The translations under genes were made by a program, and so were the position numbers. Positions 1 to 64,000 of a DNA stretch of 64,000 nucleotides are shown here, piece after piece. The DNA is from an uncultured Gemmatimonadales bacterium (GTDB taxonomy: Bacteria; Gemmatimonadota; Gemmatimonadetes; Palauibacterales; Palauibacteraceae). The notes under the pieces were generated by a model. It was given only the letters and a program-made list of their open reading frames with translations, was not told where the DNA came from and made no database searches. The DNA is taken from the NCBI GenBank assembly GCA_963783385.1, contig CAWANJ010000006.1, positions 448,001 through 512,000 on the forward strand, written 5' to 3'. Positions within the stretch are counted from its first letter, which is position 1. Each line of letters begins with the position of its first letter.

Positions 1-589
1 CGAATGCCTCCATTCGCGCCACGCCTTCGAGTCGTAGCTGGACGTTGTCCAGGGCGGCCTGATTCAGGGCACTCAATACGGCGCGGGCCGCGACTTCGAG
101 ACGCGAGTGCGAGAAATCGGGTCCTTCCGCGGTACCGCGGAACGACTCCTCGGAGCCCTTGAGCGTCACGTGGCACGCGACCTTGTGTCCCGCGGTCCGC
201 TCGAGCTCGAGACTCTCGAGGAGAAGACGACGGGAGACATCTCGCGCTGGCTCGACCTCGGGGGCCGTGATCGGAGTGGCGGCATCCGGCGCCCGAGCCC
301 CGGTGTGCGGGATGTCCGGTCTTCGGATCTGGGCCACGGAGATCTTCCGATGGTCGATCTGAAGTCCGAATTCGGCCAGCAGGGCGGACTCAATGTTTCG
401 GACGATCTGTTTGGCGCCGACGGATGAGTTGCTGACGACGTGTACCTCGTCGATCCCGCCATGACCGTCGGGGACGATCTTGAGTGAGCCGACTCCCTCG
501 AGACCGGAGAGGAGCTGTTCGACCTGGCGCAGGCCCCAGGGGTCCATGCCCTCCACTTCGGTGCGCGAATCCTGGGTATCAGGGTTCAT
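1..589 (-). CDS. Conserved hypothetical protein (3' end runs off the window; absent from ORF track)
   Basis: Manual translation from ATG at 589: MNPDTQDSRTEVEGMDPWGLRQVEQLLSGLEGVGSLKIVPDGHGGIDEVHVVSNSSVGAKQIVRNIESALLAEFGLQIDHRKISVAQ..., open to the window edge; start overlaps the end of the GGDEF gene. Confidence 0.8.
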   Translation of the reverse strand, partial: MNPDTQDSRTEVEGMDPWGLRQVEQLLSGLEGVGSLKIVPDGHGGIDEVHVVSNSSVGAKQIVRNIESALLAEFGLQIDHRKISVAQIRRPDIPHTGARAPDAATPITAPEVEPARDVSRRLLLESLELERTAGHKVACHVTLKGSEESFRGTAEGPDFSHSRLEVAARAVLSALNQAALDNVQLRLEGVARMEAF

Positions 590-2276
590 GCTGGGTCAGC
601 TCCTCGGTGAGGTGAGGATGCACGGTGGCGCCGCCCTGCGCCTTCGCGATGTACAGTGATGAGTCCGCGTCCGCAAAGAGCGCATCGGCCGTGGCGGCCT
701 TTCCCTCGGCCCCCGAATAATAGGCCAGACCGATGCTCGCTGTCACTCTGATTGTCCCGTTCCGCGTCTCGAGGCTGAGGTGGTCCAGCTCGGTCTGGAT
801 CTTCCGGGCCACTTCGTAAGACCCCTCCATGTCGGTGTCCACCAGAATGATGGCCAGCTCGTCGCCACCGAATCGCGCGGCGAAGTCGCTCTGTCGCACC
901 ACGCTCTGCAGCGTGCCGGCTACCGCCCGGAGGACATCGTTACCAGCGGCGTGACCGAAGGTGTCGTTGACGCTCTTGAAGTCGTCGAGATCCACCAGAA
1001 GGAGCCCCAAACCTTCATGATAGCGGTTCGCGCGCGAAAACTCCTCCTGGAGGCGCTCTCGGTACGCTCCGTAGCTGTAGAGTCCGGTGAGGGCATCGTG
1101 GCGAGCATCCCTCAGCGCGCGCTCGTACCGCTGCCCCATCTGGAACGGACAGGTGGCGAGCCGGTCTCCCGGGAAGGGGCCTTTGCCGTTTGCGGCGTCG
1201 ATGACCGCATCGGACGAAGCGAACAGGTCCTGGATGTCCACGCGTGGGAGTCGCGACGGGCCGGGCTCGTGCTCCACGGACAGATCGAAGTCAGCGGGCG
1301 GTTCGATCACGGGGTGCTCTGAGCGCGGCAGGTCGACCAACTCGGCGATCGAGCGCCTCCAGTGCAACTCGACCCTGGGGCCCAGGCCCGGGTGGTCCAG
1401 CGTGCCTTCAAACGGCAGGACATCCAGGAAGCCCAGCCCCGGGTCTCCTTCGCGGAGCAGGCGATCCACGGCGGACAGCTGTTTGAGATCGCGGATCTTT
1501 CGGAAGCGCCGAGATGACAACCGCTGGCTGTCGAGAAGGTCCCGCGGCAGCCCGCCCGGCACCGAGAGATGACGCCGGCGCTCGGCCGGGATCCGGCTGA
1601 GCGTCACGGGCAAGCTCGTCGGGTCGATCCCATGCCGGCGGAACAGCTCCCTGAGTCCGGCGAGCGTCACGAACGGCAGGCGGTCCCGGTCCAGTCGGTT
1701 CCCGCCCTGAGAATCCAGACCAACGTAAACCTGCGGCACATCGTCAAAAACTGCGGACAGGTATCGCGAGAGAGCCACGGCCGGCGTGACCACCGGAGCA
1801 AGGAGCTCGAGGAGGGCAGGGTGGCGGAGCCGGACGTATTCGACGACGACGGGGCTCGTGGATCGAATCCAGGTCCGGCCGTCGTCCCGCTCCTCCCACA
1901 GACGCAGGTACTCGTATGCCACCAGCTCGTCGCCCAGGAGCTCCATGAACACCTGATCGAATCCCAGCTCGAAGCAAGCGTTGAGAAGCTGCTCGGGCGT
2001 GGCGGGATAGAAGAAGATGACGGCTTCGGGCGGGAGAATCAGGAACACCCGCCCGCTTCGCAGACGCTTGTCGGCGGCTTCCACCGAACCGTAGAGATCC
2101 GCCGGGCTTCGTTGAGTGATCGGGACGGAAAAGCCGCACTCGAGGCACGTGCTCCACATGGTCGCGTCGCGACCCTGGGACGTACCCCGGGATCTGTCGC
2201 CTGCGGCGAGCTCGACGCCCGGCGCAGAGGCGGTGCAGAACAGGCAGCGCTCGTCCGCTGAAATGCGTAGGCTCAC
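579..2276 (-). CDS. Diguanylate cyclase (GGDEF) with N-terminal degenerate [FeFe]-hydrogenase large-subunit-like domain
   Basis: C-terminal HDALTGL...DLDDFKSVNDTFGHAAGN...RQSD...RFGGDEL; N-terminal ELGFDQV...IRSTSPVVVEYVR..HPALLELLAPVVTP resembles Fe_hyd_lg_C; CTG start uncertain. Confidence 0.85.
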   Translation of the reverse strand: MSLRISADERCLFCTASAPGVELAAGDRSRGTSQGRDATMWSTCLECGFSVPITQRSPADLYGSVEAADKRLRSGRVFLILPPEAVIFFYPATPEQLLNACFELGFDQVFMELLGDELVAYEYLRLWEERDDGRTWIRSTSPVVVEYVRLRHPALLELLAPVVTPAVALSRYLSAVFDDVPQVYVGLDSQGGNRLDRDRLPFVTLAGLRELFRRHGIDPTSLPVTLSRIPAERRRHLSVPGGLPRDLLDSQRLSSRRFRKIRDLKQLSAVDRLLREGDPGLGFLDVLPFEGTLDHPGLGPRVELHWRRSIAELVDLPRSEHPVIEPPADFDLSVEHEPGPSRLPRVDIQDLFASSDAVIDAANGKGPFPGDRLATCPFQMGQRYERALRDARHDALTGLYSYGAYRERLQEEFSRANRYHEGLGLLLVDLDDFKSVNDTFGHAAGNDVLRAVAGTLQSVVRQSDFAARFGGDELAIILVDTDMEGSYEVARKIQTELDHLSLETRNGTIRVTASIGLAYYSGAEGKAATADALFADADSSLYIAKAQGGATVHPHLTEELTQHEP

Positions 2277-2792
2277 AGGGCCTCGACGGCATTCGGCGGA
2301 AGGCGGAACGCCTGCAAGCTACGTCGGCGTTGCTCGTCCGCCAAGGATTCCCTCGGGATCACGGGCATCCTCGTAAGGTCAAGAAGCATACCGATCACCG
2401 ATTCAGAGCCGCGTCCGCGAGACGGGACGTGGGCCGGCCCGTTACAATTTATCTAACGCCCTATGGACACTTGCGTTGCAGACATAGATCGGTGGCCGGG
2501 AACGCGTCCCCAATGTGCCGACGAGCGAACCCTGGAGGGGGCTCGCGTCGCGCTCGACGAGATTCCTTGCACATCGCCACGTCGACCGCCGATCCCGGCC
2601 ACGGAACGGGAACGTGCCCTGGGGGGCCGGAATTCGCCGCTCCGAGGTTGTCAGGCCGGGCCCGCCCCGCCTAGGTTGCGAGCCGTGGGCGGCCCGCCGG
2701 GTGAAGGCGGAACGATCTGGCCAGACACGAGCACCAGGGCATACGGACCCGATATGCGCAGCGCACAGCAGCTGAAGATGCTCTTCATCCGG

Positions 2793-3053
2793 ATGGACGG
2801 TGCGGCCGACAGTCGGAAGGTGGAATTCACCAGCGAGGCGGGGCGACGCTGGGAGGCCGAATTCTGCCTATATGTGGGCACGGACCCGCAGGCGGGCCGG
2901 CTCAAGGTCCTGTTTCGGTGCCTGTCCGACCCCGGCGAACCACAACGCTACAACGAGGCGCCGCCGGGACTCTCGAAGGTGCCGGACGAGGCCGTCCGGC
3001 AGGTGGGGGAGGCGGACCTGTGGGAGCTCCTGGCCACCTCGGTCAAGGTCTGA
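2793..3053 (+). CDS. Small hypothetical protein (paralog of next gene)
   Basis: MDGAADSRKVEFTSEAGRRWEAEFCLY...VLFRCLSDP...LWELLATSVKV; start could be 2778. Confidence 0.65.
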   Translation: MDGAADSRKVEFTSEAGRRWEAEFCLYVGTDPQAGRLKVLFRCLSDPGEPQRYNEAPPGLSKVPDEAVRQVGEADLWELLATSVKV

Positions 3054-3058
3054 TCGCG

Positions 3059-3295
3059 ATGCGCAGGACCTTTCACGACGACAGCCTCCGGGAGTGGGAG
3101 GCGTACGTGTCGGGCGGGCAGCCCGAGAGTGACACGACCGCGAGGATCCTCTTTCTGTGCCTCACCGAACCGCGTGAGCGGGCCCGGGTCGTGTCCCACG
3201 AGAGCCGCGACGTGGCCTCCGCTGAGCGTGATCTGCACCGGATGGCGGACGTGGAGCTCCTCGAGCTCCTCGGCACGGCGCGCCCACTCGACTGA
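3059..3295 (+). CDS. Small hypothetical protein (78 aa)
   Basis: MRRTFHDDSLREWEAYVSGG...ILFLCLTEP...ELLELLGTARPLD; starts 5 nt after the previous stop. Confidence 0.7.
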   Translation: MRRTFHDDSLREWEAYVSGGQPESDTTARILFLCLTEPRERARVVSHESRDVASAERDLHRMADVELLELLGTARPLD

Positions 3296-3333
3296 CGTCA
3301 TCTCCGCTCGACTGAGGTGGCCGAACCGGACGA

Positions 3334-4610
3334 TCACCTCTTCGCGAGGGTGAGCCGGTAGGCGACGATCGTCGTCTGATCGAGCGACCCCTGCAGAAAC
3401 GCCCATACCCGATCCCCGCTGGCGGCCACCAGGCGCGCCCCGTCGGGAGCGTGCAGCTCGCCCAGGTAACGGCCCTGGGGGCCGAACACGTCGAAGGTCC
3501 CTCCAGGCCGTCCGAAGGTCCCATCCGTGCCGTCCAGCGCTCGGGGCCGATCGCGTTCGACCCAGATCCTTCCCTGTGCTCCCACGAAGAGTCGGCCCAC
3601 GCTGGCCGGGGACGTCGGTGCGGGGCTCTTCGCGAGCGCCTCGGACAGATCTGCGTTCGGCGCGGGCCCGGGGCCACCCCGCTCGGCGTCCGTGAACGGA
3701 ACGGGCGGCGCATCTCGGCACACGATGCGTGTGAGGGAGCCGTCGGCCCCGAACTCGGCCAGCCGGTAGCCCGCACCCCACCCGGCCGCGACGACACCTC
3801 CGCGCGGACCGGCGGCGGCCACCAGCCGGGGCCAGCCGGGCGCCGGCCACGTAGAGAAGTGGCCGCCGAGCACGCGCTCGCTGGCAGCGAGGAGCGTGTC
3901 TGCAGAGGATGCTCCTGGCGCCACGCGCAGGAGGACGGCTCGCACGGAGGGTCCGCTCACCGCGCTCCTTCCAGCGGTGGTCGGCCCGCCACCGGTCGAG
4001 ACCGCGGCCGGCGGGATGAGGAAGAGCGTCCCATCGGGACCGAGGCCCTGCCAGCGCAGTCGGCCGCCGGCCACCAGGCGCGCCAGGAGTCGGGGGGCGG
4101 CGCGAAGGGGCGTGCCCGTGGCCTTCCCCTTCCGGAAGAACACCACCCGGCCGCCTCCGACGTCGAGCACGGCCAGCCTTCCAGTTCGGCTCCACGCCGC
4201 GGCCAGGGGATAGCGGTATTCGCCCGGACCCTGGCCCGGTCCGCCCCACGCGCCGGACCACGTGCCGTCCGCGCGCAGCACGAGCACCTGCTGGAGCTGG
4301 AAGTCGGGGACCGCGAGGCGGTCGTGCAGACTCGGCGCGGCGCCCGTCGGCATGGCGAGCGCCTCTCCCTTCCGAAGGCCGCCGGCGCGCCACGCCTCCT
4401 CGAGGGAAGGCGTGAGGTCGTGGGCGGCCCACTCTCCGGGACCGCGGCTCGCGACCACCGGCACTCCTGCCGAGTCGGGCGGGCAGGACGGGTCCCGAGG
4501 CCCGGGACGCCACAGGCGGCGAGGAGCAGCGACAGCAGGATACAGCTGGGAACGAGGCGCGCGGCGGCGTCGGGGCGAGACCGGGCCGGCCGGGCGGCGG
4601 GCCGCGTCAC
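3334..4610 (-). CDS. 6-bladed beta-propeller (NHL-like) lipoprotein, frameshifted near 4470
   Basis: Lipobox LLLAAC in ORF 3957..4610; GGPGQGPGEYRYP, GRIWV and FDVFGPQGRYLGEL motifs in ORF 3334..4464. Confidence 0.65.
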
Positions 4611-4611
4611 C

Positions 4612-5898
4612 TCACCCGTAGCGTAGCCAGCGAATCATCTCCGGGAGGGTGGGACGTTTCCCCTTCATGAGGATGCCGACCCGGTAGATGCGCCCCGCTA
4701 CCCACGACACGCCCCAGATGGTGAGCACGAGGAGGATCAGCGACGTGACGATCTGCCAGGTCGCGGCGACGCCGGTCACGATGCGCACCAGCATGAGGAT
4801 GGGGCTGAAGAACGGGAACAGGGACGCCGCGGCGAGCCAGCCGGCATCGGGCGTGTTGATGCCGGAGAACGCCAGCACGAAGGGGACGATGATGAGGAGC
4901 ATCACGGGGAAGTTCATCTGCTGGGCCTGCTGGTCGTCACCGACCAGGGCCCCGACGGCGGCGAACGCCGACGCGTACAGGAGGAAGCCCAGCACGTAGT
5001 AGGCGAGGAAGGCGAGTCCGATTCCCACGTAGGGGAGAGAGACGCCCGAGAGGTCCACGCCCGCCTGGGAGAGGGCCACCATGGCCCCCGACAGCCCGTA
5101 AAGGGCCAGGAGGCCGACCGTCACGGCCCAGATGCCGATCTGCGTGAGTCCGACCGCCCCGATCCCCAGCACCTTGCCCAGCATGAGCTCGGAGGGACGC
5201 ACCGAGGATATGAGGACTTCCACGATGTCGGAGTTCTTCTCCTCGAGCACGCCGCGGACGATGACCTGGCCGTAGACGATGAACATCATGTAGAGCACGA
5301 AGCACAGGACCATGGCCAGGACGGCGAGGACGTCCTGGTGGGCGACCCCCTCCTGGCCCACCCGTTCGATGGACAGTCCGACCTGGGGTCTCTGCAGCGC
5401 CGTCGTCACCTCGGCGGCCGGGATGCCCGCCTGCTGCAGGCCGGCGGCCACGAGACTCGAGCGCACCGCACGTCGAATGGCGGCCTTACGTCGATCCGGG
5501 ACCACGCTCTTCGAGAGAAGGACCGCCGACCCGCCCCGGGCGACGGTGTCCCCGATCACGAGGAAGGCGTCGAAGTCGGAGTCCCGCAGCTCCGTGGCCA
5601 GGCGATCGGTCGTCTGGGACGGCGGACGGTCCGTCATGTCCGCCGCGATGCCGTCGTCCTCGGCGTGGAGCAGGGCCGGAACGTCCACCGCCCGCATGGG
5701 GGCCGTGGCCACCACGCCCACGTAGAGCGGGCTGGCCTTGCCCCCTCCTCGCGAGGCCAGCCAGGCGGGTGCCGTCGACAGGCCGATCATCAGGAGGGGA
5801 AGGCCGAAGGTGGTGATCAGGAACCACTTGTTCTTGACGCGAAACACGTACTCCCGGCGAATGATCGCGCCAATGCGCGCCAGCGACAGGCTGTTCAT
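4612..5898 (-). CDS. ABC-2 transporter permease (NatB/YhaP-like)
   Basis: IIRREYVFRVKNKWF, VLEEKNSDIVEVLISSVRPSELMLGKVLG, GRIYRVGILMKGKRP; ATGA overlap with the ATPase. Confidence 0.9.
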   Translation of the reverse strand: MNSLSLARIGAIIRREYVFRVKNKWFLITTFGLPLLMIGLSTAPAWLASRGGGKASPLYVGVVATAPMRAVDVPALLHAEDDGIAADMTDRPPSQTTDRLATELRDSDFDAFLVIGDTVARGGSAVLLSKSVVPDRRKAAIRRAVRSSLVAAGLQQAGIPAAEVTTALQRPQVGLSIERVGQEGVAHQDVLAVLAMVLCFVLYMMFIVYGQVIVRGVLEEKNSDIVEVLISSVRPSELMLGKVLGIGAVGLTQIGIWAVTVGLLALYGLSGAMVALSQAGVDLSGVSLPYVGIGLAFLAYYVLGFLLYASAFAAVGALVGDDQQAQQMNFPVMLLIIVPFVLAFSGINTPDAGWLAAASLFPFFSPILMLVRIVTGVAATWQIVTSLILLVLTIWGVSWVAGRIYRVGILMKGKRPTLPEMIRWLRYG

Positions 5899-6851
5899 CG
5901 GATCCCCCCGGCCGCCAGCTGAACGGATCCTTCCGTAGCGTCCAGGCCCCGCTTGCCGGCCCGCTCGAGGAAGATCTCTCTCAACGTGGGCTCGCGCACC
6001 TCGAAGTGGTCGATCTGCACGCCCGCTCCCACGGCCCGCCGCAAGAGCTCCGCGGGATCGACCCCGTCGGCCACCTTGAGCTCGTAGGCGTCTCCGTGCC
6101 GTTCCACCTTCCCATCCACGCCGGCCTGGCTCAGGAAGGAGGGTTCGCCGTGGAAGCGCAGGATGATGTCCCTGCGCCCCGTCGAGGCGCGCACTTCGCT
6201 CACGGAGCCGTCCAGCACCTTCCGGGCGCCGGCGATCATGCACACCCGGTCACACAGCTGCTCGGCGTCCTCGATCATGTGCGTGGAGAACAGGATGGTC
6301 GTGCCGGCCTCGTGCCGCTCGAGCACCATGCGCTTCAGGAGATCGACGTTGATGGGGTCGAGGCCGCTGAACGGCTCGTCGAGGATGAGGATCTCCGGAC
6401 GGTGCAGGATCGTGCCGATGAACTGGACCTTCTGCTGCATGCCCTTGGAGAGCTCCTCGAGCATCGAGTCGGCCCGGTCGCCCAACTCGAAGCGCTCAAG
6501 CCACTTCATGGCCTCGCTGCGGGCCTCCGAGCGGGCCATTCCCTTGAGCACGGCCAGGAAGACCAGCTGGTCGATCACGGTCATGCGCTGGTAGAGACCC
6601 CGCTCCTCGGGCAGGTACCCGATCCGGCAGCGCAGGGCATCGTCGATCCGCCGGCCCAGGACCTCGACCGTTCCCTCGTCGGGTCCCAGGATGTCCAGGA
6701 TGATGCGGATCGTGGTGGTCTTGCCGGCTCCGTTGGGGCCCAGGAGCCCATAGATGCTCCCCGCCGGAACGGCGAGGTCGAGAGACTGGACGGCGGTGGT
6801 GGAGCCGAAGCTCTTGGTGACTCCCGTCAAACGGATTGCGGCATCCTCCAC
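5895..6851 (-). CDS. ABC transporter ATP-binding protein (NatA/YhaQ-like)
   Basis: Walker A GPNGAGKT, signature LSKGMQQ, Walker B LILDEPFSGLDP. Confidence 0.95.
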   Translation of the reverse strand: MEDAAIRLTGVTKSFGSTTAVQSLDLAVPAGSIYGLLGPNGAGKTTTIRIILDILGPDEGTVEVLGRRIDDALRCRIGYLPEERGLYQRMTVIDQLVFLAVLKGMARSEARSEAMKWLERFELGDRADSMLEELSKGMQQKVQFIGTILHRPEILILDEPFSGLDPINVDLLKRMVLERHEAGTTILFSTHMIEDAEQLCDRVCMIAGARKVLDGSVSEVRASTGRRDIILRFHGEPSFLSQAGVDGKVERHGDAYELKVADGVDPAELLRRAVGAGVQIDHFEVREPTLREIFLERAGKRGLDATEGSVQLAAGGIR

Positions 6852-7000
6852 GGGCTCGATCTCCTGGAATTCGTGTGGGGCGACGTCAGCGAACGGGGCC
6901 AGTCGATTCGCCCGAAGGGCGGCACGCCGCGACGCGCCGAGGGGGCGGCGGCCGGAAATGTGAACATGGAACGGTGCATGGGCAAGAGCGCGGCTGCGCT

Positions 7001-7029
7001 TTCACGCGGCCGCCGCACGCGTCTATATT
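7001..7029 (+). promoter_or_regulatory. Candidate sigma70 promoter for the AbrB-like gene
   Basis: TTCACG-N17-TATATT in the divergent intergenic region. Confidence 0.4.
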
Positions 7030-7153
7030 GTGAGGATGCGGGTGGCCGCGGAGCGCGGCGAGCGAGCCCCCGCCCGGCCGGGACCACCGGTCGGTCCCGC
7101 CCGTCCCGGCCGCGGCGGCACTCGTCTGGTCTCCTGGAGGAAGGAACAGCGAT

Positions 7154-7336
7154 ATGGGCATCTATCGGGTCAAGTACCGGACTTCGATCCCCGTGGGGAG
7201 CGGTGGACGGATCACGATTCCCCAGGAGATGCGCGAAGACCTGGGCATCGACGATGGGGACACCCTCGCCGCCCGCCTGGAGGAGAGCGAAACGGGCCGG
7301 CGCCAGATCACGTTCTGGAAGTCCGAGAACGGCTGA
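7154..7336 (+). CDS. AbrB/MazE/SpoVT family DNA-binding protein
   Basis: VGSGGRITIPQEMREDLGIDDGDTL; GGAGG/AAGGA RBS upstream. Confidence 0.85.
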   Translation: MGIYRVKYRTSIPVGSGGRITIPQEMREDLGIDDGDTLAARLEESETGRRQITFWKSENG

Positions 7337-7361
7337 CCCCCGCTCGCAGGCCGGGGAGGCT

Positions 7362-8093
7362 TCAGGTACGGTCCGCCACGTGGAGGGCCATCGCGCCGAG
7401 CAGGAGATCGACCCACACGCAGCGCTCGAAGCCCACGCGGTGCATGAGCTCGGCGACCTCCGGCTGTGATGGATAGGCCCTGAGAGACTCGGGAATGTAG
7501 AGATACGCCTCCGGGTCGCGGTGGAGCGCCCAACCCACGACGGCCGTCGACAGGTCCAGGTAGCGTAGATAGAGTTCGCGCAGAAGCGCGGCTTCCGGCT
7601 TCCCGAAGTCCAGGCTCACCAGGCGGCCTCCGGGTCGCAGGCACCGGTGGATCTCGGCGAGAGAGCGCTCCAGGTCCGGGAAGTTCCTGAGACCGTAGCC
7701 GATCACGACCCGGTCGAAGCTCCCGGAGGCGAAAGGAAGCTCGAGCGCGTCGGCGGCCAGCCACCGGACCGATTCTCCTCCTGGCCTGGCGGCGCCGACC
7801 TCCATCATCTCCGGCGTGAGGTCGGCGGCCACCACATGTCCCTCGGCACCCACACGCCGCCCGGCTTCGATGGCCAGGTCGCCGGTGCCCGCCGCCAGAT
7901 CCAGCACCGCGTGGCCGGGACGAATCTCCGCCAGATCCATTAGCCGGCGCTTCCAGCGTCGATGGAGCCCCAGCGACATGACATCGTTGGTGAGGTCGTA
8001 GCGGTGGGCGATGCGGCCGAAGAGGTCCCGGACATAACGCCGCTTATCGAACGGACGCTCCAGGTGGTCCCGGATGCGGTGCTTGAGGCTCAC
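7362..8093 (-). CDS. menG: Demethylmenaquinone/ubiquinone methyltransferase
   Basis: LFGRIAHRYDLTNDVMSLGLHRRWK, VLDLAAGTGD, GYGLRN, AYLYIPESL. Confidence 0.85.
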   Translation of the reverse strand: MSLKHRIRDHLERPFDKRRYVRDLFGRIAHRYDLTNDVMSLGLHRRWKRRLMDLAEIRPGHAVLDLAAGTGDLAIEAGRRVGAEGHVVAADLTPEMMEVGAARPGGESVRWLAADALELPFASGSFDRVVIGYGLRNFPDLERSLAEIHRCLRPGGRLVSLDFGKPEAALLRELYLRYLDLSTAVVGWALHRDPEAYLYIPESLRAYPSQPEVAELMHRVGFERCVWVDLLLGAMALHVADRT

Positions 8094-8181
8094 GGCACCC
8101 CCCCGGAGTCGGGGGGCCATCGTCCGGAGCCGGCAGGAGGAGAGAGAGGCCGCCCGCCCGAGGAGGCGGGCGACCGCAGGA

Positions 8182-8508
8182 TCAGCGGGCCACGGCGCGG
8201 GCCCGCCTGGCGGGAATGCGGTCGACGACCTTCGTCTCCGTGACGGAGATGCCGTCCACGGTGGCGGGGTAGACCAGGTTCAGGAAGAACCGCATGGCGT
8301 CCGACTCGCGGTGGGCTTCCCGCGCGCGCCGGTTCTCGAACGTGGCCAGATGCAAGAACCGGTGGTCGTCCTCGTCCTCCTGGAGGACGACGTAGAGGAC
8401 GGTGCCCTCCTCGCTCTCCCGGACGTGCTCCACCAGCTCCCGGACCGCGTCCTTGCACGCATCGACGGTGCCGGGTCGGACGGTGTACCGCGTGGCTTCG
8501 TAGATCAT
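8182..8508 (-). CDS. Antibiotic biosynthesis monooxygenase family (putative quinol monooxygenase)
   Basis: YTVRPG...VRESEEGTVLY...F....AREAHRES; GGAGAGAAGG RBS. Confidence 0.8.
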   Translation of the reverse strand: MIYEATRYTVRPGTVDACKDAVRELVEHVRESEEGTVLYVVLQEDEDDHRFLHLATFENRRAREAHRESDAMRFFLNLVYPATVDGISVTETKVVDRIPARRARAVAR

Positions 8509-8744
8509 CGCTGCGCCTTCTCTCCGTGTTGGCCCCGGGGCTCCGGCGAAGCGCCGGCGCGCTCGGTGCGAGTCGCCTCAGGGCGACCGCCTGCGTGGCA
8601 CGGAGACAAACGCAACCTGCGTACCCGTCGATGGCTCTGCCTCCAACATGTGTCAAGTTCTTGTCTGCCACCTACATAGATTCGCCGAACCCCCGGGTTG
8701 CCGCGGGCGGCGATCGAACAGAGTTGGTGTATGGTGCAAACTTT

Positions 8745-10284
<1,540 letters not shown>

Positions 10285-10529
10285 GGGCAAGCTTCGCGCA
10301 TGGGGGATGAGGACGGCGGCAATGTCCGCCCGCACCGCGAGGCTGTCAACGCGATCGCCGTGCCGCCGTGCCGCCGGTCACCCCCGCGAGGCGGCATCGG
10401 CGCCTGACCACGGAGCGACGCGTGGCGGGCTCCCGACGGTCGCGCCCGCCGCGAGCAGTTGGCGGCCGAAGGGCGGCCCGTTAGCTTTCCGGCTCTTCGG
10501 CAGTCCAGGACTTGACTTCTCCCGGTGCC

Positions 10530-12917
10530 ATGACGGACACCAATCGACAGGCGGGACGCGAACGCTCGGGCGGACGCGGACGGGCTCGGCGGCCGGCGGA
10601 TGCGTCGGCTCGAGCCCTGGGGATCGAGCGGCTCCGGGTGGGGCCGCTTCCGATCTGGGGATGGGCGCTGGTCACCGCGCTGGTGGTGTGGGCCCTGTAT
10701 CTCCTCACGCTGGCCCCGAGCACGGCCTTCTGGGACACCTCCGAGTACATCGCCACGGCCCACATCCTGGGCATCCCGCATCCGCCGGGTAACCCGTTCT
10801 TCGTGGTGGTCGGTCGCGTGTGGGACGCCGCCCTGTCGTGGACGGGGCTCCCCGTGGCCGTCCGCATCAACGCGATGAGTGCGAGCTTCTCGGCGGCCTC
10901 GGCCGCCTTCTTCTTCCTGACCCTGGTGCGCGTCTGGTCGCACTGGACCGAACGCAGGGGCGTCCTGGTCGTGGCGGCCGCGGTCAGCGTGTTCGTCGGC
11001 GCCACGGCGTTCACGGTGTGGTACCAGTCGAACGTGAACGCCAAGGTCTACACGGTCTCGCTGCTGTTCGTGGCCGTGCTCACCTACCTGGCTATCCTGT
11101 GGGAAGACGTCGCCGACACGCCGCGCGGCGATCGACTCGTCCTCCTGGTGGGCTTCCTGCTCGGACTCGGGGCCACCAACCATCCGATGTCGGAGCTCCC
11201 CGTCCTGGCGCTGTTCGTGTTCGTCCTCTGGCACCGGCCGCGCACGCTCCTGCGCTGGCGACTCCTGCTGCCCGGGATCGTGCTCGCCGGGATCGGCTTC
11301 TCGCTCCAGGTGTTCTTCGTGCCGATTCGCTCGGCGCAGAACCCGGTCATCAACGAGGCGAGTCCCCAGTGCAAGAGCCTGTGGAACGCCGCGTTCACGC
11401 CCGTCGACCTGATCCCGGGCCTGGACAAGGCCGTCCCCGAGTCCATGGTGTGCGAGTCCCTGAAGGATGCCCTCACGCGGCAGCAGTACGGGAAGCCCCC
11501 GATCACGGATCGCCAGGCGCCCTACAGCGCGCAGCTGGGCAACTACGTGCAGTACTTCGACTGGCAATGGGCCCGGGACCTGCCGTCCTGGGTCCGGAGC
11601 ATGTTCACCATGCTCTTCTTCCTGCTGGGGCTGTGGGGGCTCTGGCAGCACTGGAAGGGCGACCGGGACAGCTTCGTCTACTTCTTCACGCTGCTGATCA
11701 CGGTCGTGCCGCTGCTCGTCTTCTACCTGAACTTCAAGTACGGGTACTCCCAGCACCCGGAGATCACGGACTTCAACCTCCATGAGGTTCGCGAGCGCGA
11801 CTACTTCTTCATCGTGAGCTTCTACCTGTGGGGGATGTACGCCGGCACCGGCCTCGTCTCCCTCTGGAATCAGATCGCGGAGGAGCTGTCGGAGCGCTGG
11901 GGCGAGGTGACGCGGAGCTCGAGAGGAGGATCGGCGCTCCCGGCGCTCGGGAGGGCGCACCTGCAATCGGCGCCGCTCCTCCTGGTCGCCTTCCTGCCCC
12001 TCGTGCTGAACTGGGGTCGCGCCGACCGGACGGAGGACTATTCGGCCCGTGACTGGGCGTACAACCTCCTCCAGTCCGTGGAGCCCTACGGCGTGCTGTT
12101 CACCAACGGGGACAACGACACGTTCCCGCTATGGTACGTCCAGGAGGTGGAGGGCATCCGGCAGGACGTCACGGTCATCGTGCACTCCTACCTGGGCACC
12201 GACTGGTACCCCAAGCAGCTCCGGGACCTGACGCGGCCGTGCCCGGCGGGGGTCGACCCGAAGGCGGACCCGACCGTGATCGTATGCCAGCGGCCCTTCG
12301 ACACGGCCGATGCGGTCGAGCCCTACAAGGACATGACGATCACGCCGCCCCAGCGGTCGATTCTGGCGGTCGCGGACTCGGTCATCGAGAACCTGCCGCC
12401 CGGGCAGGTGGTCCAGCAGGCGCTGAACGTGCCGTTCTCCCAGCACGTGACGGCCCACCTGAGCGCGAACTCTGTGGTCACCCACGGCGACCTGCTCGTG
12501 TACCTGATGTCCCGGACGTCCCTGGGGGATCGGCCCGTGTACTTCGCCGCCACGGCGCCGCCCGTGTACGAGGCCTGGGGGCTGACGCCGCAGCTCCTGC
12601 GGCAGGGGCTGGCCTACAAGCTGGTGAACGGCATCCTCGAGCCCACGACGGACACCGTGCAGGTGAGCCGGCAGTTCGGTGTGCGCTGGCAGGATGTGAC
12701 CCGGAGCCGCCAGCTGCTCTGGGACGTGTTCAACGTGGACTACCTCCTGACCTGGGACCTGTGGCCCGAGCCCTCGACCCGGAGCAGCATTCCGACGCAG
12801 TACTACCTGGCCTACCTGGCGCAGGGGGACGCGGACCGGCTCCTGGACCTGCCCGACCGGTCACAGCAGAACATCGAGCGGGCCGACAAGTTCAGACGGC
12901 TGGCGGGGTTCCAGTAG
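10530..12917 (+). CDS. DUF2723/TMEM260-like multi-pass membrane glycosyltransferase (GT-C)
   Basis: LYLLTLAPSTAFWDTSEYIA..ILGIPHPPGNP, EVRERDYFF, LFTNGDNDTFPLWYVQEVEGIR. Confidence 0.85.
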   Translation: MTDTNRQAGRERSGGRGRARRPADASARALGIERLRVGPLPIWGWALVTALVVWALYLLTLAPSTAFWDTSEYIATAHILGIPHPPGNPFFVVVGRVWDAALSWTGLPVAVRINAMSASFSAASAAFFFLTLVRVWSHWTERRGVLVVAAAVSVFVGATAFTVWYQSNVNAKVYTVSLLFVAVLTYLAILWEDVADTPRGDRLVLLVGFLLGLGATNHPMSELPVLALFVFVLWHRPRTLLRWRLLLPGIVLAGIGFSLQVFFVPIRSAQNPVINEASPQCKSLWNAAFTPVDLIPGLDKAVPESMVCESLKDALTRQQYGKPPITDRQAPYSAQLGNYVQYFDWQWARDLPSWVRSMFTMLFFLLGLWGLWQHWKGDRDSFVYFFTLLITVVPLLVFYLNFKYGYSQHPEITDFNLHEVRERDYFFIVSFYLWGMYAGTGLVSLWNQIAEELSERWGEVTRSSRGGSALPALGRAHLQSAPLLLVAFLPLVLNWGRADRTEDYSARDWAYNLLQSVEPYGVLFTNGDNDTFPLWYVQEVEGIRQDVTVIVHSYLGTDWYPKQLRDLTRPCPAGVDPKADPTVIVCQRPFDTADAVEPYKDMTITPPQRSILAVADSVIENLPPGQVVQQALNVPFSQHVTAHLSANSVVTHGDLLVYLMSRTSLGDRPVYFAATAPPVYEAWGLTPQLLRQGLAYKLVNGILEPTTDTVQVSRQFGVRWQDVTRSRQLLWDVFNVDYLLTWDLWPEPSTRSSIPTQYYLAYLAQGDADRLLDLPDRSQQNIERADKFRRLAGFQ

Positions 12918-12954
12918 CCAGGCAGCGGGGAGGCCGGACGGGCCGGACGGGCTT

Positions 12955-13431
12955 CTAGGGCTTGAGGGTCGCCAGCAGCAGGACGATGAGCAGCAGCGCC
13001 CCGATCACCGAGCCCACGATAGCGTGTCGCTTCCGGTACTTCCGGAAGTCCCGCGTCCGCGCGCCGGCCTCCGCCGAGGCGCGCGCCTCCCGGGCCAGGC
13101 GTCCAGCCAGCGGCACCTGGTAGAGGATTCCCACCGCCACCGCCACGATCCCCAGCACCTGCATCTGGAACAGCCAGTGGTTCGGGAACGGCCGGAACCA
13201 CGGAAATCCTATGCCCATGTTCAGACCGATTCCGCCCACCAGCGTCAGGATCATGCCCGCAAAGCCGAGCGTGCGCGTGAGCCGGTCGGCCGCGCCGTAG
13301 GCGAAGGCGGCCACCTCGAGGTTCTCCTCCCTGGCGGCCGGACCCGTGATGAACGGGAGAGTGACCGCCAGCCCGACCCACAGGACGACGCCGAGCACGT
13401 GCAGGAACAGGAACAGGCCCGTCACCGTCAT
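12955..13431 (-). CDS. Integral membrane protein (DUF2269-like)
   Basis: LFLHVLGVVLWVG N-terminus, four TM helices, ...LATLKP C-terminus. Confidence 0.7.
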   Translation of the reverse strand: MTVTGLFLFLHVLGVVLWVGLAVTLPFITGPAAREENLEVAAFAYGAADRLTRTLGFAGMILTLVGGIGLNMGIGFPWFRPFPNHWLFQMQVLGIVAVAVGILYQVPLAGRLAREARASAEAGARTRDFRKYRKRHAIVGSVIGALLLIVLLLATLKP

Positions 13432-13468
13432 GGGATCCTCCGTTCGGGGGGCTTCATCGCCGGCGAAG

Positions 13469-16783
<3,315 letters not shown>

Positions 16784-16949
16784 CAGCAGGTCAGGGCGCG
16801 GCTACGGCTCGGTTCGATGGGTGTCCTCGGCTCCGGATATCTCGCCCCGTCACGTCGGGGCTGCGGCGCGCCAACATAACCCGGGGGCGCGAGCCGCGCA
16901 CGGTCCGGGCCGCACCGACGGGAGGAGCGTCCAGGAAGCGGGTGGGCCC

Positions 16950-17762
16950 CTACAGGTCGCGCCGGCGGAGGATGAGGTAGGCAGCCACGAGGAAGGCTGC
17001 GAGCCACGCGAAGGCGAGGGCGACGACCGTCCCGGTCGGAAGGACCGCGGCCGCGGAGGGCGGCCCGCTCGGGCTGGCGTGGGCCAGGGTCGGGTAGTAG
17101 CGCGCCGGCCGGTGGAGGGCGCCGAACACGGCGCTGGGCAGGTAGCGGGGCACGACGTGCAGGATGCTGTCCAGCTTCGACAGGCCGTCGCCCACGATCT
17201 GTTCGAGGAGCAGGTACAGGAAGAACACGCCGATCGCCACGCCCGAGCGCCGCAGGGCGACGCCGATCAGGAACGCGAGGCCGGCGTAGCCGGTCAGGTC
17301 GAGGAGCGAGCCGGCCATGAGGCGCGCGTCGTTCCAGCGAACCAGCGTCGCCGAACCGATCGACGTGTAGGGGAGCGCGAAAGCCCCTCCCACGACGACG
17401 GCCGTCACGAAGAACAGCAGCACGGTGGCCAGGAGGACCAGCGTCTTGGCGACGTAGAATTCGTCCCTGGACAGCCCCGCCACGAAATGCTGGCGAAGCG
17501 TGCCCCATCGGAACTCGTTCGTGACGGACAGGATCACGGTCACCGAGATGAAGAGCACCAGCACGGCGCTCGCCCCGGCCACGATTCGCGGCCAGCCCAT
17601 GGGAAGCGACAGGGGCTGCGCATTCGGGTTCCGGGCCAGCACGTGGGCCGTCCCCCCGACGGCGATCGCGATGAGGCCCGCCAGGCCGACGAGCGCGATC
17701 CAGAACGCCCGGTCGTGACGCACCTTGATGGCCTCGTTGCGGACCAGCGTCCCGAGCCTCAC
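16950..17762 (-). CDS. ABC-2 transporter permease
   Basis: LVRNEAIKVR, VTNEFRWGTLRQHF, LRRRDL end; six TM. Confidence 0.85.
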   Translation of the reverse strand: MRLGTLVRNEAIKVRHDRAFWIALVGLAGLIAIAVGGTAHVLARNPNAQPLSLPMGWPRIVAGASAVLVLFISVTVILSVTNEFRWGTLRQHFVAGLSRDEFYVAKTLVLLATVLLFFVTAVVVGGAFALPYTSIGSATLVRWNDARLMAGSLLDLTGYAGLAFLIGVALRRSGVAIGVFFLYLLLEQIVGDGLSKLDSILHVVPRYLPSAVFGALHRPARYYPTLAHASPSGPPSAAAVLPTGTVVALAFAWLAAFLVAAYLILRRRDL

Positions 17763-18706
17763 GGGGCTTCCTCCCCGGCCGCGTCTCCGGCCTGGCCGTC
17801 CCCAACCTCCTCCGCGGAGCGCGTGAGGCCGATGAAGGCCTCCTCCAGCGTGGAGCGATGCGGGGTCAGCACGGAGACGTAGATGCCGCGACCGGCCAGG
17901 TAGCGGTTCAGCGCGCCGGGATCGTCGCTCCTGAGCCGCACGATCACTCCGTCTCCCCGGACCTCGGCCGACTCCGCGTCCGGGTACTCCAGGGCGGCGG
18001 CCCGCAGCGCCTCGGAATCGCCCGCGACGATCCGCACGGCGACGCCGGAGGCGAGGAGGTCGTCCATGGCGGCCTGCCGCACGATGCGGCCGTGCCGGAC
18101 GATGGCCGCGTGCGTGCAGCTGCGCTCGACCTCATGGAGCAGGTGACTGGAGAGGAAGATGGTCTTGCCTCCCGCCGCCAGCGACGCGAGCAGGTCGCGG
18201 ACCTCCTGCATCCCCTCCGGATCGAGGCCGTTCATGGGCTCGTCCAGGACGACGAGCTCCGGGTCCCCGAGCAGGGCGGCGGCGATGGCCAGGCGTTGCT
18301 TCATGCCCAGCGAGTAGGCGCCGAACCGGTCCCGCCGCCGCTCGAACAGGCCGACGTTCCGGAGCGCCCGCTCGATGGCCGGCCCCTCGACGCCCCGGAG
18401 GTTGGCGACGATGCGCAGGTTGTCGTGGCCGCTCAGGAAGGGATAGAAGCTGGGGATGTCGAGCGTGGCGCCGATGCGCTGACGGGCGGCGTGCAGTCCG
18501 CGCCGACCCGTGAGCCCGAACATGCTCAGCTCGCCGGCGCTCGGCCTGATGAGCCCGAGCAGCATGGCGATCGTGGTGGTCTTGCCGCTGCCGTTCGGGC
18601 CCAGGAACCCGAACACCTGCCCCACCTCGACCTCGAGGCTGAGGTCGTCCACGGCGACCGTCTTGCCGAACCGCTTGGTCAGACCGCGCGTGGCGATGAC
18701 GGGCAT
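17759..18706 (-). CDS. ABC transporter ATP-binding protein (BcrA-like)
   Basis: GPNGSGKTT, YSLGMKQRL, VLDEPMNGLDP; start MPVIATRGL. Confidence 0.92.
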   Translation of the reverse strand: MPVIATRGLTKRFGKTVAVDDLSLEVEVGQVFGFLGPNGSGKTTTIAMLLGLIRPSAGELSMFGLTGRRGLHAARQRIGATLDIPSFYPFLSGHDNLRIVANLRGVEGPAIERALRNVGLFERRRDRFGAYSLGMKQRLAIAAALLGDPELVVLDEPMNGLDPEGMQEVRDLLASLAAGGKTIFLSSHLLHEVERSCTHAAIVRHGRIVRQAAMDDLLASGVAVRIVAGDSEALRAAALEYPDAESAEVRGDGVIVRLRSDDPGALNRYLAGRGIYVSVLTPHRSTLEEAFIGLTRSAEEVGDGQAGDAAGEEAP

Positions 18707-18870
18707 GGGGGCTCCGGGTGGGGGGCCGGCTCCGGGTTCGAACCGGCCCGAATCTACGCCGGGCGAACCCTCACCGCACGCCGTCTTCGAGATCCATTCT
18801 CGCTCTCGATCACGGGCGATGGCCGGACCCCAGTCCGGGTGAGTCGCCGTGCTCCGGCTCCGTCGCCCGA

Positions 18871-19527
18871 CTACCGGTACCAGCCCCCGATGGGCCACGC
18901 CACGGCGTCGCGCTGAAGCGCCGGATCGGCCGGCATCGCGAGGAGGAAGAAGGCGTCACGCTCGCGCCAGTCGGCAGGCTTGTCCGGAAACACCCCGTCG
19001 ATGATGAACCGGCCTGGATCGTCGACGCCGATAGTGGCCGAGATGGCCCGGGCGGCCGGAAGGATGTCGTCCGGTCCGGCGAGGGCCTTCGCTCCGAAGA
19101 AGCTCGGAGGCGGTAGCAGACCCTTCCCGGACAGGTAGAGAGCCCCGGTCCCCTCCGTCCGGGTGGCGAAGACCGAGGACCGAAAGCGTCCGAGCACCTT
19201 CCCCGCCCGCAGTCGGAAGACGTAGAGGACGACCCGTACGGGCCGCCTGCACTCGCACCGCAGCACGAGCGCCCCATCCAGGAGTTCGTGGAGGGGGATC
19301 CCGCGGGCTCCGCTCTTCGCGAGCAGCATGTCCGCGCGCCGCGGGTCGAGCTCCATGCGGGTCACGACGGGCGGCGAAGGATCGGACCGGACCACACCGG
19401 CCCGGACCCGCGTGGGCGCGGGTGCCTCCCCTGTCCCTGTGCCGGGAGGCGCGGGAGGGGACACGGCGAGCGACAGCGCCGCGATCAGCGGCGACAGGGC
19501 CGTGACCAGAAGCGCTCGTCCCATCAC
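18871..19527 (-). CDS. Secreted hypothetical protein homologous to the C-terminal domain of the OmpA protein
   Basis: Signal-like MGRALLVTALSPLIAALSLA; GTGA overlap with upstream gene; by-eye alignment given in findings. Confidence 0.7.
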   Translation of the reverse strand: MMGRALLVTALSPLIAALSLAVSPPAPPGTGTGEAPAPTRVRAGVVRSDPSPPVVTRMELDPRRADMLLAKSGARGIPLHELLDGALVLRCECRRPVRVVLYVFRLRAGKVLGRFRSSVFATRTEGTGALYLSGKGLLPPPSFFGAKALAGPDDILPAARAISATIGVDDPGRFIIDGVFPDKPADWRERDAFFLLAMPADPALQRDAVAWPIGGWYR

Positions 19528-20801
19528 GACGCCCCTCCCTCCTGAGCCTTCTCGAGCTGCTTCATCCACTCGGGCTCAGGCGGGCCGGCGTTCACCTTCA
19601 TGTCGTGCACGACGGTCTCGACCGTGAACGCGCCGGAGCTCATGGCGGAGCCGAGCGCCGCCTGGCCCTTCTCGAAGTCGGCTTTCCCATCGTGGGTCTC
19701 CATGGCCTGCTGCGACTGGCGCAGCATGGCCATCTGCTGACGGATCATCGGCTCCACCCGGGCCCGCTGCTCCGGGGGCATCTTGTCGAGCTGCTCCTGG
19801 AGCTGCTTCATCTGCTTCTCGAAGGCCTCGGACTGGGCGCTCCTCTGGGCCTGCGTAGGCTGACGACCGGCAGCCTCCTCGCCCTGCTGCCGGGCGGCGT
19901 CGATCTCGTGGCCGTGGGCGGCTTGGATCTGCTCCATGAGGCCTCCCACCTCGATCACGGTGTGGAACGGCCGGAGCATGCCATCCACCTCGCGGTAGTC
20001 GCCATAGCGGACCACCATGCGGATCTCGTGGTCTCCGTCGGAGTGGACGACCCCCGCGAACTCGTCCCGCAGGCTCACGTGGCGGTCGGTGTCGATGAGG
20101 AGCCTGGCCGAGGTGGGCGTGAAGTCTTCCATGCCTCCCTCGCCATTCGTGAGGTCGAGTCCCTCGAAGTCGCGGATCTCCAGGACCCAGGCCCGGTGGC
20201 CGTCCACCTCCTCCGTGCCGGTGACCGTGGCGCGCGCGGCCATGGCCCGCATGAGCTCCGGATCCGGGGTGGCCAGGGTCTGGCTGCTCTCGGCGAGCTG
20301 GCTCCCCAGCTTCCCCATTCCGCCCTGCAGGAGCTTTCCCTGGAGGCCGGCGGCCGGATTTCCCATCCCCCCCATGCCGCCCTGGCCCCCTCCCCCGCCG
20401 CGGCTGGTGGCGGGGTTCCGGGAGGGGTCGATGCCCCTCTCCTGCATGAGCCGCCGGATGTACTCGGACTCCGGCACGGATACGAAGGCCTTGCGGCCGT
20501 CGACCGTGCGGTTCTCGTAGTAGAGCTTGGAGCGGGCGCCGTTCTGCTCCTCGTCGACCCAGTAGTTCCGGACGTGGTCGAGCTCGGCCTCCTGGCGCCG
20601 GATCATCGCCTCGACGATCTCGGACGCCGAAGGCGTCTGGGCGGCGGCCGGAGCGGGGCCCAGGACCGTCGACGCGAAGAGGCCGAAGACGCCCAGGAAG
20701 AGGGCGCGGGCCGGGAGTCGGGCCGAGAGACGACGCCGGCCGTCCGCAGCAGGGATCGAGTGTCGCAGCGGCAGCGGTTCGCGTGCTTTCGGGAAGGCCA
20801 T
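19524..20801 (-). CDS. Secreted protein with LolA-like/DUF4412-like beta region and Gln/Met-rich helical insert
   Basis: Signal ending AAAQ; TGTEEVDGHRAWVL, YGDYREVDGMLRP, EKQMKQLQEQLDKMPPEQRARVE. Confidence 0.7.
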   Translation of the reverse strand: MAFPKAREPLPLRHSIPAADGRRRLSARLPARALFLGVFGLFASTVLGPAPAAAQTPSASEIVEAMIRRQEAELDHVRNYWVDEEQNGARSKLYYENRTVDGRKAFVSVPESEYIRRLMQERGIDPSRNPATSRGGGGGQGGMGGMGNPAAGLQGKLLQGGMGKLGSQLAESSQTLATPDPELMRAMAARATVTGTEEVDGHRAWVLEIRDFEGLDLTNGEGGMEDFTPTSARLLIDTDRHVSLRDEFAGVVHSDGDHEIRMVVRYGDYREVDGMLRPFHTVIEVGGLMEQIQAAHGHEIDAARQQGEEAAGRQPTQAQRSAQSEAFEKQMKQLQEQLDKMPPEQRARVEPMIRQQMAMLRQSQQAMETHDGKADFEKGQAALGSAMSSGAFTVETVVHDMKVNAGPPEPEWMKQLEKAQEGGAS

Positions 20802-20813
20802 TGAGTCCCCCAC

Positions 20814-21266
20814 TCAGAAGTACTGGTTGAGGTCGCTGAGGTCCATCGGTTTGGCCCTCTCGACGGTCCACCGGTACTCATCCGGGTAGTAGAAGTGACT
20901 GGTCGACAGAAGGCGGCGATGGGAGTCGAACTTCTTCACGATGAATCGATACTGGCGCCTGACGCTGCAACTCGCGGTCAGGTTGTACGTCCAGGACTTC
21001 GTCTGCCCCGGCTGGATCCATACGGACAGTCCAAGCTTCTTCCACCAGCCACCGTGGATTCGCACCTGGCTGTCGCGGGAGATGGCGACCTGGCGCGAAC
21101 CGCCGTCATGAACTCTAAACGTCACGACACAGCCCATGTCGGCCGTGGGCCGCGTGGAAACCTCGAACTGCACGTCGGGGGCGGCCCGGATCGGGCTGGG
21201 ACCGCCGCCGCCCGGGAGCGGCAGCGCCAGGGCGGTGAGCGCCAGGGTGCTCGTCCATCGGATCAT
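20814..21266 (-). CDS. Small secreted hypothetical protein (~150 aa, 2 Cys)
   Basis: AAGGAGG RBS then MIRWTSTLALTALAL...; appears fused in the ORF track only because of the upstream frameshift. Confidence 0.8.
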   Translation of the reverse strand: MIRWTSTLALTALALPLPGGGGPSPIRAAPDVQFEVSTRPTADMGCVVTFRVHDGGSRQVAISRDSQVRIHGGWWKKLGLSVWIQPGQTKSWTYNLTASCSVRRQYRFIVKKFDSHRRLLSTSHFYYPDEYRWTVERAKPMDLSDLNQYF

Positions 21267-21322
21267 CACATCCTCCTTCGGTGCCTGAGGAACGGGTCGG
21301 ACTTGCTCGAGCCGCGTAGCGC

Positions 21323-22709
21323 TCAGGAGCCCTTCGGAACGGCCTCGAACGTCACGTCGAAGCGCAGGTCTTCGATGACCCGGCGGTGGTTTTCGGGACG
21401 GAGCTCGAGGCTCCACCCGGTGCCGGCGAGCTTGCCGCGAAGCGCCCCGCCGCCGGCCGCCCGGAGCTCCAGCGTCCCGCTCTCGAGGACGGCGACGCGG
21501 TGGACGGCTCCGTGCGCGGGGTCGACGACCAGATAGAGGACGGTCGCCGGGGCCGGGATCGGTCGATCCGGGCGCCGCGCTCGGCGGAACGGCTTCGATG
21601 GGCAAGGTGCCGCCGCTCGAGGCATCGGCCGGCAGGCCGACCACCAGGCACTCGGTCACCTTGCCGATGCTCCCCATGACGAGGCGCTTGCGGCCGTCCT
21701 CCCCGGGGCCGGCCGGGGCGAAGGCGCTCCCGGACGCGGTCATCGACATCGGCCCCGAGGTCTTCAGCTCGAACGAGCCGCCCTCGCCGTCGAGTCCCTG
21801 CGTGCAGGCCCGCTCGGACCCGTACAGGCCCTGCTGCACCAGCTCGGAGCGTCGCTCCGAGAGACGGGGAAGCCCTTGGTATGCCTCCGCCGAGGGCGCC
21901 GAGCCGTCGGACGCGATCGAGTCCACGGTGATCGTCCGGGTCAGGTAGCCCCCGCCGTAGGGTGCGCTCGCGGCCGCGCCTCCGGTGACCACCAGGGAGT
22001 CCCACACCTCGGCCCGGAGCAGGAGACCGAGCTTCTCCAACCGGGGGCCCAGAGCGAGCGCCACGCGGCTGGTCACCCCGGGCATCCACTCCGAGAGTGG
22101 CACGGCCTCGGGACTCTCGCGGGGCGTGGCCGCCACCGGCAGCCATGAGAAAGGCAGGTCGCCGGCGAAGTACAGGTCGGAGCGGCCGGTCGCGCGGAAG
22201 GGGACCGCCGCGCCGGACCCGTCCTCGCTCCTCCACCAGCTCTCCACCTGCACCACCGCGTGGCGGGTGGCGTGACCCTCGATGGACGGGCCGGCGCCGG
22301 CGTCGGCGAGGTCGAAGCGGAGCGAGTCGAGGATGGCCTGGCCGGAGTCGGCGACGGGCGACCAGGTCCGGTAGCCGGCGGCGTTGTCGGGGGCGACTCG
22401 CCAGGCCTCCGCCAGGTAGGCGGGCCGACCCGCGAACGACACGGCCGTGGCCGGAGCGCCGCCCACGGCGGCCCCGTCGAGCAGCTGCGTCTCCCCGGTC
22501 GCCGTGCGCATCGCTCCCAGCTCGGGGCCTGTCACGCCCCACCACGTCTCCCGGCCGCCGCCCTGCTCGAGGTGCATCCGGTAGGCGAGGGCGCTCGCCT
22601 GCGAGGCGGGCGCCCGGGAGCAGGCCGTTCCGGCCCCCGTGAGGAGGATCGCCGCGGCCAGGACGCGGGCGACGGGGAGGCCGCGGTCCGCGAGCTTTCG
22701 CATTGTCAT
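21323..22709 (-). CDS. Hypothetical lipoprotein, frameshift near 21560
   Basis: Lipobox AGTAC; reading continues in the 21323..21625 frame (TVLYLVVDP...FDVTFEAVPKGS). Confidence 0.7.
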
Positions 22710-22710
22710 C

Positions 22711-22826
22711 TCAGCGGCTCCCGTTCAGGATGAAGGCGACCGGGAGAGGGAGCCCCGCGCGGAGCCGATCGCGCGCCGCGCCAGTCCCACGCGCCGGTTC
22801 TGCGGGCCACCTTCCGCACCGCCCAC
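22711..22826 (-). pseudogene. Collapsed relic of a paralog of the OmpA-fusion gene
   Basis: Encodes AEGGPQNRRVGLAR (cf. PEGRQQNRRVELVR) and, in another frame, LPVAFILNGSR* (cf. LPVAFIMNGGR*). Confidence 0.6.
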
Positions 22827-22827
22827 C

Positions 22828-24828
22828 TCACCGGCCTCCGTTCATGATGAAGGCCACCGGCAGAACGCGGCTGTGGGCGGCCTCCTCCTGGTTAACCGGG
22901 GTTACGACCAGGTACAGGACCGATTGCCGCCTCCAATCCACCTTGGCCCGGCCGAAGACGACACCCGTCGAGGCGATCGCGTGAGCGTCCGCCAAGTACC
23001 GGTCCCCCGGGACAAACTGGTCTCCCGGGACGAACTGGTCCCCCGGGATAAACTGGTCTCCCGGGACGAACTGGTCCCCCGGGACAAACTGGTCTCCCGG
23101 GACGCGGCTCGACCCCGGACGCAACGGAAACCACTTGGACGGCCACGCCTCGTGCATCCGCCCCCCGGTGATGACGATGGCCACCACTCGAGCCCTGGTC
23201 TCGCGCTCCCCGGAGAGATCGATGACGAGGCCCTTCGCCAGGGTCTCGTGGACATCCAGGGCCCGCTCCCCGGACGCGATCGCGTCTCGAGCGGTGGCGG
23301 TAAGACCAAGCCGGATCGTGGGCCACGGCGCCGAAGTGGGTCGACGCGGGCTCGAGAGAGGGTCGTACCGACCGGCACGGTCCGTCGGACCCGGTACCGG
23401 CATGGAGGTTGGGGCGGGGACCATCCGCGGTGGCGACTCGTGCGGAGCTCCCGCCGCCGTGTCCTCCGCGGCGGCCGAACCCGGGGCCTTCCCTCCCTGC
23501 CCCTCAAGCCGCACGAGCTCCACGCGCCGATTCTGCTGCCGGCCTTCCGGCGTGCCGTTGTCGGCCACGGGCTTCGTCTCGCCGAAGCCGGCGGTCTCTA
23601 GGCGGGAGGGGTCGATCTCGTCCTGCTCGGTGAGGTAGTCCCGCACCGCCCCGGCGCGGCGCTCGGAGAGGTCCTGGTTGTAGGCCTCGTCCCCCGTGCT
23701 GTCGGTGTGCCCTTCGATCGACAGTCGGAGGTCCGGGTGGTCGCGCAGCATGGCCGCGATCTCTTCGAGCGTCGGCGTCGACTCCGGCCGGATCCGAGCG
23801 CTGTTCACGGCGAACAGGATCCCGTGCGTCGCCACCCGGCCCTTCTCGGCGAGGACGTCGTAGAGGTCCCTCCCCCCGGCGGCGACGCGGATGGGCCCCA
23901 GGTACATGGGGTTCTTGTCGTCGGCGAAGTAGACGTTCTCCAGGTACAGCGAATTGCCCCGATGTAGCTCGGCGTTGGGCACGTTGGCGACGCGCTGCGA
24001 GCCGACGTAGACCTTGGCGTAGCGGTCGTCGACCATGATGCGGACGGGGACGATCTTCTGGCCCACGTCCGGGGTTTCGTTCAGGGACTGGACGCCTCCC
24101 TTGTCGTTCGACAGCACGCCGGTGCCCTGCACCACGGCCACCTGGAAGACGTTGCCCGGCAAGCGGTCGAACCGCTCGCCCGGCGAGGGAGGCGAGGGCG
24201 TGACGACCAGCCGCTGGTTCTCGTGCGTGAAGTAGGCGTCGAACTCGATCGTGAAACGGGCCGGAAGCGTGTCGCCGAGCGGCACCTCGATCGCCGATCC
24301 GCGGGGGCCCGTGTTCCTGAGGAGACGGCGGCCGCGCCACTCGACCAGCTCCCAGTTTCCCTTCCGGAAGGTCAGCCTTCGCGGAAAGTCGCCGACCTGG
24401 TCGTCGCTGTAGTCGTCGTAGAAGAGGACGTGGTCCCCGGGGACGAAGTCGTAGTTGGCCCACACGCCCGTGTTCGGAGCCGCGGTCTCGTCCCCGATGG
24501 CCGCGTCGGCGGCCTGGTCCGCTTCGGTGATCGGCTTGCCTTCGTCGTCGGTGAGGACGTTGCCCTGGTCGTCCGTGTAGACGACGTCCTGCCCGCTGTC
24601 CTCGGCCTGCTGGACACAGACCGGATCGTCGAACACGCACTTCACGGCGTTGCTGATGAGACGGTTGATCTGGTTCTCCGTCTCGTTCTCGAGCGCGTTC
24701 TTGGCGGCCCGCTTGAGGCGCTTGAAGATCTGGGCGTGCCCCGGCGCCGGAAGGGCGACCAGCGCCACGGCGCCGAGGAGCAGGGCGCGCGTGGCGAAGC
24801 GGGTGCGGGAGCGGGTCGGGCCTCGCAT
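22828..24828 (-). CDS. OmpA/MotB-family peptidoglycan-binding protein with N-terminal beta domain and extra C-terminal domain
   Basis: Signal ..GHAQIF; NYDFVPGDHVLFYDDY; ILFAVNSARI, IEGHTDSTG, NQDLSERRA, GRQQNRRVEL; GGAGG RBS. Confidence 0.9.
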   Translation of the reverse strand: MRGPTRSRTRFATRALLLGAVALVALPAPGHAQIFKRLKRAAKNALENETENQINRLISNAVKCVFDDPVCVQQAEDSGQDVVYTDDQGNVLTDDEGKPITEADQAADAAIGDETAAPNTGVWANYDFVPGDHVLFYDDYSDDQVGDFPRRLTFRKGNWELVEWRGRRLLRNTGPRGSAIEVPLGDTLPARFTIEFDAYFTHENQRLVVTPSPPSPGERFDRLPGNVFQVAVVQGTGVLSNDKGGVQSLNETPDVGQKIVPVRIMVDDRYAKVYVGSQRVANVPNAELHRGNSLYLENVYFADDKNPMYLGPIRVAAGGRDLYDVLAEKGRVATHGILFAVNSARIRPESTPTLEEIAAMLRDHPDLRLSIEGHTDSTGDEAYNQDLSERRAGAVRDYLTEQDEIDPSRLETAGFGETKPVADNGTPEGRQQNRRVELVRLEGQGGKAPGSAAAEDTAAGAPHESPPRMVPAPTSMPVPGPTDRAGRYDPLSSPRRPTSAPWPTIRLGLTATARDAIASGERALDVHETLAKGLVIDLSGERETRARVVAIVITGGRMHEAWPSKWFPLRPGSSRVPGDQFVPGDQFVPGDQFIPGDQFVPGDQFVPGDRYLADAHAIASTGVVFGRAKVDWRRQSVLYLVVTPVNQEEAAHSRVLPVAFIMNGGR
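23001..23103 (-). repeat. 18-bp coding tandem repeat (VPGDQF)x5 plus VPGDR
   Basis: Units such as GTCCCGGGAGACCAGTTT / GTCCCGGGGGACCAGTTC alternate; one unit reads IPGDQF. Confidence 0.95.
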
Positions 24829-24903
24829 GGGATCCTCCTGCAGGGGACGGCTCGGCCGCGGCACGAGGGACGGGACGAATCTCCCGTCCGCCCGCCCGGC
24901 CGA

Positions 24904-24937
24904 TCCCTAGAGCGGAAAACGGAGATCGGAGCCGCCA
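24904..24937 (-). promoter_or_regulatory. Candidate ECF-type promoter upstream of the OmpA gene
   Basis: TGGCGGCTCC-N13-CGCT-N3-GGGA, same layout as 29336..29369. Confidence 0.55.
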
Positions 24938-24971
24938 CGGCGCGGTCGGGGAGCGCCGCGCGGCCGTCGGC

Positions 24972-27617
24972 TCAGGGGCAGGTTCCGTCCACGGGCTTGC
25001 CGCGGCGGCAGGCCCGGAACTCGATGTGAATGTGGCCGGCCGCGTGCGCCTCCTGTCCGCCACTCGCGTCCCCGTAGGCCGGCGCGAACATGGGGGCGTC
25101 CACCACGCCATCCACCCGTTGCGGGGAGACCCTTGTGATGGAGATCGGCACCCGGTCGTTCCTTGGAGGCGTTCCGAGGATGTACTGCCGAACGGTCCCC
25201 ATCGGGACCGCTCCGAAGACCGCGTGATCTGAGAGCCACAGCCCGCCCTCGGTCTCGCTGACACTGGAGATGCCGTGCGCGTCCTGCTGGTCCGCGTCCG
25301 GCATGAGCATGATGCGGAGGTTCGGGCTCGCCTCCCGGGGCGAACTGAGCCCGATGAAGGAGACGCGGCCGCCGGCGGAGTCCATGACCCCGAGCGGGCT
25401 CGCGGCGAGAGGCCCCGCGGGAACGCCCTGGAGGCCGGCGAGGGCGGACGTGCCCGAGTAGGTCCCGGAGATCTCCCCGCTCACCGTGGCGGTCCAGCCC
25501 GCGCAGCGACCGACCTGCACCGTCACCGAGGTCTCGAGCTCCGGGTGGCCCCGGACCGCGGCCTTCACCCTGTCCTGGCCGGGCGACGAGGGGGCCCGGT
25601 AGAGGCCGTCGCGATCGATGGGGCCCAGATCGGCGGTCCACGTAGCCTGGACGCGTCGTCCCAGGTACAGGGCGGAGAAGGCCTGCTGATCGCCGGGGTC
25701 CACGCAGGGGTTCGCGGGCTCGATGGCGACGAGCTCGGGCTCGAGCCGGGCGTAGCCCGATCGTTCAGGGGCCTCGGCCAGGTGACTGCGGTCGGCGGTG
25801 CTCGTGGCCTTCACGGTGATGGTCCCCTGGGGATCGCGCGGGACCTGGATCTTGACGACCTGGTCCGGGGCGGTTTGAGGGATCCCCACCAGGCGGCCGC
25901 CGCCCAGCACCTTCCAGCCGAGGCTCGGGTCGAGGGCGTGGTCCACGGTGACGTGGAGCGCCACGACCTGCCCGGCCCGGACCGGGGTGGACTCGGGGTC
26001 GAATGTGACCTCGATCCCGTGCACGACGAGGTCGCGCCTCAGGACCCTCTGCTGGTCCCCGAACTTGCCGCCCTTCGTCGCGATTCTCAGGACCGTGGTG
26101 CCCGTCCGGCGAGGACTGTAGCTGTGCGGCCCGGCGAACTGGACCGCCCGGCCAATGTAGTTGACGTCCAGCCACCGGCCGGTCTCTCCGTCCGGGACCA
26201 CGGTGTGGAACGTCTCCGGGGGAAAGTTGAACGCATCGGGGCCCCGGGTGGCCTCCTGGGCCAGCTGGCCCAGGAGATCGTTGATCACGAAGTCACGCAG
26301 CTGGTCCAGGAAGGCCGTGAACGCCTTCGAGGCGAATCGGCCCTCCCAGCTCCAGCTGATTCCGCCCATGGACTCCATTCCGGCCAGCTGGGACATGGAC
26401 TCCAGGGCGAACGTGGACATCTTCCACGGCTCGCTCCGCGCGGTGATCCGGACCCGGTGCCATTCCCCCGGTCCCGGATCGTCCTCGTCGAACAATGTCT
26501 GCGACAGGTCGACCTCGAGATCGGACATCCGTCCGGGCAGCAGGTGTGAGGCGGCCAGCGCGGCCTGCTTGTAGGCCCACACCGCGCTCCCGATCGCGCC
26601 CGCCTCCTCGGCCACCGGCTCCGCCTTGAAGAACTTGGCCGTTCCCGCGGCCATGGCCATGGTGCTGCCCAGGACGTCCAGCAGGTGGGCCGGCCGGCCG
26701 CTGGTCCCGAGGCGGGCCCACAGCGCCAGCTCCATGCGGTGTGAGAGCTCCGCCGGCGTCGGGTTGAAGTAGCTCTCGGCCGGACCGAAGGCCTCCGCCA
26801 CGGGGTGGCCGGGGCCGGGGGAGAAGGAGGCCAGCAGGACGGGGCCGTGCCGCTCCGCTCCTCTGGCCAGGTCGCTCGTGTGCCGCTGAACCTCGGCCGT
26901 GAGCGCCCTGAGCTCCTCGGCCGTACCTCCACGCGCCAGCAAGGCATCGACGAAGGCGCCCGGGCCGGCGGTGTCACGCGCCCCTTCGAGGGCTCGGGCC
27001 CGCGCCAGCAACGAGCCGGGGCGTGATGGAGCGCCCACGGCGGCGAGCGCGGCGAGGAGCGGCACCAGGGGTGGGGCGAGCGTGTCGGGATCCGCGTTTC
27101 GAAGCCGCTGGGGGGTCGTCCCGAACAGCCGGACCTGCGCGTCCACGAACCCGGCCAGCGCGTCGAGCGTCGCCGCCGTGGCGCCGGGGGCCGGTCGGAG
27201 TGCGGCGAGCTCGAGAGAGCGTGGGGGACACACCAGGTCCCCGTCCGTGGGACGGATCTCGAGGGTCGCCGCGCCGAGCCCGCCGTCGGGTCGTCCCGGG
27301 ACCTGCAGGACGAGCGTGCCGTCCGGCTTGCGGCCCACCAGGGCCACTCCCTCGGCCCCTTCGCCCGCAACCCGAACCCGCGCCCGAAGAGCCTCGAACC
27401 GGCCCCCGGTCACTCCGACCAGGGTCACGGTGTCGAGCGGCGTCGCCGAGCGCCGGGCGAGCGACCAGTCGTCGCATCGGAGCGGCGCCTCTGCCGGAGC
27501 CCGGCTCTGTGCATCGGCGGGCCCCGCCGCGTCCCCGCGCCCGTGGCAGCCTCCCAGGCCGACGAAGCCCAGCAGGAGCGCGGCCGGAAGGCCGAGACGC
27601 CGCGGACGTCCTCTCAC
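24972..27617 (-). CDS. Large lipoprotein (881 aa) with Ig-like repeats
   Basis: Lipobox GLGGC; VTFDPESTPVRAGQVV, VAIEPANPCVDPGDQQAF, GPIDRDGLYRAP Ig-like segments. Confidence 0.75.
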   Translation of the reverse strand: MRGRPRRLGLPAALLLGFVGLGGCHGRGDAAGPADAQSRAPAEAPLRCDDWSLARRSATPLDTVTLVGVTGGRFEALRARVRVAGEGAEGVALVGRKPDGTLVLQVPGRPDGGLGAATLEIRPTDGDLVCPPRSLELAALRPAPGATAATLDALAGFVDAQVRLFGTTPQRLRNADPDTLAPPLVPLLAALAAVGAPSRPGSLLARARALEGARDTAGPGAFVDALLARGGTAEELRALTAEVQRHTSDLARGAERHGPVLLASFSPGPGHPVAEAFGPAESYFNPTPAELSHRMELALWARLGTSGRPAHLLDVLGSTMAMAAGTAKFFKAEPVAEEAGAIGSAVWAYKQAALAASHLLPGRMSDLEVDLSQTLFDEDDPGPGEWHRVRITARSEPWKMSTFALESMSQLAGMESMGGISWSWEGRFASKAFTAFLDQLRDFVINDLLGQLAQEATRGPDAFNFPPETFHTVVPDGETGRWLDVNYIGRAVQFAGPHSYSPRRTGTTVLRIATKGGKFGDQQRVLRRDLVVHGIEVTFDPESTPVRAGQVVALHVTVDHALDPSLGWKVLGGGRLVGIPQTAPDQVVKIQVPRDPQGTITVKATSTADRSHLAEAPERSGYARLEPELVAIEPANPCVDPGDQQAFSALYLGRRVQATWTADLGPIDRDGLYRAPSSPGQDRVKAAVRGHPELETSVTVQVGRCAGWTATVSGEISGTYSGTSALAGLQGVPAGPLAASPLGVMDSAGGRVSFIGLSSPREASPNLRIMLMPDADQQDAHGISSVSETEGGLWLSDHAVFGAVPMGTVRQYILGTPPRNDRVPISITRVSPQRVDGVVDAPMFAPAYGDASGGQEAHAAGHIHIEFRACRRGKPVDGTCP

Positions 27618-28759
27618 CGCTCCGCTTCTCCGTGCGGCTGTGGCTCGCTCGCCTGGAAGCTCCGCACGAGGGCCTCGAGCATACCCCTCATGCCCTCGAA
27701 CCGCGTCATCCAGCCCAGCGCGAACCGGAGCTGCGCGTCACCGTGGGCGAGGACGAGGGCCTCGAGCCCGACCTCCACGCTGGGCCCGGTCGTGGTCCAG
27801 CGGTGAAGCGGCTGGGCCAGCCGGGTTGCGTAGGTCACCGAGAAGCCGTGCGCCTCGCCGATCCGGACCTGCTCGTGGTCCTCGGTGACCTCCAGGGCGC
27901 GCCGAAGACCGTGGCCGACGTCGCGTGCCTGCTCGAAGGTCCAGGTGCCGGCCGGGGCCATGTCGAGCACCAGCGAGGCGCCGAGCGGTCCGCGAAGCTC
28001 CAGGAGCCGCTCACCCCCGGGCGGTTCCGCGGCGAGGATAGGGCTGGCCGACAGCACGTGGAAGGTCCCCGCTTCCTCTTCCCCCGGTGGGCCCTCCCGC
28101 CAGCTCGACGGCACGTCGAGGGAGAAGCCGAGGCGTGCGTCGACAATGCGCCGGACGTTCCGGGCGTCCTCGACGGCGGCGCGCCGGCGCTCCTCCAGCC
28201 ACGTCCGCGCTTCGCCGGCGACGCGCTCCGGGGAGGGGATGCGCTGGAAGGTGAACATGCGTCGCTGGTTGCGGCTACGGCTGCCGGTGTAGCGGTTGAA
28301 GGCGAGGTTCCCGAGCCCGGAACCCGCCGCCTTCACCTCCACGAAGGCCACCTTCTCGGGCGGGAGGGACCAGAGGACCTTCCCCTCCGGTCCTCGCACC
28401 GCCAGGAGTCGCCGGTCCGTGATGCCGTAGGCCGTGCGGTTCAGGCCCGCGCGCTCGACGACCAGGACCCCGACCCCGAGGAGGGGGAGCGAGGCGAGGA
28501 CGGCCACGGGAACGAGGAGGTGGGGATCGGCCAGCGGGCCGTCCGTCACGGAGGCCAGGAGTCCGTCGCCCAAACCCGAGCCTCCCGCGGACGCGGACAG
28601 ACCGTAGTAGGCGACGCCGGCCGCGACCACCACGGTCGCCGCCAGCCCGACCAGGCCGCGGCCGAACGCCCGGCCCGCCACGGGCCGGTCCGACCACGAC
28701 ACGCTCTCTCCGGCCTCGAGAGCAGGCTCGAGGGCCTGCCGCGCCTCGCGCTGTCTCAT
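27614..28759 (-). CDS. Membrane protein with bacterial PH-like domain and C-terminal PsbP-like segment
   Basis: ALEAGESVSWSDRP, two TM, RTAYGITDRRLL, GFSLDVPSSW; ATGA overlap with upstream gene. Confidence 0.7.
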   Translation of the reverse strand: MRQREARQALEPALEAGESVSWSDRPVAGRAFGRGLVGLAATVVVAAGVAYYGLSASAGGSGLGDGLLASVTDGPLADPHLLVPVAVLASLPLLGVGVLVVERAGLNRTAYGITDRRLLAVRGPEGKVLWSLPPEKVAFVEVKAAGSGLGNLAFNRYTGSRSRNQRRMFTFQRIPSPERVAGEARTWLEERRRAAVEDARNVRRIVDARLGFSLDVPSSWREGPPGEEEAGTFHVLSASPILAAEPPGGERLLELRGPLGASLVLDMAPAGTWTFEQARDVGHGLRRALEVTEDHEQVRIGEAHGFSVTYATRLAQPLHRWTTTGPSVEVGLEALVLAHGDAQLRFALGWMTRFEGMRGMLEALVRSFQASEPQPHGEAER

Positions 28760-29257
28760 GGCGCGGCGTGCCCCACGGTGGCCTTGATGGTCACGAGCTT
28801 GCCGATCGCGTTCACGCTCACCAGGCAGCTCTCCCGTCGGCCGTTCCGCACCCCGGTGAGGTGCCCGATGAACAGCGAGGCGTTCGCCGTGGTGTCGCTG
28901 CGCGCGATCTCGAACCCGGCGGCCCTCACCTCCGAGGCCAGGAACCGGTAGACCTCGGGTCCCGATCCGTCCTCGATCCGGGCCGTCACCATGAGCTGCC
29001 GGGTGCCGATCCCGGCGGCGCCGTGCAGCGTCAGAATGGGAGGTGATCCGGGCATCGTCCGGCATGCGAAGCTGCTCGGGCCATCCGTCGGGGTAGCCGT
29101 CCGCGCTCGAGTCGCGGGAGTTGCCGGGAGCCGAGCCATCCTCTGCGGCCGCGCCGGACGCCGACGCGGCGGAGCGCGGTGAGCCGCCGCCGCACGAGAC
29201 CTGCGCCACGGCCACGCCGGCCACCAGGATTCCGGTGAAGCACTTCCGGAGCTGCAT
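28756..29257 (-). CDS. Small lipoprotein, frameshift near 29035
   Basis: MQLRKCFTGILVAGVAVAQVSCGGG...YPDGWPEQLRMP then ...EVYRFLASEVRAAGFEI... Confidence 0.65.
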
Positions 29258-29335
29258 ACCCACCCCTTCCCGAGACTCGAGGACCGGTCCGCGCCCCGTC
29301 CCCCGGCGCGTGCCGTGGGCCGATGCGGCTTCCTG

Positions 29336-29369
29336 TCCCGAAAGCGTAGGAAGGCGGCTGGAGCCGCCA
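29336..29369 (-). promoter_or_regulatory. Candidate ECF-type promoter at the head of the lipoprotein operon
   Basis: TGGCGGCTCC-N13-CGCT-N3-GGGA; also contains a GGCGGC-TCCA-GCCGCC hairpin. Confidence 0.5.
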
Positions 29370-29427
29370 GGCAGGAGAGCCGGGCCATGCTGGTGGGCTG
29401 GCGCAGGCCCGGAGGGTCCGGCCCCGC

Positions 29428-32137
29428 TCAGCTCCCCCGGTCCGCCTCCGCGGCCGGAAGGGAGTCGAGCCGGGCCAGGGCGGCGCGGCAGGCACCGAGG
29501 TACTTCTCCTGGGGGGTGCCTTCGCGGTCGGCGAGATCCTCGGCGGCTCCCTCGAGGAGCGGGCGCGCTTCCTCGAGGCGGCCCTGTCCGGCCAGCGCCC
29601 GACCCAGCCGACACTCGGCCACGGCCGTGATCCAGTGGCCGTCCGGCAGCGCCTCGCGCAGGATCCGCGCGGCCTCCCGGGCCGAGCTCTCGGCGCCCGG
29701 GTAGTCGGACCGCCTCAGGCGAATGTCCGCCTGGGTGAGCAGGGGGAAGGCGACGAGCTGGTTCCCCGGCAGGAGCGTCCGGCGGTAGATCTCGCTGGCC
29801 CGACCCAGGAGCTGCTCCGCCTCGTCGTACTTCCCTTCACGCGAGAGGACGGCCGCCAGGTTCTGCATCCCGCTGGCGGTCTCGCGATGATCCTCGCCGA
29901 GCGTTCGCCGGCGGATGTCGAGGACGCGGCGCTGGAGGCTTTCCGCCCCGGCGAGCTCGCCGCGGGAGGCCAGCAGGAGCGCCAGGTTGTTCATGGCGGC
30001 CGTCGTGTTCGGATCCTCCGCGCCCAGACGCCGCTCCAGGATGTCGATGGCACGGCGAAAGTCCGCCTCGGACTCGTCCAGGCGCTGCTCCTGCTCGAGC
30101 TCGCCGGCCTCGGAGACCAGGGCAAAGCCGGTCTGCACGGCGTCCGGACCGAACACCTTCTCGTCGAGCTGCCTCGCTTCCTGGATGGCGGTCCGGGCGG
30201 CGTCCATCTCATCCAGCCCCCGGTAGGTGTCGGACAGGTTGGCCAGGGTGCCGGCCAGGTCTCCCTCCGGTACCGGGTCCGCGGCTCGCTCGAGGGCGAC
30301 GGCGCGCTCCAGGTGGAGCCGAGAGCTGTCCAGCCGTCCGACGTCGTACTGGAAGCGTCCGAGCGACGCGTGGAAGGGCGCCAGCGCGGGGTCGTCCCGG
30401 GGGTGCGCCGAGCGGGCCTTCGCCACCGCCGCGTGGTAGAGGGCGTCGGCGGAGTCGGGCATGCCGCGCCACGCCGCCAGGGCTCCGAGCTGCAGCAGGA
30501 CGCGCCCCAGCAAGTCTGGAGCCTCGCCGGGCGCCGTCCCCAGGGACCGCAGTGCCTCTTCGGCGGTCCGGGTGGACTGGTCGTACTGACCCAGGTCGCT
30601 GAGCGCCTGCGAGATGGCCAGGAGGAGCTCTCCGCGAACGACCGGCCGGTCCGCCAGCTCGGTGCGCAGCCGACGGGCGCCTACGTCCAGGGCCTGGATC
30701 ACCGTGAGGTTGGCTCCGTAGGCGGAGTCGTGAGGCGTGAACGGGTCGGCGCTCCGGAACAGGCCAGCGAGCAGCGACTGGACCTCTTCGGCCCGGGTGG
30801 CCTGGGCCCGCGCCACGTTGCGCTCGCGCTCCAGCGCCCGGGCGTGGTGCGCGAGGGTGTACACGTAGCCGCCCGCCGCGAGGATCACGAGCGCGGCCGT
30901 CGGAGCGAGCCACGGCTTGCGGCCCAGGAGCCGCCGGGCCCGGTAGGCCACGCTGTCGGAGCGTGCCGAGATCGGGAGACCCTCCCGGTAGCGCTCCAGG
31001 TCCTGGAGGAGGGCCTCGGCCGTGGCGTAGCGCCGCTCCGGCTCCTTGCGGATCGCCTTGAGGACGATGAGGTCCAGGTCGCCGGCGAGGCGCCGGGACA
31101 GGCTCCGAGCCTTCGTCCGCCGGTCCCGGGCGCCCTCCTCGGTGACCAGCTCGCTGGGGCGACGCGGTCTGGCCGTGAGGATCGCTTCCTCCATGCGGGC
31201 CGGCGACAGCGCTCTCACCTCGTAGGGGCGGCGGCCGGCCACGACCTCACACAGGAGCAGGCCGAGCTGGTAGACGTCGGAGGCCGTGGTGATCGGCTCC
31301 CCCGACACCTGCTCCGGGCTGGCGTACTCCGGGGTGAGCGGACGGAGGAGCGTGCGGGTGCGGGGGTCGTCCGCGGCCGCGTCCAGGATCTTGGCGATCC
31401 CGAAGTCGAGCAGCTTCACGCGACCGCGGGCCGTGACCATGATGTTGGACGGCTTGAGGTCCCGGTGGACGACCAGGTTGGCGTGGGCGAACTGGACCGC
31501 CCGGCACACGTCCGCGAACAGGTCGAGGCGCTCCTCGAGGCCGGATCGGTCGCTCGTCGCAGTAGCGGGTGATGGGCGTGCCCTCGACCCGCTCGAGCAC
31601 CAGGTAGGGGAGCCCGTCGTCCGTGGTGCCGCCTCCCAGGAAGCGGGCGATGTTGGGGTGGTTGAGCGACGAGAGGATCTGCCGCTCGGCCAGGAAGCGG
31701 CGGATCGTGTCCTCGGTGTCGATGCCGCGGCGGACGACCTTGACGGCCACCCGCTCGTCCCACTGACCGTCCACCCGCTCGGCCGAGTAGACCGTCGCCA
31801 TGCCGCCGCGGCCCAGGCGGTCCACCAGGCGGTAGGGGCCGACGCGCTCCCCGGTCCGATCCGGATACGGATCGGTGGCCTCCTCCGGCCGGGTGGATTC
31901 GAGGATCTCGTCCCAGGGCACGTCGCAGACGTCCTCGGCGGGACGCTCGAGGAAGGAGGAGGCGCTGCGGTGCGCCTCCAGGAGCGCCTCGACCGCCTCG
32001 CGGAGCGCGACGTCCTCTCCGCACACTTCCGCTACGAAGCGAGCGACCCGCGAGGGGTGCAGCTCGAGCGCCTCGACGAAGATCTCGTCGGCTTTGCGCC
32101 ACCGGCCGCCGGCGTCGTTCGTGGTCTCCTCCAGCAC
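29428..32137 (-). CDS. Hanks-type Ser/Thr protein kinase with TM and TPR repeats, frameshift near 31550
   Basis: LGRGGMATVY, VAVK, HPNIA, HRDLKPSN, KLLDFGIAK, TPEYASPEQ; C-terminal TPRs (AAMNNLA, SGMQNLA). Confidence 0.93.
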
Positions 32138-32149
32138 GGAAGGGCGGGT

Positions 32150-32767
32150 CTATTCCCGGGCCCGGGCCTCGTCCTCGGGGTCCGGCTCCGCGGCCAGCGT
32201 CCTGTACAGGTGCGCCTTGGCGCGGGCCCAGTCGCGCTCGACGGTGCGCTCCGACACGTCGAGCGCGGCCGCCGTGTCGCGCACGCTCATCCCGCCGAAG
32301 AAGCGGCACTCGACCACCTGCTCCAGGCGGGGATCGTAGCGCGCCAGGTTGGTGAGCGCCTCGTCCAGGGCCAGGAGCTCCACCGTCCGGGGCTCCTTTC
32401 CGGACAGCTCGTCCCGGAGCGGGATGTGGATGGCCCCGCCCCCACGCTTCCTGGCCCCCCGGCTGCGCGCGTAGTCGATGAGCACCTGCCGGATCACTGT
32501 GGCTGCTACAGCGAAAAAGTGGGCCCGGTCCTGCCACGTGGCGGTGGCCTGGTTGACAAGGTGAAGGTAGGCCTCGTGGACGAGAGCGGTCGTGCTGAGC
32601 GTGTGGCCCTCGCGCTCGCTCCGTAGGCGTCGGTGGGCGATACCGCGGAGGTCGTCGTACACCAGGGGGACGAGCCGCTCGAAGGCGGAACGGTCTCCAC
32701 TGGTACACTCGCCCAGCAGGCGCGTGACCTCGCCCGCAGGAGGATCCGGTCGCCGCTCGCTCTCCAC
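32150..32767 (-). CDS. ECF sigma factor, kinase-associated ECF43/TIGR02999 type
   Basis: LVPLVYDDLRGIA..HTLSTTALVHEAYL..RAHFFAVAA..VECRFFGGMS..TVERDWARAK. Confidence 0.92.
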   Translation of the reverse strand: MESERRPDPPAGEVTRLLGECTSGDRSAFERLVPLVYDDLRGIAHRRLRSEREGHTLSTTALVHEAYLHLVNQATATWQDRAHFFAVAATVIRQVLIDYARSRGARKRGGGAIHIPLRDELSGKEPRTVELLALDEALTNLARYDPRLEQVVECRFFGGMSVRDTAAALDVSERTVERDWARAKAHLYRTLAAEPDPEDEARARE

Positions 32768-32790
32768 GCGTGACCCCGGCGTCTCCGCTC

Positions 32791-34528
32791 CTACCAGCCC
32801 TTCATCATGTCCTGGACCGCGAAGCTGGGCTCGATGTCGACCGGCACCTTCCGCAGCCGGTCGAGGGCGGCCTGGAGCTCGGGCGGAACCGTGCCGTATC
32901 GATCCAGGAACTGGCCGGCCCCGTCGTAGTCGCCCGTGGCCTCCAGCGTCAGGTAGCGGCCGGCCAGCGCCGACATGGCCCCGGGCATCTTCTGGAAGTC
33001 GACCGAGAACACCCCCTGCGCCGCGTCGTACACGATCCCTCCCCGCTCGCGCAGGAAGTTGAACTGGGTCATGCAGCCCTTGCCGTGCGCCTCGTTGGCG
33101 CCGAAGCGGACGCAGCGGACCAGGTCGGCCAGGTGGGAGATGTAGACCTGCCGCAGGAACTCCTGGTCGTAGACGCCCTGCTGCACGAGCTCCGCCAGGT
33201 TGTGCGTCCCGACCGCGTCGGCCTTGGCCTCCTCGATGGCCGAGTAGCGGTCCTTGAGCGCCTTGTTCACGGTCAGGCCCTTCTGGCCGTGCACGTAGTC
33301 GGGCCCGAGGCCGTGCGAGAGCTCGTGCATGAGGATGCGGGTAAAGTACGGCTTGAAGACGATATCCGCCGCCTGCGCCGAGTCGAGCACCAGCCGGGCG
33401 ATCGGCTTCAGCACTTTGTCGAACTTGGCCTGCGACACGTTCTGGAGGAGGACCTTCTTGGAGCCGTGCTCCTGCCGGACCTTCGGGTCGTTGGGGAGGT
33501 TGAAGGCCAGCGTCTTGATGCCCGGCCCGGCCTCCCCGGCCGAGTACACCTCGGTCACCACCGAGATGGGGGAGCTGAAGTCCCGGTCGAGGTTCTTGTA
33601 CGCGTCCGGCTCGGGGAGATGCTCCTCGAGGTACTTCGAGGTGCGACACCAGGCCCGCGAGCTGGGCGCTGGCGGCCGAGTCCTTGACCCCGATGAAGGT
33701 CTCGAAGGACGTTTTGTAGCCGAACAGCTTGTCTTCGTAGACCTCGTACGGCCCGATGGTGGGGGCGATGGTGTTGCCCGTGAGCTCCACCCAGGCCACC
33801 TCGCTGTCGAAGTAGTCGTCGCTGGTGAACGATTCGGCCCGGAGCCGCAGGAACTTCTTCAGCGACGGATTCTGCGCCGCGTCCGAGGCCTCGCGCAGCA
33901 GCGTCGCGGCCCTGGCGAGGCGGTCGTGGTAGTACTTCGAGTAGGGCACCGCCTCCAGCCCGCCGTCGGGCGTCCTCCGGATGACCGTGTAGTAGGAGGT
34001 GAAGGCGGTGCTGTCGTCCGGGTGCTGGGCGAGCCACGCGTCGAACGCATCCCGGGTGAGGTCCTCCGGATAGAAGCCGGCTCCCTCGGGCTTGGGGGGC
34101 ACGTCCAGGAAGGGCGCGTCGCTCAGCAGCCGATCCCAGGGGCCGTACATGATCTCGTAGTACTCCCGCGCCGCGTCCATGCCCGGACCGCTCGCATCGG
34201 CCAGCCGCCGGCCGTACGAGAGGTCACTTCGCCACACCTGGAGCCGGAAGATGCTGTCCAGGACGTCGGAGGCCTGCACCAGCTTCTTGAGCACCGTCTT
34301 CTGGCCGGCGTCGAGCTCGGCGCTGTCGAACGTCAGGGTGACGGTCGCGAACTGCTGGACGCGGGCCAGCAGGCTGTCGGCCGTGAGCCCCTGCGCCATC
34401 GCGATCTCGGGCGCTGACTCGCCGCCGCCCGAGCAGCCCGCGGCCACCAGGCCTCCCAGCCCGATGAGCCCGGCCAGGGCGAGGCGCGCCGCGCGAACGG
34501 TCGATGAACCATCACGGAGTTCAATCAC
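32791..34528 (-). CDS. Peptidase M49 (DPP III-like) zinc-peptidase lipoprotein, frameshift near 33645
   Basis: Lipobox AAGC; IGPYEVYEDKLFGYK, AFNLPND, HELSHGLGP, EEAKAD. Confidence 0.88.
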
Positions 34529-34619
34529 GGGATTCTCCTTGGAGGCTTCGTGGCCACGTGGGACCAGCGCGCCGGGCTGACCCCGAAGCGGCAGCAGGTG
34601 GTTCAGCGGCGCCGATCGC

Positions 34620-35240
34620 TCATCGCATCAACAGCGACACGCGCACCAGGATCCAGACCGGCACGCGCTTTCCATCCCGGTGTGCCGCCAGGTAGTGGAG
34701 GTGCAGTGCGGCGGCCCGCGCGGCCTGGTCGAATCGGGCGTTCTCCGAGGTCGTGTGCAGCACCACGTCCTTCACCTCGCCCTGCGCGTCGAGCAGCACC
34801 CAGTAGTAGGTCGTCTCCGTGGGCGGCAGGTGGTACTTCTCGATGACGGGGACGAGCGTGTCCTGCATCAGGTCCCCGAGCCAGTCTCCGGGCACCAGGA
34901 TCGGCCCCAGGTCGTAGGGCGTGTAGACGGGCCCCATGGCCCGGAGCTTCTTGACGTCCGTGATGGTGACGGGGCCCGAGGGCGGCTCGGGCTTCTTCTC
35001 GGCTTTCGGCTTCTCGGGGCTTCGGCTTCTCGGCCTTCGATTGCGCGAGAGGCCGCGGCGGCCGTTCCCGAGTCGGCCGCGACCGTGTCGCCCTCGGCAG
35101 CCTGCGCGGCGGCCGGCGCGGCGGGCGCCGTCTGGGCTCCGTGCTTGCCGAACAGGGTTGCGCAACCGGACGCCGACAGGGCCAGCACCGCGAGCGCGAT
35201 GCCGAGCGCGCGCCTCAGCTTCGTGGCGTCGGATCCGATG
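34620..35240 (-). CDS. TonB C-terminal-domain lipoprotein, frameshift near 35020; start uncertain
   Basis: Lipobox SASGC; Pro/Lys linker; WVLLDAQGEVKDVVLHTTS..RFDQAA..GKRVPVW. Confidence 0.65.
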   Translation of the reverse strand, partial: HRIRRHEAEARARHRARGAGPVGVRLRNPVRQARSPDGARRAGRRAGCRGRHGRGRLGNGRRGLSRNRRPRSRSPEKPKAEKKPEPPSGPVTITDVKKLRAMGPVYTPYDLGPILVPGDWLGDLMQDTLVPVIEKYHLPPTETTYYWVLLDAQGEVKDVVLHTTSENARFDQAARAAALHLHYLAAHRDGKRVPVWILVRVSLLMR

Positions 35241-35355
35241 CCGCCGCCTCCCTCTTGCCGCGCTCCTTGACGACCGCCGTGACGAGGATGAGCAGAAACC
35301 CGCCCCATACCATCCCGAGGATCGTGATCATGGTCGCGATGGCCGTGGAGGACAT
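35215..35355 (-). CDS. MetS-family small subunit of NSS transporter (46 aa)
   Basis: MSSTAIATMITILGMVWGGFLLILVTAVVKE; AGGAGG RBS; single TM with WGG motif. Confidence 0.7.
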   Translation of the reverse strand: MSSTAIATMITILGMVWGGFLLILVTAVVKERGKREAAASDPTPRS

Positions 35356-35539
35356 CCCGCGCTTCCCCTCCTGTCGGTGTTCCGGTCCAGCCGCTGTTCC
35401 GGTCTCGCCGGCTCTCCACCCTAGGCCGCCGCCGAGTCTCCAATCTAGGTGCGGTGTCGGAACGGCGCACGGTCGGCGGCGTGTACGACCGACGCGGCGA
35501 CCGGCCGGCCAGTCGCCGGCAACGAGCCGGGCTCGGGTC

Positions 35540-36916
<1,377 letters not shown>

Positions 36917-37053
36917 GCTTCTCGACGAGCTAGGGGGCTGGCCGCAGGGTCACGTTGCGAACGCGTCCCGCGAGTCGGTCGGCCGTTGAGACGGCGGTGA
37001 GGAGCTGGCGGGAGGCTGTCGCACTTCCCCGTCCCCGTCACCCCGATCCCGGG

Positions 37054-37077
37054 GGCTCTACTTGTACAAGTAGAGCC
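37054..37077. promoter_or_regulatory. Perfect 24-bp palindrome, candidate operator
   Basis: GGCTCTACTTGTACAAGTAGAGCC equals its own reverse complement. Confidence 0.75.
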
Positions 37078-37130
37078 TCCAGAGAGGGCGGTGGGCGATA
37101 GTACACGTCGTGGTCCGACAAGGAGTTGAC

Positions 37131-37442
37131 ATGATCCGAGCCGATTCTCTCGCCGAGCTCGTCCGGCCGGGGCCCGACGAGCCCTTCTGCTTCGTACGCG
37201 GGCGCATGAAGCACGTGTGGCGCCGTGCGGACCGGGCTGCCGACGGTCGAGGTCGACCCGTCGACGGGACGGTCGGCTCCTCGCGGGCCCGACGATACTG
37301 GAGCAGCCTTCTGGGCGAAGTCCTGTGGACCGACGCGGTGCTTCGCCTGAGAGTTCGGGACTGTGACAGGGCCGCCGTCGTGATGACGGAGTCACGATAC
37401 CGGGCCCTGGAGGCGGAAGCCAGCCGACGGGGGTCCCGATGA
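37131..37442 (+). CDS. Hypothetical protein with C-terminal Phd/YefM-like segment
   Basis: AAGGAG RBS; TVGSSRARRYWSSLLGEV...AAVVMTESRYRALE. Confidence 0.55.
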   Translation: MIRADSLAELVRPGPDEPFCFVRGRMKHVWRRADRAADGRGRPVDGTVGSSRARRYWSSLLGEVLWTDAVLRLRVRDCDRAAVVMTESRYRALEAEASRRGSR

Positions 37443-37460
37443 CCATCGGCGGTTGTCCGC

Positions 37461-38075
37461 CTACCCCTCCCGGCCTCGGAGGCCCAGCTCATCCACGATC
37501 CCGCGCATCGCGCCGATGACGAAGGTGACGTGCTCGGTCCACTCCTCGCCCAGCTCTTGGGCGGCGGCGCGCATCTCGTCCCGGTCCACGGCGGCGGCGA
37601 ACGAGCTGTCCTTCATCTTCTTCTTCACCGAGCGAGGCTCCAGGTCCGTGATCCCGTGGGGACGCACCAGCGAGCAGGCGACGATGAAGCCGGTGAGCTC
37701 GTCCACGGCGCGCACGGCCCTGTCCATGCGCGTCTCGGCCGGCACGCCCGTGTAGTCGGCGTGGGCCAGGATGGCGTGCAGGATGTCCTCCGGGTAGCCC
37801 ATCCCGCGCAGGATGCGGACGCCCTCGGACGGGTGCTCTCGATCCGGCGCATGCTCGTCGTTGGGCCAGCGCTCGTAGTCGAAATCGTGCAGGAGGCCGG
37901 CAAGGCCCCAGCGCTCCGGGTCCTCACCGAACTTCTCGGCGTAGGCGCGCATGGCGGCCTCGACGGCGAACATGTGCCGTCGCAGGTTCACGTTGTCGGT
38001 GTATTCTTCTACGAGGGCAAGGGCCTCGGCGCGCGATGGCAGGGGCTGGCCCCGTTCCGCTTCCGTGTCGGTCAA
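37461..38075 (-). CDS. HDIG/HD-domain metal-dependent phosphohydrolase
   Basis: LRRHMFAVE, GLLHDFDYE, AVDELTGF, KKKMKDSSFAAAVDR. Confidence 0.9.
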   Translation of the reverse strand: MTDTEAERGQPLPSRAEALALVEEYTDNVNLRRHMFAVEAAMRAYAEKFGEDPERWGLAGLLHDFDYERWPNDEHAPDREHPSEGVRILRGMGYPEDILHAILAHADYTGVPAETRMDRAVRAVDELTGFIVACSLVRPHGITDLEPRSVKKKMKDSSFAAAVDRDEMRAAAQELGEEWTEHVTFVIGAMRGIVDELGLRGREG

Positions 38076-39347
38076 GTCGGATCCTCCTCTTCTTCCTGCG
38101 GGTCCGGCCCGCGGCGCGCGAGCTCGGTCTGACCGGGTGTGCCGGACGCCCGGCCCGCCGGGCCCCCGCTCTCCTCCAGTAGCGCGGCGCGGGTGACGGC
38201 CCCCGGCCCGAAGCGCTCGGCCAGCCGGTCAACGGCGGCCGCCACGCGCTCGTCCCGGCGCTCGCCCTCCACGCTGAACAGGCTGAGCTGTCGTCCCTCC
38301 TCGGGGACGAGCGACGACAGGCTGACGCCCACCAGTCGGATCCTGCGCCCGGGCCGATCTGCCCTGGCGAAGAGGTCCCGGGCCACCGGCCAGATCCGCT
38401 CGGTGGTGTTCACGGCGCGGTCGAGCGACGCCTGACGCGTGACGGTCTCGAATTCTTCCCAGCGCAGCTTCACGGTCACGGTGGAGCCTGCCAGACCCCG
38501 GCCGCGGAGCGCAAGGGCGGTGCTCTCGCACAGCCCGAGGAGCGTTCTTCGCACGCGCTCCCGGTCGGAGAGGTCGTGGTCGAAGGTGATCTCTTTGCCC
38601 AGCGACTTCCGTTCCCGGTCCGGGCGGACCGGACGCTCGTCGAGGCCGCGGACGAGGTCGTGGAAGCGGCGACCTCGAGCCTCCCCGAAGGCTCCGATCA
38701 GCACGTCGAGTGGGAGCTCCGCCACGTCGCCCAGGGTCGCGACGCCCAGCCTCCGGAACCGCTCCAGCGCCCGGGGACCCGCGCCCCACAGCCGACTGGA
38801 TCTCGAGCGAGCGCCAGGAAGGCGCGCTCTTCGCCGGCAGGGACCACCACCAGGCCGTCGGGTTTCTCCAGGTCGCTGGCGATCTTGGCCACGAACTTGG
38901 AGGCGGCGACGCCCACCGAGGCGGTGAGGTCCTCGGCTTCGTGGATCTCCCGCTTGATCCGCCGCGCGATCTCGGGGCCGGGTCCGAACAGCTGCCGGCT
39001 GCCGGTGACGTCCAGGAAGGCCTCGTCGATGCTGAGGGGCTCGATGAGGTCGGTATAGCGGCCCAGGATCTCGAACACGGCCGCGGAGACCTCGGAGTAT
39101 AGGTGGCGCCGGGGCCGCAAGTAGACTCGGCGTGAGGGCAGCGGCGCCACGCCTCGGAGATGGGCTGGGCCGAGTGGATCCCGAAGCGGCGCGCCTCGTA
39201 GCTCGCGGCCGCGACGACGCCCCGCCCACGCCCCTCCTGGGGATCCGAGCCGACCACGACCGGCTTGCCACGGAGCGACGGGTCCTGCCGTTGCTCGACG
39301 GAGGCGAAGAAGGCGTCCATGTCCACGTGCAGGACCGTGCGGCTCAT
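38072..39347 (-). CDS. dinB: DNA polymerase IV, two frameshifts (near 39130 and 38805)
   Basis: [55 protein letters not shown]. Confidence 0.92.
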
Positions 39348-40201
39348 CGCGCGTCCCTCTCGTCCACGATCCTCCGCGCCCGTCCCGGGAAGTCGCTGAT
39401 CAGGCCGTCCACGCCCAGGCCGAGGAGGCGGCGCATGTCGCCGGGCTCGTTCACGGTCCACACGAACACGCCGATGCCGTGCCGCCGGGCCCGCTGCACG
39501 AAGCGGCGCGTCACGATCCGGACCGGGCCGTGGCGCTCGGGGACCATGACGGCGTCCACCTCGGGTGGCTGGCCGGCCGGGAGCCAGCCGAGTCCGAGCT
39601 TCCCGAGGAGCACGTAGGTGCGGAGATCCTCCTCGGCCGCGCATCGCCAGCGGGCCCGGCGGGCGCCGCGGTCGACGGCGGCGCGCGCGAACCCGCCGAC
39701 CAGGATGCGGGCGGGGTTCACGGTGCCCTCGGCGAGGCAGCGATCCAGGGCCTCGGCGGCGCGATCCGTCTTCACCTCGGCCACCACGGGCAGGGTCCCG
39801 GCCGCCTGCATCGCTTCCTCGAGGGTGGGGAAGCGGACGCCCTTCCCCCGGAAGGGGTGGGTGCGCCCGCGGTCGGGAGTGAACGCGTACCCCGCGTCCA
39901 GGGACCGCGCTTCCTCCAGGGTCATGTCCTCCATCGGCCCGGAACCATCGCTGACCCGGTCCACCGTGTCGTCGTGGAGCAGCACGAGACGGCCGTCGCG
40001 GGTCGCGTGGAGGTCGAATTCGACCGCGTCGGCGCCGACCGCGACGGCATGGCGGATGGCCGGAAGCGTGTTCTCGGGGGCGCATCCCGCCGCCCCGCGA
40101 TGCCCGATGACGCGGACGCTGCCGGCAGGGGCGAAGGCGGTGCCGCCAGGGGCGGCGCCCTGCGGGAAGGGGCCGGATGCTGCGGATCCGCCGTGGACCA
40201 T
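39344..40201 (-). CDS. Glycerophosphodiester phosphodiesterase
   Basis: [42 protein letters not shown]. Confidence 0.93.
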
Positions 40202-40207
40202 GACCTG

Positions 40208-40263
40208 AGCATACCGATTTCTCGGCGTCGGGTGGAGTCCCGCGCGGGATCAGGGCGTATGTT
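40208..40263. promoter_or_regulatory. Back-to-back candidate leaderless -10 elements
   Basis: TATGCT-N6-ATG on the minus strand (GDPD) and TATGTT-N6-ATG on the plus strand (glycerate kinase); no SD on either. Confidence 0.55.
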
Positions 40264-40269
40264 CACCGT

Positions 40270-41409
40270 ATGCGTGTCCTGGTGTGCCCGACCGCGTTCA
40301 AGGGGAGTCTCGGTGCCGCGGAGGCGTGTGCCGCCATGGCACGCGGCGTCTCGGCGGAGCGTCCGGAATGGGCCCTCGAGCGGCTACCGCTGTCCGACGG
40401 AGGGCCCGGACTCCTGGATGCGCTGGGCGCCGCGGACGAACCCGGCGGCCGCATCGCATCGGTGCCGTCACGTGGAACGCTGGAGCGCGTAGAGGTTCCC
40501 GGCCCGCTGGGCGCCCCGGTCGGAGCTCGCATCCTGTGGCTGGAGCGAGAGGCGGTCCTCGAGTCGGCCGATTCCTGTGGCCTCGAGCGCCTGGGCGAGG
40601 AGCAGGCACCGCTGCGGGCGGACACCCGTGGCGTGGGGGCTCTGGTGCGCCACGCCCTCGACCGGGGAGCGACGGCGGTGCGGATCGGCCTGGGCGGCTC
40701 GGCCTCCACGGACGGCGGAACCGGGATGGCCCGCGCGTTCGGCTGGCGGTTCCTGGACGAGCATGGGGCGGAGCTTCCTGCCGGGCGGCGGCGGTCTGCG
40801 CCGGCTGGCGCGGATCGAGCCCGGTCTCCGGCCGGGGGCGACGGCGCGGCGGAGATCACGGCGCTGGCCGACGTGGACACGCCGCTCCTCGGCCTCCGCG
40901 GCGCGGCCCGCACCTTCGGCCCGCAGAAGGGAGCCAGCGCGGGCGAGGTGGAGCTCCTGGCCACGGGCCTCGAGCGGCTGGTGACCCGGCTCGGCTCCGA
41001 CCTGGGAGGAGTGGGCGGGCAGAGGCGACTCGACGGGCCCGGCTCGGGAGCCGCGGGCGGCCTTGGCGCGGGGTGTGCCGTGTTCCTCGGGGCGAAGCTG
41101 GTGCCGGGCGCTGCCTGGGTGCTGGAGCGCACCCGCTTCGACGAGCGGCTGGCCCGGGCCGACCTGGTCGTGACCGGGGAGGGCGCGTGGGACCGGAGCA
41201 GTGCGGCCGGCAAGATCACCTGGGAGGTGATACGCAGGGCCCGCGCCGCCGGCGTGGCGGTCCTCCTCCTGTGCGGCCGACTCGATTCGGAGCCACCGGA
41301 AGGCATCCCGGCCTTCAATGGGGCGGGCGCGTGGCTCGACGCGGCCGGGCTGGAGGGTCTGGCGGCCCGGGCCGCCGATTCCTTGCAGGACTCCGGCGAC
41401 GCGCGGTAA
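40270..41409 (+). CDS. glxK: Glycerate kinase
   Basis: VLVCPTAFKGSL, PLSDGGPG, IGLGGSASTDGG, FGPQKGA, GSGAAGG, VVTGEG. Confidence 0.9.
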   Translation: MRVLVCPTAFKGSLGAAEACAAMARGVSAERPEWALERLPLSDGGPGLLDALGAADEPGGRIASVPSRGTLERVEVPGPLGAPVGARILWLEREAVLESADSCGLERLGEEQAPLRADTRGVGALVRHALDRGATAVRIGLGGSASTDGGTGMARAFGWRFLDEHGAELPAGRRRSAPAGADRARSPAGGDGAAEITALADVDTPLLGLRGAARTFGPQKGASAGEVELLATGLERLVTRLGSDLGGVGGQRRLDGPGSGAAGGLGAGCAVFLGAKLVPGAAWVLERTRFDERLARADLVVTGEGAWDRSSAAGKITWEVIRRARAAGVAVLLLCGRLDSEPPEGIPAFNGAGAWLDAAGLEGLAARAADSLQDSGDAR

Positions 41410-41479
41410 CCTTGACGCCTTCCTCGACCGTGGCACCGACCGTGAACCGCTCGGAAACGAGCCAGGAGCCGACGAACGA

Positions 41480-42839
41480 ATGAGCCAGGAGCCCACGCAG
41501 CACATCGCCGACCTCATGGACCGGCTCGTCTCCCTGTGCAAGCAGCGGGGCTTCGTGTTCCAGTCTTCGGAGATCTACGGAGGGGATGGGCTCGGTGTAC
41601 GACTACGGCCCGCTCGGCGTGGAGCTCAAGCGGAACCTGCGCGAGGCGTGGTGGCACGAGATGGTCACCTCGCGGGAGGACATCGAGGGCCTCGAGTCCG
41701 GCATCCTCATGCACCCGGCCGTATGGGAGGCCAGCGGGCACGTGGCCGGCTTCACCGACCCCCTTGTCGAGTGCCGGAACTGCCACCGGCGGTTCCGGTC
41801 CGACCACCTGGACGAGGAGCAGCCCGGCGCGGAGCCGGGGGGCTGGCAGTGTCCCGTGTGCGGGGTGACGGGCGACTTCACCGAGCCCCGGCAGTTCAAT
41901 CTCATGTTCAAGACGTTCATGGGCCCGGTGGATGACGAGGGCTCGGTCGCCTACCTGCGTCCCGAGACGGCCCAGGGGACGTACGTGAACTTCCGGAACG
42001 TCCAGGAGAGCGCCCGCCAGAAGATCCCGTTCGGGATCGCGCAGACGGGGCGCGCGTTCCGGAACGAGATCACGCCCGGCAACTTCATCTTCCGGACGCG
42101 CGAGTTCGAGCAGATGGAGATGCAGTTCTTCGTGAAGCCGGGCACGGACGACGACTGGCTCGCCACCTGGCGGGACTGGCGCCTGGCCTGGCTGGAGGGT
42201 CTGGGCATCCGCGGCGACCGGCTTCGTCTCCACCAGCACGGTCCCGATGAGCTGGCGCACTATGCCAAGGAAGCCTGGGACATCCAGTACTTCTTCCCAT
42301 TCGGGTGGCAGGAGTTCGAGGGCATTCACAACCGCACGGACTTCGACCTGTCGCGGCACCAGGAGCACTCGGGGAAGAAGCTCGAGTACTTCGACCCACA
42401 GACCCAGGAGCGCTACCTCCCCTACGTGATCGAGACGGCCATCGGGCTCGATCGGCTGTTCCTCGTGGTCCTCGCCGACGCGTACGCGGAGGAAGAGGTG
42501 GAGGGGGAGACCCGCACGGTGCTCCGCCTGGAACCGCGGCTGGCCCCGATCAAGGCGGCTATCTTCCCGCTCGTCAAGAAGGACGGCATGCCGGAGGTGG
42601 CGCACCGGATCACCGACGAGCTGCGCGGCCGCTTCCCGGTGTTCTACGACGAGTCCGGATCGATCGGTCGGCGCTACCGGCGGCAGGACGAGGCCGGGAC
42701 CCCGTTCTGCATCACGGTGGATGGACAGACGCTCGAGGACGAGACCGTCACCGTGCGGGACCGGGACACGCTGGGGCAGGTCCGCGTTCCGATCGCGGGG
42801 CTCGCCGATCACCTGGCCGACGCGCTGGGCCCCTCCTAG
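41480..42839 (+). CDS. glyQS: Glycine--tRNA ligase (alpha2 type), frameshift at G-run near 41583
   Basis: LCKQRGFVFQSSEIYGG / YDYGPLGVELK, YLRPETAQG, FRNEITP, FRTREFEQME, IGRRYRRQDEAGTP. Confidence 0.95.
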
Positions 42840-42842
42840 ATC

Positions 42843-43790
42843 GTGAGCCGCGGTCGCGCGTGGGCCGGATGGGCCGCCGGGACCGGGGCGGCGGCCGGCG
42901 CCTACTTATGGGCCATGGTGCATCGCAACCGCTCCCTGCGGCCGGCCCCCGTCCGTGACCTGGCCGGACGACCGTATCCCGAGCGCACCTTCGTATACGC
43001 GGACGGCGGACGCGTATCCCTCATCAATGTGGGGGAGGGCACGCCCGTCCTGCTCGTGCCCGGCGCGGACGGCATCAAGGAAAGCTACCGGTACCAGGTC
43101 CCCGCCTTCTCCGAGCTCCACCGGGTCATCGACGCTGACCTGAGGGGCGAGTTCTCGCCGGAGGACACCTTCGACCGGTTCGTGCGGGACCTCGTGGAGC
43201 TGACGGACGCTCTCGACACGGGCCCGGTCCACCTGGTGGGCCAGAGCCTGGGCGGAGCGGTCGCCATGCGGTTCGCCGCGCGGCACCCGGAGCGGGTGCG
43301 CGCCCTCGTCCTCGTCAACACCCTCTACCGGGTGAGCTACGAGCACGTCGGGCTCAACCGGGCGGCGCTGGTCCCGCTGGCCATGGCCACCACGCGCTAC
43401 CTGCCCACCGCGCTGGCCCGCGCGGCCGCCAGGCTGTGGAGCCGCGAGGCGGTGTGGATCTTCGACGACTCGCCCGGCTCCGAGAACGTGGTCGACTACG
43501 CGCTGTGGACCGGGGCTCGCACCGTACGCCCCGGCGTGGGGCGGCATCGCGTGGACCTAATGCGGGGGCTGGACCTGCGGCCCGAGCTCGCGGACATCCG
43601 AGCCCCCACCCTGGTCGTCAAGGGGCCGCGCGACGCCTACTGTCCGCCGGCCTGGTCGAAGGAGATCGCGGCGCTCGTACCCGACGCCACCTACGTCGAG
43701 ATCCCGGGAACGGGCCACTGCTCGCACGTCTCCATGCCGGGGGCGTTCAACCGGCTGGTGCTGGACTGGCTGGAGGAGCACACCACATGA
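42843..43790 (+). CDS. Alpha/beta hydrolase
   Basis: Nucleophile elbow GQSLGG, IPGTGHCSH. Confidence 0.88.
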   Translation: MSRGRAWAGWAAGTGAAAGAYLWAMVHRNRSLRPAPVRDLAGRPYPERTFVYADGGRVSLINVGEGTPVLLVPGADGIKESYRYQVPAFSELHRVIDADLRGEFSPEDTFDRFVRDLVELTDALDTGPVHLVGQSLGGAVAMRFAARHPERVRALVLVNTLYRVSYEHVGLNRAALVPLAMATTRYLPTALARAAARLWSREAVWIFDDSPGSENVVDYALWTGARTVRPGVGRHRVDLMRGLDLRPELADIRAPTLVVKGPRDAYCPPAWSKEIAALVPDATYVEIPGTGHCSHVSMPGAFNRLVLDWLEEHTT

Positions 43791-45241
43791 GCGATCAGAC
43801 GCACTTCACCTCTCGCTACGGGACCATGCTGGCCATGCTCGGCATGGCGGTCGGGACGGGGAACATCTGGCGCTTCCCGCGGGTGGCCGCGTCCAACGGC
43901 GGCGGCAGCTTCCTGGTGGCGTGGGTCGTCTTCCTCTTCATCTGGTCCGTGCCCCTCATCCTGGTCGAGTTCTCGCTGGGCAAGCGGGCCCGCTCCGGCC
44001 CTATCGGGGCGTTCACGCGCATCTTCGGAAAGAAGCACGCCTGGATGGGCGCCTGGGTGGCGTTCACGGCCACGGCGATCATGTTCTACTACTCGGTGGT
44101 CATGGGCTGGACCCTGCGTTACCTGTGGGGCTCGATCACCAGCTCGATCCCGACCGCCACGCCCGAGGCGGCCCGGGGGTTCTGGCAATCGTACATCCAC
44201 TCCGGGTGGCCGGCGGTCACGCACGCCATCTCCATGGCGCTGGGGGTCGCGGTGGTCATGAAGGGCGTCCAGGGGATCGAGCGCGCGGCCAAGGTGCTGA
44301 TCCCGAGCCTGTTCGTCATGGTCATCATCCTGGCCATCCGGGCGGTGACCCTGCCGGGCGCCGATCGCGGGCTGGCCTTCCTGTTCACGCCCCACTGGTC
44401 GGACCTTTCGCATCCACGGGTGTGGCTGCAGGCCCTGACCCAGAACGCGTGGGACACGGGCGCGGGCTGGGGCCTGATCACCGCCTACGCGGTCTACCTT
44501 CGCCGCAGCGAGGACACGACCCTGAACGCCTTCCTGCTCGGGTTCGGGAACAACACGGTGTCGCTCCTGGCCGGCATCATGGTGCTGTGCACGGCCCTGG
44601 CCATCCTCCCCCAGGCGGCCCAGCAGATCGTGGGAGCGGGGAACGAGGGGCTCACCTTCATCTGGGTCCCGCAGCTGTTCCACCGGATGCCGGCCGGCGA
44701 GCCGTTCATGGTCCTGTTCTTCCTGGCCCTGTTCTTCGCCGCCTGGAGCAGCCTGATCTCGATGATCGAGCTCGCCGCGCGGGTGCTCATCGACGCGGGC
44801 TGGACGCGCGGTCGGGCCATCATCGTGGTCGGGGTGTTCGGCTTCCTGCTCGGGTTGCCCTCGGCGCTGTCGATCAACGTGCTTCGGAACCAGGACTGGG
44901 TGTGGGGGGTCGGACTCCTGTTGTCGGGCTTCTTCTTCGCCGTCTCGGTGCTGCGCTTCGGCGTGGACCGTTTCCGGCGCGAGCTCGTGAACGACGAGGG
45001 GGCGGATCTGAGGATCGGTCGGTGGTGGAACGTGGTGATGTGGCTGGTGGCGGCCCAGGCCGTGGTGCTCATGGTCTGGTGGCTGGCGCAGGCCTTCAAC
45101 CGTCACGACATTGGCGCCTCGCTGACGCTCCTCTCGACTTCCAACTCGGGCACCGTCCTGATACAGTGGGCGCTGGCGATCGGGGTCTTCCTGCTGCTGA
45201 ATCGATGGCTGGGTCGCCGGTTCGAGTCGGCCGGAGACTAG
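43787..45241 (+). CDS. Sodium-dependent NSS (SNF) family amino-acid transporter
   Basis: GMAVGTGNIWRFP, NGGGSF, FYYSVVMGW, GIERAAK, GLTFIWVP. Confidence 0.93.
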   Translation: MSDQTHFTSRYGTMLAMLGMAVGTGNIWRFPRVAASNGGGSFLVAWVVFLFIWSVPLILVEFSLGKRARSGPIGAFTRIFGKKHAWMGAWVAFTATAIMFYYSVVMGWTLRYLWGSITSSIPTATPEAARGFWQSYIHSGWPAVTHAISMALGVAVVMKGVQGIERAAKVLIPSLFVMVIILAIRAVTLPGADRGLAFLFTPHWSDLSHPRVWLQALTQNAWDTGAGWGLITAYAVYLRRSEDTTLNAFLLGFGNNTVSLLAGIMVLCTALAILPQAAQQIVGAGNEGLTFIWVPQLFHRMPAGEPFMVLFFLALFFAAWSSLISMIELAARVLIDAGWTRGRAIIVVGVFGFLLGLPSALSINVLRNQDWVWGVGLLLSGFFFAVSVLRFGVDRFRRELVNDEGADLRIGRWWNVVMWLVAAQAVVLMVWWLAQAFNRHDIGASLTLLSTSNSGTVLIQWALAIGVFLLLNRWLGRRFESAGD

Positions 45242-45311
45242 CCGTTTCTCGCCGTCCCGCCCTTCCGGGTCGGAGCCGTTCCCACCGCCCCCTGCGTGGA
45301 GGCACGCGTCC

Positions 45312-47448
45312 ATGCTGAGCACCCGTCGCATCGCCGTCCCGCTCGTCGCCGCCCTGCTCGCCAGCGCGGCGGCGGGTGCCTGTGCCAGCGCCGGACCGTC
45401 CGGCTCCCCCTCCCGCGGGCCGCGTCCGCAGGTGCGGGGCGAGGAGGGCCCGGCGCGACCGCTGACGCCCGAGCAGCAGGCGGCCCGGCGCGTCTCCCGC
45501 ATCGCCATCACACCGGATTCGGTCCGAGCTTCAGGTCGGTGACTCGGCGCGCGTCCGGGTCACGGCGCTGGACTCGGCCGGAAAGGCTGTGGAGGAGTGC
45601 GCCCCTGCGCGCGTTCGTGAGCGGCCGGTCGGCCGCCTACGACGACTCCTCGGGCTGGGTGCGGGGCCTCGAGGCCGGCACGGCCATCCTGTACGGCGTC
45701 GTCGCGGTGCCTCCCGCCCGCCCCGGCGCGGAGGGCCGGAGCATCCTGGGCCGGGCCACCATCCGGGTCGCGCCCCTCCCGGTCGTGCGGATCGAGCCCA
45801 CGGACGTCCCGGACAGCCTGTACCAGGGCACGCGGACTCGCCTCGCGGCGGTCGCCTTCTCGCGGGTCGGCGAGCGCGAGGGCGCTCCGCTGACGTGGAG
45901 CTCTTCGGACACCGCCGTGCTGGCGGTCACCGAGCACGGGCTCGCCAGCGCGCTGTCTCCCGGCCAGGCTACCGTGACGGTTCGCTCGGGCGGTGTTGAG
46001 GCGAGGGGCGCCGTGCAGGTGGTGAAGAGCCCGGTGCGATCCCTCGTCGTGACGCCCGCGTCCGTGGACACGCTCACCGGGGACGTGGTGCACCTCGACG
46101 GCCACGGCTCGGGACGCCACCGGCCAGCCCGTCGTCGGGCGTGCCGGTCCGCTGGTCGGTGGCGGGACCGGACGGCGCCGCGGACGTGGGGGCCCACCTG
46201 GACGAGAGCGGGACGTTCGTGGCGGAGCGCCCGGGCCTGTACTCGGTCACGGCCGCGGCCGGAGACCGCACCGCGGTGGCCGAGATCTCGGTCGGGCACC
46301 GCCCCTTCCGGATCCCGATGAAGGCGGTCGGGCACGGTGTCGTGCACGGCCACTCCACCTCGGACCTGTGGGTGTTCCAGGGCGTGGACGGCCGGGACTA
46401 CGCGTACACGGGCACACACGCCGCGGGGGCCGGGGGCGACGTCCTGTACGCGTGGGACGTCACCGACCCCGCCAGGCCCGTGACCACGGACTCGGTGGTG
46501 GTGGACGCGCGGGTCGTGAACGACATCAAGGTCAACGACACGCGCCAGATCGCGGTCCTCACCCGCGAGGGCGCGTCGGATCGGAAGAACGGGATCGTGC
46601 TCCTGGACATCCGGATCCCGGCGCACCCGAAAATCATCACGAGCTATACGCAGGACCTCACGGCCGGCGTGCACAACACGTGGATATCGGGGAACCTCGT
46701 ATACGCGGTCAACGACGGCACGCGGGCCATCCACATCATCGACATCTCCGACCCCCTGCATCCGAGGGAGGTCGGCCGCTGGGAGATCGACCGTCCCGGC
46801 AAGTACCTGCACGACATCACGGTCAAGGACGGCCTCGCCTACGTGAGCTACTGGGACGACGGGCTCATCATCCTGGACGTGGGCGCCGGGATCGCGGGCG
46901 GGACGCCGACGAAGCCGGTCGAGGTGAGCCAGCTCAAGTACCGCACCCACTGGGGCGCCGAGACGTACGGCAACACGCACCACGCCATCCGCTACAAGAA
47001 TTACGTGTTCGTGAGCGACGAGATCTTCGGCTGCTCCGAGTGCGTGAACGGGCCGCGCGGCTACGTGCACGTCATCGACGTGAGCGACATCCGCCACCCG
47101 AAGGAGGTGGCCTACTTCCGCGTGCCGGAGGCCGGCTCGCACAACCTGTGGGTGCAGGACGACCGGCTGTACATCGCCTACTACCAGGGCGGACTCCGGG
47201 TGGTGGACATCTCCGGCGAGCTGCGCGGCGACCTGTACCGGCAGGGCCGGGAGATCGGCTGGTTCGACACGGCCTCGCCCGACGCGTTCGAGCCGAACGC
47301 CGCCATGGCCTGGGGACCGCAGCTGTTCCGGGGGCACATCTTCGTCTCCGACATGAACTCGGGGCTGTGGATCGTGAAGTTCGCGCGCGGCGACGCGACC
47401 ACGGGCGCCAGCGCCTCCGGCGCCGGCGCGTCCGGCGGCGGCTCCTAG
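45312..47448 (+). CDS. Lipoprotein with Ig-like (Big_2) domains and LVIVD-repeat propeller; several frameshifts
   Basis: Lipobox AAGAC; TWSSSDTAVLAV; AWDVTDP, IIDISDP, VIDVSDI, YYQGGLRVVDIS. Confidence 0.8.
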
Positions 47449-47465
47449 AGGACCCCGCCCTCCCC

Positions 47466-47951
47466 GTGGCCGTCACGCCGGCTGTCTTCCGCCACGTCCT
47501 CGGCCACCTGGCCGGAGGCGTGACCGTCGTCACCACGCGGGACGACGCCGGGCGTCATCACGGTCTCACGGCCACGGCCGTGTGCTCGGTCTCCCTGGAC
47601 CCCCCGCTCGTCCTCGCCTCCCTGGAGCGGGACGCCAACACGCACGCGATCATCGAGCGTTCGGGCGTGTTCGCCCTGAACTTCCTGGCCGACACCGAGC
47701 GCGAGGTGGCGGTCCGCTTCGCCACGACGCCCGACGACAAGTTCCAGGACCTGGCCGTGACCACGGCCCACACGGGCTCCCCCCTCATGGTGGGCGCGGT
47801 GGCGTGGTGCGACTGCGTGGTGGTGAAGAGCGTCGAGGCGGGCGACCACACGGTGTTCATCGGCCGCGTCGAGGCGGCCGAGGTACGGCGGCCCGAGGAG
47901 CCCCATCCCCTCGTCCACTACGCCGGGCGGTGGGCCACGCTGTGCGACTGA
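47466..47951 (+). CDS. Flavin reductase family protein
   Basis: FRHVLGHLAGGVTVVT, SVSLDPPLV, AGDHTVFIG. Confidence 0.92.
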   Translation: MAVTPAVFRHVLGHLAGGVTVVTTRDDAGRHHGLTATAVCSVSLDPPLVLASLERDANTHAIIERSGVFALNFLADTEREVAVRFATTPDDKFQDLAVTTAHTGSPLMVGAVAWCDCVVVKSVEAGDHTVFIGRVEAAEVRRPEEPHPLVHYAGRWATLCD

Positions 47952-48652
47952 CGGCCTTCGAGGAGCGGGCCGAACAGATGTGGGAGGAGATCCCCGGGCC
48001 TTTTCGGGAGGGGATCGACGCGCTCCTGGTGGACGACGAGATCGTCGCCCACCCCGACCTCCCGGGCGTCTACACGCTGGGCGAGTGCGTCACCGACCAC
48101 TGGCCGGACGGGTACTCGGGCCAGGGCGAGGTCCGCTCCAGGGTCCTCCTCCACCACGGCTCCTTCGCGGCCCTGGCCGGGGCCGGCGGGGACTTCGACT
48201 GGGACCGGGAGCTGTGGGAGACGATCCTGCACGAGGTCCTCCACCACCGCGAGTTCTCGGCCTCGGAGGAAGGGCTGGAGCGCTACGACGAGGCGGTGGA
48301 CCAGAACTTCCGACGCCACGCGGGCCGTCCCTTCGACCCGGCCTTCTACCGCGACGTGCCCGCCTCGGAGGAGGGCACGGTGCGCCTCGAGTCGGAGATC
48401 TTCGTGGAAGCGACCGTCGCCCTCGAGGCCCGCGAGGTGGGGTTCGACTGGCGGGGCCGCCGGTATACGGTCGAGGTTCCCGCTTCGAGGGCGGTCCAGT
48501 ACGTGCGGGTGAGGAACCTGGCGGGCGGTCGCCTGTGGGTCGTCGTGTGGCGCGAGCGACCCTGGTGGCGGAGGATCCAGCCCGCGGGGACATTGGGCGT
48601 CGAGGAGATCGAGCGCCGCGCACAGGGGCGCAGCCCCCAGGGAGAGAGGTAG
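47942..48652 (+). CDS. Zincin-like metallopeptidase family protein
   Basis: WEEIPGPFREGI, YTLGEC, WETILHEVLHH. Confidence 0.8.
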   Translation: MRLTAFEERAEQMWEEIPGPFREGIDALLVDDEIVAHPDLPGVYTLGECVTDHWPDGYSGQGEVRSRVLLHHGSFAALAGAGGDFDWDRELWETILHEVLHHREFSASEEGLERYDEAVDQNFRRHAGRPFDPAFYRDVPASEEGTVRLESEIFVEATVALEAREVGFDWRGRRYTVEVPASRAVQYVRVRNLAGGRLWVVVWRERPWWRRIQPAGTLGVEEIERRAQGRSPQGER

Positions 48653-48656
48653 GTCC

Positions 48657-49940
48657 ATGCCGTTGTTCGGAGGCTTCAGCCTCGGCCGCTGGTTCGGGTT
48701 CGAGGTGCGCATCGACTACTCGTGGTTCCTCATCTTCTTCCTGGTGGTGTGGACCCTGAGCGTCCAGGTCTTCCCGCACGACCTGGGGGGCTATCCCGAG
48801 ACCGTCTACTGGACGATGGGGGTGGTCGCGGCTCTCCTCCTGTTCCTGTCGGTGCTCCTGCACGAGCTGTCGCACTCTGCCGTGGCCCGGAGGCGGGGGA
48901 TCCACGTCGAGGGGATCACCCTGTTCATCTTCGGCGGGGTGGCCCAGACGAGCATGGAGGCCAGCCGGCCGGTGGACGAGTTCCTGCTCACGGCGGCGGG
49001 CCCCCTGGCCAGCGTGGTCCTGGCCGGGATCTTCTATGGGCTCGGCGTGGGGGCGGACTTCGCGGGCTGGGGCGGACCGGTGACCGAGATCGCCGGTTAC
49101 CTGGCGTTTCTGAACCTGGCCCTGGCCATCTTCAACCTGGTGCCCGGCTTCCCGCTGGACGGGGGCCGCCTGCTGAGGTCGGCGGTGTGGCACTTCACCG
49201 GGAGCCTGCGCAAGGCCACCCGCCTGGCCACCACGGCGGGCCGCGGCTTCGGTTACCTGATGATCCTGGCGGGGCTGTGGTTCCTGTGGCAGGGCGCCCT
49301 GATCAACGGCATGTGGCTGGCCTTCATCGGCTGGTTCCTGGCCAACGCCGCCTCCAACAGCTGGCGCCAGTTCGTGTCCAGGCAGATCCTGGCGGACGTG
49401 CCCGTGGAGCGTGCGCTCCAGCCCCTGCCGCCCCCGGTCGAGGCGGACCGGGTCCTGGCCGACGTGGTCGACGAGCCCTTCCTGAGAGCCGGCGTCGGCG
49501 CCGTGCCCGTCCTCCGCGAGGGCCGGCTGGTGGGCGTGCTGTCGGTCGAGGACGTGGCCGAGGTGCCGCCCCCGGAGCGCGCGACCACCCGGGTGGCGGC
49601 GGTCATGACGCCCATCGAGGAGGTGTCGGCCGTGCCCCTCCACAGCAGCCTGGACGGCGTGCTCGGCCGGCTCCGGGCCGGCAATGGAACCCGCCTCCTG
49701 GTGCTCGACGGGGAGCGCCTCGTGGGGATCCTCACGCCCCACGACGTGGTCGGCTGGCTCGAGCGCGCCCGGCGCCTGGGGCTGGACCGGTCGGAGGCCG
49801 AGGGCGCGCGGGGGGAGCCCGGCGCCGGGCACGTGGAGCCATCGGCGCCGGGCGTGTCAGCCGGCGCTCCGACGGAGGTGGGCCCGGGGGGCGAGCCGGG
49901 ATCTGCCGGCCAGGGCCACGACGAAGGGGGCTGGGCTTGA
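48657..49940 (+). CDS. Site-2 protease (M50) with CBS pair
   Basis: HELSH, AAGP, FNLVPGFPLDGG; CBS motifs VPVLREGRLVGVLS. Confidence 0.93.
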   Translation: MPLFGGFSLGRWFGFEVRIDYSWFLIFFLVVWTLSVQVFPHDLGGYPETVYWTMGVVAALLLFLSVLLHELSHSAVARRRGIHVEGITLFIFGGVAQTSMEASRPVDEFLLTAAGPLASVVLAGIFYGLGVGADFAGWGGPVTEIAGYLAFLNLALAIFNLVPGFPLDGGRLLRSAVWHFTGSLRKATRLATTAGRGFGYLMILAGLWFLWQGALINGMWLAFIGWFLANAASNSWRQFVSRQILADVPVERALQPLPPPVEADRVLADVVDEPFLRAGVGAVPVLREGRLVGVLSVEDVAEVPPPERATTRVAAVMTPIEEVSAVPLHSSLDGVLGRLRAGNGTRLLVLDGERLVGILTPHDVVGWLERARRLGLDRSEAEGARGEPGAGHVEPSAPGVSAGAPTEVGPGGEPGSAGQGHDEGGWA

Positions 49941-50572
49941 GCGCCCGCGCCGCCGAGATCGCCCGCCGGCTGGCCGACGAATACCCGGAGACCGACATCT
50001 CGCTCGACTGGTCCAACCCCCTCGAGCTGCTCGTGTCCACCATCCTCTCGGCCCAGTGCACGGACGAACGGGTGCGGGAGGTGACGAAGGACCTGTTCCG
50101 GGAGTACCGGACGCCCGAGGACTACGCCGACGCGGACCGGGGCGAGCTGGAGGAGGCCATCCGCTCCACCGGCTTCTTCCGGAACAAGGCGAAGCACATC
50201 CAGGAGACGGCGAAGAAGATCTGCGAGGAGCACGGCGGGAGGGTCCCGGACACCATGGAGGAGCTCCTCACCCTGCCCGGCGTGGCCCGGAAGACCGCCA
50301 ACGTGGTGCTCTCGAACGCGTTCGGGAAGAACGAGGGGATCGTGGTCGACACGCACGTCAAACGGGTGAGCCGCCGGCTGGGGCTCGCCTCCTCCTCGAA
50401 CCCGGAGAAGATCGAGCGCTCGCTCATGGAGGTCCTCCCGAAGAACCAGTGGAGGACGTTCGCCTGGCGGCTCATCCTCCACGGCCGGAACGTGTGCCAC
50501 GGCCGCAAGGACCCCGAATGCGACCGGTGCGTGCTCTCCGACCTGTGCCCGAGCGCGTTCAGCTTCGGGTGA
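49937..50572 (+). CDS. nth: Endonuclease III
   Basis: TILSAQCTD, LPGVARKTANVV, VDTHV, C-x7-C-x2-C-x5-C [4Fe-4S] motif; TTG start overlapping upstream stop. Confidence 0.95.
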   Translation: MSARAAEIARRLADEYPETDISLDWSNPLELLVSTILSAQCTDERVREVTKDLFREYRTPEDYADADRGELEEAIRSTGFFRNKAKHIQETAKKICEEHGGRVPDTMEELLTLPGVARKTANVVLSNAFGKNEGIVVDTHVKRVSRRLGLASSSNPEKIERSLMEVLPKNQWRTFAWRLILHGRNVCHGRKDPECDRCVLSDLCPSAFSFG

Positions 50573-50576
50573 GATC

Positions 50577-51803
50577 GTGTCGGAGGCCGCAGGTCGTCTG
50601 AAGCGGCGGGCCCTCGATCTCGGCTTCGACGCCGTCGGGATCGCGCCCGCCGAACCGCCGGCGCACGCGGCCTGGTACCGGGAGTGGCTGGAGCGCGGCT
50701 GGCACGGGGCAATGGGTTATCTGGCCCGCGAGGATGCCGTGCGGCGCCGCGTGTCGCTCGAGGAGGCGCTGCCCGGCTGTCGTAGCGTGATCGTGGTCGC
50801 GCTGAGCTACGCCGCCGGCGAGGAAGGGCGCGTCCCGGATTCGACTCCGGAGACCGCGGGCTCGGACGGACCGGCGGGGCCCGCGCCCACGACCGTCTCC
50901 GCCCCGCCTTCCTTCGGCCCGCCCCCCGAGGCCTCCGACCCCCTCGCCCCGGTCATCGCTCGCTATGCCCGCGGGCCCGACTACCATGGTGTGTTCGAGG
51001 CGAAGCTCGCCGCGCTGGCCGGGGAGATCGAGGCGATCGAGCCGGCCGCCCGCGCCCTGCCCTACGTGGACTACGGCCCGGTCCTGGAGCGCGACCACGC
51101 CCAGCGCGCCGGCCTGGGCTGGATCGGCAAGAACACCCTCCTCATCGACCCGGAGCTCGGCTCGTGGCTCCTGCTCGGCGAGCTCCTCACCACCCTCGAG
51201 CTGGAGCCCGACGAACCGTTCGCGGCCGACCGCTGCGGGACGTGCGCGCGCTGCATCGAGGCCTGCCCCACCGGCGCCATCCGGGGAGCGCGCCGGCTCG
51301 ACGCCCGGCGCTGCATCTCCTACCTGACCATCGAGCTCCGGGGCCCCATTCCCGAGGATCTGCGGCCGGCGATCGGGAACCGCGTGTTCGGCTGCGATAT
51401 CTGTCAGGAGGTGTGTCCCTGGAACCGGGAAATCCCGGAGGGCTCGTTTCCGGCCCGTGACGGGGTCGTTGGCGGAAGCCCGGACGACGCAGCGCCGGCG
51501 TCCGACCGGCCGCCGGCGAGCGGTCCGAGGCGGGCGCGCCCCGGCCGGCCCGTGCCGTTCGACTCGATGATCGCGTGGGCCGAGGAGCTGCTCGAGCTGG
51601 ACGAGGGGGGCTTCCGGCGGCGCTACCGGCGGACGGCGCTCTACCGGGCCCGGCTCGAGGGCCTGCTCAGGAACCTGTGCGTGGGGCTCGGGAACAGCGG
51701 CCGCCGGGAGGCCGTGCCCGTCCTGGAGCGCTGCCTGTCGGAGGGCCCGGAGCTGGCGGCCGAGCACGCGGCGTGGGCGCTGGAGCGGCTCAGGGCCCGG
51801 TAG
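50577..51803 (+). CDS. queG: Epoxyqueuosine reductase
   Basis: IARYARGPDYH, AGLGWIGKN, CGTCARCIEACPT, CISYLTIE, GCDICQEVCPWN. Confidence 0.95.
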   Translation: MSEAAGRLKRRALDLGFDAVGIAPAEPPAHAAWYREWLERGWHGAMGYLAREDAVRRRVSLEEALPGCRSVIVVALSYAAGEEGRVPDSTPETAGSDGPAGPAPTTVSAPPSFGPPPEASDPLAPVIARYARGPDYHGVFEAKLAALAGEIEAIEPAARALPYVDYGPVLERDHAQRAGLGWIGKNTLLIDPELGSWLLLGELLTTLELEPDEPFAADRCGTCARCIEACPTGAIRGARRLDARRCISYLTIELRGPIPEDLRPAIGNRVFGCDICQEVCPWNREIPEGSFPARDGVVGGSPDDAAPASDRPPASGPRRARPGRPVPFDSMIAWAEELLELDEGGFRRRYRRTALYRARLEGLLRNLCVGLGNSGRREAVPVLERCLSEGPELAAEHAAWALERLRAR

Positions 51804-53259
51804 CGGCCGGGCGCCCGGCGCGACGGGCGGCCCGCATCGTCTGATTCCCCAGCGTCAGCGTCACGCCCGTGACCGCACCGGACCCGTCCCGCTGGAAGAC
51901 CACCTGCACCCCGGCGACCACGCGGACCGTGAAACGGTCGCCGCCGAGCGGCAGGAGCAGGGCGTCGCCCCGGCCCGGGACGTGGATGTAGGGGTCGCCG
52001 CGGAAGCGGAAGACGCGCACGGTGCCGCCGGAGGACAGGTCGTAGTCTCCCATGAAGGGTTGGAGGGCGGCGCTGTCCAGGGTGACCGGGTCCGGCCAGC
52101 GGTACGCCGGGAGCTGGCTGGCGAAAGGACGCGGGTCGAGCGCCACGAGTCGGGGATCGGAGGATGGCTCGCCCCCGCGGGCTTCCGAGATGAGCTCGGC
52201 GATCCTCCAGGCGTCGACGCCGTGGATCTCGCGCCCGTGGTCGGTGTCCGCGCGGTGCACGATGACCAGGTCGAGGCCCGGGATCACCCACACGGCCTGG
52301 CTTCCGGTCCCGCGCCCCATGTCAATGCGCTGTCCAGAGAGCGTGGGATAGCGGTCCGCGGACAGGGCGCCGGGCGCGTAGGTCCACCACAGATAGGCGT
52401 AACCGCTCCCGTGGCCCAGGTCGGAGACCGGGGTGGTGCTGGTCCGGACCCAATCGGCGGGGATCACCTGGCGTCCGTCCCAGCGGCCCTCCTGCAGGTA
52501 CAGCTGTCCGAAGCGCGCCAGGTCCCGGGCCGACATGCGGAAGGTCTGGGCGGGGTAGGTCGACCGGGTGGGCTCGTAGGCGCGGAAGCCGTCCGACGGG
52601 CTCCAGTCCTCCATGCCGATGGGCCGGGCGATGCGCCGCTCGAACGCGCGGTAGAGGTCCTCCCCCGTCTCCCGCTCGAAGATCACGCCCGCGACGTTGA
52701 AGTCCCAGTTGTTGTAGAACCAGAAGGTCCCGGGCGGGTGGCTACCGCGCTCGGGCCGCTCCTCGTCCTGGGACTGCGGCGCGTAGGCGGCCGGGAGGTA
52801 CACTCCGCTCCGGGCCGTCAGGAGGTCCCGTACGGTGGCCCGCCCCTCCGCGGCCGTGAGCTTTCCGCCGTCGTCGATGCCGAGGTCGGCGAGCGAGGCC
52901 TCGAGGTCGATCGCGCCCGCGGCCACCGCGGTCCCGTACAGCGCGCTCACCAGGCTCTTGCGGACCGAGTGCAGCTCCAGGTTCCGGTCGACCGCGCCGC
53001 AGGCGACGACCGCGTGCCCCCGGAACACGGCCATCACCGCGGCCGAGCCGACGCTGTCCGCATAGTCGCAGGCCCGGTCGAGGCCGGCTCCATCGAAGCC
53101 CGCCTCGGCCGGTTCGGCGTACTGGAGCCAGGGCCCGGTGCCGGCCTCGGCGGCCTTCGGCGCCCCGGCCGGCGGACCGCATGCGAGGAGAGTCGCCGAG
53201 ACGACGGTGATCAGGGAAACGCGGGACGCGGCGGCGGTCGGACGCGGACGAGAGGACAT
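51790..53259 (-). CDS. Serine hydrolase (beta-lactamase/AmpC-like) lipoprotein
   Basis: SVRK, FYNNWDFN, LARFGQLYLQEG; lipobox LLAC. Confidence 0.88.
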   Translation of the reverse strand: MSSRPRPTAAASRVSLITVVSATLLACGPPAGAPKAAEAGTGPWLQYAEPAEAGFDGAGLDRACDYADSVGSAAVMAVFRGHAVVACGAVDRNLELHSVRKSLVSALYGTAVAAGAIDLEASLADLGIDDGGKLTAAEGRATVRDLLTARSGVYLPAAYAPQSQDEERPERGSHPPGTFWFYNNWDFNVAGVIFERETGEDLYRAFERRIARPIGMEDWSPSDGFRAYEPTRSTYPAQTFRMSARDLARFGQLYLQEGRWDGRQVIPADWVRTSTTPVSDLGHGSGYAYLWWTYAPGALSADRYPTLSGQRIDMGRGTGSQAVWVIPGLDLVIVHRADTDHGREIHGVDAWRIAELISEARGGEPSSDPRLVALDPRPFASQLPAYRWPDPVTLDSAALQPFMGDYDLSSGGTVRVFRFRGDPYIHVPGRGDALLLPLGGDRFTVRVVAGVQVVFQRDGSGAVTGVTLTLGNQTMRAARRAGRPAATGP

Positions 53260-53289
53260 GCCGGGCTCCGGGCTGGGGTCTTCCAGCCC

Positions 53290-53316
53290 AACGGGAATTC
53301 GCGGACCGGGGTTTCA
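53290..53316 (-). promoter_or_regulatory. Candidate ECF promoter
   Basis: TGAAAC-N17-CGTT upstream of the serine hydrolase. Confidence 0.3.
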
Positions 53317-54435
53317 GGGAGCCGGGTCGAACAGGTCGCGCAGCCGACCGAAAGCGCGCTGGACACGGGGCCCGTAGTCGGGGCCGATCGCGTTGGAGAG
53401 GAGCACGACCACCACGCCGCTGTCCAGGTCGGCGGCCGTGAAGGCGGCGGCGCCCTCACCCCAGCCGGAGATCTCCAGGATCCGGCGTCCGGAGGGATCC
53501 CGGTGGGCGCCCGGGAAGACCATGCGCTGCAGCGTGGTCGGACGGAGGAGGTCTCCCTCGAGGGTGGCGCGGTAGATGCCCAGGAGGTCGGCCGCGGTCG
53601 ACAGGTAGGCCCCCGCGCCCCACTTGCACGTGTTGTCGACGGCGGGCGCGGGCCGAGGCGCGCCCCGCCCGGGGACCGAATAGAACGCCGCCCGGCCGGG
53701 GATGTCGGTCGTCGGATCGTCGATCACCGTATGTACGGCTCCCGCGGGGCCCAGGACCCGTTCCCGGACCAGTAGCGGGAACGGCCGACCCGCCGCCGCC
53801 CCCAGCACGCGACTCAGTAGCACGTAGCCCCAGGAGGAGTAGCTCCGGGTGGTGCCCGGGGGATGGAGGAGCGGATCGTCTTCGAAGATCGGGAGGGCGT
53901 CGGCGACAGTGGCGCAGTGGCGACGGGAGCTGGCCTCGGAGGCGTTCCGGTAGTGCCGGATTCCGGCCGTGTGGGCCAGGAGCTCGGCCGCCGTGATCGG
54001 CGCGCCCTTGTCCGGGAAGCCCGGGAGATAGCGGCGCACGGGGGCCGAGAGGTCCAGCTCTCCCTGCTCGACGAGCGCCGCCGCCGCGAGGGTGGTGATG
54101 CCCTTGCTCACGCTGTAGACGCGAAATCGGGTGGATGTCGGGTCCACGGGCGCCCCGGTGCGGAGATCCGCGAAGCCGAGCCCCGCCAGCCACACGGTTC
54201 TGCCATCCACCGACACGCCGACGGCGAGCCCCGCCCCATGTTCAGCGATCCCCTCCAGCGACCCCAGCGCGGAGTCGATGGCCGCGGCACGTTCCGGCGA
54301 CCGGACGGCCGTCGTGACCGGGACCGAGTCGGCCGGGGGGGAGGGCCACCCGGGGGCCGCACGCGCGGCAACCCCGTGGGTGGCTCCGGCCAGGAGCAGC
54401 GCCGCCGCCCACGCGCCCGGGGAGCCGCCCGTCAC
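53314..54435 (-). CDS. Serine hydrolase (beta-lactamase family)
   Basis: YSVSK, LLAHTAGIRHY, YSSWGY; GTGA overlap with upstream gene. Confidence 0.88.
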   Translation of the reverse strand: MTGGSPGAWAAALLLAGATHGVAARAAPGWPSPPADSVPVTTAVRSPERAAAIDSALGSLEGIAEHGAGLAVGVSVDGRTVWLAGLGFADLRTGAPVDPTSTRFRVYSVSKGITTLAAAALVEQGELDLSAPVRRYLPGFPDKGAPITAAELLAHTAGIRHYRNASEASSRRHCATVADALPIFEDDPLLHPPGTTRSYSSWGYVLLSRVLGAAAGRPFPLLVRERVLGPAGAVHTVIDDPTTDIPGRAAFYSVPGRGAPRPAPAVDNTCKWGAGAYLSTAADLLGIYRATLEGDLLRPTTLQRMVFPGAHRDPSGRRILEISGWGEGAAAFTAADLDSGVVVVLLSNAIGPDYGPRVQRAFGRLRDLFDPAP

Positions 54436-55226
54436 AGCAGGACCACCAGCAGGCCGGCCGCGGCCAGCCCGAGCCCGGTCGCGGCGAGGACCCGGCCGTG
54501 CCGCGCCTCGAGCCGCAGCGGGAAGGGGCCCACCGCGCGGCGGACCGCCGCCGTCCACCACGCCGCCGCCGCGCCCGCGAGGAGCCACCACACGCCCGTG
54601 GCGAGGGCGCCCACCCCGGCGACGTACACCCAATAGCTCGGCGCGCGCGTCCCGGGAATGGGCGGGGCGCCGGGATTCCGGGCGGCATCCAGGACGCCGC
54701 CGATCTGGGCCTGGGACCAGACGAGCACGGCCGGTGCCACGAGCAGGGCCGTGACCAGGGCGGCCGTGGAGGCGACCAGCACGAGTCGCAGGAGCCGGCC
54801 CGGCGCGTCCTTGGCCCGGCCTGCGACCCGCCCACCCGTGGCGAGGCGGCCGAGCAAGAGGCCCGCGGCGACCAGCACGAACGCGGCCGGGAGCGCGGTG
54901 CCTCCGGCGACGAGAAGGGCTCCCACCAAGAGGAGCCCGAGCGCGGCCAACGCCGTCCAGGTCGCTGCGGGCCGGGATTTCGACCCCGCTCCGGCCGCCT
55001 CGATCAGGCTCTCCGGCGCTCCGAGTCGTTCGAGAACGCCGTCCATCTCCGCGGCGGTGACCGGGCCACGCGCGGGCCGGGCCGCGCCGAGCTCGGTGTC
55101 CACGTGCTCCCGAAGTCCGCGGAGGACCTCGGCCGCGTCCAGTCCCGGCTCGCCTGCCAGCGAGCGACGTGCGTCGCTCATGTACTCCTCCAGGCGGCGT
55201 CTCGCCCTCTCAGTCATCTCCAGCAT
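54432..55226 (-). CDS. PadR-associated membrane protein (HAAS-like N-terminal helical domain)
   Basis: LEEYMSDARRSL..LREHV..VLERLGAPE followed by about five TM helices. Confidence 0.75.
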   Translation of the reverse strand: MLEMTERARRRLEEYMSDARRSLAGEPGLDAAEVLRGLREHVDTELGAARPARGPVTAAEMDGVLERLGAPESLIEAAGAGSKSRPAATWTALAALGLLLVGALLVAGGTALPAAFVLVAAGLLLGRLATGGRVAGRAKDAPGRLLRLVLVASTAALVTALLVAPAVLVWSQAQIGGVLDAARNPGAPPIPGTRAPSYWVYVAGVGALATGVWWLLAGAAAAWWTAAVRRAVGPFPLRLEARHGRVLAATGLGLAAAGLLVVLL

Positions 55227-55566
55227 GGTCCTCGCTCCGGATCGCGTCGATGCCCTCGCCGATGGCGTCCCAGCGGTCGTTCATGTCCGCCAGGACGGAG
55301 GCCCCCCGGGGGGTGAGCCGGTAGTACTTGCGCGCGGGTCCCTCCGGCGATGGCTCCAGCGAGGTGGCGGCCAGCCCCTCTCGCTCCAGTCGCCCGAGGA
55401 TCGGGTAGATCGTGCCCTCGCCGATCACCAGCCCCGGGACCCCGCGCAGCAGCTTCACGATCTCGTAGCCGTAGCGGGCCCGTCCCCGGATGGCGTTCAT
55501 CACGCCCAGGTCCAGGAGCCCCTTTCGCGTCTGCGTAATCCAGTTCTCCACGAAATCGTCGGCCAT
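55210..55566 (-). CDS. PadR family transcriptional regulator
   Basis: RKGLLDL, YGYEI, EGTIYPILGRLE, GPARKYYRLT. Confidence 0.95.
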   Translation of the reverse strand: MADDFVENWITQTRKGLLDLGVMNAIRGRARYGYEIVKLLRGVPGLVIGEGTIYPILGRLEREGLAATSLEPSPEGPARKYYRLTPRGASVLADMNDRWDAIGEGIDAIRSEDHAGDD

Positions 55567-55572
55567 GGATCC

Positions 55573-55612
55573 ACTATATGGCTATCCATGGTAGCTGTCA
55601 ATACATGGTACC
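55573..55612 (-). promoter_or_regulatory. Sigma70 promoter of leaderless padR with overlapping repeat boxes
   Basis: TTGACA-N17-TATAGT-N6-ATG; TACCATGTAT and TACCATGGAT repeats flank the -35. Confidence 0.8.
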
Positions 55613-55715
55613 AGGAGGATGGGAGGAGGGTGCGCGGCAGGCGGCATGGAGAAGGCCGTGCACGCCGGCCGGAGGGCGCCGGCCGGAGGTTCAGCTCGGA
55701 GCGGGCCCCGGCGAG

Positions 55716-55955
55716 CTAGCTGGCCGGGGCCAGGATCTCCTTCACCTGGTCGACCGACAGGACGTGTCCCGCCGACCGGACCTGGCCGTCCACCGCCAGG
55801 GCGGGCGTCACCATGACGCCCATCCGGGCCAGGTCGACGATTCCCTCGACCTTCTCGATCTCGGCGGCCACGCCCAGCTCCTCGACCGCCCGCCGGGCGT
55901 TGTCGGTGAGGGCCCTGCACTTGGCGCATCCGGTGCCCAGGATCTGGATCTTCAT
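55716..55955 (-). CDS. Small thioredoxin-family redox-active disulfide protein
   Basis: MKIQILGTGCAKC...GVMVTPALAVDG; AGAAGGA RBS. Confidence 0.92.
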   Translation of the reverse strand: MKIQILGTGCAKCRALTDNARRAVEELGVAAEIEKVEGIVDLARMGVMVTPALAVDGQVRSAGHVLSVDQVKEILAPAS

Positions 55956-56002
55956 GGTAGGGTTCCTTCTGGATTGGAGGACCGTGCGGCTCCGTGGAAG
56001 CC

Positions 56003-57364
56003 TCACGCGATCGCCCCGTAGATCATCCCCGCCGTCGTGGCCATGACGACCACCAGCCCGAGGAAGGTGAGGGTCTTCTTCGTTCCGATCATGCTCCTGA
56101 TCACCAGGAGGCTGGGCAGGGAGAGCGCCGGCCCGGCCAGGAGGAGGGTAAGCGCCGGTCCCCGGCCCATCCCGCTCCCGAGCAGGCCCTGGAGGATGGG
56201 CACCTCCGTCAGGGTCGCGAAATACATGAAGGCGCCGGCCACGGAGGCGAACAGGTTCGCTCCCAGGGAGTTGCCTCCGACAGCGCCCGCGATCCACGCG
56301 GACGGGATGAGGCCCTCGTGGCCCGGCCTTCCCAGCAGCAGGCCGGCCACCAGGATGCCGACGAGGAGAAGCGGGAAGATCTGCTTCGCGAATCCCCACG
56401 TCGCCGCGAACCACTCTCCGGCCTCTCCTCCGCTCGTGCTGGCGGCCAGCGACAGGCCCACGGTGGCGCCGGCGAACGGGACGAGGGGCTCGCCGGGGAA
56501 GGTCAGGGCGAGGCCGGCCGTGACGGCCGTGACCGCTCCGACCTCGAGCGCGCTCATCCCGATCCAGCGCACCAGCGCGAAGGCCAGGAGCAGGCCCGAA
56601 GCCGCCGTGAGCTTCCACTTGGCTGCGTACACGGCGTGCCACAGCCCCCCGGTCGCGTCGGGCGCGCCCCAGTTGGCGAACACCAGCACGCCCACCAGCG
56701 AGGCGAAGAAGAGCGCGGTCTGCCACAGGGGGCGGTCGGCCGGTCCGTCGGTGGAGACGACCGGCACCCGGTCCGCCCGCTCCCGCTCATCCCGGCGGAA
56801 GAGGACGTGCATCAGGAGCCCGATCACCAGCGCGAACACCACAGCGCCGGCGGCCCGCGCCACGCCGATCTCGGCCCCCAGTACGTTTGCGGTGAGGACG
56901 ATGGCCAGCACGTTGATGGCCGGACCCGAGTACAGGAAGGCCGAGGCGGGGCCCAACCCCGCTCCGTTGGCGTAGATGCCGCCGAACAGCGGCAGCACCG
57001 TGCACGAGCACACCGCGAGCAGCGTTCCGGACACGGAGGCGACGCCGTAGGCCACCGGCTTCGGAGCCCGCGGTCCCAGGTAGGCGAGGACCGATTCCCG
57101 GCGCAGGAACACGGAGATGGCCCCGGCGATGAAGAAGGCGGGAACCAGGCACAGCAGCACGTGCGCCCGGGCGTACCACCTCGTGAGCGCAAGCGCCTCC
57201 GTCACCGCGCCGTCGAACCGCGCCGTCCCCACCGGCAGCAGGTAGAAGGCCAGGAAGAGGGCGGCGATCCAGGCCAGCGGCTTCCACTCGCGGGCCCACG
57301 CCGTCGCCGCGCCTCCGGCGCGGCGCGACGCCCACCACTCCATCGTCCGGCCGGAGGCCATCAC
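56003..57364 (-). CDS. ArsP/DUF318-family permease
   Basis: HVLLCLVPAFFIAG, LAVCSCTVLPLF, FLYSGPAIN, MYFATLTEVP, LLAGPALSLP. Confidence 0.9.
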   Translation of the reverse strand: MMASGRTMEWWASRRAGGAATAWAREWKPLAWIAALFLAFYLLPVGTARFDGAVTEALALTRWYARAHVLLCLVPAFFIAGAISVFLRRESVLAYLGPRAPKPVAYGVASVSGTLLAVCSCTVLPLFGGIYANGAGLGPASAFLYSGPAINVLAIVLTANVLGAEIGVARAAGAVVFALVIGLLMHVLFRRDERERADRVPVVSTDGPADRPLWQTALFFASLVGVLVFANWGAPDATGGLWHAVYAAKWKLTAASGLLLAFALVRWIGMSALEVGAVTAVTAGLALTFPGEPLVPFAGATVGLSLAASTSGGEAGEWFAATWGFAKQIFPLLLVGILVAGLLLGRPGHEGLIPSAWIAGAVGGNSLGANLFASVAGAFMYFATLTEVPILQGLLGSGMGRGPALTLLLAGPALSLPSLLVIRSMIGTKKTLTFLGLVVVMATTAGMIYGAIA

Positions 57365-57741
57365 ACGGCCGCCGGCTGGTCCTCGAGCGCCTCGCTCGCG
57401 GCCTTTCCGGCTTCGCGGCCCGCGCGGATCTGGACGAGCACCGGCGTGGCTTCCGGCAGCGGCCGGTCCGCCAGGAGGGCGCGAAGGACGACGAGGACGG
57501 CCGCCAGATCAGGACCGGGGGTCCGGGGCAGCCGGTAGTTGACGATGAGCCCGTCCCGCTCGTCCACCAGCAGGCCCGCGTCCCGCAGATAGCGGAGGTG
57601 GCGGGAGGCCTTGGACTGGGTGATCCCCATGACGCGCTCCACCTCGCACACGCACAGGGGCCCGTGGCGGAAGACGAGCCCCAGGATCGTAAGCCGCGTC
57701 TCGTCCGAGAGCGCCTTGAAGGTCTGCGCAAGAGAGTCCAC
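57361..57741 (-). CDS. ArsR/SmtB metalloregulator
   Basis: FKALSDETRL, LCVCE metal motif, QSKASRHLRYLRDAGL. Confidence 0.93.
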   Translation of the reverse strand: MDSLAQTFKALSDETRLTILGLVFRHGPLCVCEVERVMGITQSKASRHLRYLRDAGLLVDERDGLIVNYRLPRTPGPDLAAVLVVLRALLADRPLPEATPVLVQIRAGREAGKAASEALEDQPAAV

Positions 57742-57754
57742 GTGCGTCCTCCAC

Positions 57755-57799
57755 TATAACTGGGTACCCGAGTATACAGGTAGGCTTGGGATAAGGCAA
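57755..57799 (-). promoter_or_regulatory. arsR promoter and candidate operator
   Basis: TTGCCT-N17-TATACT; palindrome TATA-N3-GGGTACCC-N3-TATA overlaps the -10. Confidence 0.7.
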
Positions 57800-57858
57800 G
57801 CGTCAGGCGTCCATACGGAGATCCTGCCGGCAATGAATTCGGGGGAGGAGGCCGGCTG

Positions 57859-58635
57859 CTAGCCGCCCCCGCTCATCCGGCTCCGGATGAGACGGGCCGC
57901 CTCGCCTTCGCCCACCTGGATGTCCCAACCGAGCTCGCGGCGGCTGGTCTTGTCAATGTAGTGGAGGCCGGCGAGGAGTCCGGCGGGGCGCACCTCGACC
58001 ACCCACACGCGACGATCCCGGGAGCCCGGCATCGTGGCTTCACCCCGCACCTCGACGTCGATCCATCCGGGTCCGTGAGCGGCGTCGTAGGTGACGATCC
58101 GGGCCCGGTAGCCGGGAACCAGCGGGAGGGCCTCGAGGACCAGCTGGGCCACGCTCTGGTCGAACCCGGGCTCGGCGAGCGTGGTGTCGACGGAGTGCGT
58201 TCCGGCCGTGTCGGTCCACGAACCGGTGACCCGCGTTCCCTCCCAGGTCACGTCCATCGTCGTCCCGCCGGCACGCCCCACGTGTTTGAGGGGAGCCAGG
58301 CTGCGGGGCGCGACCCGAATGCTGTCCAGGGAGCGGCCGCCGCTCAGCTCCTCGACGACGAGGAGGGCGTCCCTGCCGCCGAGTCGGACGGGGGTCGTGA
58401 CGCTCGTGTAGCGGCCCGCCGAGACGACCGTGTCCGGACGCAGGATCGAGAGCACCGAGGAGTCCGTGCGCGAGCCGAGGTCGAAGGCCAGGTCCCCGGG
58501 CCGGACCGTGTCCACCGGGAGGCCGCCGGTCTCCTGCGCGGCGGCCGGTGCTTCGGTCCGGATGAGCGCCAGGAATGCGGCCAGAGCCAGGGCCCGGCCG
58601 GCCTGTCTGAGTCGGTTGCGGGTGGCTCCGGCCAT
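57859..58635 (-). CDS. Secreted hypothetical protein (DUF3108-like beta-rich)
   Basis: GGAGG RBS; signal ending AAAQ; LEALPLVPGY, EVRGEATM..VWVVEV. Confidence 0.65.
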   Translation of the reverse strand: MAGATRNRLRQAGRALALAAFLALIRTEAPAAAQETGGLPVDTVRPGDLAFDLGSRTDSSVLSILRPDTVVSAGRYTSVTTPVRLGGRDALLVVEELSGGRSLDSIRVAPRSLAPLKHVGRAGGTTMDVTWEGTRVTGSWTDTAGTHSVDTTLAEPGFDQSVAQLVLEALPLVPGYRARIVTYDAAHGPGWIDVEVRGEATMPGSRDRRVWVVEVRPAGLLAGLHYIDKTSRRELGWDIQVGEGEAARLIRSRMSGGG

Positions 58636-58680
58636 CGGACCTCCGTCAGGACTCCTGCCAGGGTTCTCCCTCCACCGGGG

Positions 58681-58710
58681 AACGCGTCGCGCTCGGGATC
58701 GGTTCCGCCA
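58681..58710 (-). promoter_or_regulatory. Candidate ECF promoter
   Basis: GGAACC-N16-CGTT within TGGCGGAACCGATC, partly like the 24904..24937 motif. Confidence 0.4.
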
Positions 58711-58723
58711 ATGCCAGGCCGTG

Positions 58724-59650
58724 TTACACGCCGACGGCCAGGAGCCTGTCCACCTCCGCGAGGTCGTCATCGGTGAGTCGCCAACCGGCCGCCGCGGCGT
58801 TGGCCCGGACTTGCTCCGGCCGCGTGGCTCCGGCGATCACCGAGGCCACCGGCCGATGCGCGAGCAGCCACGAGAAGGCCAGCTCCAGGAGCGTGTGGCC
58901 GCGGTCCTCGGCGAACGCGATGAGCCGCTCGACCCTCGCCATGCTCTCCTCCGAGAGCAGGTCGGCGAAGCGGTCGCTCCCGGTGATCCGGGCGCCCTCG
59001 GGGGCGGCCCGACCCTTTCGGTACTTGCCGGTGAGGAGCCCGCTCTTCAACGGAAAGTAGGGGAGGAGGGCGAGGTCGAGCTCGGCGCACGCCCCGAGCA
59101 CTCCCTCCTCGGGCTCCCGGTGCAGCAGGCTGAACTCGTTCTGGACCGAGACGAAACGCGCGGCGCCCGGTCCGACGGCCTCCTCGGCCTCGCGGATCTG
59201 CGCGACCGAGAAGTTGGAGCAACCGATCTCGCGCACCTTTCCCTCGCGGACCAGGTCGTCCAGCGCCCCGAGCGTATCGCCAATGGGGACGTCGGGGTCG
59301 GGCTCGTGGAGCTGATACAGGTCGATGCGGTCCGTCCCCAGCCGCCGCAGGCTGGCCTCGGCCGCTTTCCTGACGTAGGTGGGGGCCGCGCCGCCGCCCT
59401 CTCCCGCCACCTCGAACCCGAACTTGGTGGCGATGAACACGTCCTTCCTGCGGTCGCCCAGCGCCCGTCCCAGGAAAGTCTCGCTCTGCCCGGCGCCGTA
59501 CACGTCGGCCGTGTCGAAGAAGTCGATACCCGCGTCCAGCGCCGCGCGCACCACCTCGGCCGACGCGTCCGCGTCGATGCGACGCCCGAAGTTGTTGCAG
59601 CCCAGTCCCACGGCCGACACTTTGAGCGAGCCGACCCGCCTTCTCTCCAC
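58724..59650 (-). CDS. Aldo/keto reductase
   Basis: VGLGCNNFG, FDTADVYG, SLRRLGTDRIDLYQLH, IGCSN, PYFPLKSGLLTGKY. Confidence 0.95.
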   Translation of the reverse strand: MERRRVGSLKVSAVGLGCNNFGRRIDADASAEVVRAALDAGIDFFDTADVYGAGQSETFLGRALGDRRKDVFIATKFGFEVAGEGGGAAPTYVRKAAEASLRRLGTDRIDLYQLHEPDPDVPIGDTLGALDDLVREGKVREIGCSNFSVAQIREAEEAVGPGAARFVSVQNEFSLLHREPEEGVLGACAELDLALLPYFPLKSGLLTGKYRKGRAAPEGARITGSDRFADLLSEESMARVERLIAFAEDRGHTLLELAFSWLLAHRPVASVIAGATRPEQVRANAAAAGWRLTDDDLAEVDRLLAVGV

Positions 59651-59823
59651 GGTCCTTCCTCCTCGTCCGGATGCCGTCTCCCGCTGGCCGCAGGCCCGCG
59701 GGTCTCCCTCCCTCGCAGCGCAAGTCGCGCACCGCACGTCCGGCCGTTGAGCCAGCGATGAGGCGCGCCCGGACCGTTCCGCACCGGTGGAAGCTGAGGT
59801 TTCGCCCGAGCAAGGAGGGGACG

Positions 59824-60057
59824 ATGGGACGGTGGGAAGGACTCCGGCGGAAGGGACTGGCGAGCATGCTCGCGCTGACAATGGGGCTGGGCAGCTTCCT
59901 GATCCTGCCCTCGCCGCGGCAGGCGCAGGCCGACCTGTGCGGCGCCAACGACGGCAAGCAGTGCGCGCACGCCTCCGTGTGCGTGGGCTTCTGGATCTTC
60001 AAGTCGTGCACGGAGACCTGGAAGTACTACCAGAGCGAGAAGCAGGTGGTCGCCTGA
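59824..60057 (+). CDS. Secreted four-cysteine peptide precursor (77 aa)
   Basis: AAGGAGGGG RBS; signal ending AQA; predicted mature DLCGANDGKQCAHASVCVGFWIFKSCTETWKYYQSEKQVVA; mostly G/C at third codon positions. Confidence 0.8.
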   Translation: MGRWEGLRRKGLASMLALTMGLGSFLILPSPRQAQADLCGANDGKQCAHASVCVGFWIFKSCTETWKYYQSEKQVVA

Positions 60058-60062
60058 GGCGC

Positions 60063-60584
60063 GTGGCAGCGGTGCGGGGCGGGCCTCGGCCCGCCCCGCC
60101 CGGCCTCCCATGGCGTGGCGTGGCGGCCGCGGCCGGAGTGCTGCTGGCGGCCTGCGCGGTGGCGCGGGCCCTTCCGGCCCTCGCCGAGCGCCCGGTGCGC
60201 CTCCCCGTTGCGGCCCGCGGGCCGGACGGCCGTCCCACCCTCCTCTACCTGTTCCAGCGCGCGGACTGCATCCGGCACGCCGCCCTCCAGCGCCGCTGGT
60301 CCGGGCTACGGCGAGCGGGGCGCGCGGTGGTCCTGGGCGTTCCCCTGGACGAGCTCCCCGGGGGAGAGAGGGGGCCGCGGACGCCGAACCCGGGCTTCCC
60401 CGTCCGACCGGACCTTCGGAAGGAGGCCGAACGGCTGATGCTGGAGCTGGGCTACCAGACGACTCCGGTGACGGTGCTCCTCGACCGGCACGGCCGGCCG
60501 CGCCTGCTGCTACCGCCGCCCGCGGACGAAGCGGCCGCGGAGGCGGAAGAGCGCGTGGTGCGCGCCGCGCTGGCCTCGCCGTGA
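60063..60584 (+). CDS. Thioredoxin/TlpA-fold membrane-anchored protein with single Cys
   Basis: TLLYLFQRADC, AVVLGVPLD, LGYQTTPVTVLLDRHGR (cis-Pro loop). Confidence 0.65.
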   Translation: MAAVRGGPRPAPPGLPWRGVAAAAGVLLAACAVARALPALAERPVRLPVAARGPDGRPTLLYLFQRADCIRHAALQRRWSGLRRAGRAVVLGVPLDELPGGERGPRTPNPGFPVRPDLRKEAERLMLELGYQTTPVTVLLDRHGRPRLLLPPPADEAAAEAEERVVRAALASP

Positions 60585-61643
60585 GCCGCGCGGGCGCCCC
60601 GCCGATCGCCGCGGCCGCGCTGGCGGCGCTCGCCCTGGCGTGCGGCGGGGACCGGCCGGGCCACGGGACCGGAGGGGTCCCTCCGGTCCGGAGCCGCACG
60701 ACGGTACAGCGGAGCTGGGAGGAGGTCTTCCAGGTAGGCGGCGGCGTGCAGGACACGCTGCTCCAGTCGCCCACGGGGCTGGCCGCCGACCGGGACGGGG
60801 TCTACGTGGCCGACCCGTCGGCGGGTCGCGTGCTGCGCTTCGACCGCGCCGGGCAGCTGGTGTTCGCCGAGGGTCGCCCGGGAGGTGGCCCGGGGGAGTT
60901 TCGGTCGCTGAGGGACGTGGAGGTCGACGACCGGGGCCTCGCCTGGGTCCTGGATCGGGGCAACGCGCGCATCACCATCCTGGGGCCGGACGGCCGCGTG
61001 GAAGGGCGCCTTCCCCTCGAAGGCCCGGCGCGCTCGGCCGATCAGCTCGTGCCCCTGCCCGGCGGCAGGGGAGCCGTGGTGGTCGCCTACGACCGCGAGA
61101 GTCCCTTCGCGCGACTGACAATGGACGGCCGGATCGCGGACCGGTTCGGCCCGCCCTGGAAGGACTACTCCTCGCTCGATCCGCTCGCCTCGCAGCTGGT
61201 GACGGCCGCGGGCGGGGGCCGATGGGTGGCGGCCTTCGGCATGGGGGACGGCTTCTTCGTGCGGGATGGAGGGACGTGGAGGGGAGGCTCGGCACTCTTA
61301 CGTCGAATCCCTGCCGTTCCCGGAAGTGGAGACCCGCGGCCGGCTGTCCGAGGACGGCACGGGGCGCGTGGAGGAGCGCATCGCCGAGGAAAGACCGGTG
61401 TTCGGCGCCCTGTCGGCCAGCGTGACCGGGGACCGGCTGGCCGTCCTGTTCGGCGGACGGAGCCCGGGGCGCGGGCGCTGGCTGGACGTCTACTCGCTGC
61501 CCGACGGGCGCTACCGCGGGTCCTACCTGCTCCCGACCTACTTCGAGCAGGTGGCCCTCGGCGGCGGCCTCCTGTACGGGCTCGCCGACGATCCCGCGCC
61601 GCGGCTGGCGGCCTACCGCCTGCCGGCGGATTCCCTACCCTGA
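60581..61643 (+). CDS. 6-bladed beta-propeller lipoprotein, frameshift near 61285
   Basis: Lipobox LALAC; VYVADP, GRPGGGPGEFRSL, WVLDRGNARIT, LDVYSLPDGRYRGSYLLP. Confidence 0.75.
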
Positions 61644-61691
61644 GCGGAGCGGACCGCGGGCCCGTCGCGCGGCCGCCGACCAGGAGGATGC

Positions 61692-62180
61692 ATGCTGGAC
61701 TCGATCGCCCTGGCGCTGTCCGTGTTCGCCTTCGCCCTGCTGGGCGCCTTCGTGACCGACTGTGCGCGCCGCGACCCGGGCCGGCTGCCGGGCGCGCGCC
61801 GCGTCCCCCCGCTCATCCGCGGCGGGCCCCTGCGCGTCCTGTGGGCGACGGCCCTGGCCGCCTCCTTCGTGGGCGGGCTGTATGGGCTCACCCTGCGAGA
61901 GCATCGGGACGTGCGCGAGGGGGAAGCGGCCGCCCCGGTGGGCTCGGAGGCGCACCGGATTCTCCGCCTTCCGTTCTACGTGCGCGAAGAGCGCGTGGCC
62001 ACCGCCGTGGACGGGTCCTTCCTGCGCTCGAGTCGCTCCACACGGACGCAGCTTCCGTGGGCCTTCCTGGTCGTGGCCGCCCTGTACGCCTGGGGAGTCA
62101 CGGCGGCCGACCGGGCGGACCCGGGTCCGGCGTCCGGGCCCCTCAATCCTCCCAGCGCCGGAACAGGAGGGCGGCGTTGA
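61692..62180 (+). CDS. Small membrane protein (about three TM)
   Basis: AGGAGG RBS; hydrophobic segments; LRLPFY and TQLPWAFL. Confidence 0.65.
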   Translation: MLDSIALALSVFAFALLGAFVTDCARRDPGRLPGARRVPPLIRGGPLRVLWATALAASFVGGLYGLTLREHRDVREGEAAAPVGSEAHRILRLPFYVREERVATAVDGSFLRSSRSTRTQLPWAFLVVAALYAWGVTAADRADPGPASGPLNPPSAGTGGRR

Positions 62181-63405
62181 TGCCGCCGAATCCGAACGAG
62201 TTCGACAGCGCGTACTCGGCCTGGCGGGACTCGCCCGACCCCGTGATCAGTTGGAGTCCCTCGCACGAGTCGTCGGTCGTCTCGAGGTTGAGCGTGGGCG
62301 GGTACCAGTCGCGCTCCAGGGCCAGGGAGACGATGGCGGCCTCGATGGCCCCGGAGGCGCCCAGGGCGTGACCGTAGTATCCCTTGGTGCCGCTCGTCGG
62401 GATGCGAGAGGCGCGCTCGCCGTGCACCGAGCGGATGGCCAGCGCCTCGGTCGGGTCGTTGAGCAGGGTCGCGGAGCCGTGCGCGTTGATGTAGTCGACG
62501 ACGGACGGGCTCACGCCGGCGTCCTCGAGGGCCAGCCGCATGGCCCGGGCCGCCTGGCGGCCGTCGGGCCGCGGCCGGGTCATGTGGAAGGCGTCGTTGG
62601 TCGTCCCGAATCCGCACAGCTCGGCGTGGATCCGGGCGCCCCGGTCCAGGGCATGCTCCATCTCCTCGAGCAGCAGGAGGGAGGCACCCTCGCCCATCAC
62701 GAAGCCATCACGGTCCCGGTCGAAGGGCCGCGAGGCCGCCGACGGGTCGTCGTTCCGGGTCGACATGGCCCGCAGGATGGCGAACGCCCCGAACGACAGT
62801 GGCGCGAGGGGGGCCTCGGCTCCGCCGGCCAGGGCCACGTCCGCCCGGTCGTCGCGAATGAGCCGGAAGCCGCTCCCCACGCCGATGGCGCCGGACGCGC
62901 AGCTCATGGCGTTGGTGGCGTTGGGACCGGTGAAGCCGAGCTCGATCGCCACGTTGCAGCTCGCGGCCCCGCCGAACACGGTGAGGGCGAGCATCGGGTT
63001 CACGCCGCGCGTGCCCGCCCGCAGGTAGGCCTCGTGCTGGGCCTCGGCGAACTCCACGCCCCCCAGCGCGCTCCCCATCTGCACGGCCATCCGATCGGAG
63101 TCCTCCGTCTCGGGGTCGAGGCCCGCGTCTTCCACCGCCATGCGTGCGACGGCCACGGCCAGGGCGCTGTAACGATCCAGCCGACGCAGCCGCCGGCGGT
63201 CGATCCACGTCTCCGGATCGAAGCCCGGGACCTCGGCCGCGATGCGCGTGCGGAACGGCTCCGGGTCGAAGCGGGTGATCGGACCCACCGCCGAGCGGCG
63301 GCGGTGGAGGCCTTCCCACAACCCCTCGGCGCCCTGGCCGATCGGCGTGACGCAGCCGATCCCGGTGACGACGACCCGCCGGCCGTCCCGCTCAGGCCGG
63401 AGCAT
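62143..63405 (-). CDS. Beta-ketoacyl-ACP synthase (FabF/KAS II-like)
   Basis: RRVVVTGIG, AMSCASG (Cys), RPFDRDRDGFVMGEG, NAHGS, GHALGASG, NSFGFGG. Confidence 0.92.
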   Translation of the reverse strand: MLRPERDGRRVVVTGIGCVTPIGQGAEGLWEGLHRRRSAVGPITRFDPEPFRTRIAAEVPGFDPETWIDRRRLRRLDRYSALAVAVARMAVEDAGLDPETEDSDRMAVQMGSALGGVEFAEAQHEAYLRAGTRGVNPMLALTVFGGAASCNVAIELGFTGPNATNAMSCASGAIGVGSGFRLIRDDRADVALAGGAEAPLAPLSFGAFAILRAMSTRNDDPSAASRPFDRDRDGFVMGEGASLLLLEEMEHALDRGARIHAELCGFGTTNDAFHMTRPRPDGRQAARAMRLALEDAGVSPSVVDYINAHGSATLLNDPTEALAIRSVHGERASRIPTSGTKGYYGHALGASGAIEAAIVSLALERDWYPPTLNLETTDDSCEGLQLITGSGESRQAEYALSNSFGFGGINAALLFRRWED

Positions 63406-63922
63406 GGGGCCCTCCCGGCGATCCCGTCGCGGACTTGCCGTCCCCGGGCTCCCGGCCCGAAGCAGCGAGCTCCCGCGCGGCCGCCGCGATGCCGGCCAGC
63501 GTCCGGTCGGCCACGACGTGGATGAAGTGCGGCCCGATGACCCGACGCGCCGCGAACCCCCCGACCACCGGCCAGGTGGGGCCCGTCCAGGCGTGGACGA
63601 TCTCGATGCGCGTGCCCCACGGGGAGGGCTCCAGTCGCCACTCGACCTCCATTCCCTTCGTGATCCCCTCCACGTGTCGGTAGCGGATGCGGCCGGCGGA
63701 CAGGTCGGAGGTCATCTCGGACACCCACCACACGGGGTAGGGGAGGGGACCGAAGCGGCGCATCGCGGCCATCTCGACGCGTCCCCGCCCGCGGCCGTCA
63801 CGGCGGCGGAAGACGACGCGGCGGTAATGGGGCAGGAGCTCCGGCCAGGCCTCCACGTCGACGGCCAGCTCGAGGCAGACGCCGGGGGGCGCGGCGGCCA
63901 CGACCTCGTTATGCGTGAGCAT
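63392..63922 (-). CDS. SRPBCC/polyketide cyclase-like protein
   Basis: LAVDVEAWPELLPHYRRV, WWVSEM, RHVEGITKGMEVEWRL, VADRTLAGI. Confidence 0.8.
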   Translation of the reverse strand: MLTHNEVVAAAPPGVCLELAVDVEAWPELLPHYRRVVFRRRDGRGRGRVEMAAMRRFGPLPYPVWWVSEMTSDLSAGRIRYRHVEGITKGMEVEWRLEPSPWGTRIEIVHAWTGPTWPVVGGFAARRVIGPHFIHVVADRTLAGIAAAARELAASGREPGDGKSATGSPGGPHAPA

Positions 63923-64000
63923 CGCGCCTTCCCAGCCCGCGCGGCCGTGGCTCGGGGCGGCCGCGCACGGGGTCGCCGGCCTGTCCGCGGTCACCGTGGA

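Follow-up and report, generated by a model that had tools for sequence, protein, structure and literature searches.

To our knowledge, the phosphorylation-activated sigma factors of the ECF43 group have been worked out in few Proteobacteria only, and little is known of their target promoters. The ECF43 motif is defined by the replacement of DAED with residues that bear no charge and include a conserved Thr (PMC8999054, PMC13147305). In Vibrio parahaemolyticus the ECF43 sigma factor EcfP carries STTA, of which the second Thr is phosphorylated, and it is encoded beside the Hanks-type kinase PknT with no anti-sigma gene (PMC8999054). The EcfP/PknT regulon consists of polymyxin-resistance genes. 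In Xanthomonas citri, T6SS is controlled by the ECF43 pair EcfK/PknS. The corresponding report gives QTTA as the ECF43 consensus, and QATE with a second site in the linker for EcfK itself; in its description, PknS starts with an N-terminal extension and a kinase domain, which a transmembrane helix joins to TPR repeats in the periplasm, and the periplasmic domain is required for signalling (PMC13147305).

A pair of this kind was found in the window, i.e., the whole stretch of 64,000 nucleotides of a Gemmatimonadota genome that was analysed (Table 1). The sigma factor is matched by TIGR02999 (217.4 bits, cut-off 126.15) and PF07638 (179.9 bits), the models into which we take ECF43 members to fall, and has only regions sigma-2 and sigma-4. 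Its translation carries ...HTLSTTALVHEAYL..., and LSTTALVHEAYL is present in it, which is STTA in place of DAED in region sigma-2.2; xTTA or xTTG is kept in 27 of 28 aligned sigma rows (the window's own included), the odd row being a short spurious ORF. The kinase gene starts 10 nt past the sigma stop codon, and neither Pfam nor NCBIfam gave a match to an anti-sigma family anywhere in the locus. The kinase has a ~100-aa N-terminal extension, a kinase domain with HRDLKPSN and DFG in the translation, one transmembrane helix (a single hydrophobic stretch at residue 215 of the C-terminal piece) and a periplasmic TPR sensor domain (TPR_12, 116.9 bits; TPR_10, 115.2 bits), all of them traits of PknS/PknT-like receptor Hanks kinases. 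Pkinase was matched on both of the pieces into which the gene falls in this assembly; in relatives the gene is in one frame. An earlier note on this DNA had read the two genes as an ECF sigma factor followed by a kinase with transmembrane and TPR parts and, further, as a phosphorylation-type ECF43 pair. The family matches bear out the first statement, and STTA, the adjacent Hanks-type kinase, the missing anti-sigma gene and the PknS-like architecture argue for the second, so that the sigma factor, as judged from its sequence, shows the hallmarks of ECF43.

Table 1. Features of the locus (positions in the window; all on the minus strand)
Feature	Position	Strand	Basis
M49-like zinc peptidase lipoprotein	32791..34528	minus	upstream of sigma gene; PF03571
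ECF sigma factor, putative ECF43 type, 205 aa	32150..32767	minus	PF07638 + TIGR02999, STTA
Hanks-type Ser/Thr kinase	29428..32137	minus	Pkinase on both pieces, TPR_12, TPR_10
Small lipoprotein, lineage-specific	28756..29257	minus	signal peptide + Cys in translation
381-aa membrane protein, lineage-specific	27614..28759	minus	no Pfam match
881-aa lipoprotein	24972..27617	minus	LGGC lipobox, Ig-like domains
Bipartite motif CGTGGCGG-N16-TCCGCTCTA	24908..24939	minus	matrix of foreign sites, strict match
OmpA fusion	22828..24828 (or to 24864)	minus	PF00691, 97.1 bits
Second lipoprotein, directly after OmpA fusion	21323..22709	minus	frame switch seen
Small secreted protein, two conserved Cys	20814..21266	minus	alignment of 7 sequences
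p429, secreted	19524..20813	minus	alignment, tblastn
p232, secreted, sporadic	18871..19569	minus	signal peptide

The likeness to EcfP/PknT thus extends to the STTA motif, the kinase gene beside it and the proposed activation by phosphorylation of the second Thr, which is put forward here from sequence alone. The differences are that the pair belongs to the Gemmatimonadota, that the kinase sensor is a long periplasmic TPR domain, and that the proposed regulon comprises a lectin/OmpA_C protein and other exoproteins instead of polymyxin-resistance genes. EcfK/PknS shares the kinase architecture and a Thr in the sigma-2.2 motif, although the motif itself is STTA here; unlike in X. citri, no T6SS family was matched in this locus (Pfam, NCBIfam), and TssL appeared solely as a match at the level of the OmpA_C domain. 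Four sigma/kinase pairs of the same type occur in the genome, where a kinase gene comes after each of the four strong PF07638 sigma genes.

The gene that recurs as a partner of the pair is that of the OmpA fusion. Among its 292 confirmed relatives, the best 80 matches gave 79 loci, many from related genomes, and a sigma and/or kinase gene was present in 38 of these 79, mostly directly adjacent, counts over these loci being neither independent nor unbiased. In 14 of the 38 (still within the best 80 of 292) the two are co-directional, the kinase gene ending at most 530 nt upstream of the OmpA fusion; about 10 have the pair in divergent orientation and abutting the OmpA fusion, and 3 have it just downstream. 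By record labels, the loci include Gemmatimonadota as well as Acidobacteriota and Bacteroidota/Rhodothermota MAGs. Sigma factors that adjoin the OmpA fusion did not form one clade in a tree whose sample was drawn almost wholly from OmpA-fusion-anchored loci, and no conclusion was drawn from that tree.

The OmpA fusion, which the earlier note had also named, is built of a signal peptide, a long helix, a small Cys-pair domain, a ConA-like lectin beta-sandwich, an OmpA_C domain and a C-terminal extension with VPGDQF repeats (AF2 model, pLDDT 87.8). The OmpA_C assignment follows from the Pfam match, from the fold (Z 18.1 to 5wtl over 119 residues, rmsd 2.1, via structure comparison) and from the GHTD and N..LS..RA columns, presumably the peptidoglycan-contact residues, which are invariant in 53 OmpA-fusion sequences. 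Peptidoglycan anchoring, proposed before for the locus as a whole, finds its counterpart in one peptidoglycan-binding protein that is the conserved partner of the pair. Residues 132-320 of the model form a jelly roll of the ConA/galectin type, at fold level only, with Z 16.5 to 3zr5 (176 aligned, rmsd 3.1), 15.5 to both 1oq1 and 5zbt, and 13.5 to 3hbk (DUF1080); a profile search of the N-terminal part against PDB sequences returned nothing besides OmpA_C. Pal, YiaD and MotB share with the OmpA fusion the OmpA_C domain and its GHTD and N..LS..RA columns (Z 16-18). They differ from it in the N-terminal helix, the Cys-pair domain and the ConA-like lectin (Z 13-16.5), and the OmpA fusion has neither beta-barrel nor lipobox. 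An OmpA porin was rejected as an identity, since the eight-stranded beta-barrel is missing and model residues 31-320 are taken up by one long helix, by a small alpha/beta part and by the lectin-like sandwich. Membership in the YfiB family was rejected as well (NF053585 at 98 bits, below the cut-off of 128; no lipobox, large N-terminal region).

A promoter-like motif, GTGGCGG-N16-YCGYT, precedes the OmpA fusion, with its TGGCGG core 109 nt before the ATG. Scanned with a matrix that was built from 20 sites of other genomes only, this site is the top of the 3.54 Mb genome (27.4 bits), and it is also the one strict match in the window. The 16-nt spacer is found in 15 of 15 non-redundant motif sites. 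In 1.22 Mb of loci there were 71 strict matches, 21 of them right before the OmpA fusion and 5 before the sigma gene. The strict motif is nearly confined to loci with the sigma/kinase pair, 15 vs 1 (counts of motif against pair 15/1/23/37), and is absent from 23 of the 38 sigma-linked loci, several of which have variants. Five hits in the genome reach 23 bits or more, vs none in five Markov-1 simulated genomes (maximum 21.4). Among these top hits are a site that precedes the ATG of an 881-aa lipoprotein paralogue by 45 nt and one 36 nt before the gene of a secreted papain-like protease (Peptidase_C1). One of the five sits inside the sigma coding sequence, where the motif is spelled by the codons of the conserved W-x-D-R-A-H-F-F-A stretch, so that high motif scores can also arise by coding coincidence. 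When 15 other members of the 881-aa family were examined, a site of at least 22 bits was also present at -70 to -77 in 2 of their genes. Since the genome has four sigma/kinase pairs, the motif is not assignable to this pair alone. A scan for consensus sigma-70 promoters and terminators turned up no promoter and a single terminator-like site, less than in shuffled sequence, and is uninformative at 71% G+C; Rfam had no match in the window. The stretch is contained in 20 public runs, 0 of which are recorded as RNA.

Taken together, the locus is best read, at a probability of roughly 60%, as a phosphorylation-switched sigma system of the ECF43 kind that drives a wall-anchored lectin-like protein and an envelope and exoprotein regulon. 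The membrane kinase would read an envelope cue via its periplasmic TPR domain and would phosphorylate the second Thr of STTA, providing the negative charge that is needed for RNA polymerase binding. The sigma holoenzyme would then start transcription at GTGGCGG-N16-YCGYT promoters, and we infer that the local one drives an operon of the OmpA fusion, the second lipoprotein, the small secreted protein, p429 and p232. As its lead product, this operon would yield a lectin-like protein of the periplasm that OmpA_C fastens to peptidoglycan. Between the kinase gene and the promoter, the genes of the small lipoprotein, of the membrane protein and of the 881-aa lipoprotein would make up an insert with translational coupling. 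The motif lies also before the 881-aa paralogue and the papain-like protease gene, and the output would therefore be a regulon of envelope proteins or exoproteins, which most probably serves the cell envelope in its response to stress or in its remodelling.

In the literature searched on ECF43 together with OmpA, and on ECF sigma factors and kinases of Gemmatimonadota, this module was not found described. For a poorly studied and mostly uncultured phylum, the locus offers a candidate promoter motif whose 16-nt spacing is rigid and a conserved output gene for a protein with lectin and OmpA_C parts, and the genome adds candidate regulon members outside the locus. One may also speculate, with little confidence, on an undescribed and widespread envelope-surveillance circuit of Gemmatimonadota, Acidobacteriota and Rhodothermota, made of the TPR kinase, the ECF43-type sigma factor and a GTGGCGG-N16-YCGYT regulon of anchored lectin, 881-aa-related lipoproteins and secreted proteases, in which the lectin would dock on the TPR domain as a co-sensor of the wall state and close a feedback loop.

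A related possibility is that the OmpA fusion is not only, or not at all, an output, and that it is a peptidoglycan-anchored co-sensor which binds the kinase TPR domain and conveys the condition of the wall or outer membrane, in a manner comparable to YfiB, the OmpA-like lipoprotein that gates YfiR/YfiN. YfiB resembles the present case in that a protein of the OmpA_C type, with a similar OmpA_C domain, has its gene next to that of a membrane signalling protein. The resemblance holds at domain level (98 bits in NCBIfam; YfiB chains among the fold matches); however, the curated YfiB cut-off of 128 bits is not reached, and YfiB is a small lipoprotein with no lectin domain, whose partners are YfiR and a diguanylate cyclase and not a kinase and a sigma factor. 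TPR domains bind proteins, the adjacency of the kinase and OmpA-fusion genes is tight and survives rearrangement (co-directional, divergent, convergent), and PknS is reported to need its periplasmic domain for signalling (PMC13147305). Against this, the promoter motif before the OmpA fusion fits an output, though feedback loops can combine both roles. A co-sensor thus seems unlikely, and the OmpA fusion is more readily taken as a product of the regulon.

Is it then possible that the pair and its neighbours have no regulatory tie, i.e., that the genes lie together through inheritance of gene order or by chance, that the pair controls genes elsewhere and that the motif serves another sigma factor? 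The M49 peptidase, OmpA fusion and carB genes are syntenic with no sigma gene in at least 9 loci, a second OmpA-fusion paralogue, on C2, has no sigma/kinase pair within ~7 kb, assignment to one pair is blurred by the genome's four paralogous pairs, and related genomes are not independent. On the other hand, the adjacency holds through three arrangements and across phylum labels, the motif follows the pair in the 15 vs 1 comparison, and its presence before the sigma gene in 5 loci is as expected of an autoregulated ECF sigma factor. An inherited or chance neighbourhood is rated slightly less likely than a co-sensor, and the regulated operon remains the preferred account.

The other genes of the locus differ in how far they accompany this core. 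The earlier note had taken about eight downstream genes for one signal-induced, peptidoglycan-anchored surface apparatus, possibly defensive. Most of what it saw in them holds: the small lipoprotein, the other lipoprotein and the three secreted proteins are present, all on the minus strand; ATGA/GTGA stop/start overlaps lie at 28756-28759 and 27614-27617; nearly all products have signal peptides or lipoboxes in their translations; the 881-aa protein has its lipobox and Ig-like domains; and no Pfam or NCBIfam enzyme family was matched by the uncharacterised proteins. The 'PH-like' membrane protein is a membrane protein, for which the label itself finds only a faint PuhB match (E 0.018, 14.9 bits). 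A search of 5.8 billion proteins gave just two homologues of it, with identities of 82% and 50%, and the small lipoprotein matched no family in Pfam or NCBIfam. The boundary of the locus had been drawn so that the M49-like peptidase gene fell outside it, although in 10 of the 79 loci (best 80 of 292) this gene is a syntenic neighbour of the OmpA fusion; HELSH and EEAKAD are present in its translation, and PF03571 was scored separately on its two frame-broken halves (27.8 and 19.4 bits, cut-off 21).

The 881-aa lipoprotein consists of an IPT/TIG-like domain, a helical domain, an Ig-like domain, a Big_2 domain and a C-terminal beta domain (AF2 model, pLDDT 80.2). A word-based homologue search returned only the protein itself, and an exhaustive HMMER search gathered a large unnamed family with 547 cluster representatives at E<=1e-3. 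Fold matches of the model are limited to the Ig-like, IPT/TIG and Big_2 parts; its helical core (residues 146-460), with no usable ESM Atlas hit, was barely tested by these searches. When loci of this family were sought by genome search at phylum level, a sigma/kinase pair was near the gene in 7 of 17, which gives this family of ~900-aa Ig-like lipoproteins its first regulatory context. For p429, the Atlas lead is TP_0789-like/DUF4412 (0.88), a profile search against PDB sequences found nothing, and the body is possibly LolA-like, with a Met-rich helical tail; one family member is fused to PG_binding_1 (5e-11). The protein p232 matched no Pfam or NCBIfam family.

Occurrence was counted by tblastn, after an all-against-all cluster ('H', 17 loci) had been dropped in which unrelated proteins were lumped with the second lipoprotein and the small secreted protein. 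In the 79 OmpA-fusion loci from the best 80 of 292 matches, p429 is found in 12 and the small secreted protein in 5 (mostly between the OmpA fusion and p429). The 881-aa protein has matches in 5 of these loci, p232 and the second lipoprotein in 3 each (the latter immediately following the OmpA fusion, in one frame every time), and the small lipoprotein and the membrane protein in 0. Hence p429 and the small secreted protein recur with the core, while the 881-aa and second lipoproteins do so only now and then. A defensive role finds no specific support: with PADLOC, the two kinase pieces (PD-T4-6, mad6 and PglW, via the kinase domain) and OmpA_C (ZorB/MotB) gave generic matches and the other 10 of 13 sequence pieces none. 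One apparatus of eight genes is therefore the least likely of the alternatives, since shared orientation, short gaps, two overlaps, common export signals and the tie of the 881-aa family, with its motif-carrying paralogue, to sigma/kinase pairs are set against these counts for four of the genes, a 50%-identical membrane-protein homologue flanked by neither neighbour gene, and the sole strong motif of the locus, which precedes the OmpA fusion and leaves the small lipoprotein, membrane protein and 881-aa genes with none in front.

Four genes of the window change frame midway, the kinase at ~31551, the small lipoprotein at ~29035, the second lipoprotein at ~21555 and the M49-like peptidase at ~33638. 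Contigs from 4 public runs of 4 studies, 99% alike, are each one base shorter at every break site, and the frame breaks are therefore insertion errors of the assembly. The base is absent in 4 of 4 runs at 31551 or 31548 in the kinase gene, at 29035 in the small lipoprotein gene, at 21555 in the second lipoprotein gene and at 33638 in the peptidase gene, there on part of the depth in two runs. The four genes are intact in nature, and for annotators of this genome it matters that four seeming pseudogenes are single-base assembly insertions.

The account that best fits this locus, drawn from sequence comparison, is a phospho-switch of the ECF43 type, with an operon led by a peptidoglycan-anchored lectin-like protein as its proposed local output. 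The sigma factor would be activated by phosphorylation through its kinase, would then act on the operon led by the OmpA fusion (a secreted lectin-like protein with an OmpA_C domain), and may also have envelope or exoprotein targets in other parts of the genome. The regulatory link of the sigma/kinase pair to this operon is suggested by conserved adjacency and by a promoter-like motif, while the phosphorylation step would follow from what is known of the family; envelope stress or remodelling may supply the signal and the physiological role.

Since the G+C content of the window is 71%, plain lists of open reading frames are full of false frames, and third-position G+C was used to place all genes of the locus on the minus strand (see the table). 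The families and frames bore out the gene inventory proposed in the earlier note, i.e., a sigma factor, a kinase and a series of envelope and secreted-protein genes, and past the gene of the secreted protein p232 there follow an ABC ATPase, an ABC-2 permease and carB. For the unknown proteins of the locus no family was found in Pfam or NCBIfam. Elsewhere in the window, 2.6 kb (2056-4657) was called non-coding by the codon-position model, and Rfam gave no RNA family in the entire window.

Positions of genes, motif matches, the tandem repeat and bases absent from public-run contigs (window coordinates unless a contig or locus is named)
Feature	Position	Strand	Remark
M49-like peptidase lipoprotein	34528-32791	minus	
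ECF sigma factor	32767-32150	minus	PF07638, TIGR02999
Ser/Thr kinase	32137-29428	minus	Pkinase domain, TPR repeats
Small lipoprotein	29257-28756	minus	
381-aa membrane protein	28759-27614	minus	
881-aa lipoprotein	27617-24972	minus	
OmpA fusion	24864/24828-22828	minus	
Second lipoprotein (after OmpA fusion)	22709-21323	minus	
Small secreted protein	21266-20814	minus	
p429	20813-19524	minus	
p232	19569-18871	minus	
Motif, strict pattern	24911-24937	minus	109 nt before OmpA-fusion ATG
Motif match, 24.1 bits	32507-32538	minus	inside sigma coding sequence, W-Q-D-R-A-H-F-F-A codons
Motif match, 23.7 bits	G000:C1:715219-716391 (gene; L104:420-1592, -)		36 nt before ATG of secreted papain-family cysteine protease (Peptidase_C1, PF00112 173 bits)
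Motif match	contig 9		45 nt before ATG of 962-aa paralogue of 881-aa lipoprotein
Motif match	contig 6		before unclear ORF
VPGDQF-encoding repeat	23001-23103		18-nt tandem unit, 5.7 copies
Absent base, second lipoprotein	21555		4/4 runs
Absent base, small lipoprotein	29035		4/4 runs
Absent base, kinase	31551 (31548 in one contig of run X4)		4/4 runs
Absent base, sigma/kinase spacer	32142		3/4 runs
Absent base, M49-like peptidase	33638		4/4 runs, X4 and X6 on part of depth

Four of these genes (kinase, small lipoprotein, second lipoprotein and M49-like peptidase) contain mid-gene frame jumps, which the earlier note did not mention. In relatives, by the coordinates of their loci, the kinase, peptidase and lipoprotein genes each run through in a single frame. 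Window positions 20500-34600 were compared with Logan contigs from four runs, each of a different study; the runs are salt marsh and sediment metagenomes, and the contigs are mostly 99% alike. The four breaks are insertions of the assembly and the genes are intact in nature, since a base is absent at each break in the public-run contigs, the downstream frame shifts by +1 each time, matching a one-base insertion, and like breaks are found elsewhere in this genome, where a second kinase gene and a second sigma gene are likewise split between frames. Single-base insertions probably occur throughout this assembly. The frame model marks other stop-free apparent switches in the window (about 39126-39348, 41409-41578, 45601-46106 and 60574-61282), and apparent switches that lack a stop codon were also seen at L098:6505-8732 and, in the same genome, at G000:C3:153215-153773. 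Inside the M49-like gene, in its N-terminal part (33962-34229), paired one-base insertions/deletions differ between runs; they resemble either strain differences that compensate one another or additional errors of the consensus.

The sigma factor scores 179.9 bits with PF07638 and 217.4 bits with TIGR02999 (cut-off 126), and its translation contains HTLSTTALVHEAYL. According to a review, EcfP carries STTA instead of DAED, PknT phosphorylates the second Thr of this motif, and DAED is absent from all ECF43 members (PMC8999054); a second paper puts the ECF43 consensus at QTTA, the Thr being conserved in 88% of members, and describes PknS as an N-terminal extension, a kinase, a transmembrane helix and periplasmic TPR (PMC13147305). 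The window sigma factor resembles EcfP and ECF43 in having STTA in place of DAED, and the window kinase has the domain order of PknS, periplasmic TPR included: an N-terminal extension of ~100 residues, a Pkinase domain carrying HRDLKPSN and DFG, a single hydrophobic helix, then TPR repeats. Anti-sigma families were absent from the locus in Pfam and NCBIfam, and each of the genome's four strong PF07638 sigma genes has a kinase gene after it (4/4). The assignment of the genes to an ECF43/Ser-Thr kinase pair, made earlier, thus agrees with all the cited ECF43 and PknS features, and the pair belongs to an already known kind of regulator. For its conserved lectin/OmpA_C partner and the motif, no description was found in the literature searched, which did not take in the original EcfP paper or its tables of gene neighbourhoods.

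Which genes travel with the pair was assessed by tblastn (E<=1e-5) of all window genes against the 79 best loci among 292 confirmed relatives of the OmpA fusion, found in a scan that took one genome for each species; these loci are labelled mostly Gemmatimonadota, with some Acidobacteriota, Bacteroidota/Rhodothermota and others. The sigma factor was matched in 32 loci, the kinase in 35 and one or both in 38, followed by p429 (12), the M49 peptidase (10), the small secreted protein (5) and p232 (3); absences are soft, because many loci are short contigs. The expected co-occurrence of downstream genes with ECF43-kinase pairs held for the OmpA fusion (38/79) and was not seen for the small lipoprotein and the membrane protein (0/79 each). 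These zeros, with 5/79 for the 881-aa protein and 3/79 for the second lipoprotein, argue against the earlier proposal that all ~8 genes form a single surface or secreted apparatus. The OmpA fusion is also far commoner and better conserved than the 881-aa protein, whose unnamed family is large (547 cluster representatives at E<=1e-3, 282 of them at 1e-10) and sparse, being present in 7/41 relatives and in 17/401 genomes of the phylum (only two candidates per genome scored). In 17 loci of this family, the window counted, a sigma/kinase pair lies within the available stretch in 7. Only two homologues of the membrane protein exist among 5.8 billion proteins, and next to the more distant one both of the neighbours seen in the window are missing. 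Based on the tblastn counts, the gene arrangements and the rarity of the membrane protein, the conserved core consists of sigma factor, kinase and OmpA fusion, often then small secreted protein and p429, and the translationally coupled trio of small lipoprotein, membrane protein and 881-aa lipoprotein (24972-29257) is a lineage-specific insert.

Adjacency of the pair to the OmpA fusion takes several forms: the kinase ends <=530 nt upstream on the same strand in 14 of the 79 loci, the pair is divergent and abutting in about 10, and it lies just downstream in 3. One may ask if this adjacency is mere synteny, as a second recurrent order, M49 peptidase, OmpA fusion and carB, occurs with no sigma gene (L021, L030, L036, L043, L076, L096 and other loci, with flanking families in common) and looks like inherited gene order. 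Both patterns are combined in the window, L069 and L077, the window's lineage having the pair inside the M49-OmpA fusion-carB block. The motif, GTGGCGG-N16-YCGYT, bears on the same question, being shared by the sequences that precede the OmpA fusion in sigma-linked loci. Of the 76 loci in which 300 nt or more precede the OmpA fusion, 15 have both motif and sigma/kinase, 1 the motif only, 23 sigma/kinase only and 37 neither (Fisher's test, 1e-4, though related genomes are not independent); variants of the motif are often present in loci lacking its strict form. Regulation of the OmpA-fusion operon by the pair is the reading preferred here; a rival one, which starts from the same adjacency, takes the OmpA fusion as a co-sensor.

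The spacer of the motif is 16 nt in 15/15 non-redundant strict sites (14-17 nt allowed). Of 71 strict matches in 1.22 Mb of loci, both strands scanned, 21 lie just before the OmpA fusion, 5 just before a sigma gene and several inside sigma coding sequence, spelled by W-R-D-R-A-H-F-F-A codons. The strict pattern occurs once in the window, which by itself is not above chance (1.84 expected per 64 kb). A matrix built from 20 sites, all from other genomes, nevertheless ranked the window site first in the 3.54 Mb genome (27.4 bits), and 5 matches of at least 23 bits (the window site and the four other motif matches of the table) were found vs 0 in five Markov-1 simulated genomes (maximum 21.4). The match inside the sigma gene may arise by coincidence from the coding sequence or may be an internal promoter from which the kinase gene is read; several related sigma genes are matched at the same place. 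Among 15 further 881-aa-family genes, 2 have a site of at least 22 bits at -70 to -77 and 2 have weaker sites. In the window, the small lipoprotein, the 881-aa gene and the second lipoprotein all lack a strong site in front of them. About 83 nt before the small-lipoprotein ATG lies a sequence weakly related to the motif (TGGCGG, 16 nt, ACGCT; 29340-29371, minus; only 11.5 bits). Elsewhere in the genome, a site of 21.4 bits, inside the range of the simulated genomes, precedes a nitrile-hydratase-alpha-like small protein followed by a DUF4135 protein (346 bits; G000:C7:113237-115745, L105), which together look like an NHLP-type peptide precursor and a LanM-like enzyme.

As for a possibly defensive role, also raised earlier, PADLOC matched only kinase and MotB-type domains. 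The 881-aa model (pLDDT 80.2) contains an IPT/TIG-like domain, a helical core (residues 146-460) and Ig-like and Big_2 domains, and structure matches were limited to beta domains, with none for the helical core. p429 gave a weak LolA-like lead, and a fusion to PG_binding_1 is seen in one relative. The OmpA-fusion model (53-sequence alignment, pLDDT 87.8, pTM 0.73) begins with a signal peptide and a long helix (residues 31-60), followed by a small alpha/beta part that carries a conserved Cys pair, a predicted ConA-like lectin sandwich (132-320; Z 16.5 to 3zr5, 15.5 to 1oq1 and to 5zbt, and 13.5 to 3hbk, a DUF1080 protein) and a predicted OmpA_C domain (322-440; Z 18.1 to 5wtl); GHTD and N..LS..RA are invariant across the 53 sequences. 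The window protein has an extra C-terminal part with the VPGDQF-encoding repeat, a region that varies between strains, given the many differences between run contigs and window at 23000-23050. In locus L008 this C-terminal extension forms an ORF of its own, upstream of the OmpA-fusion gene.
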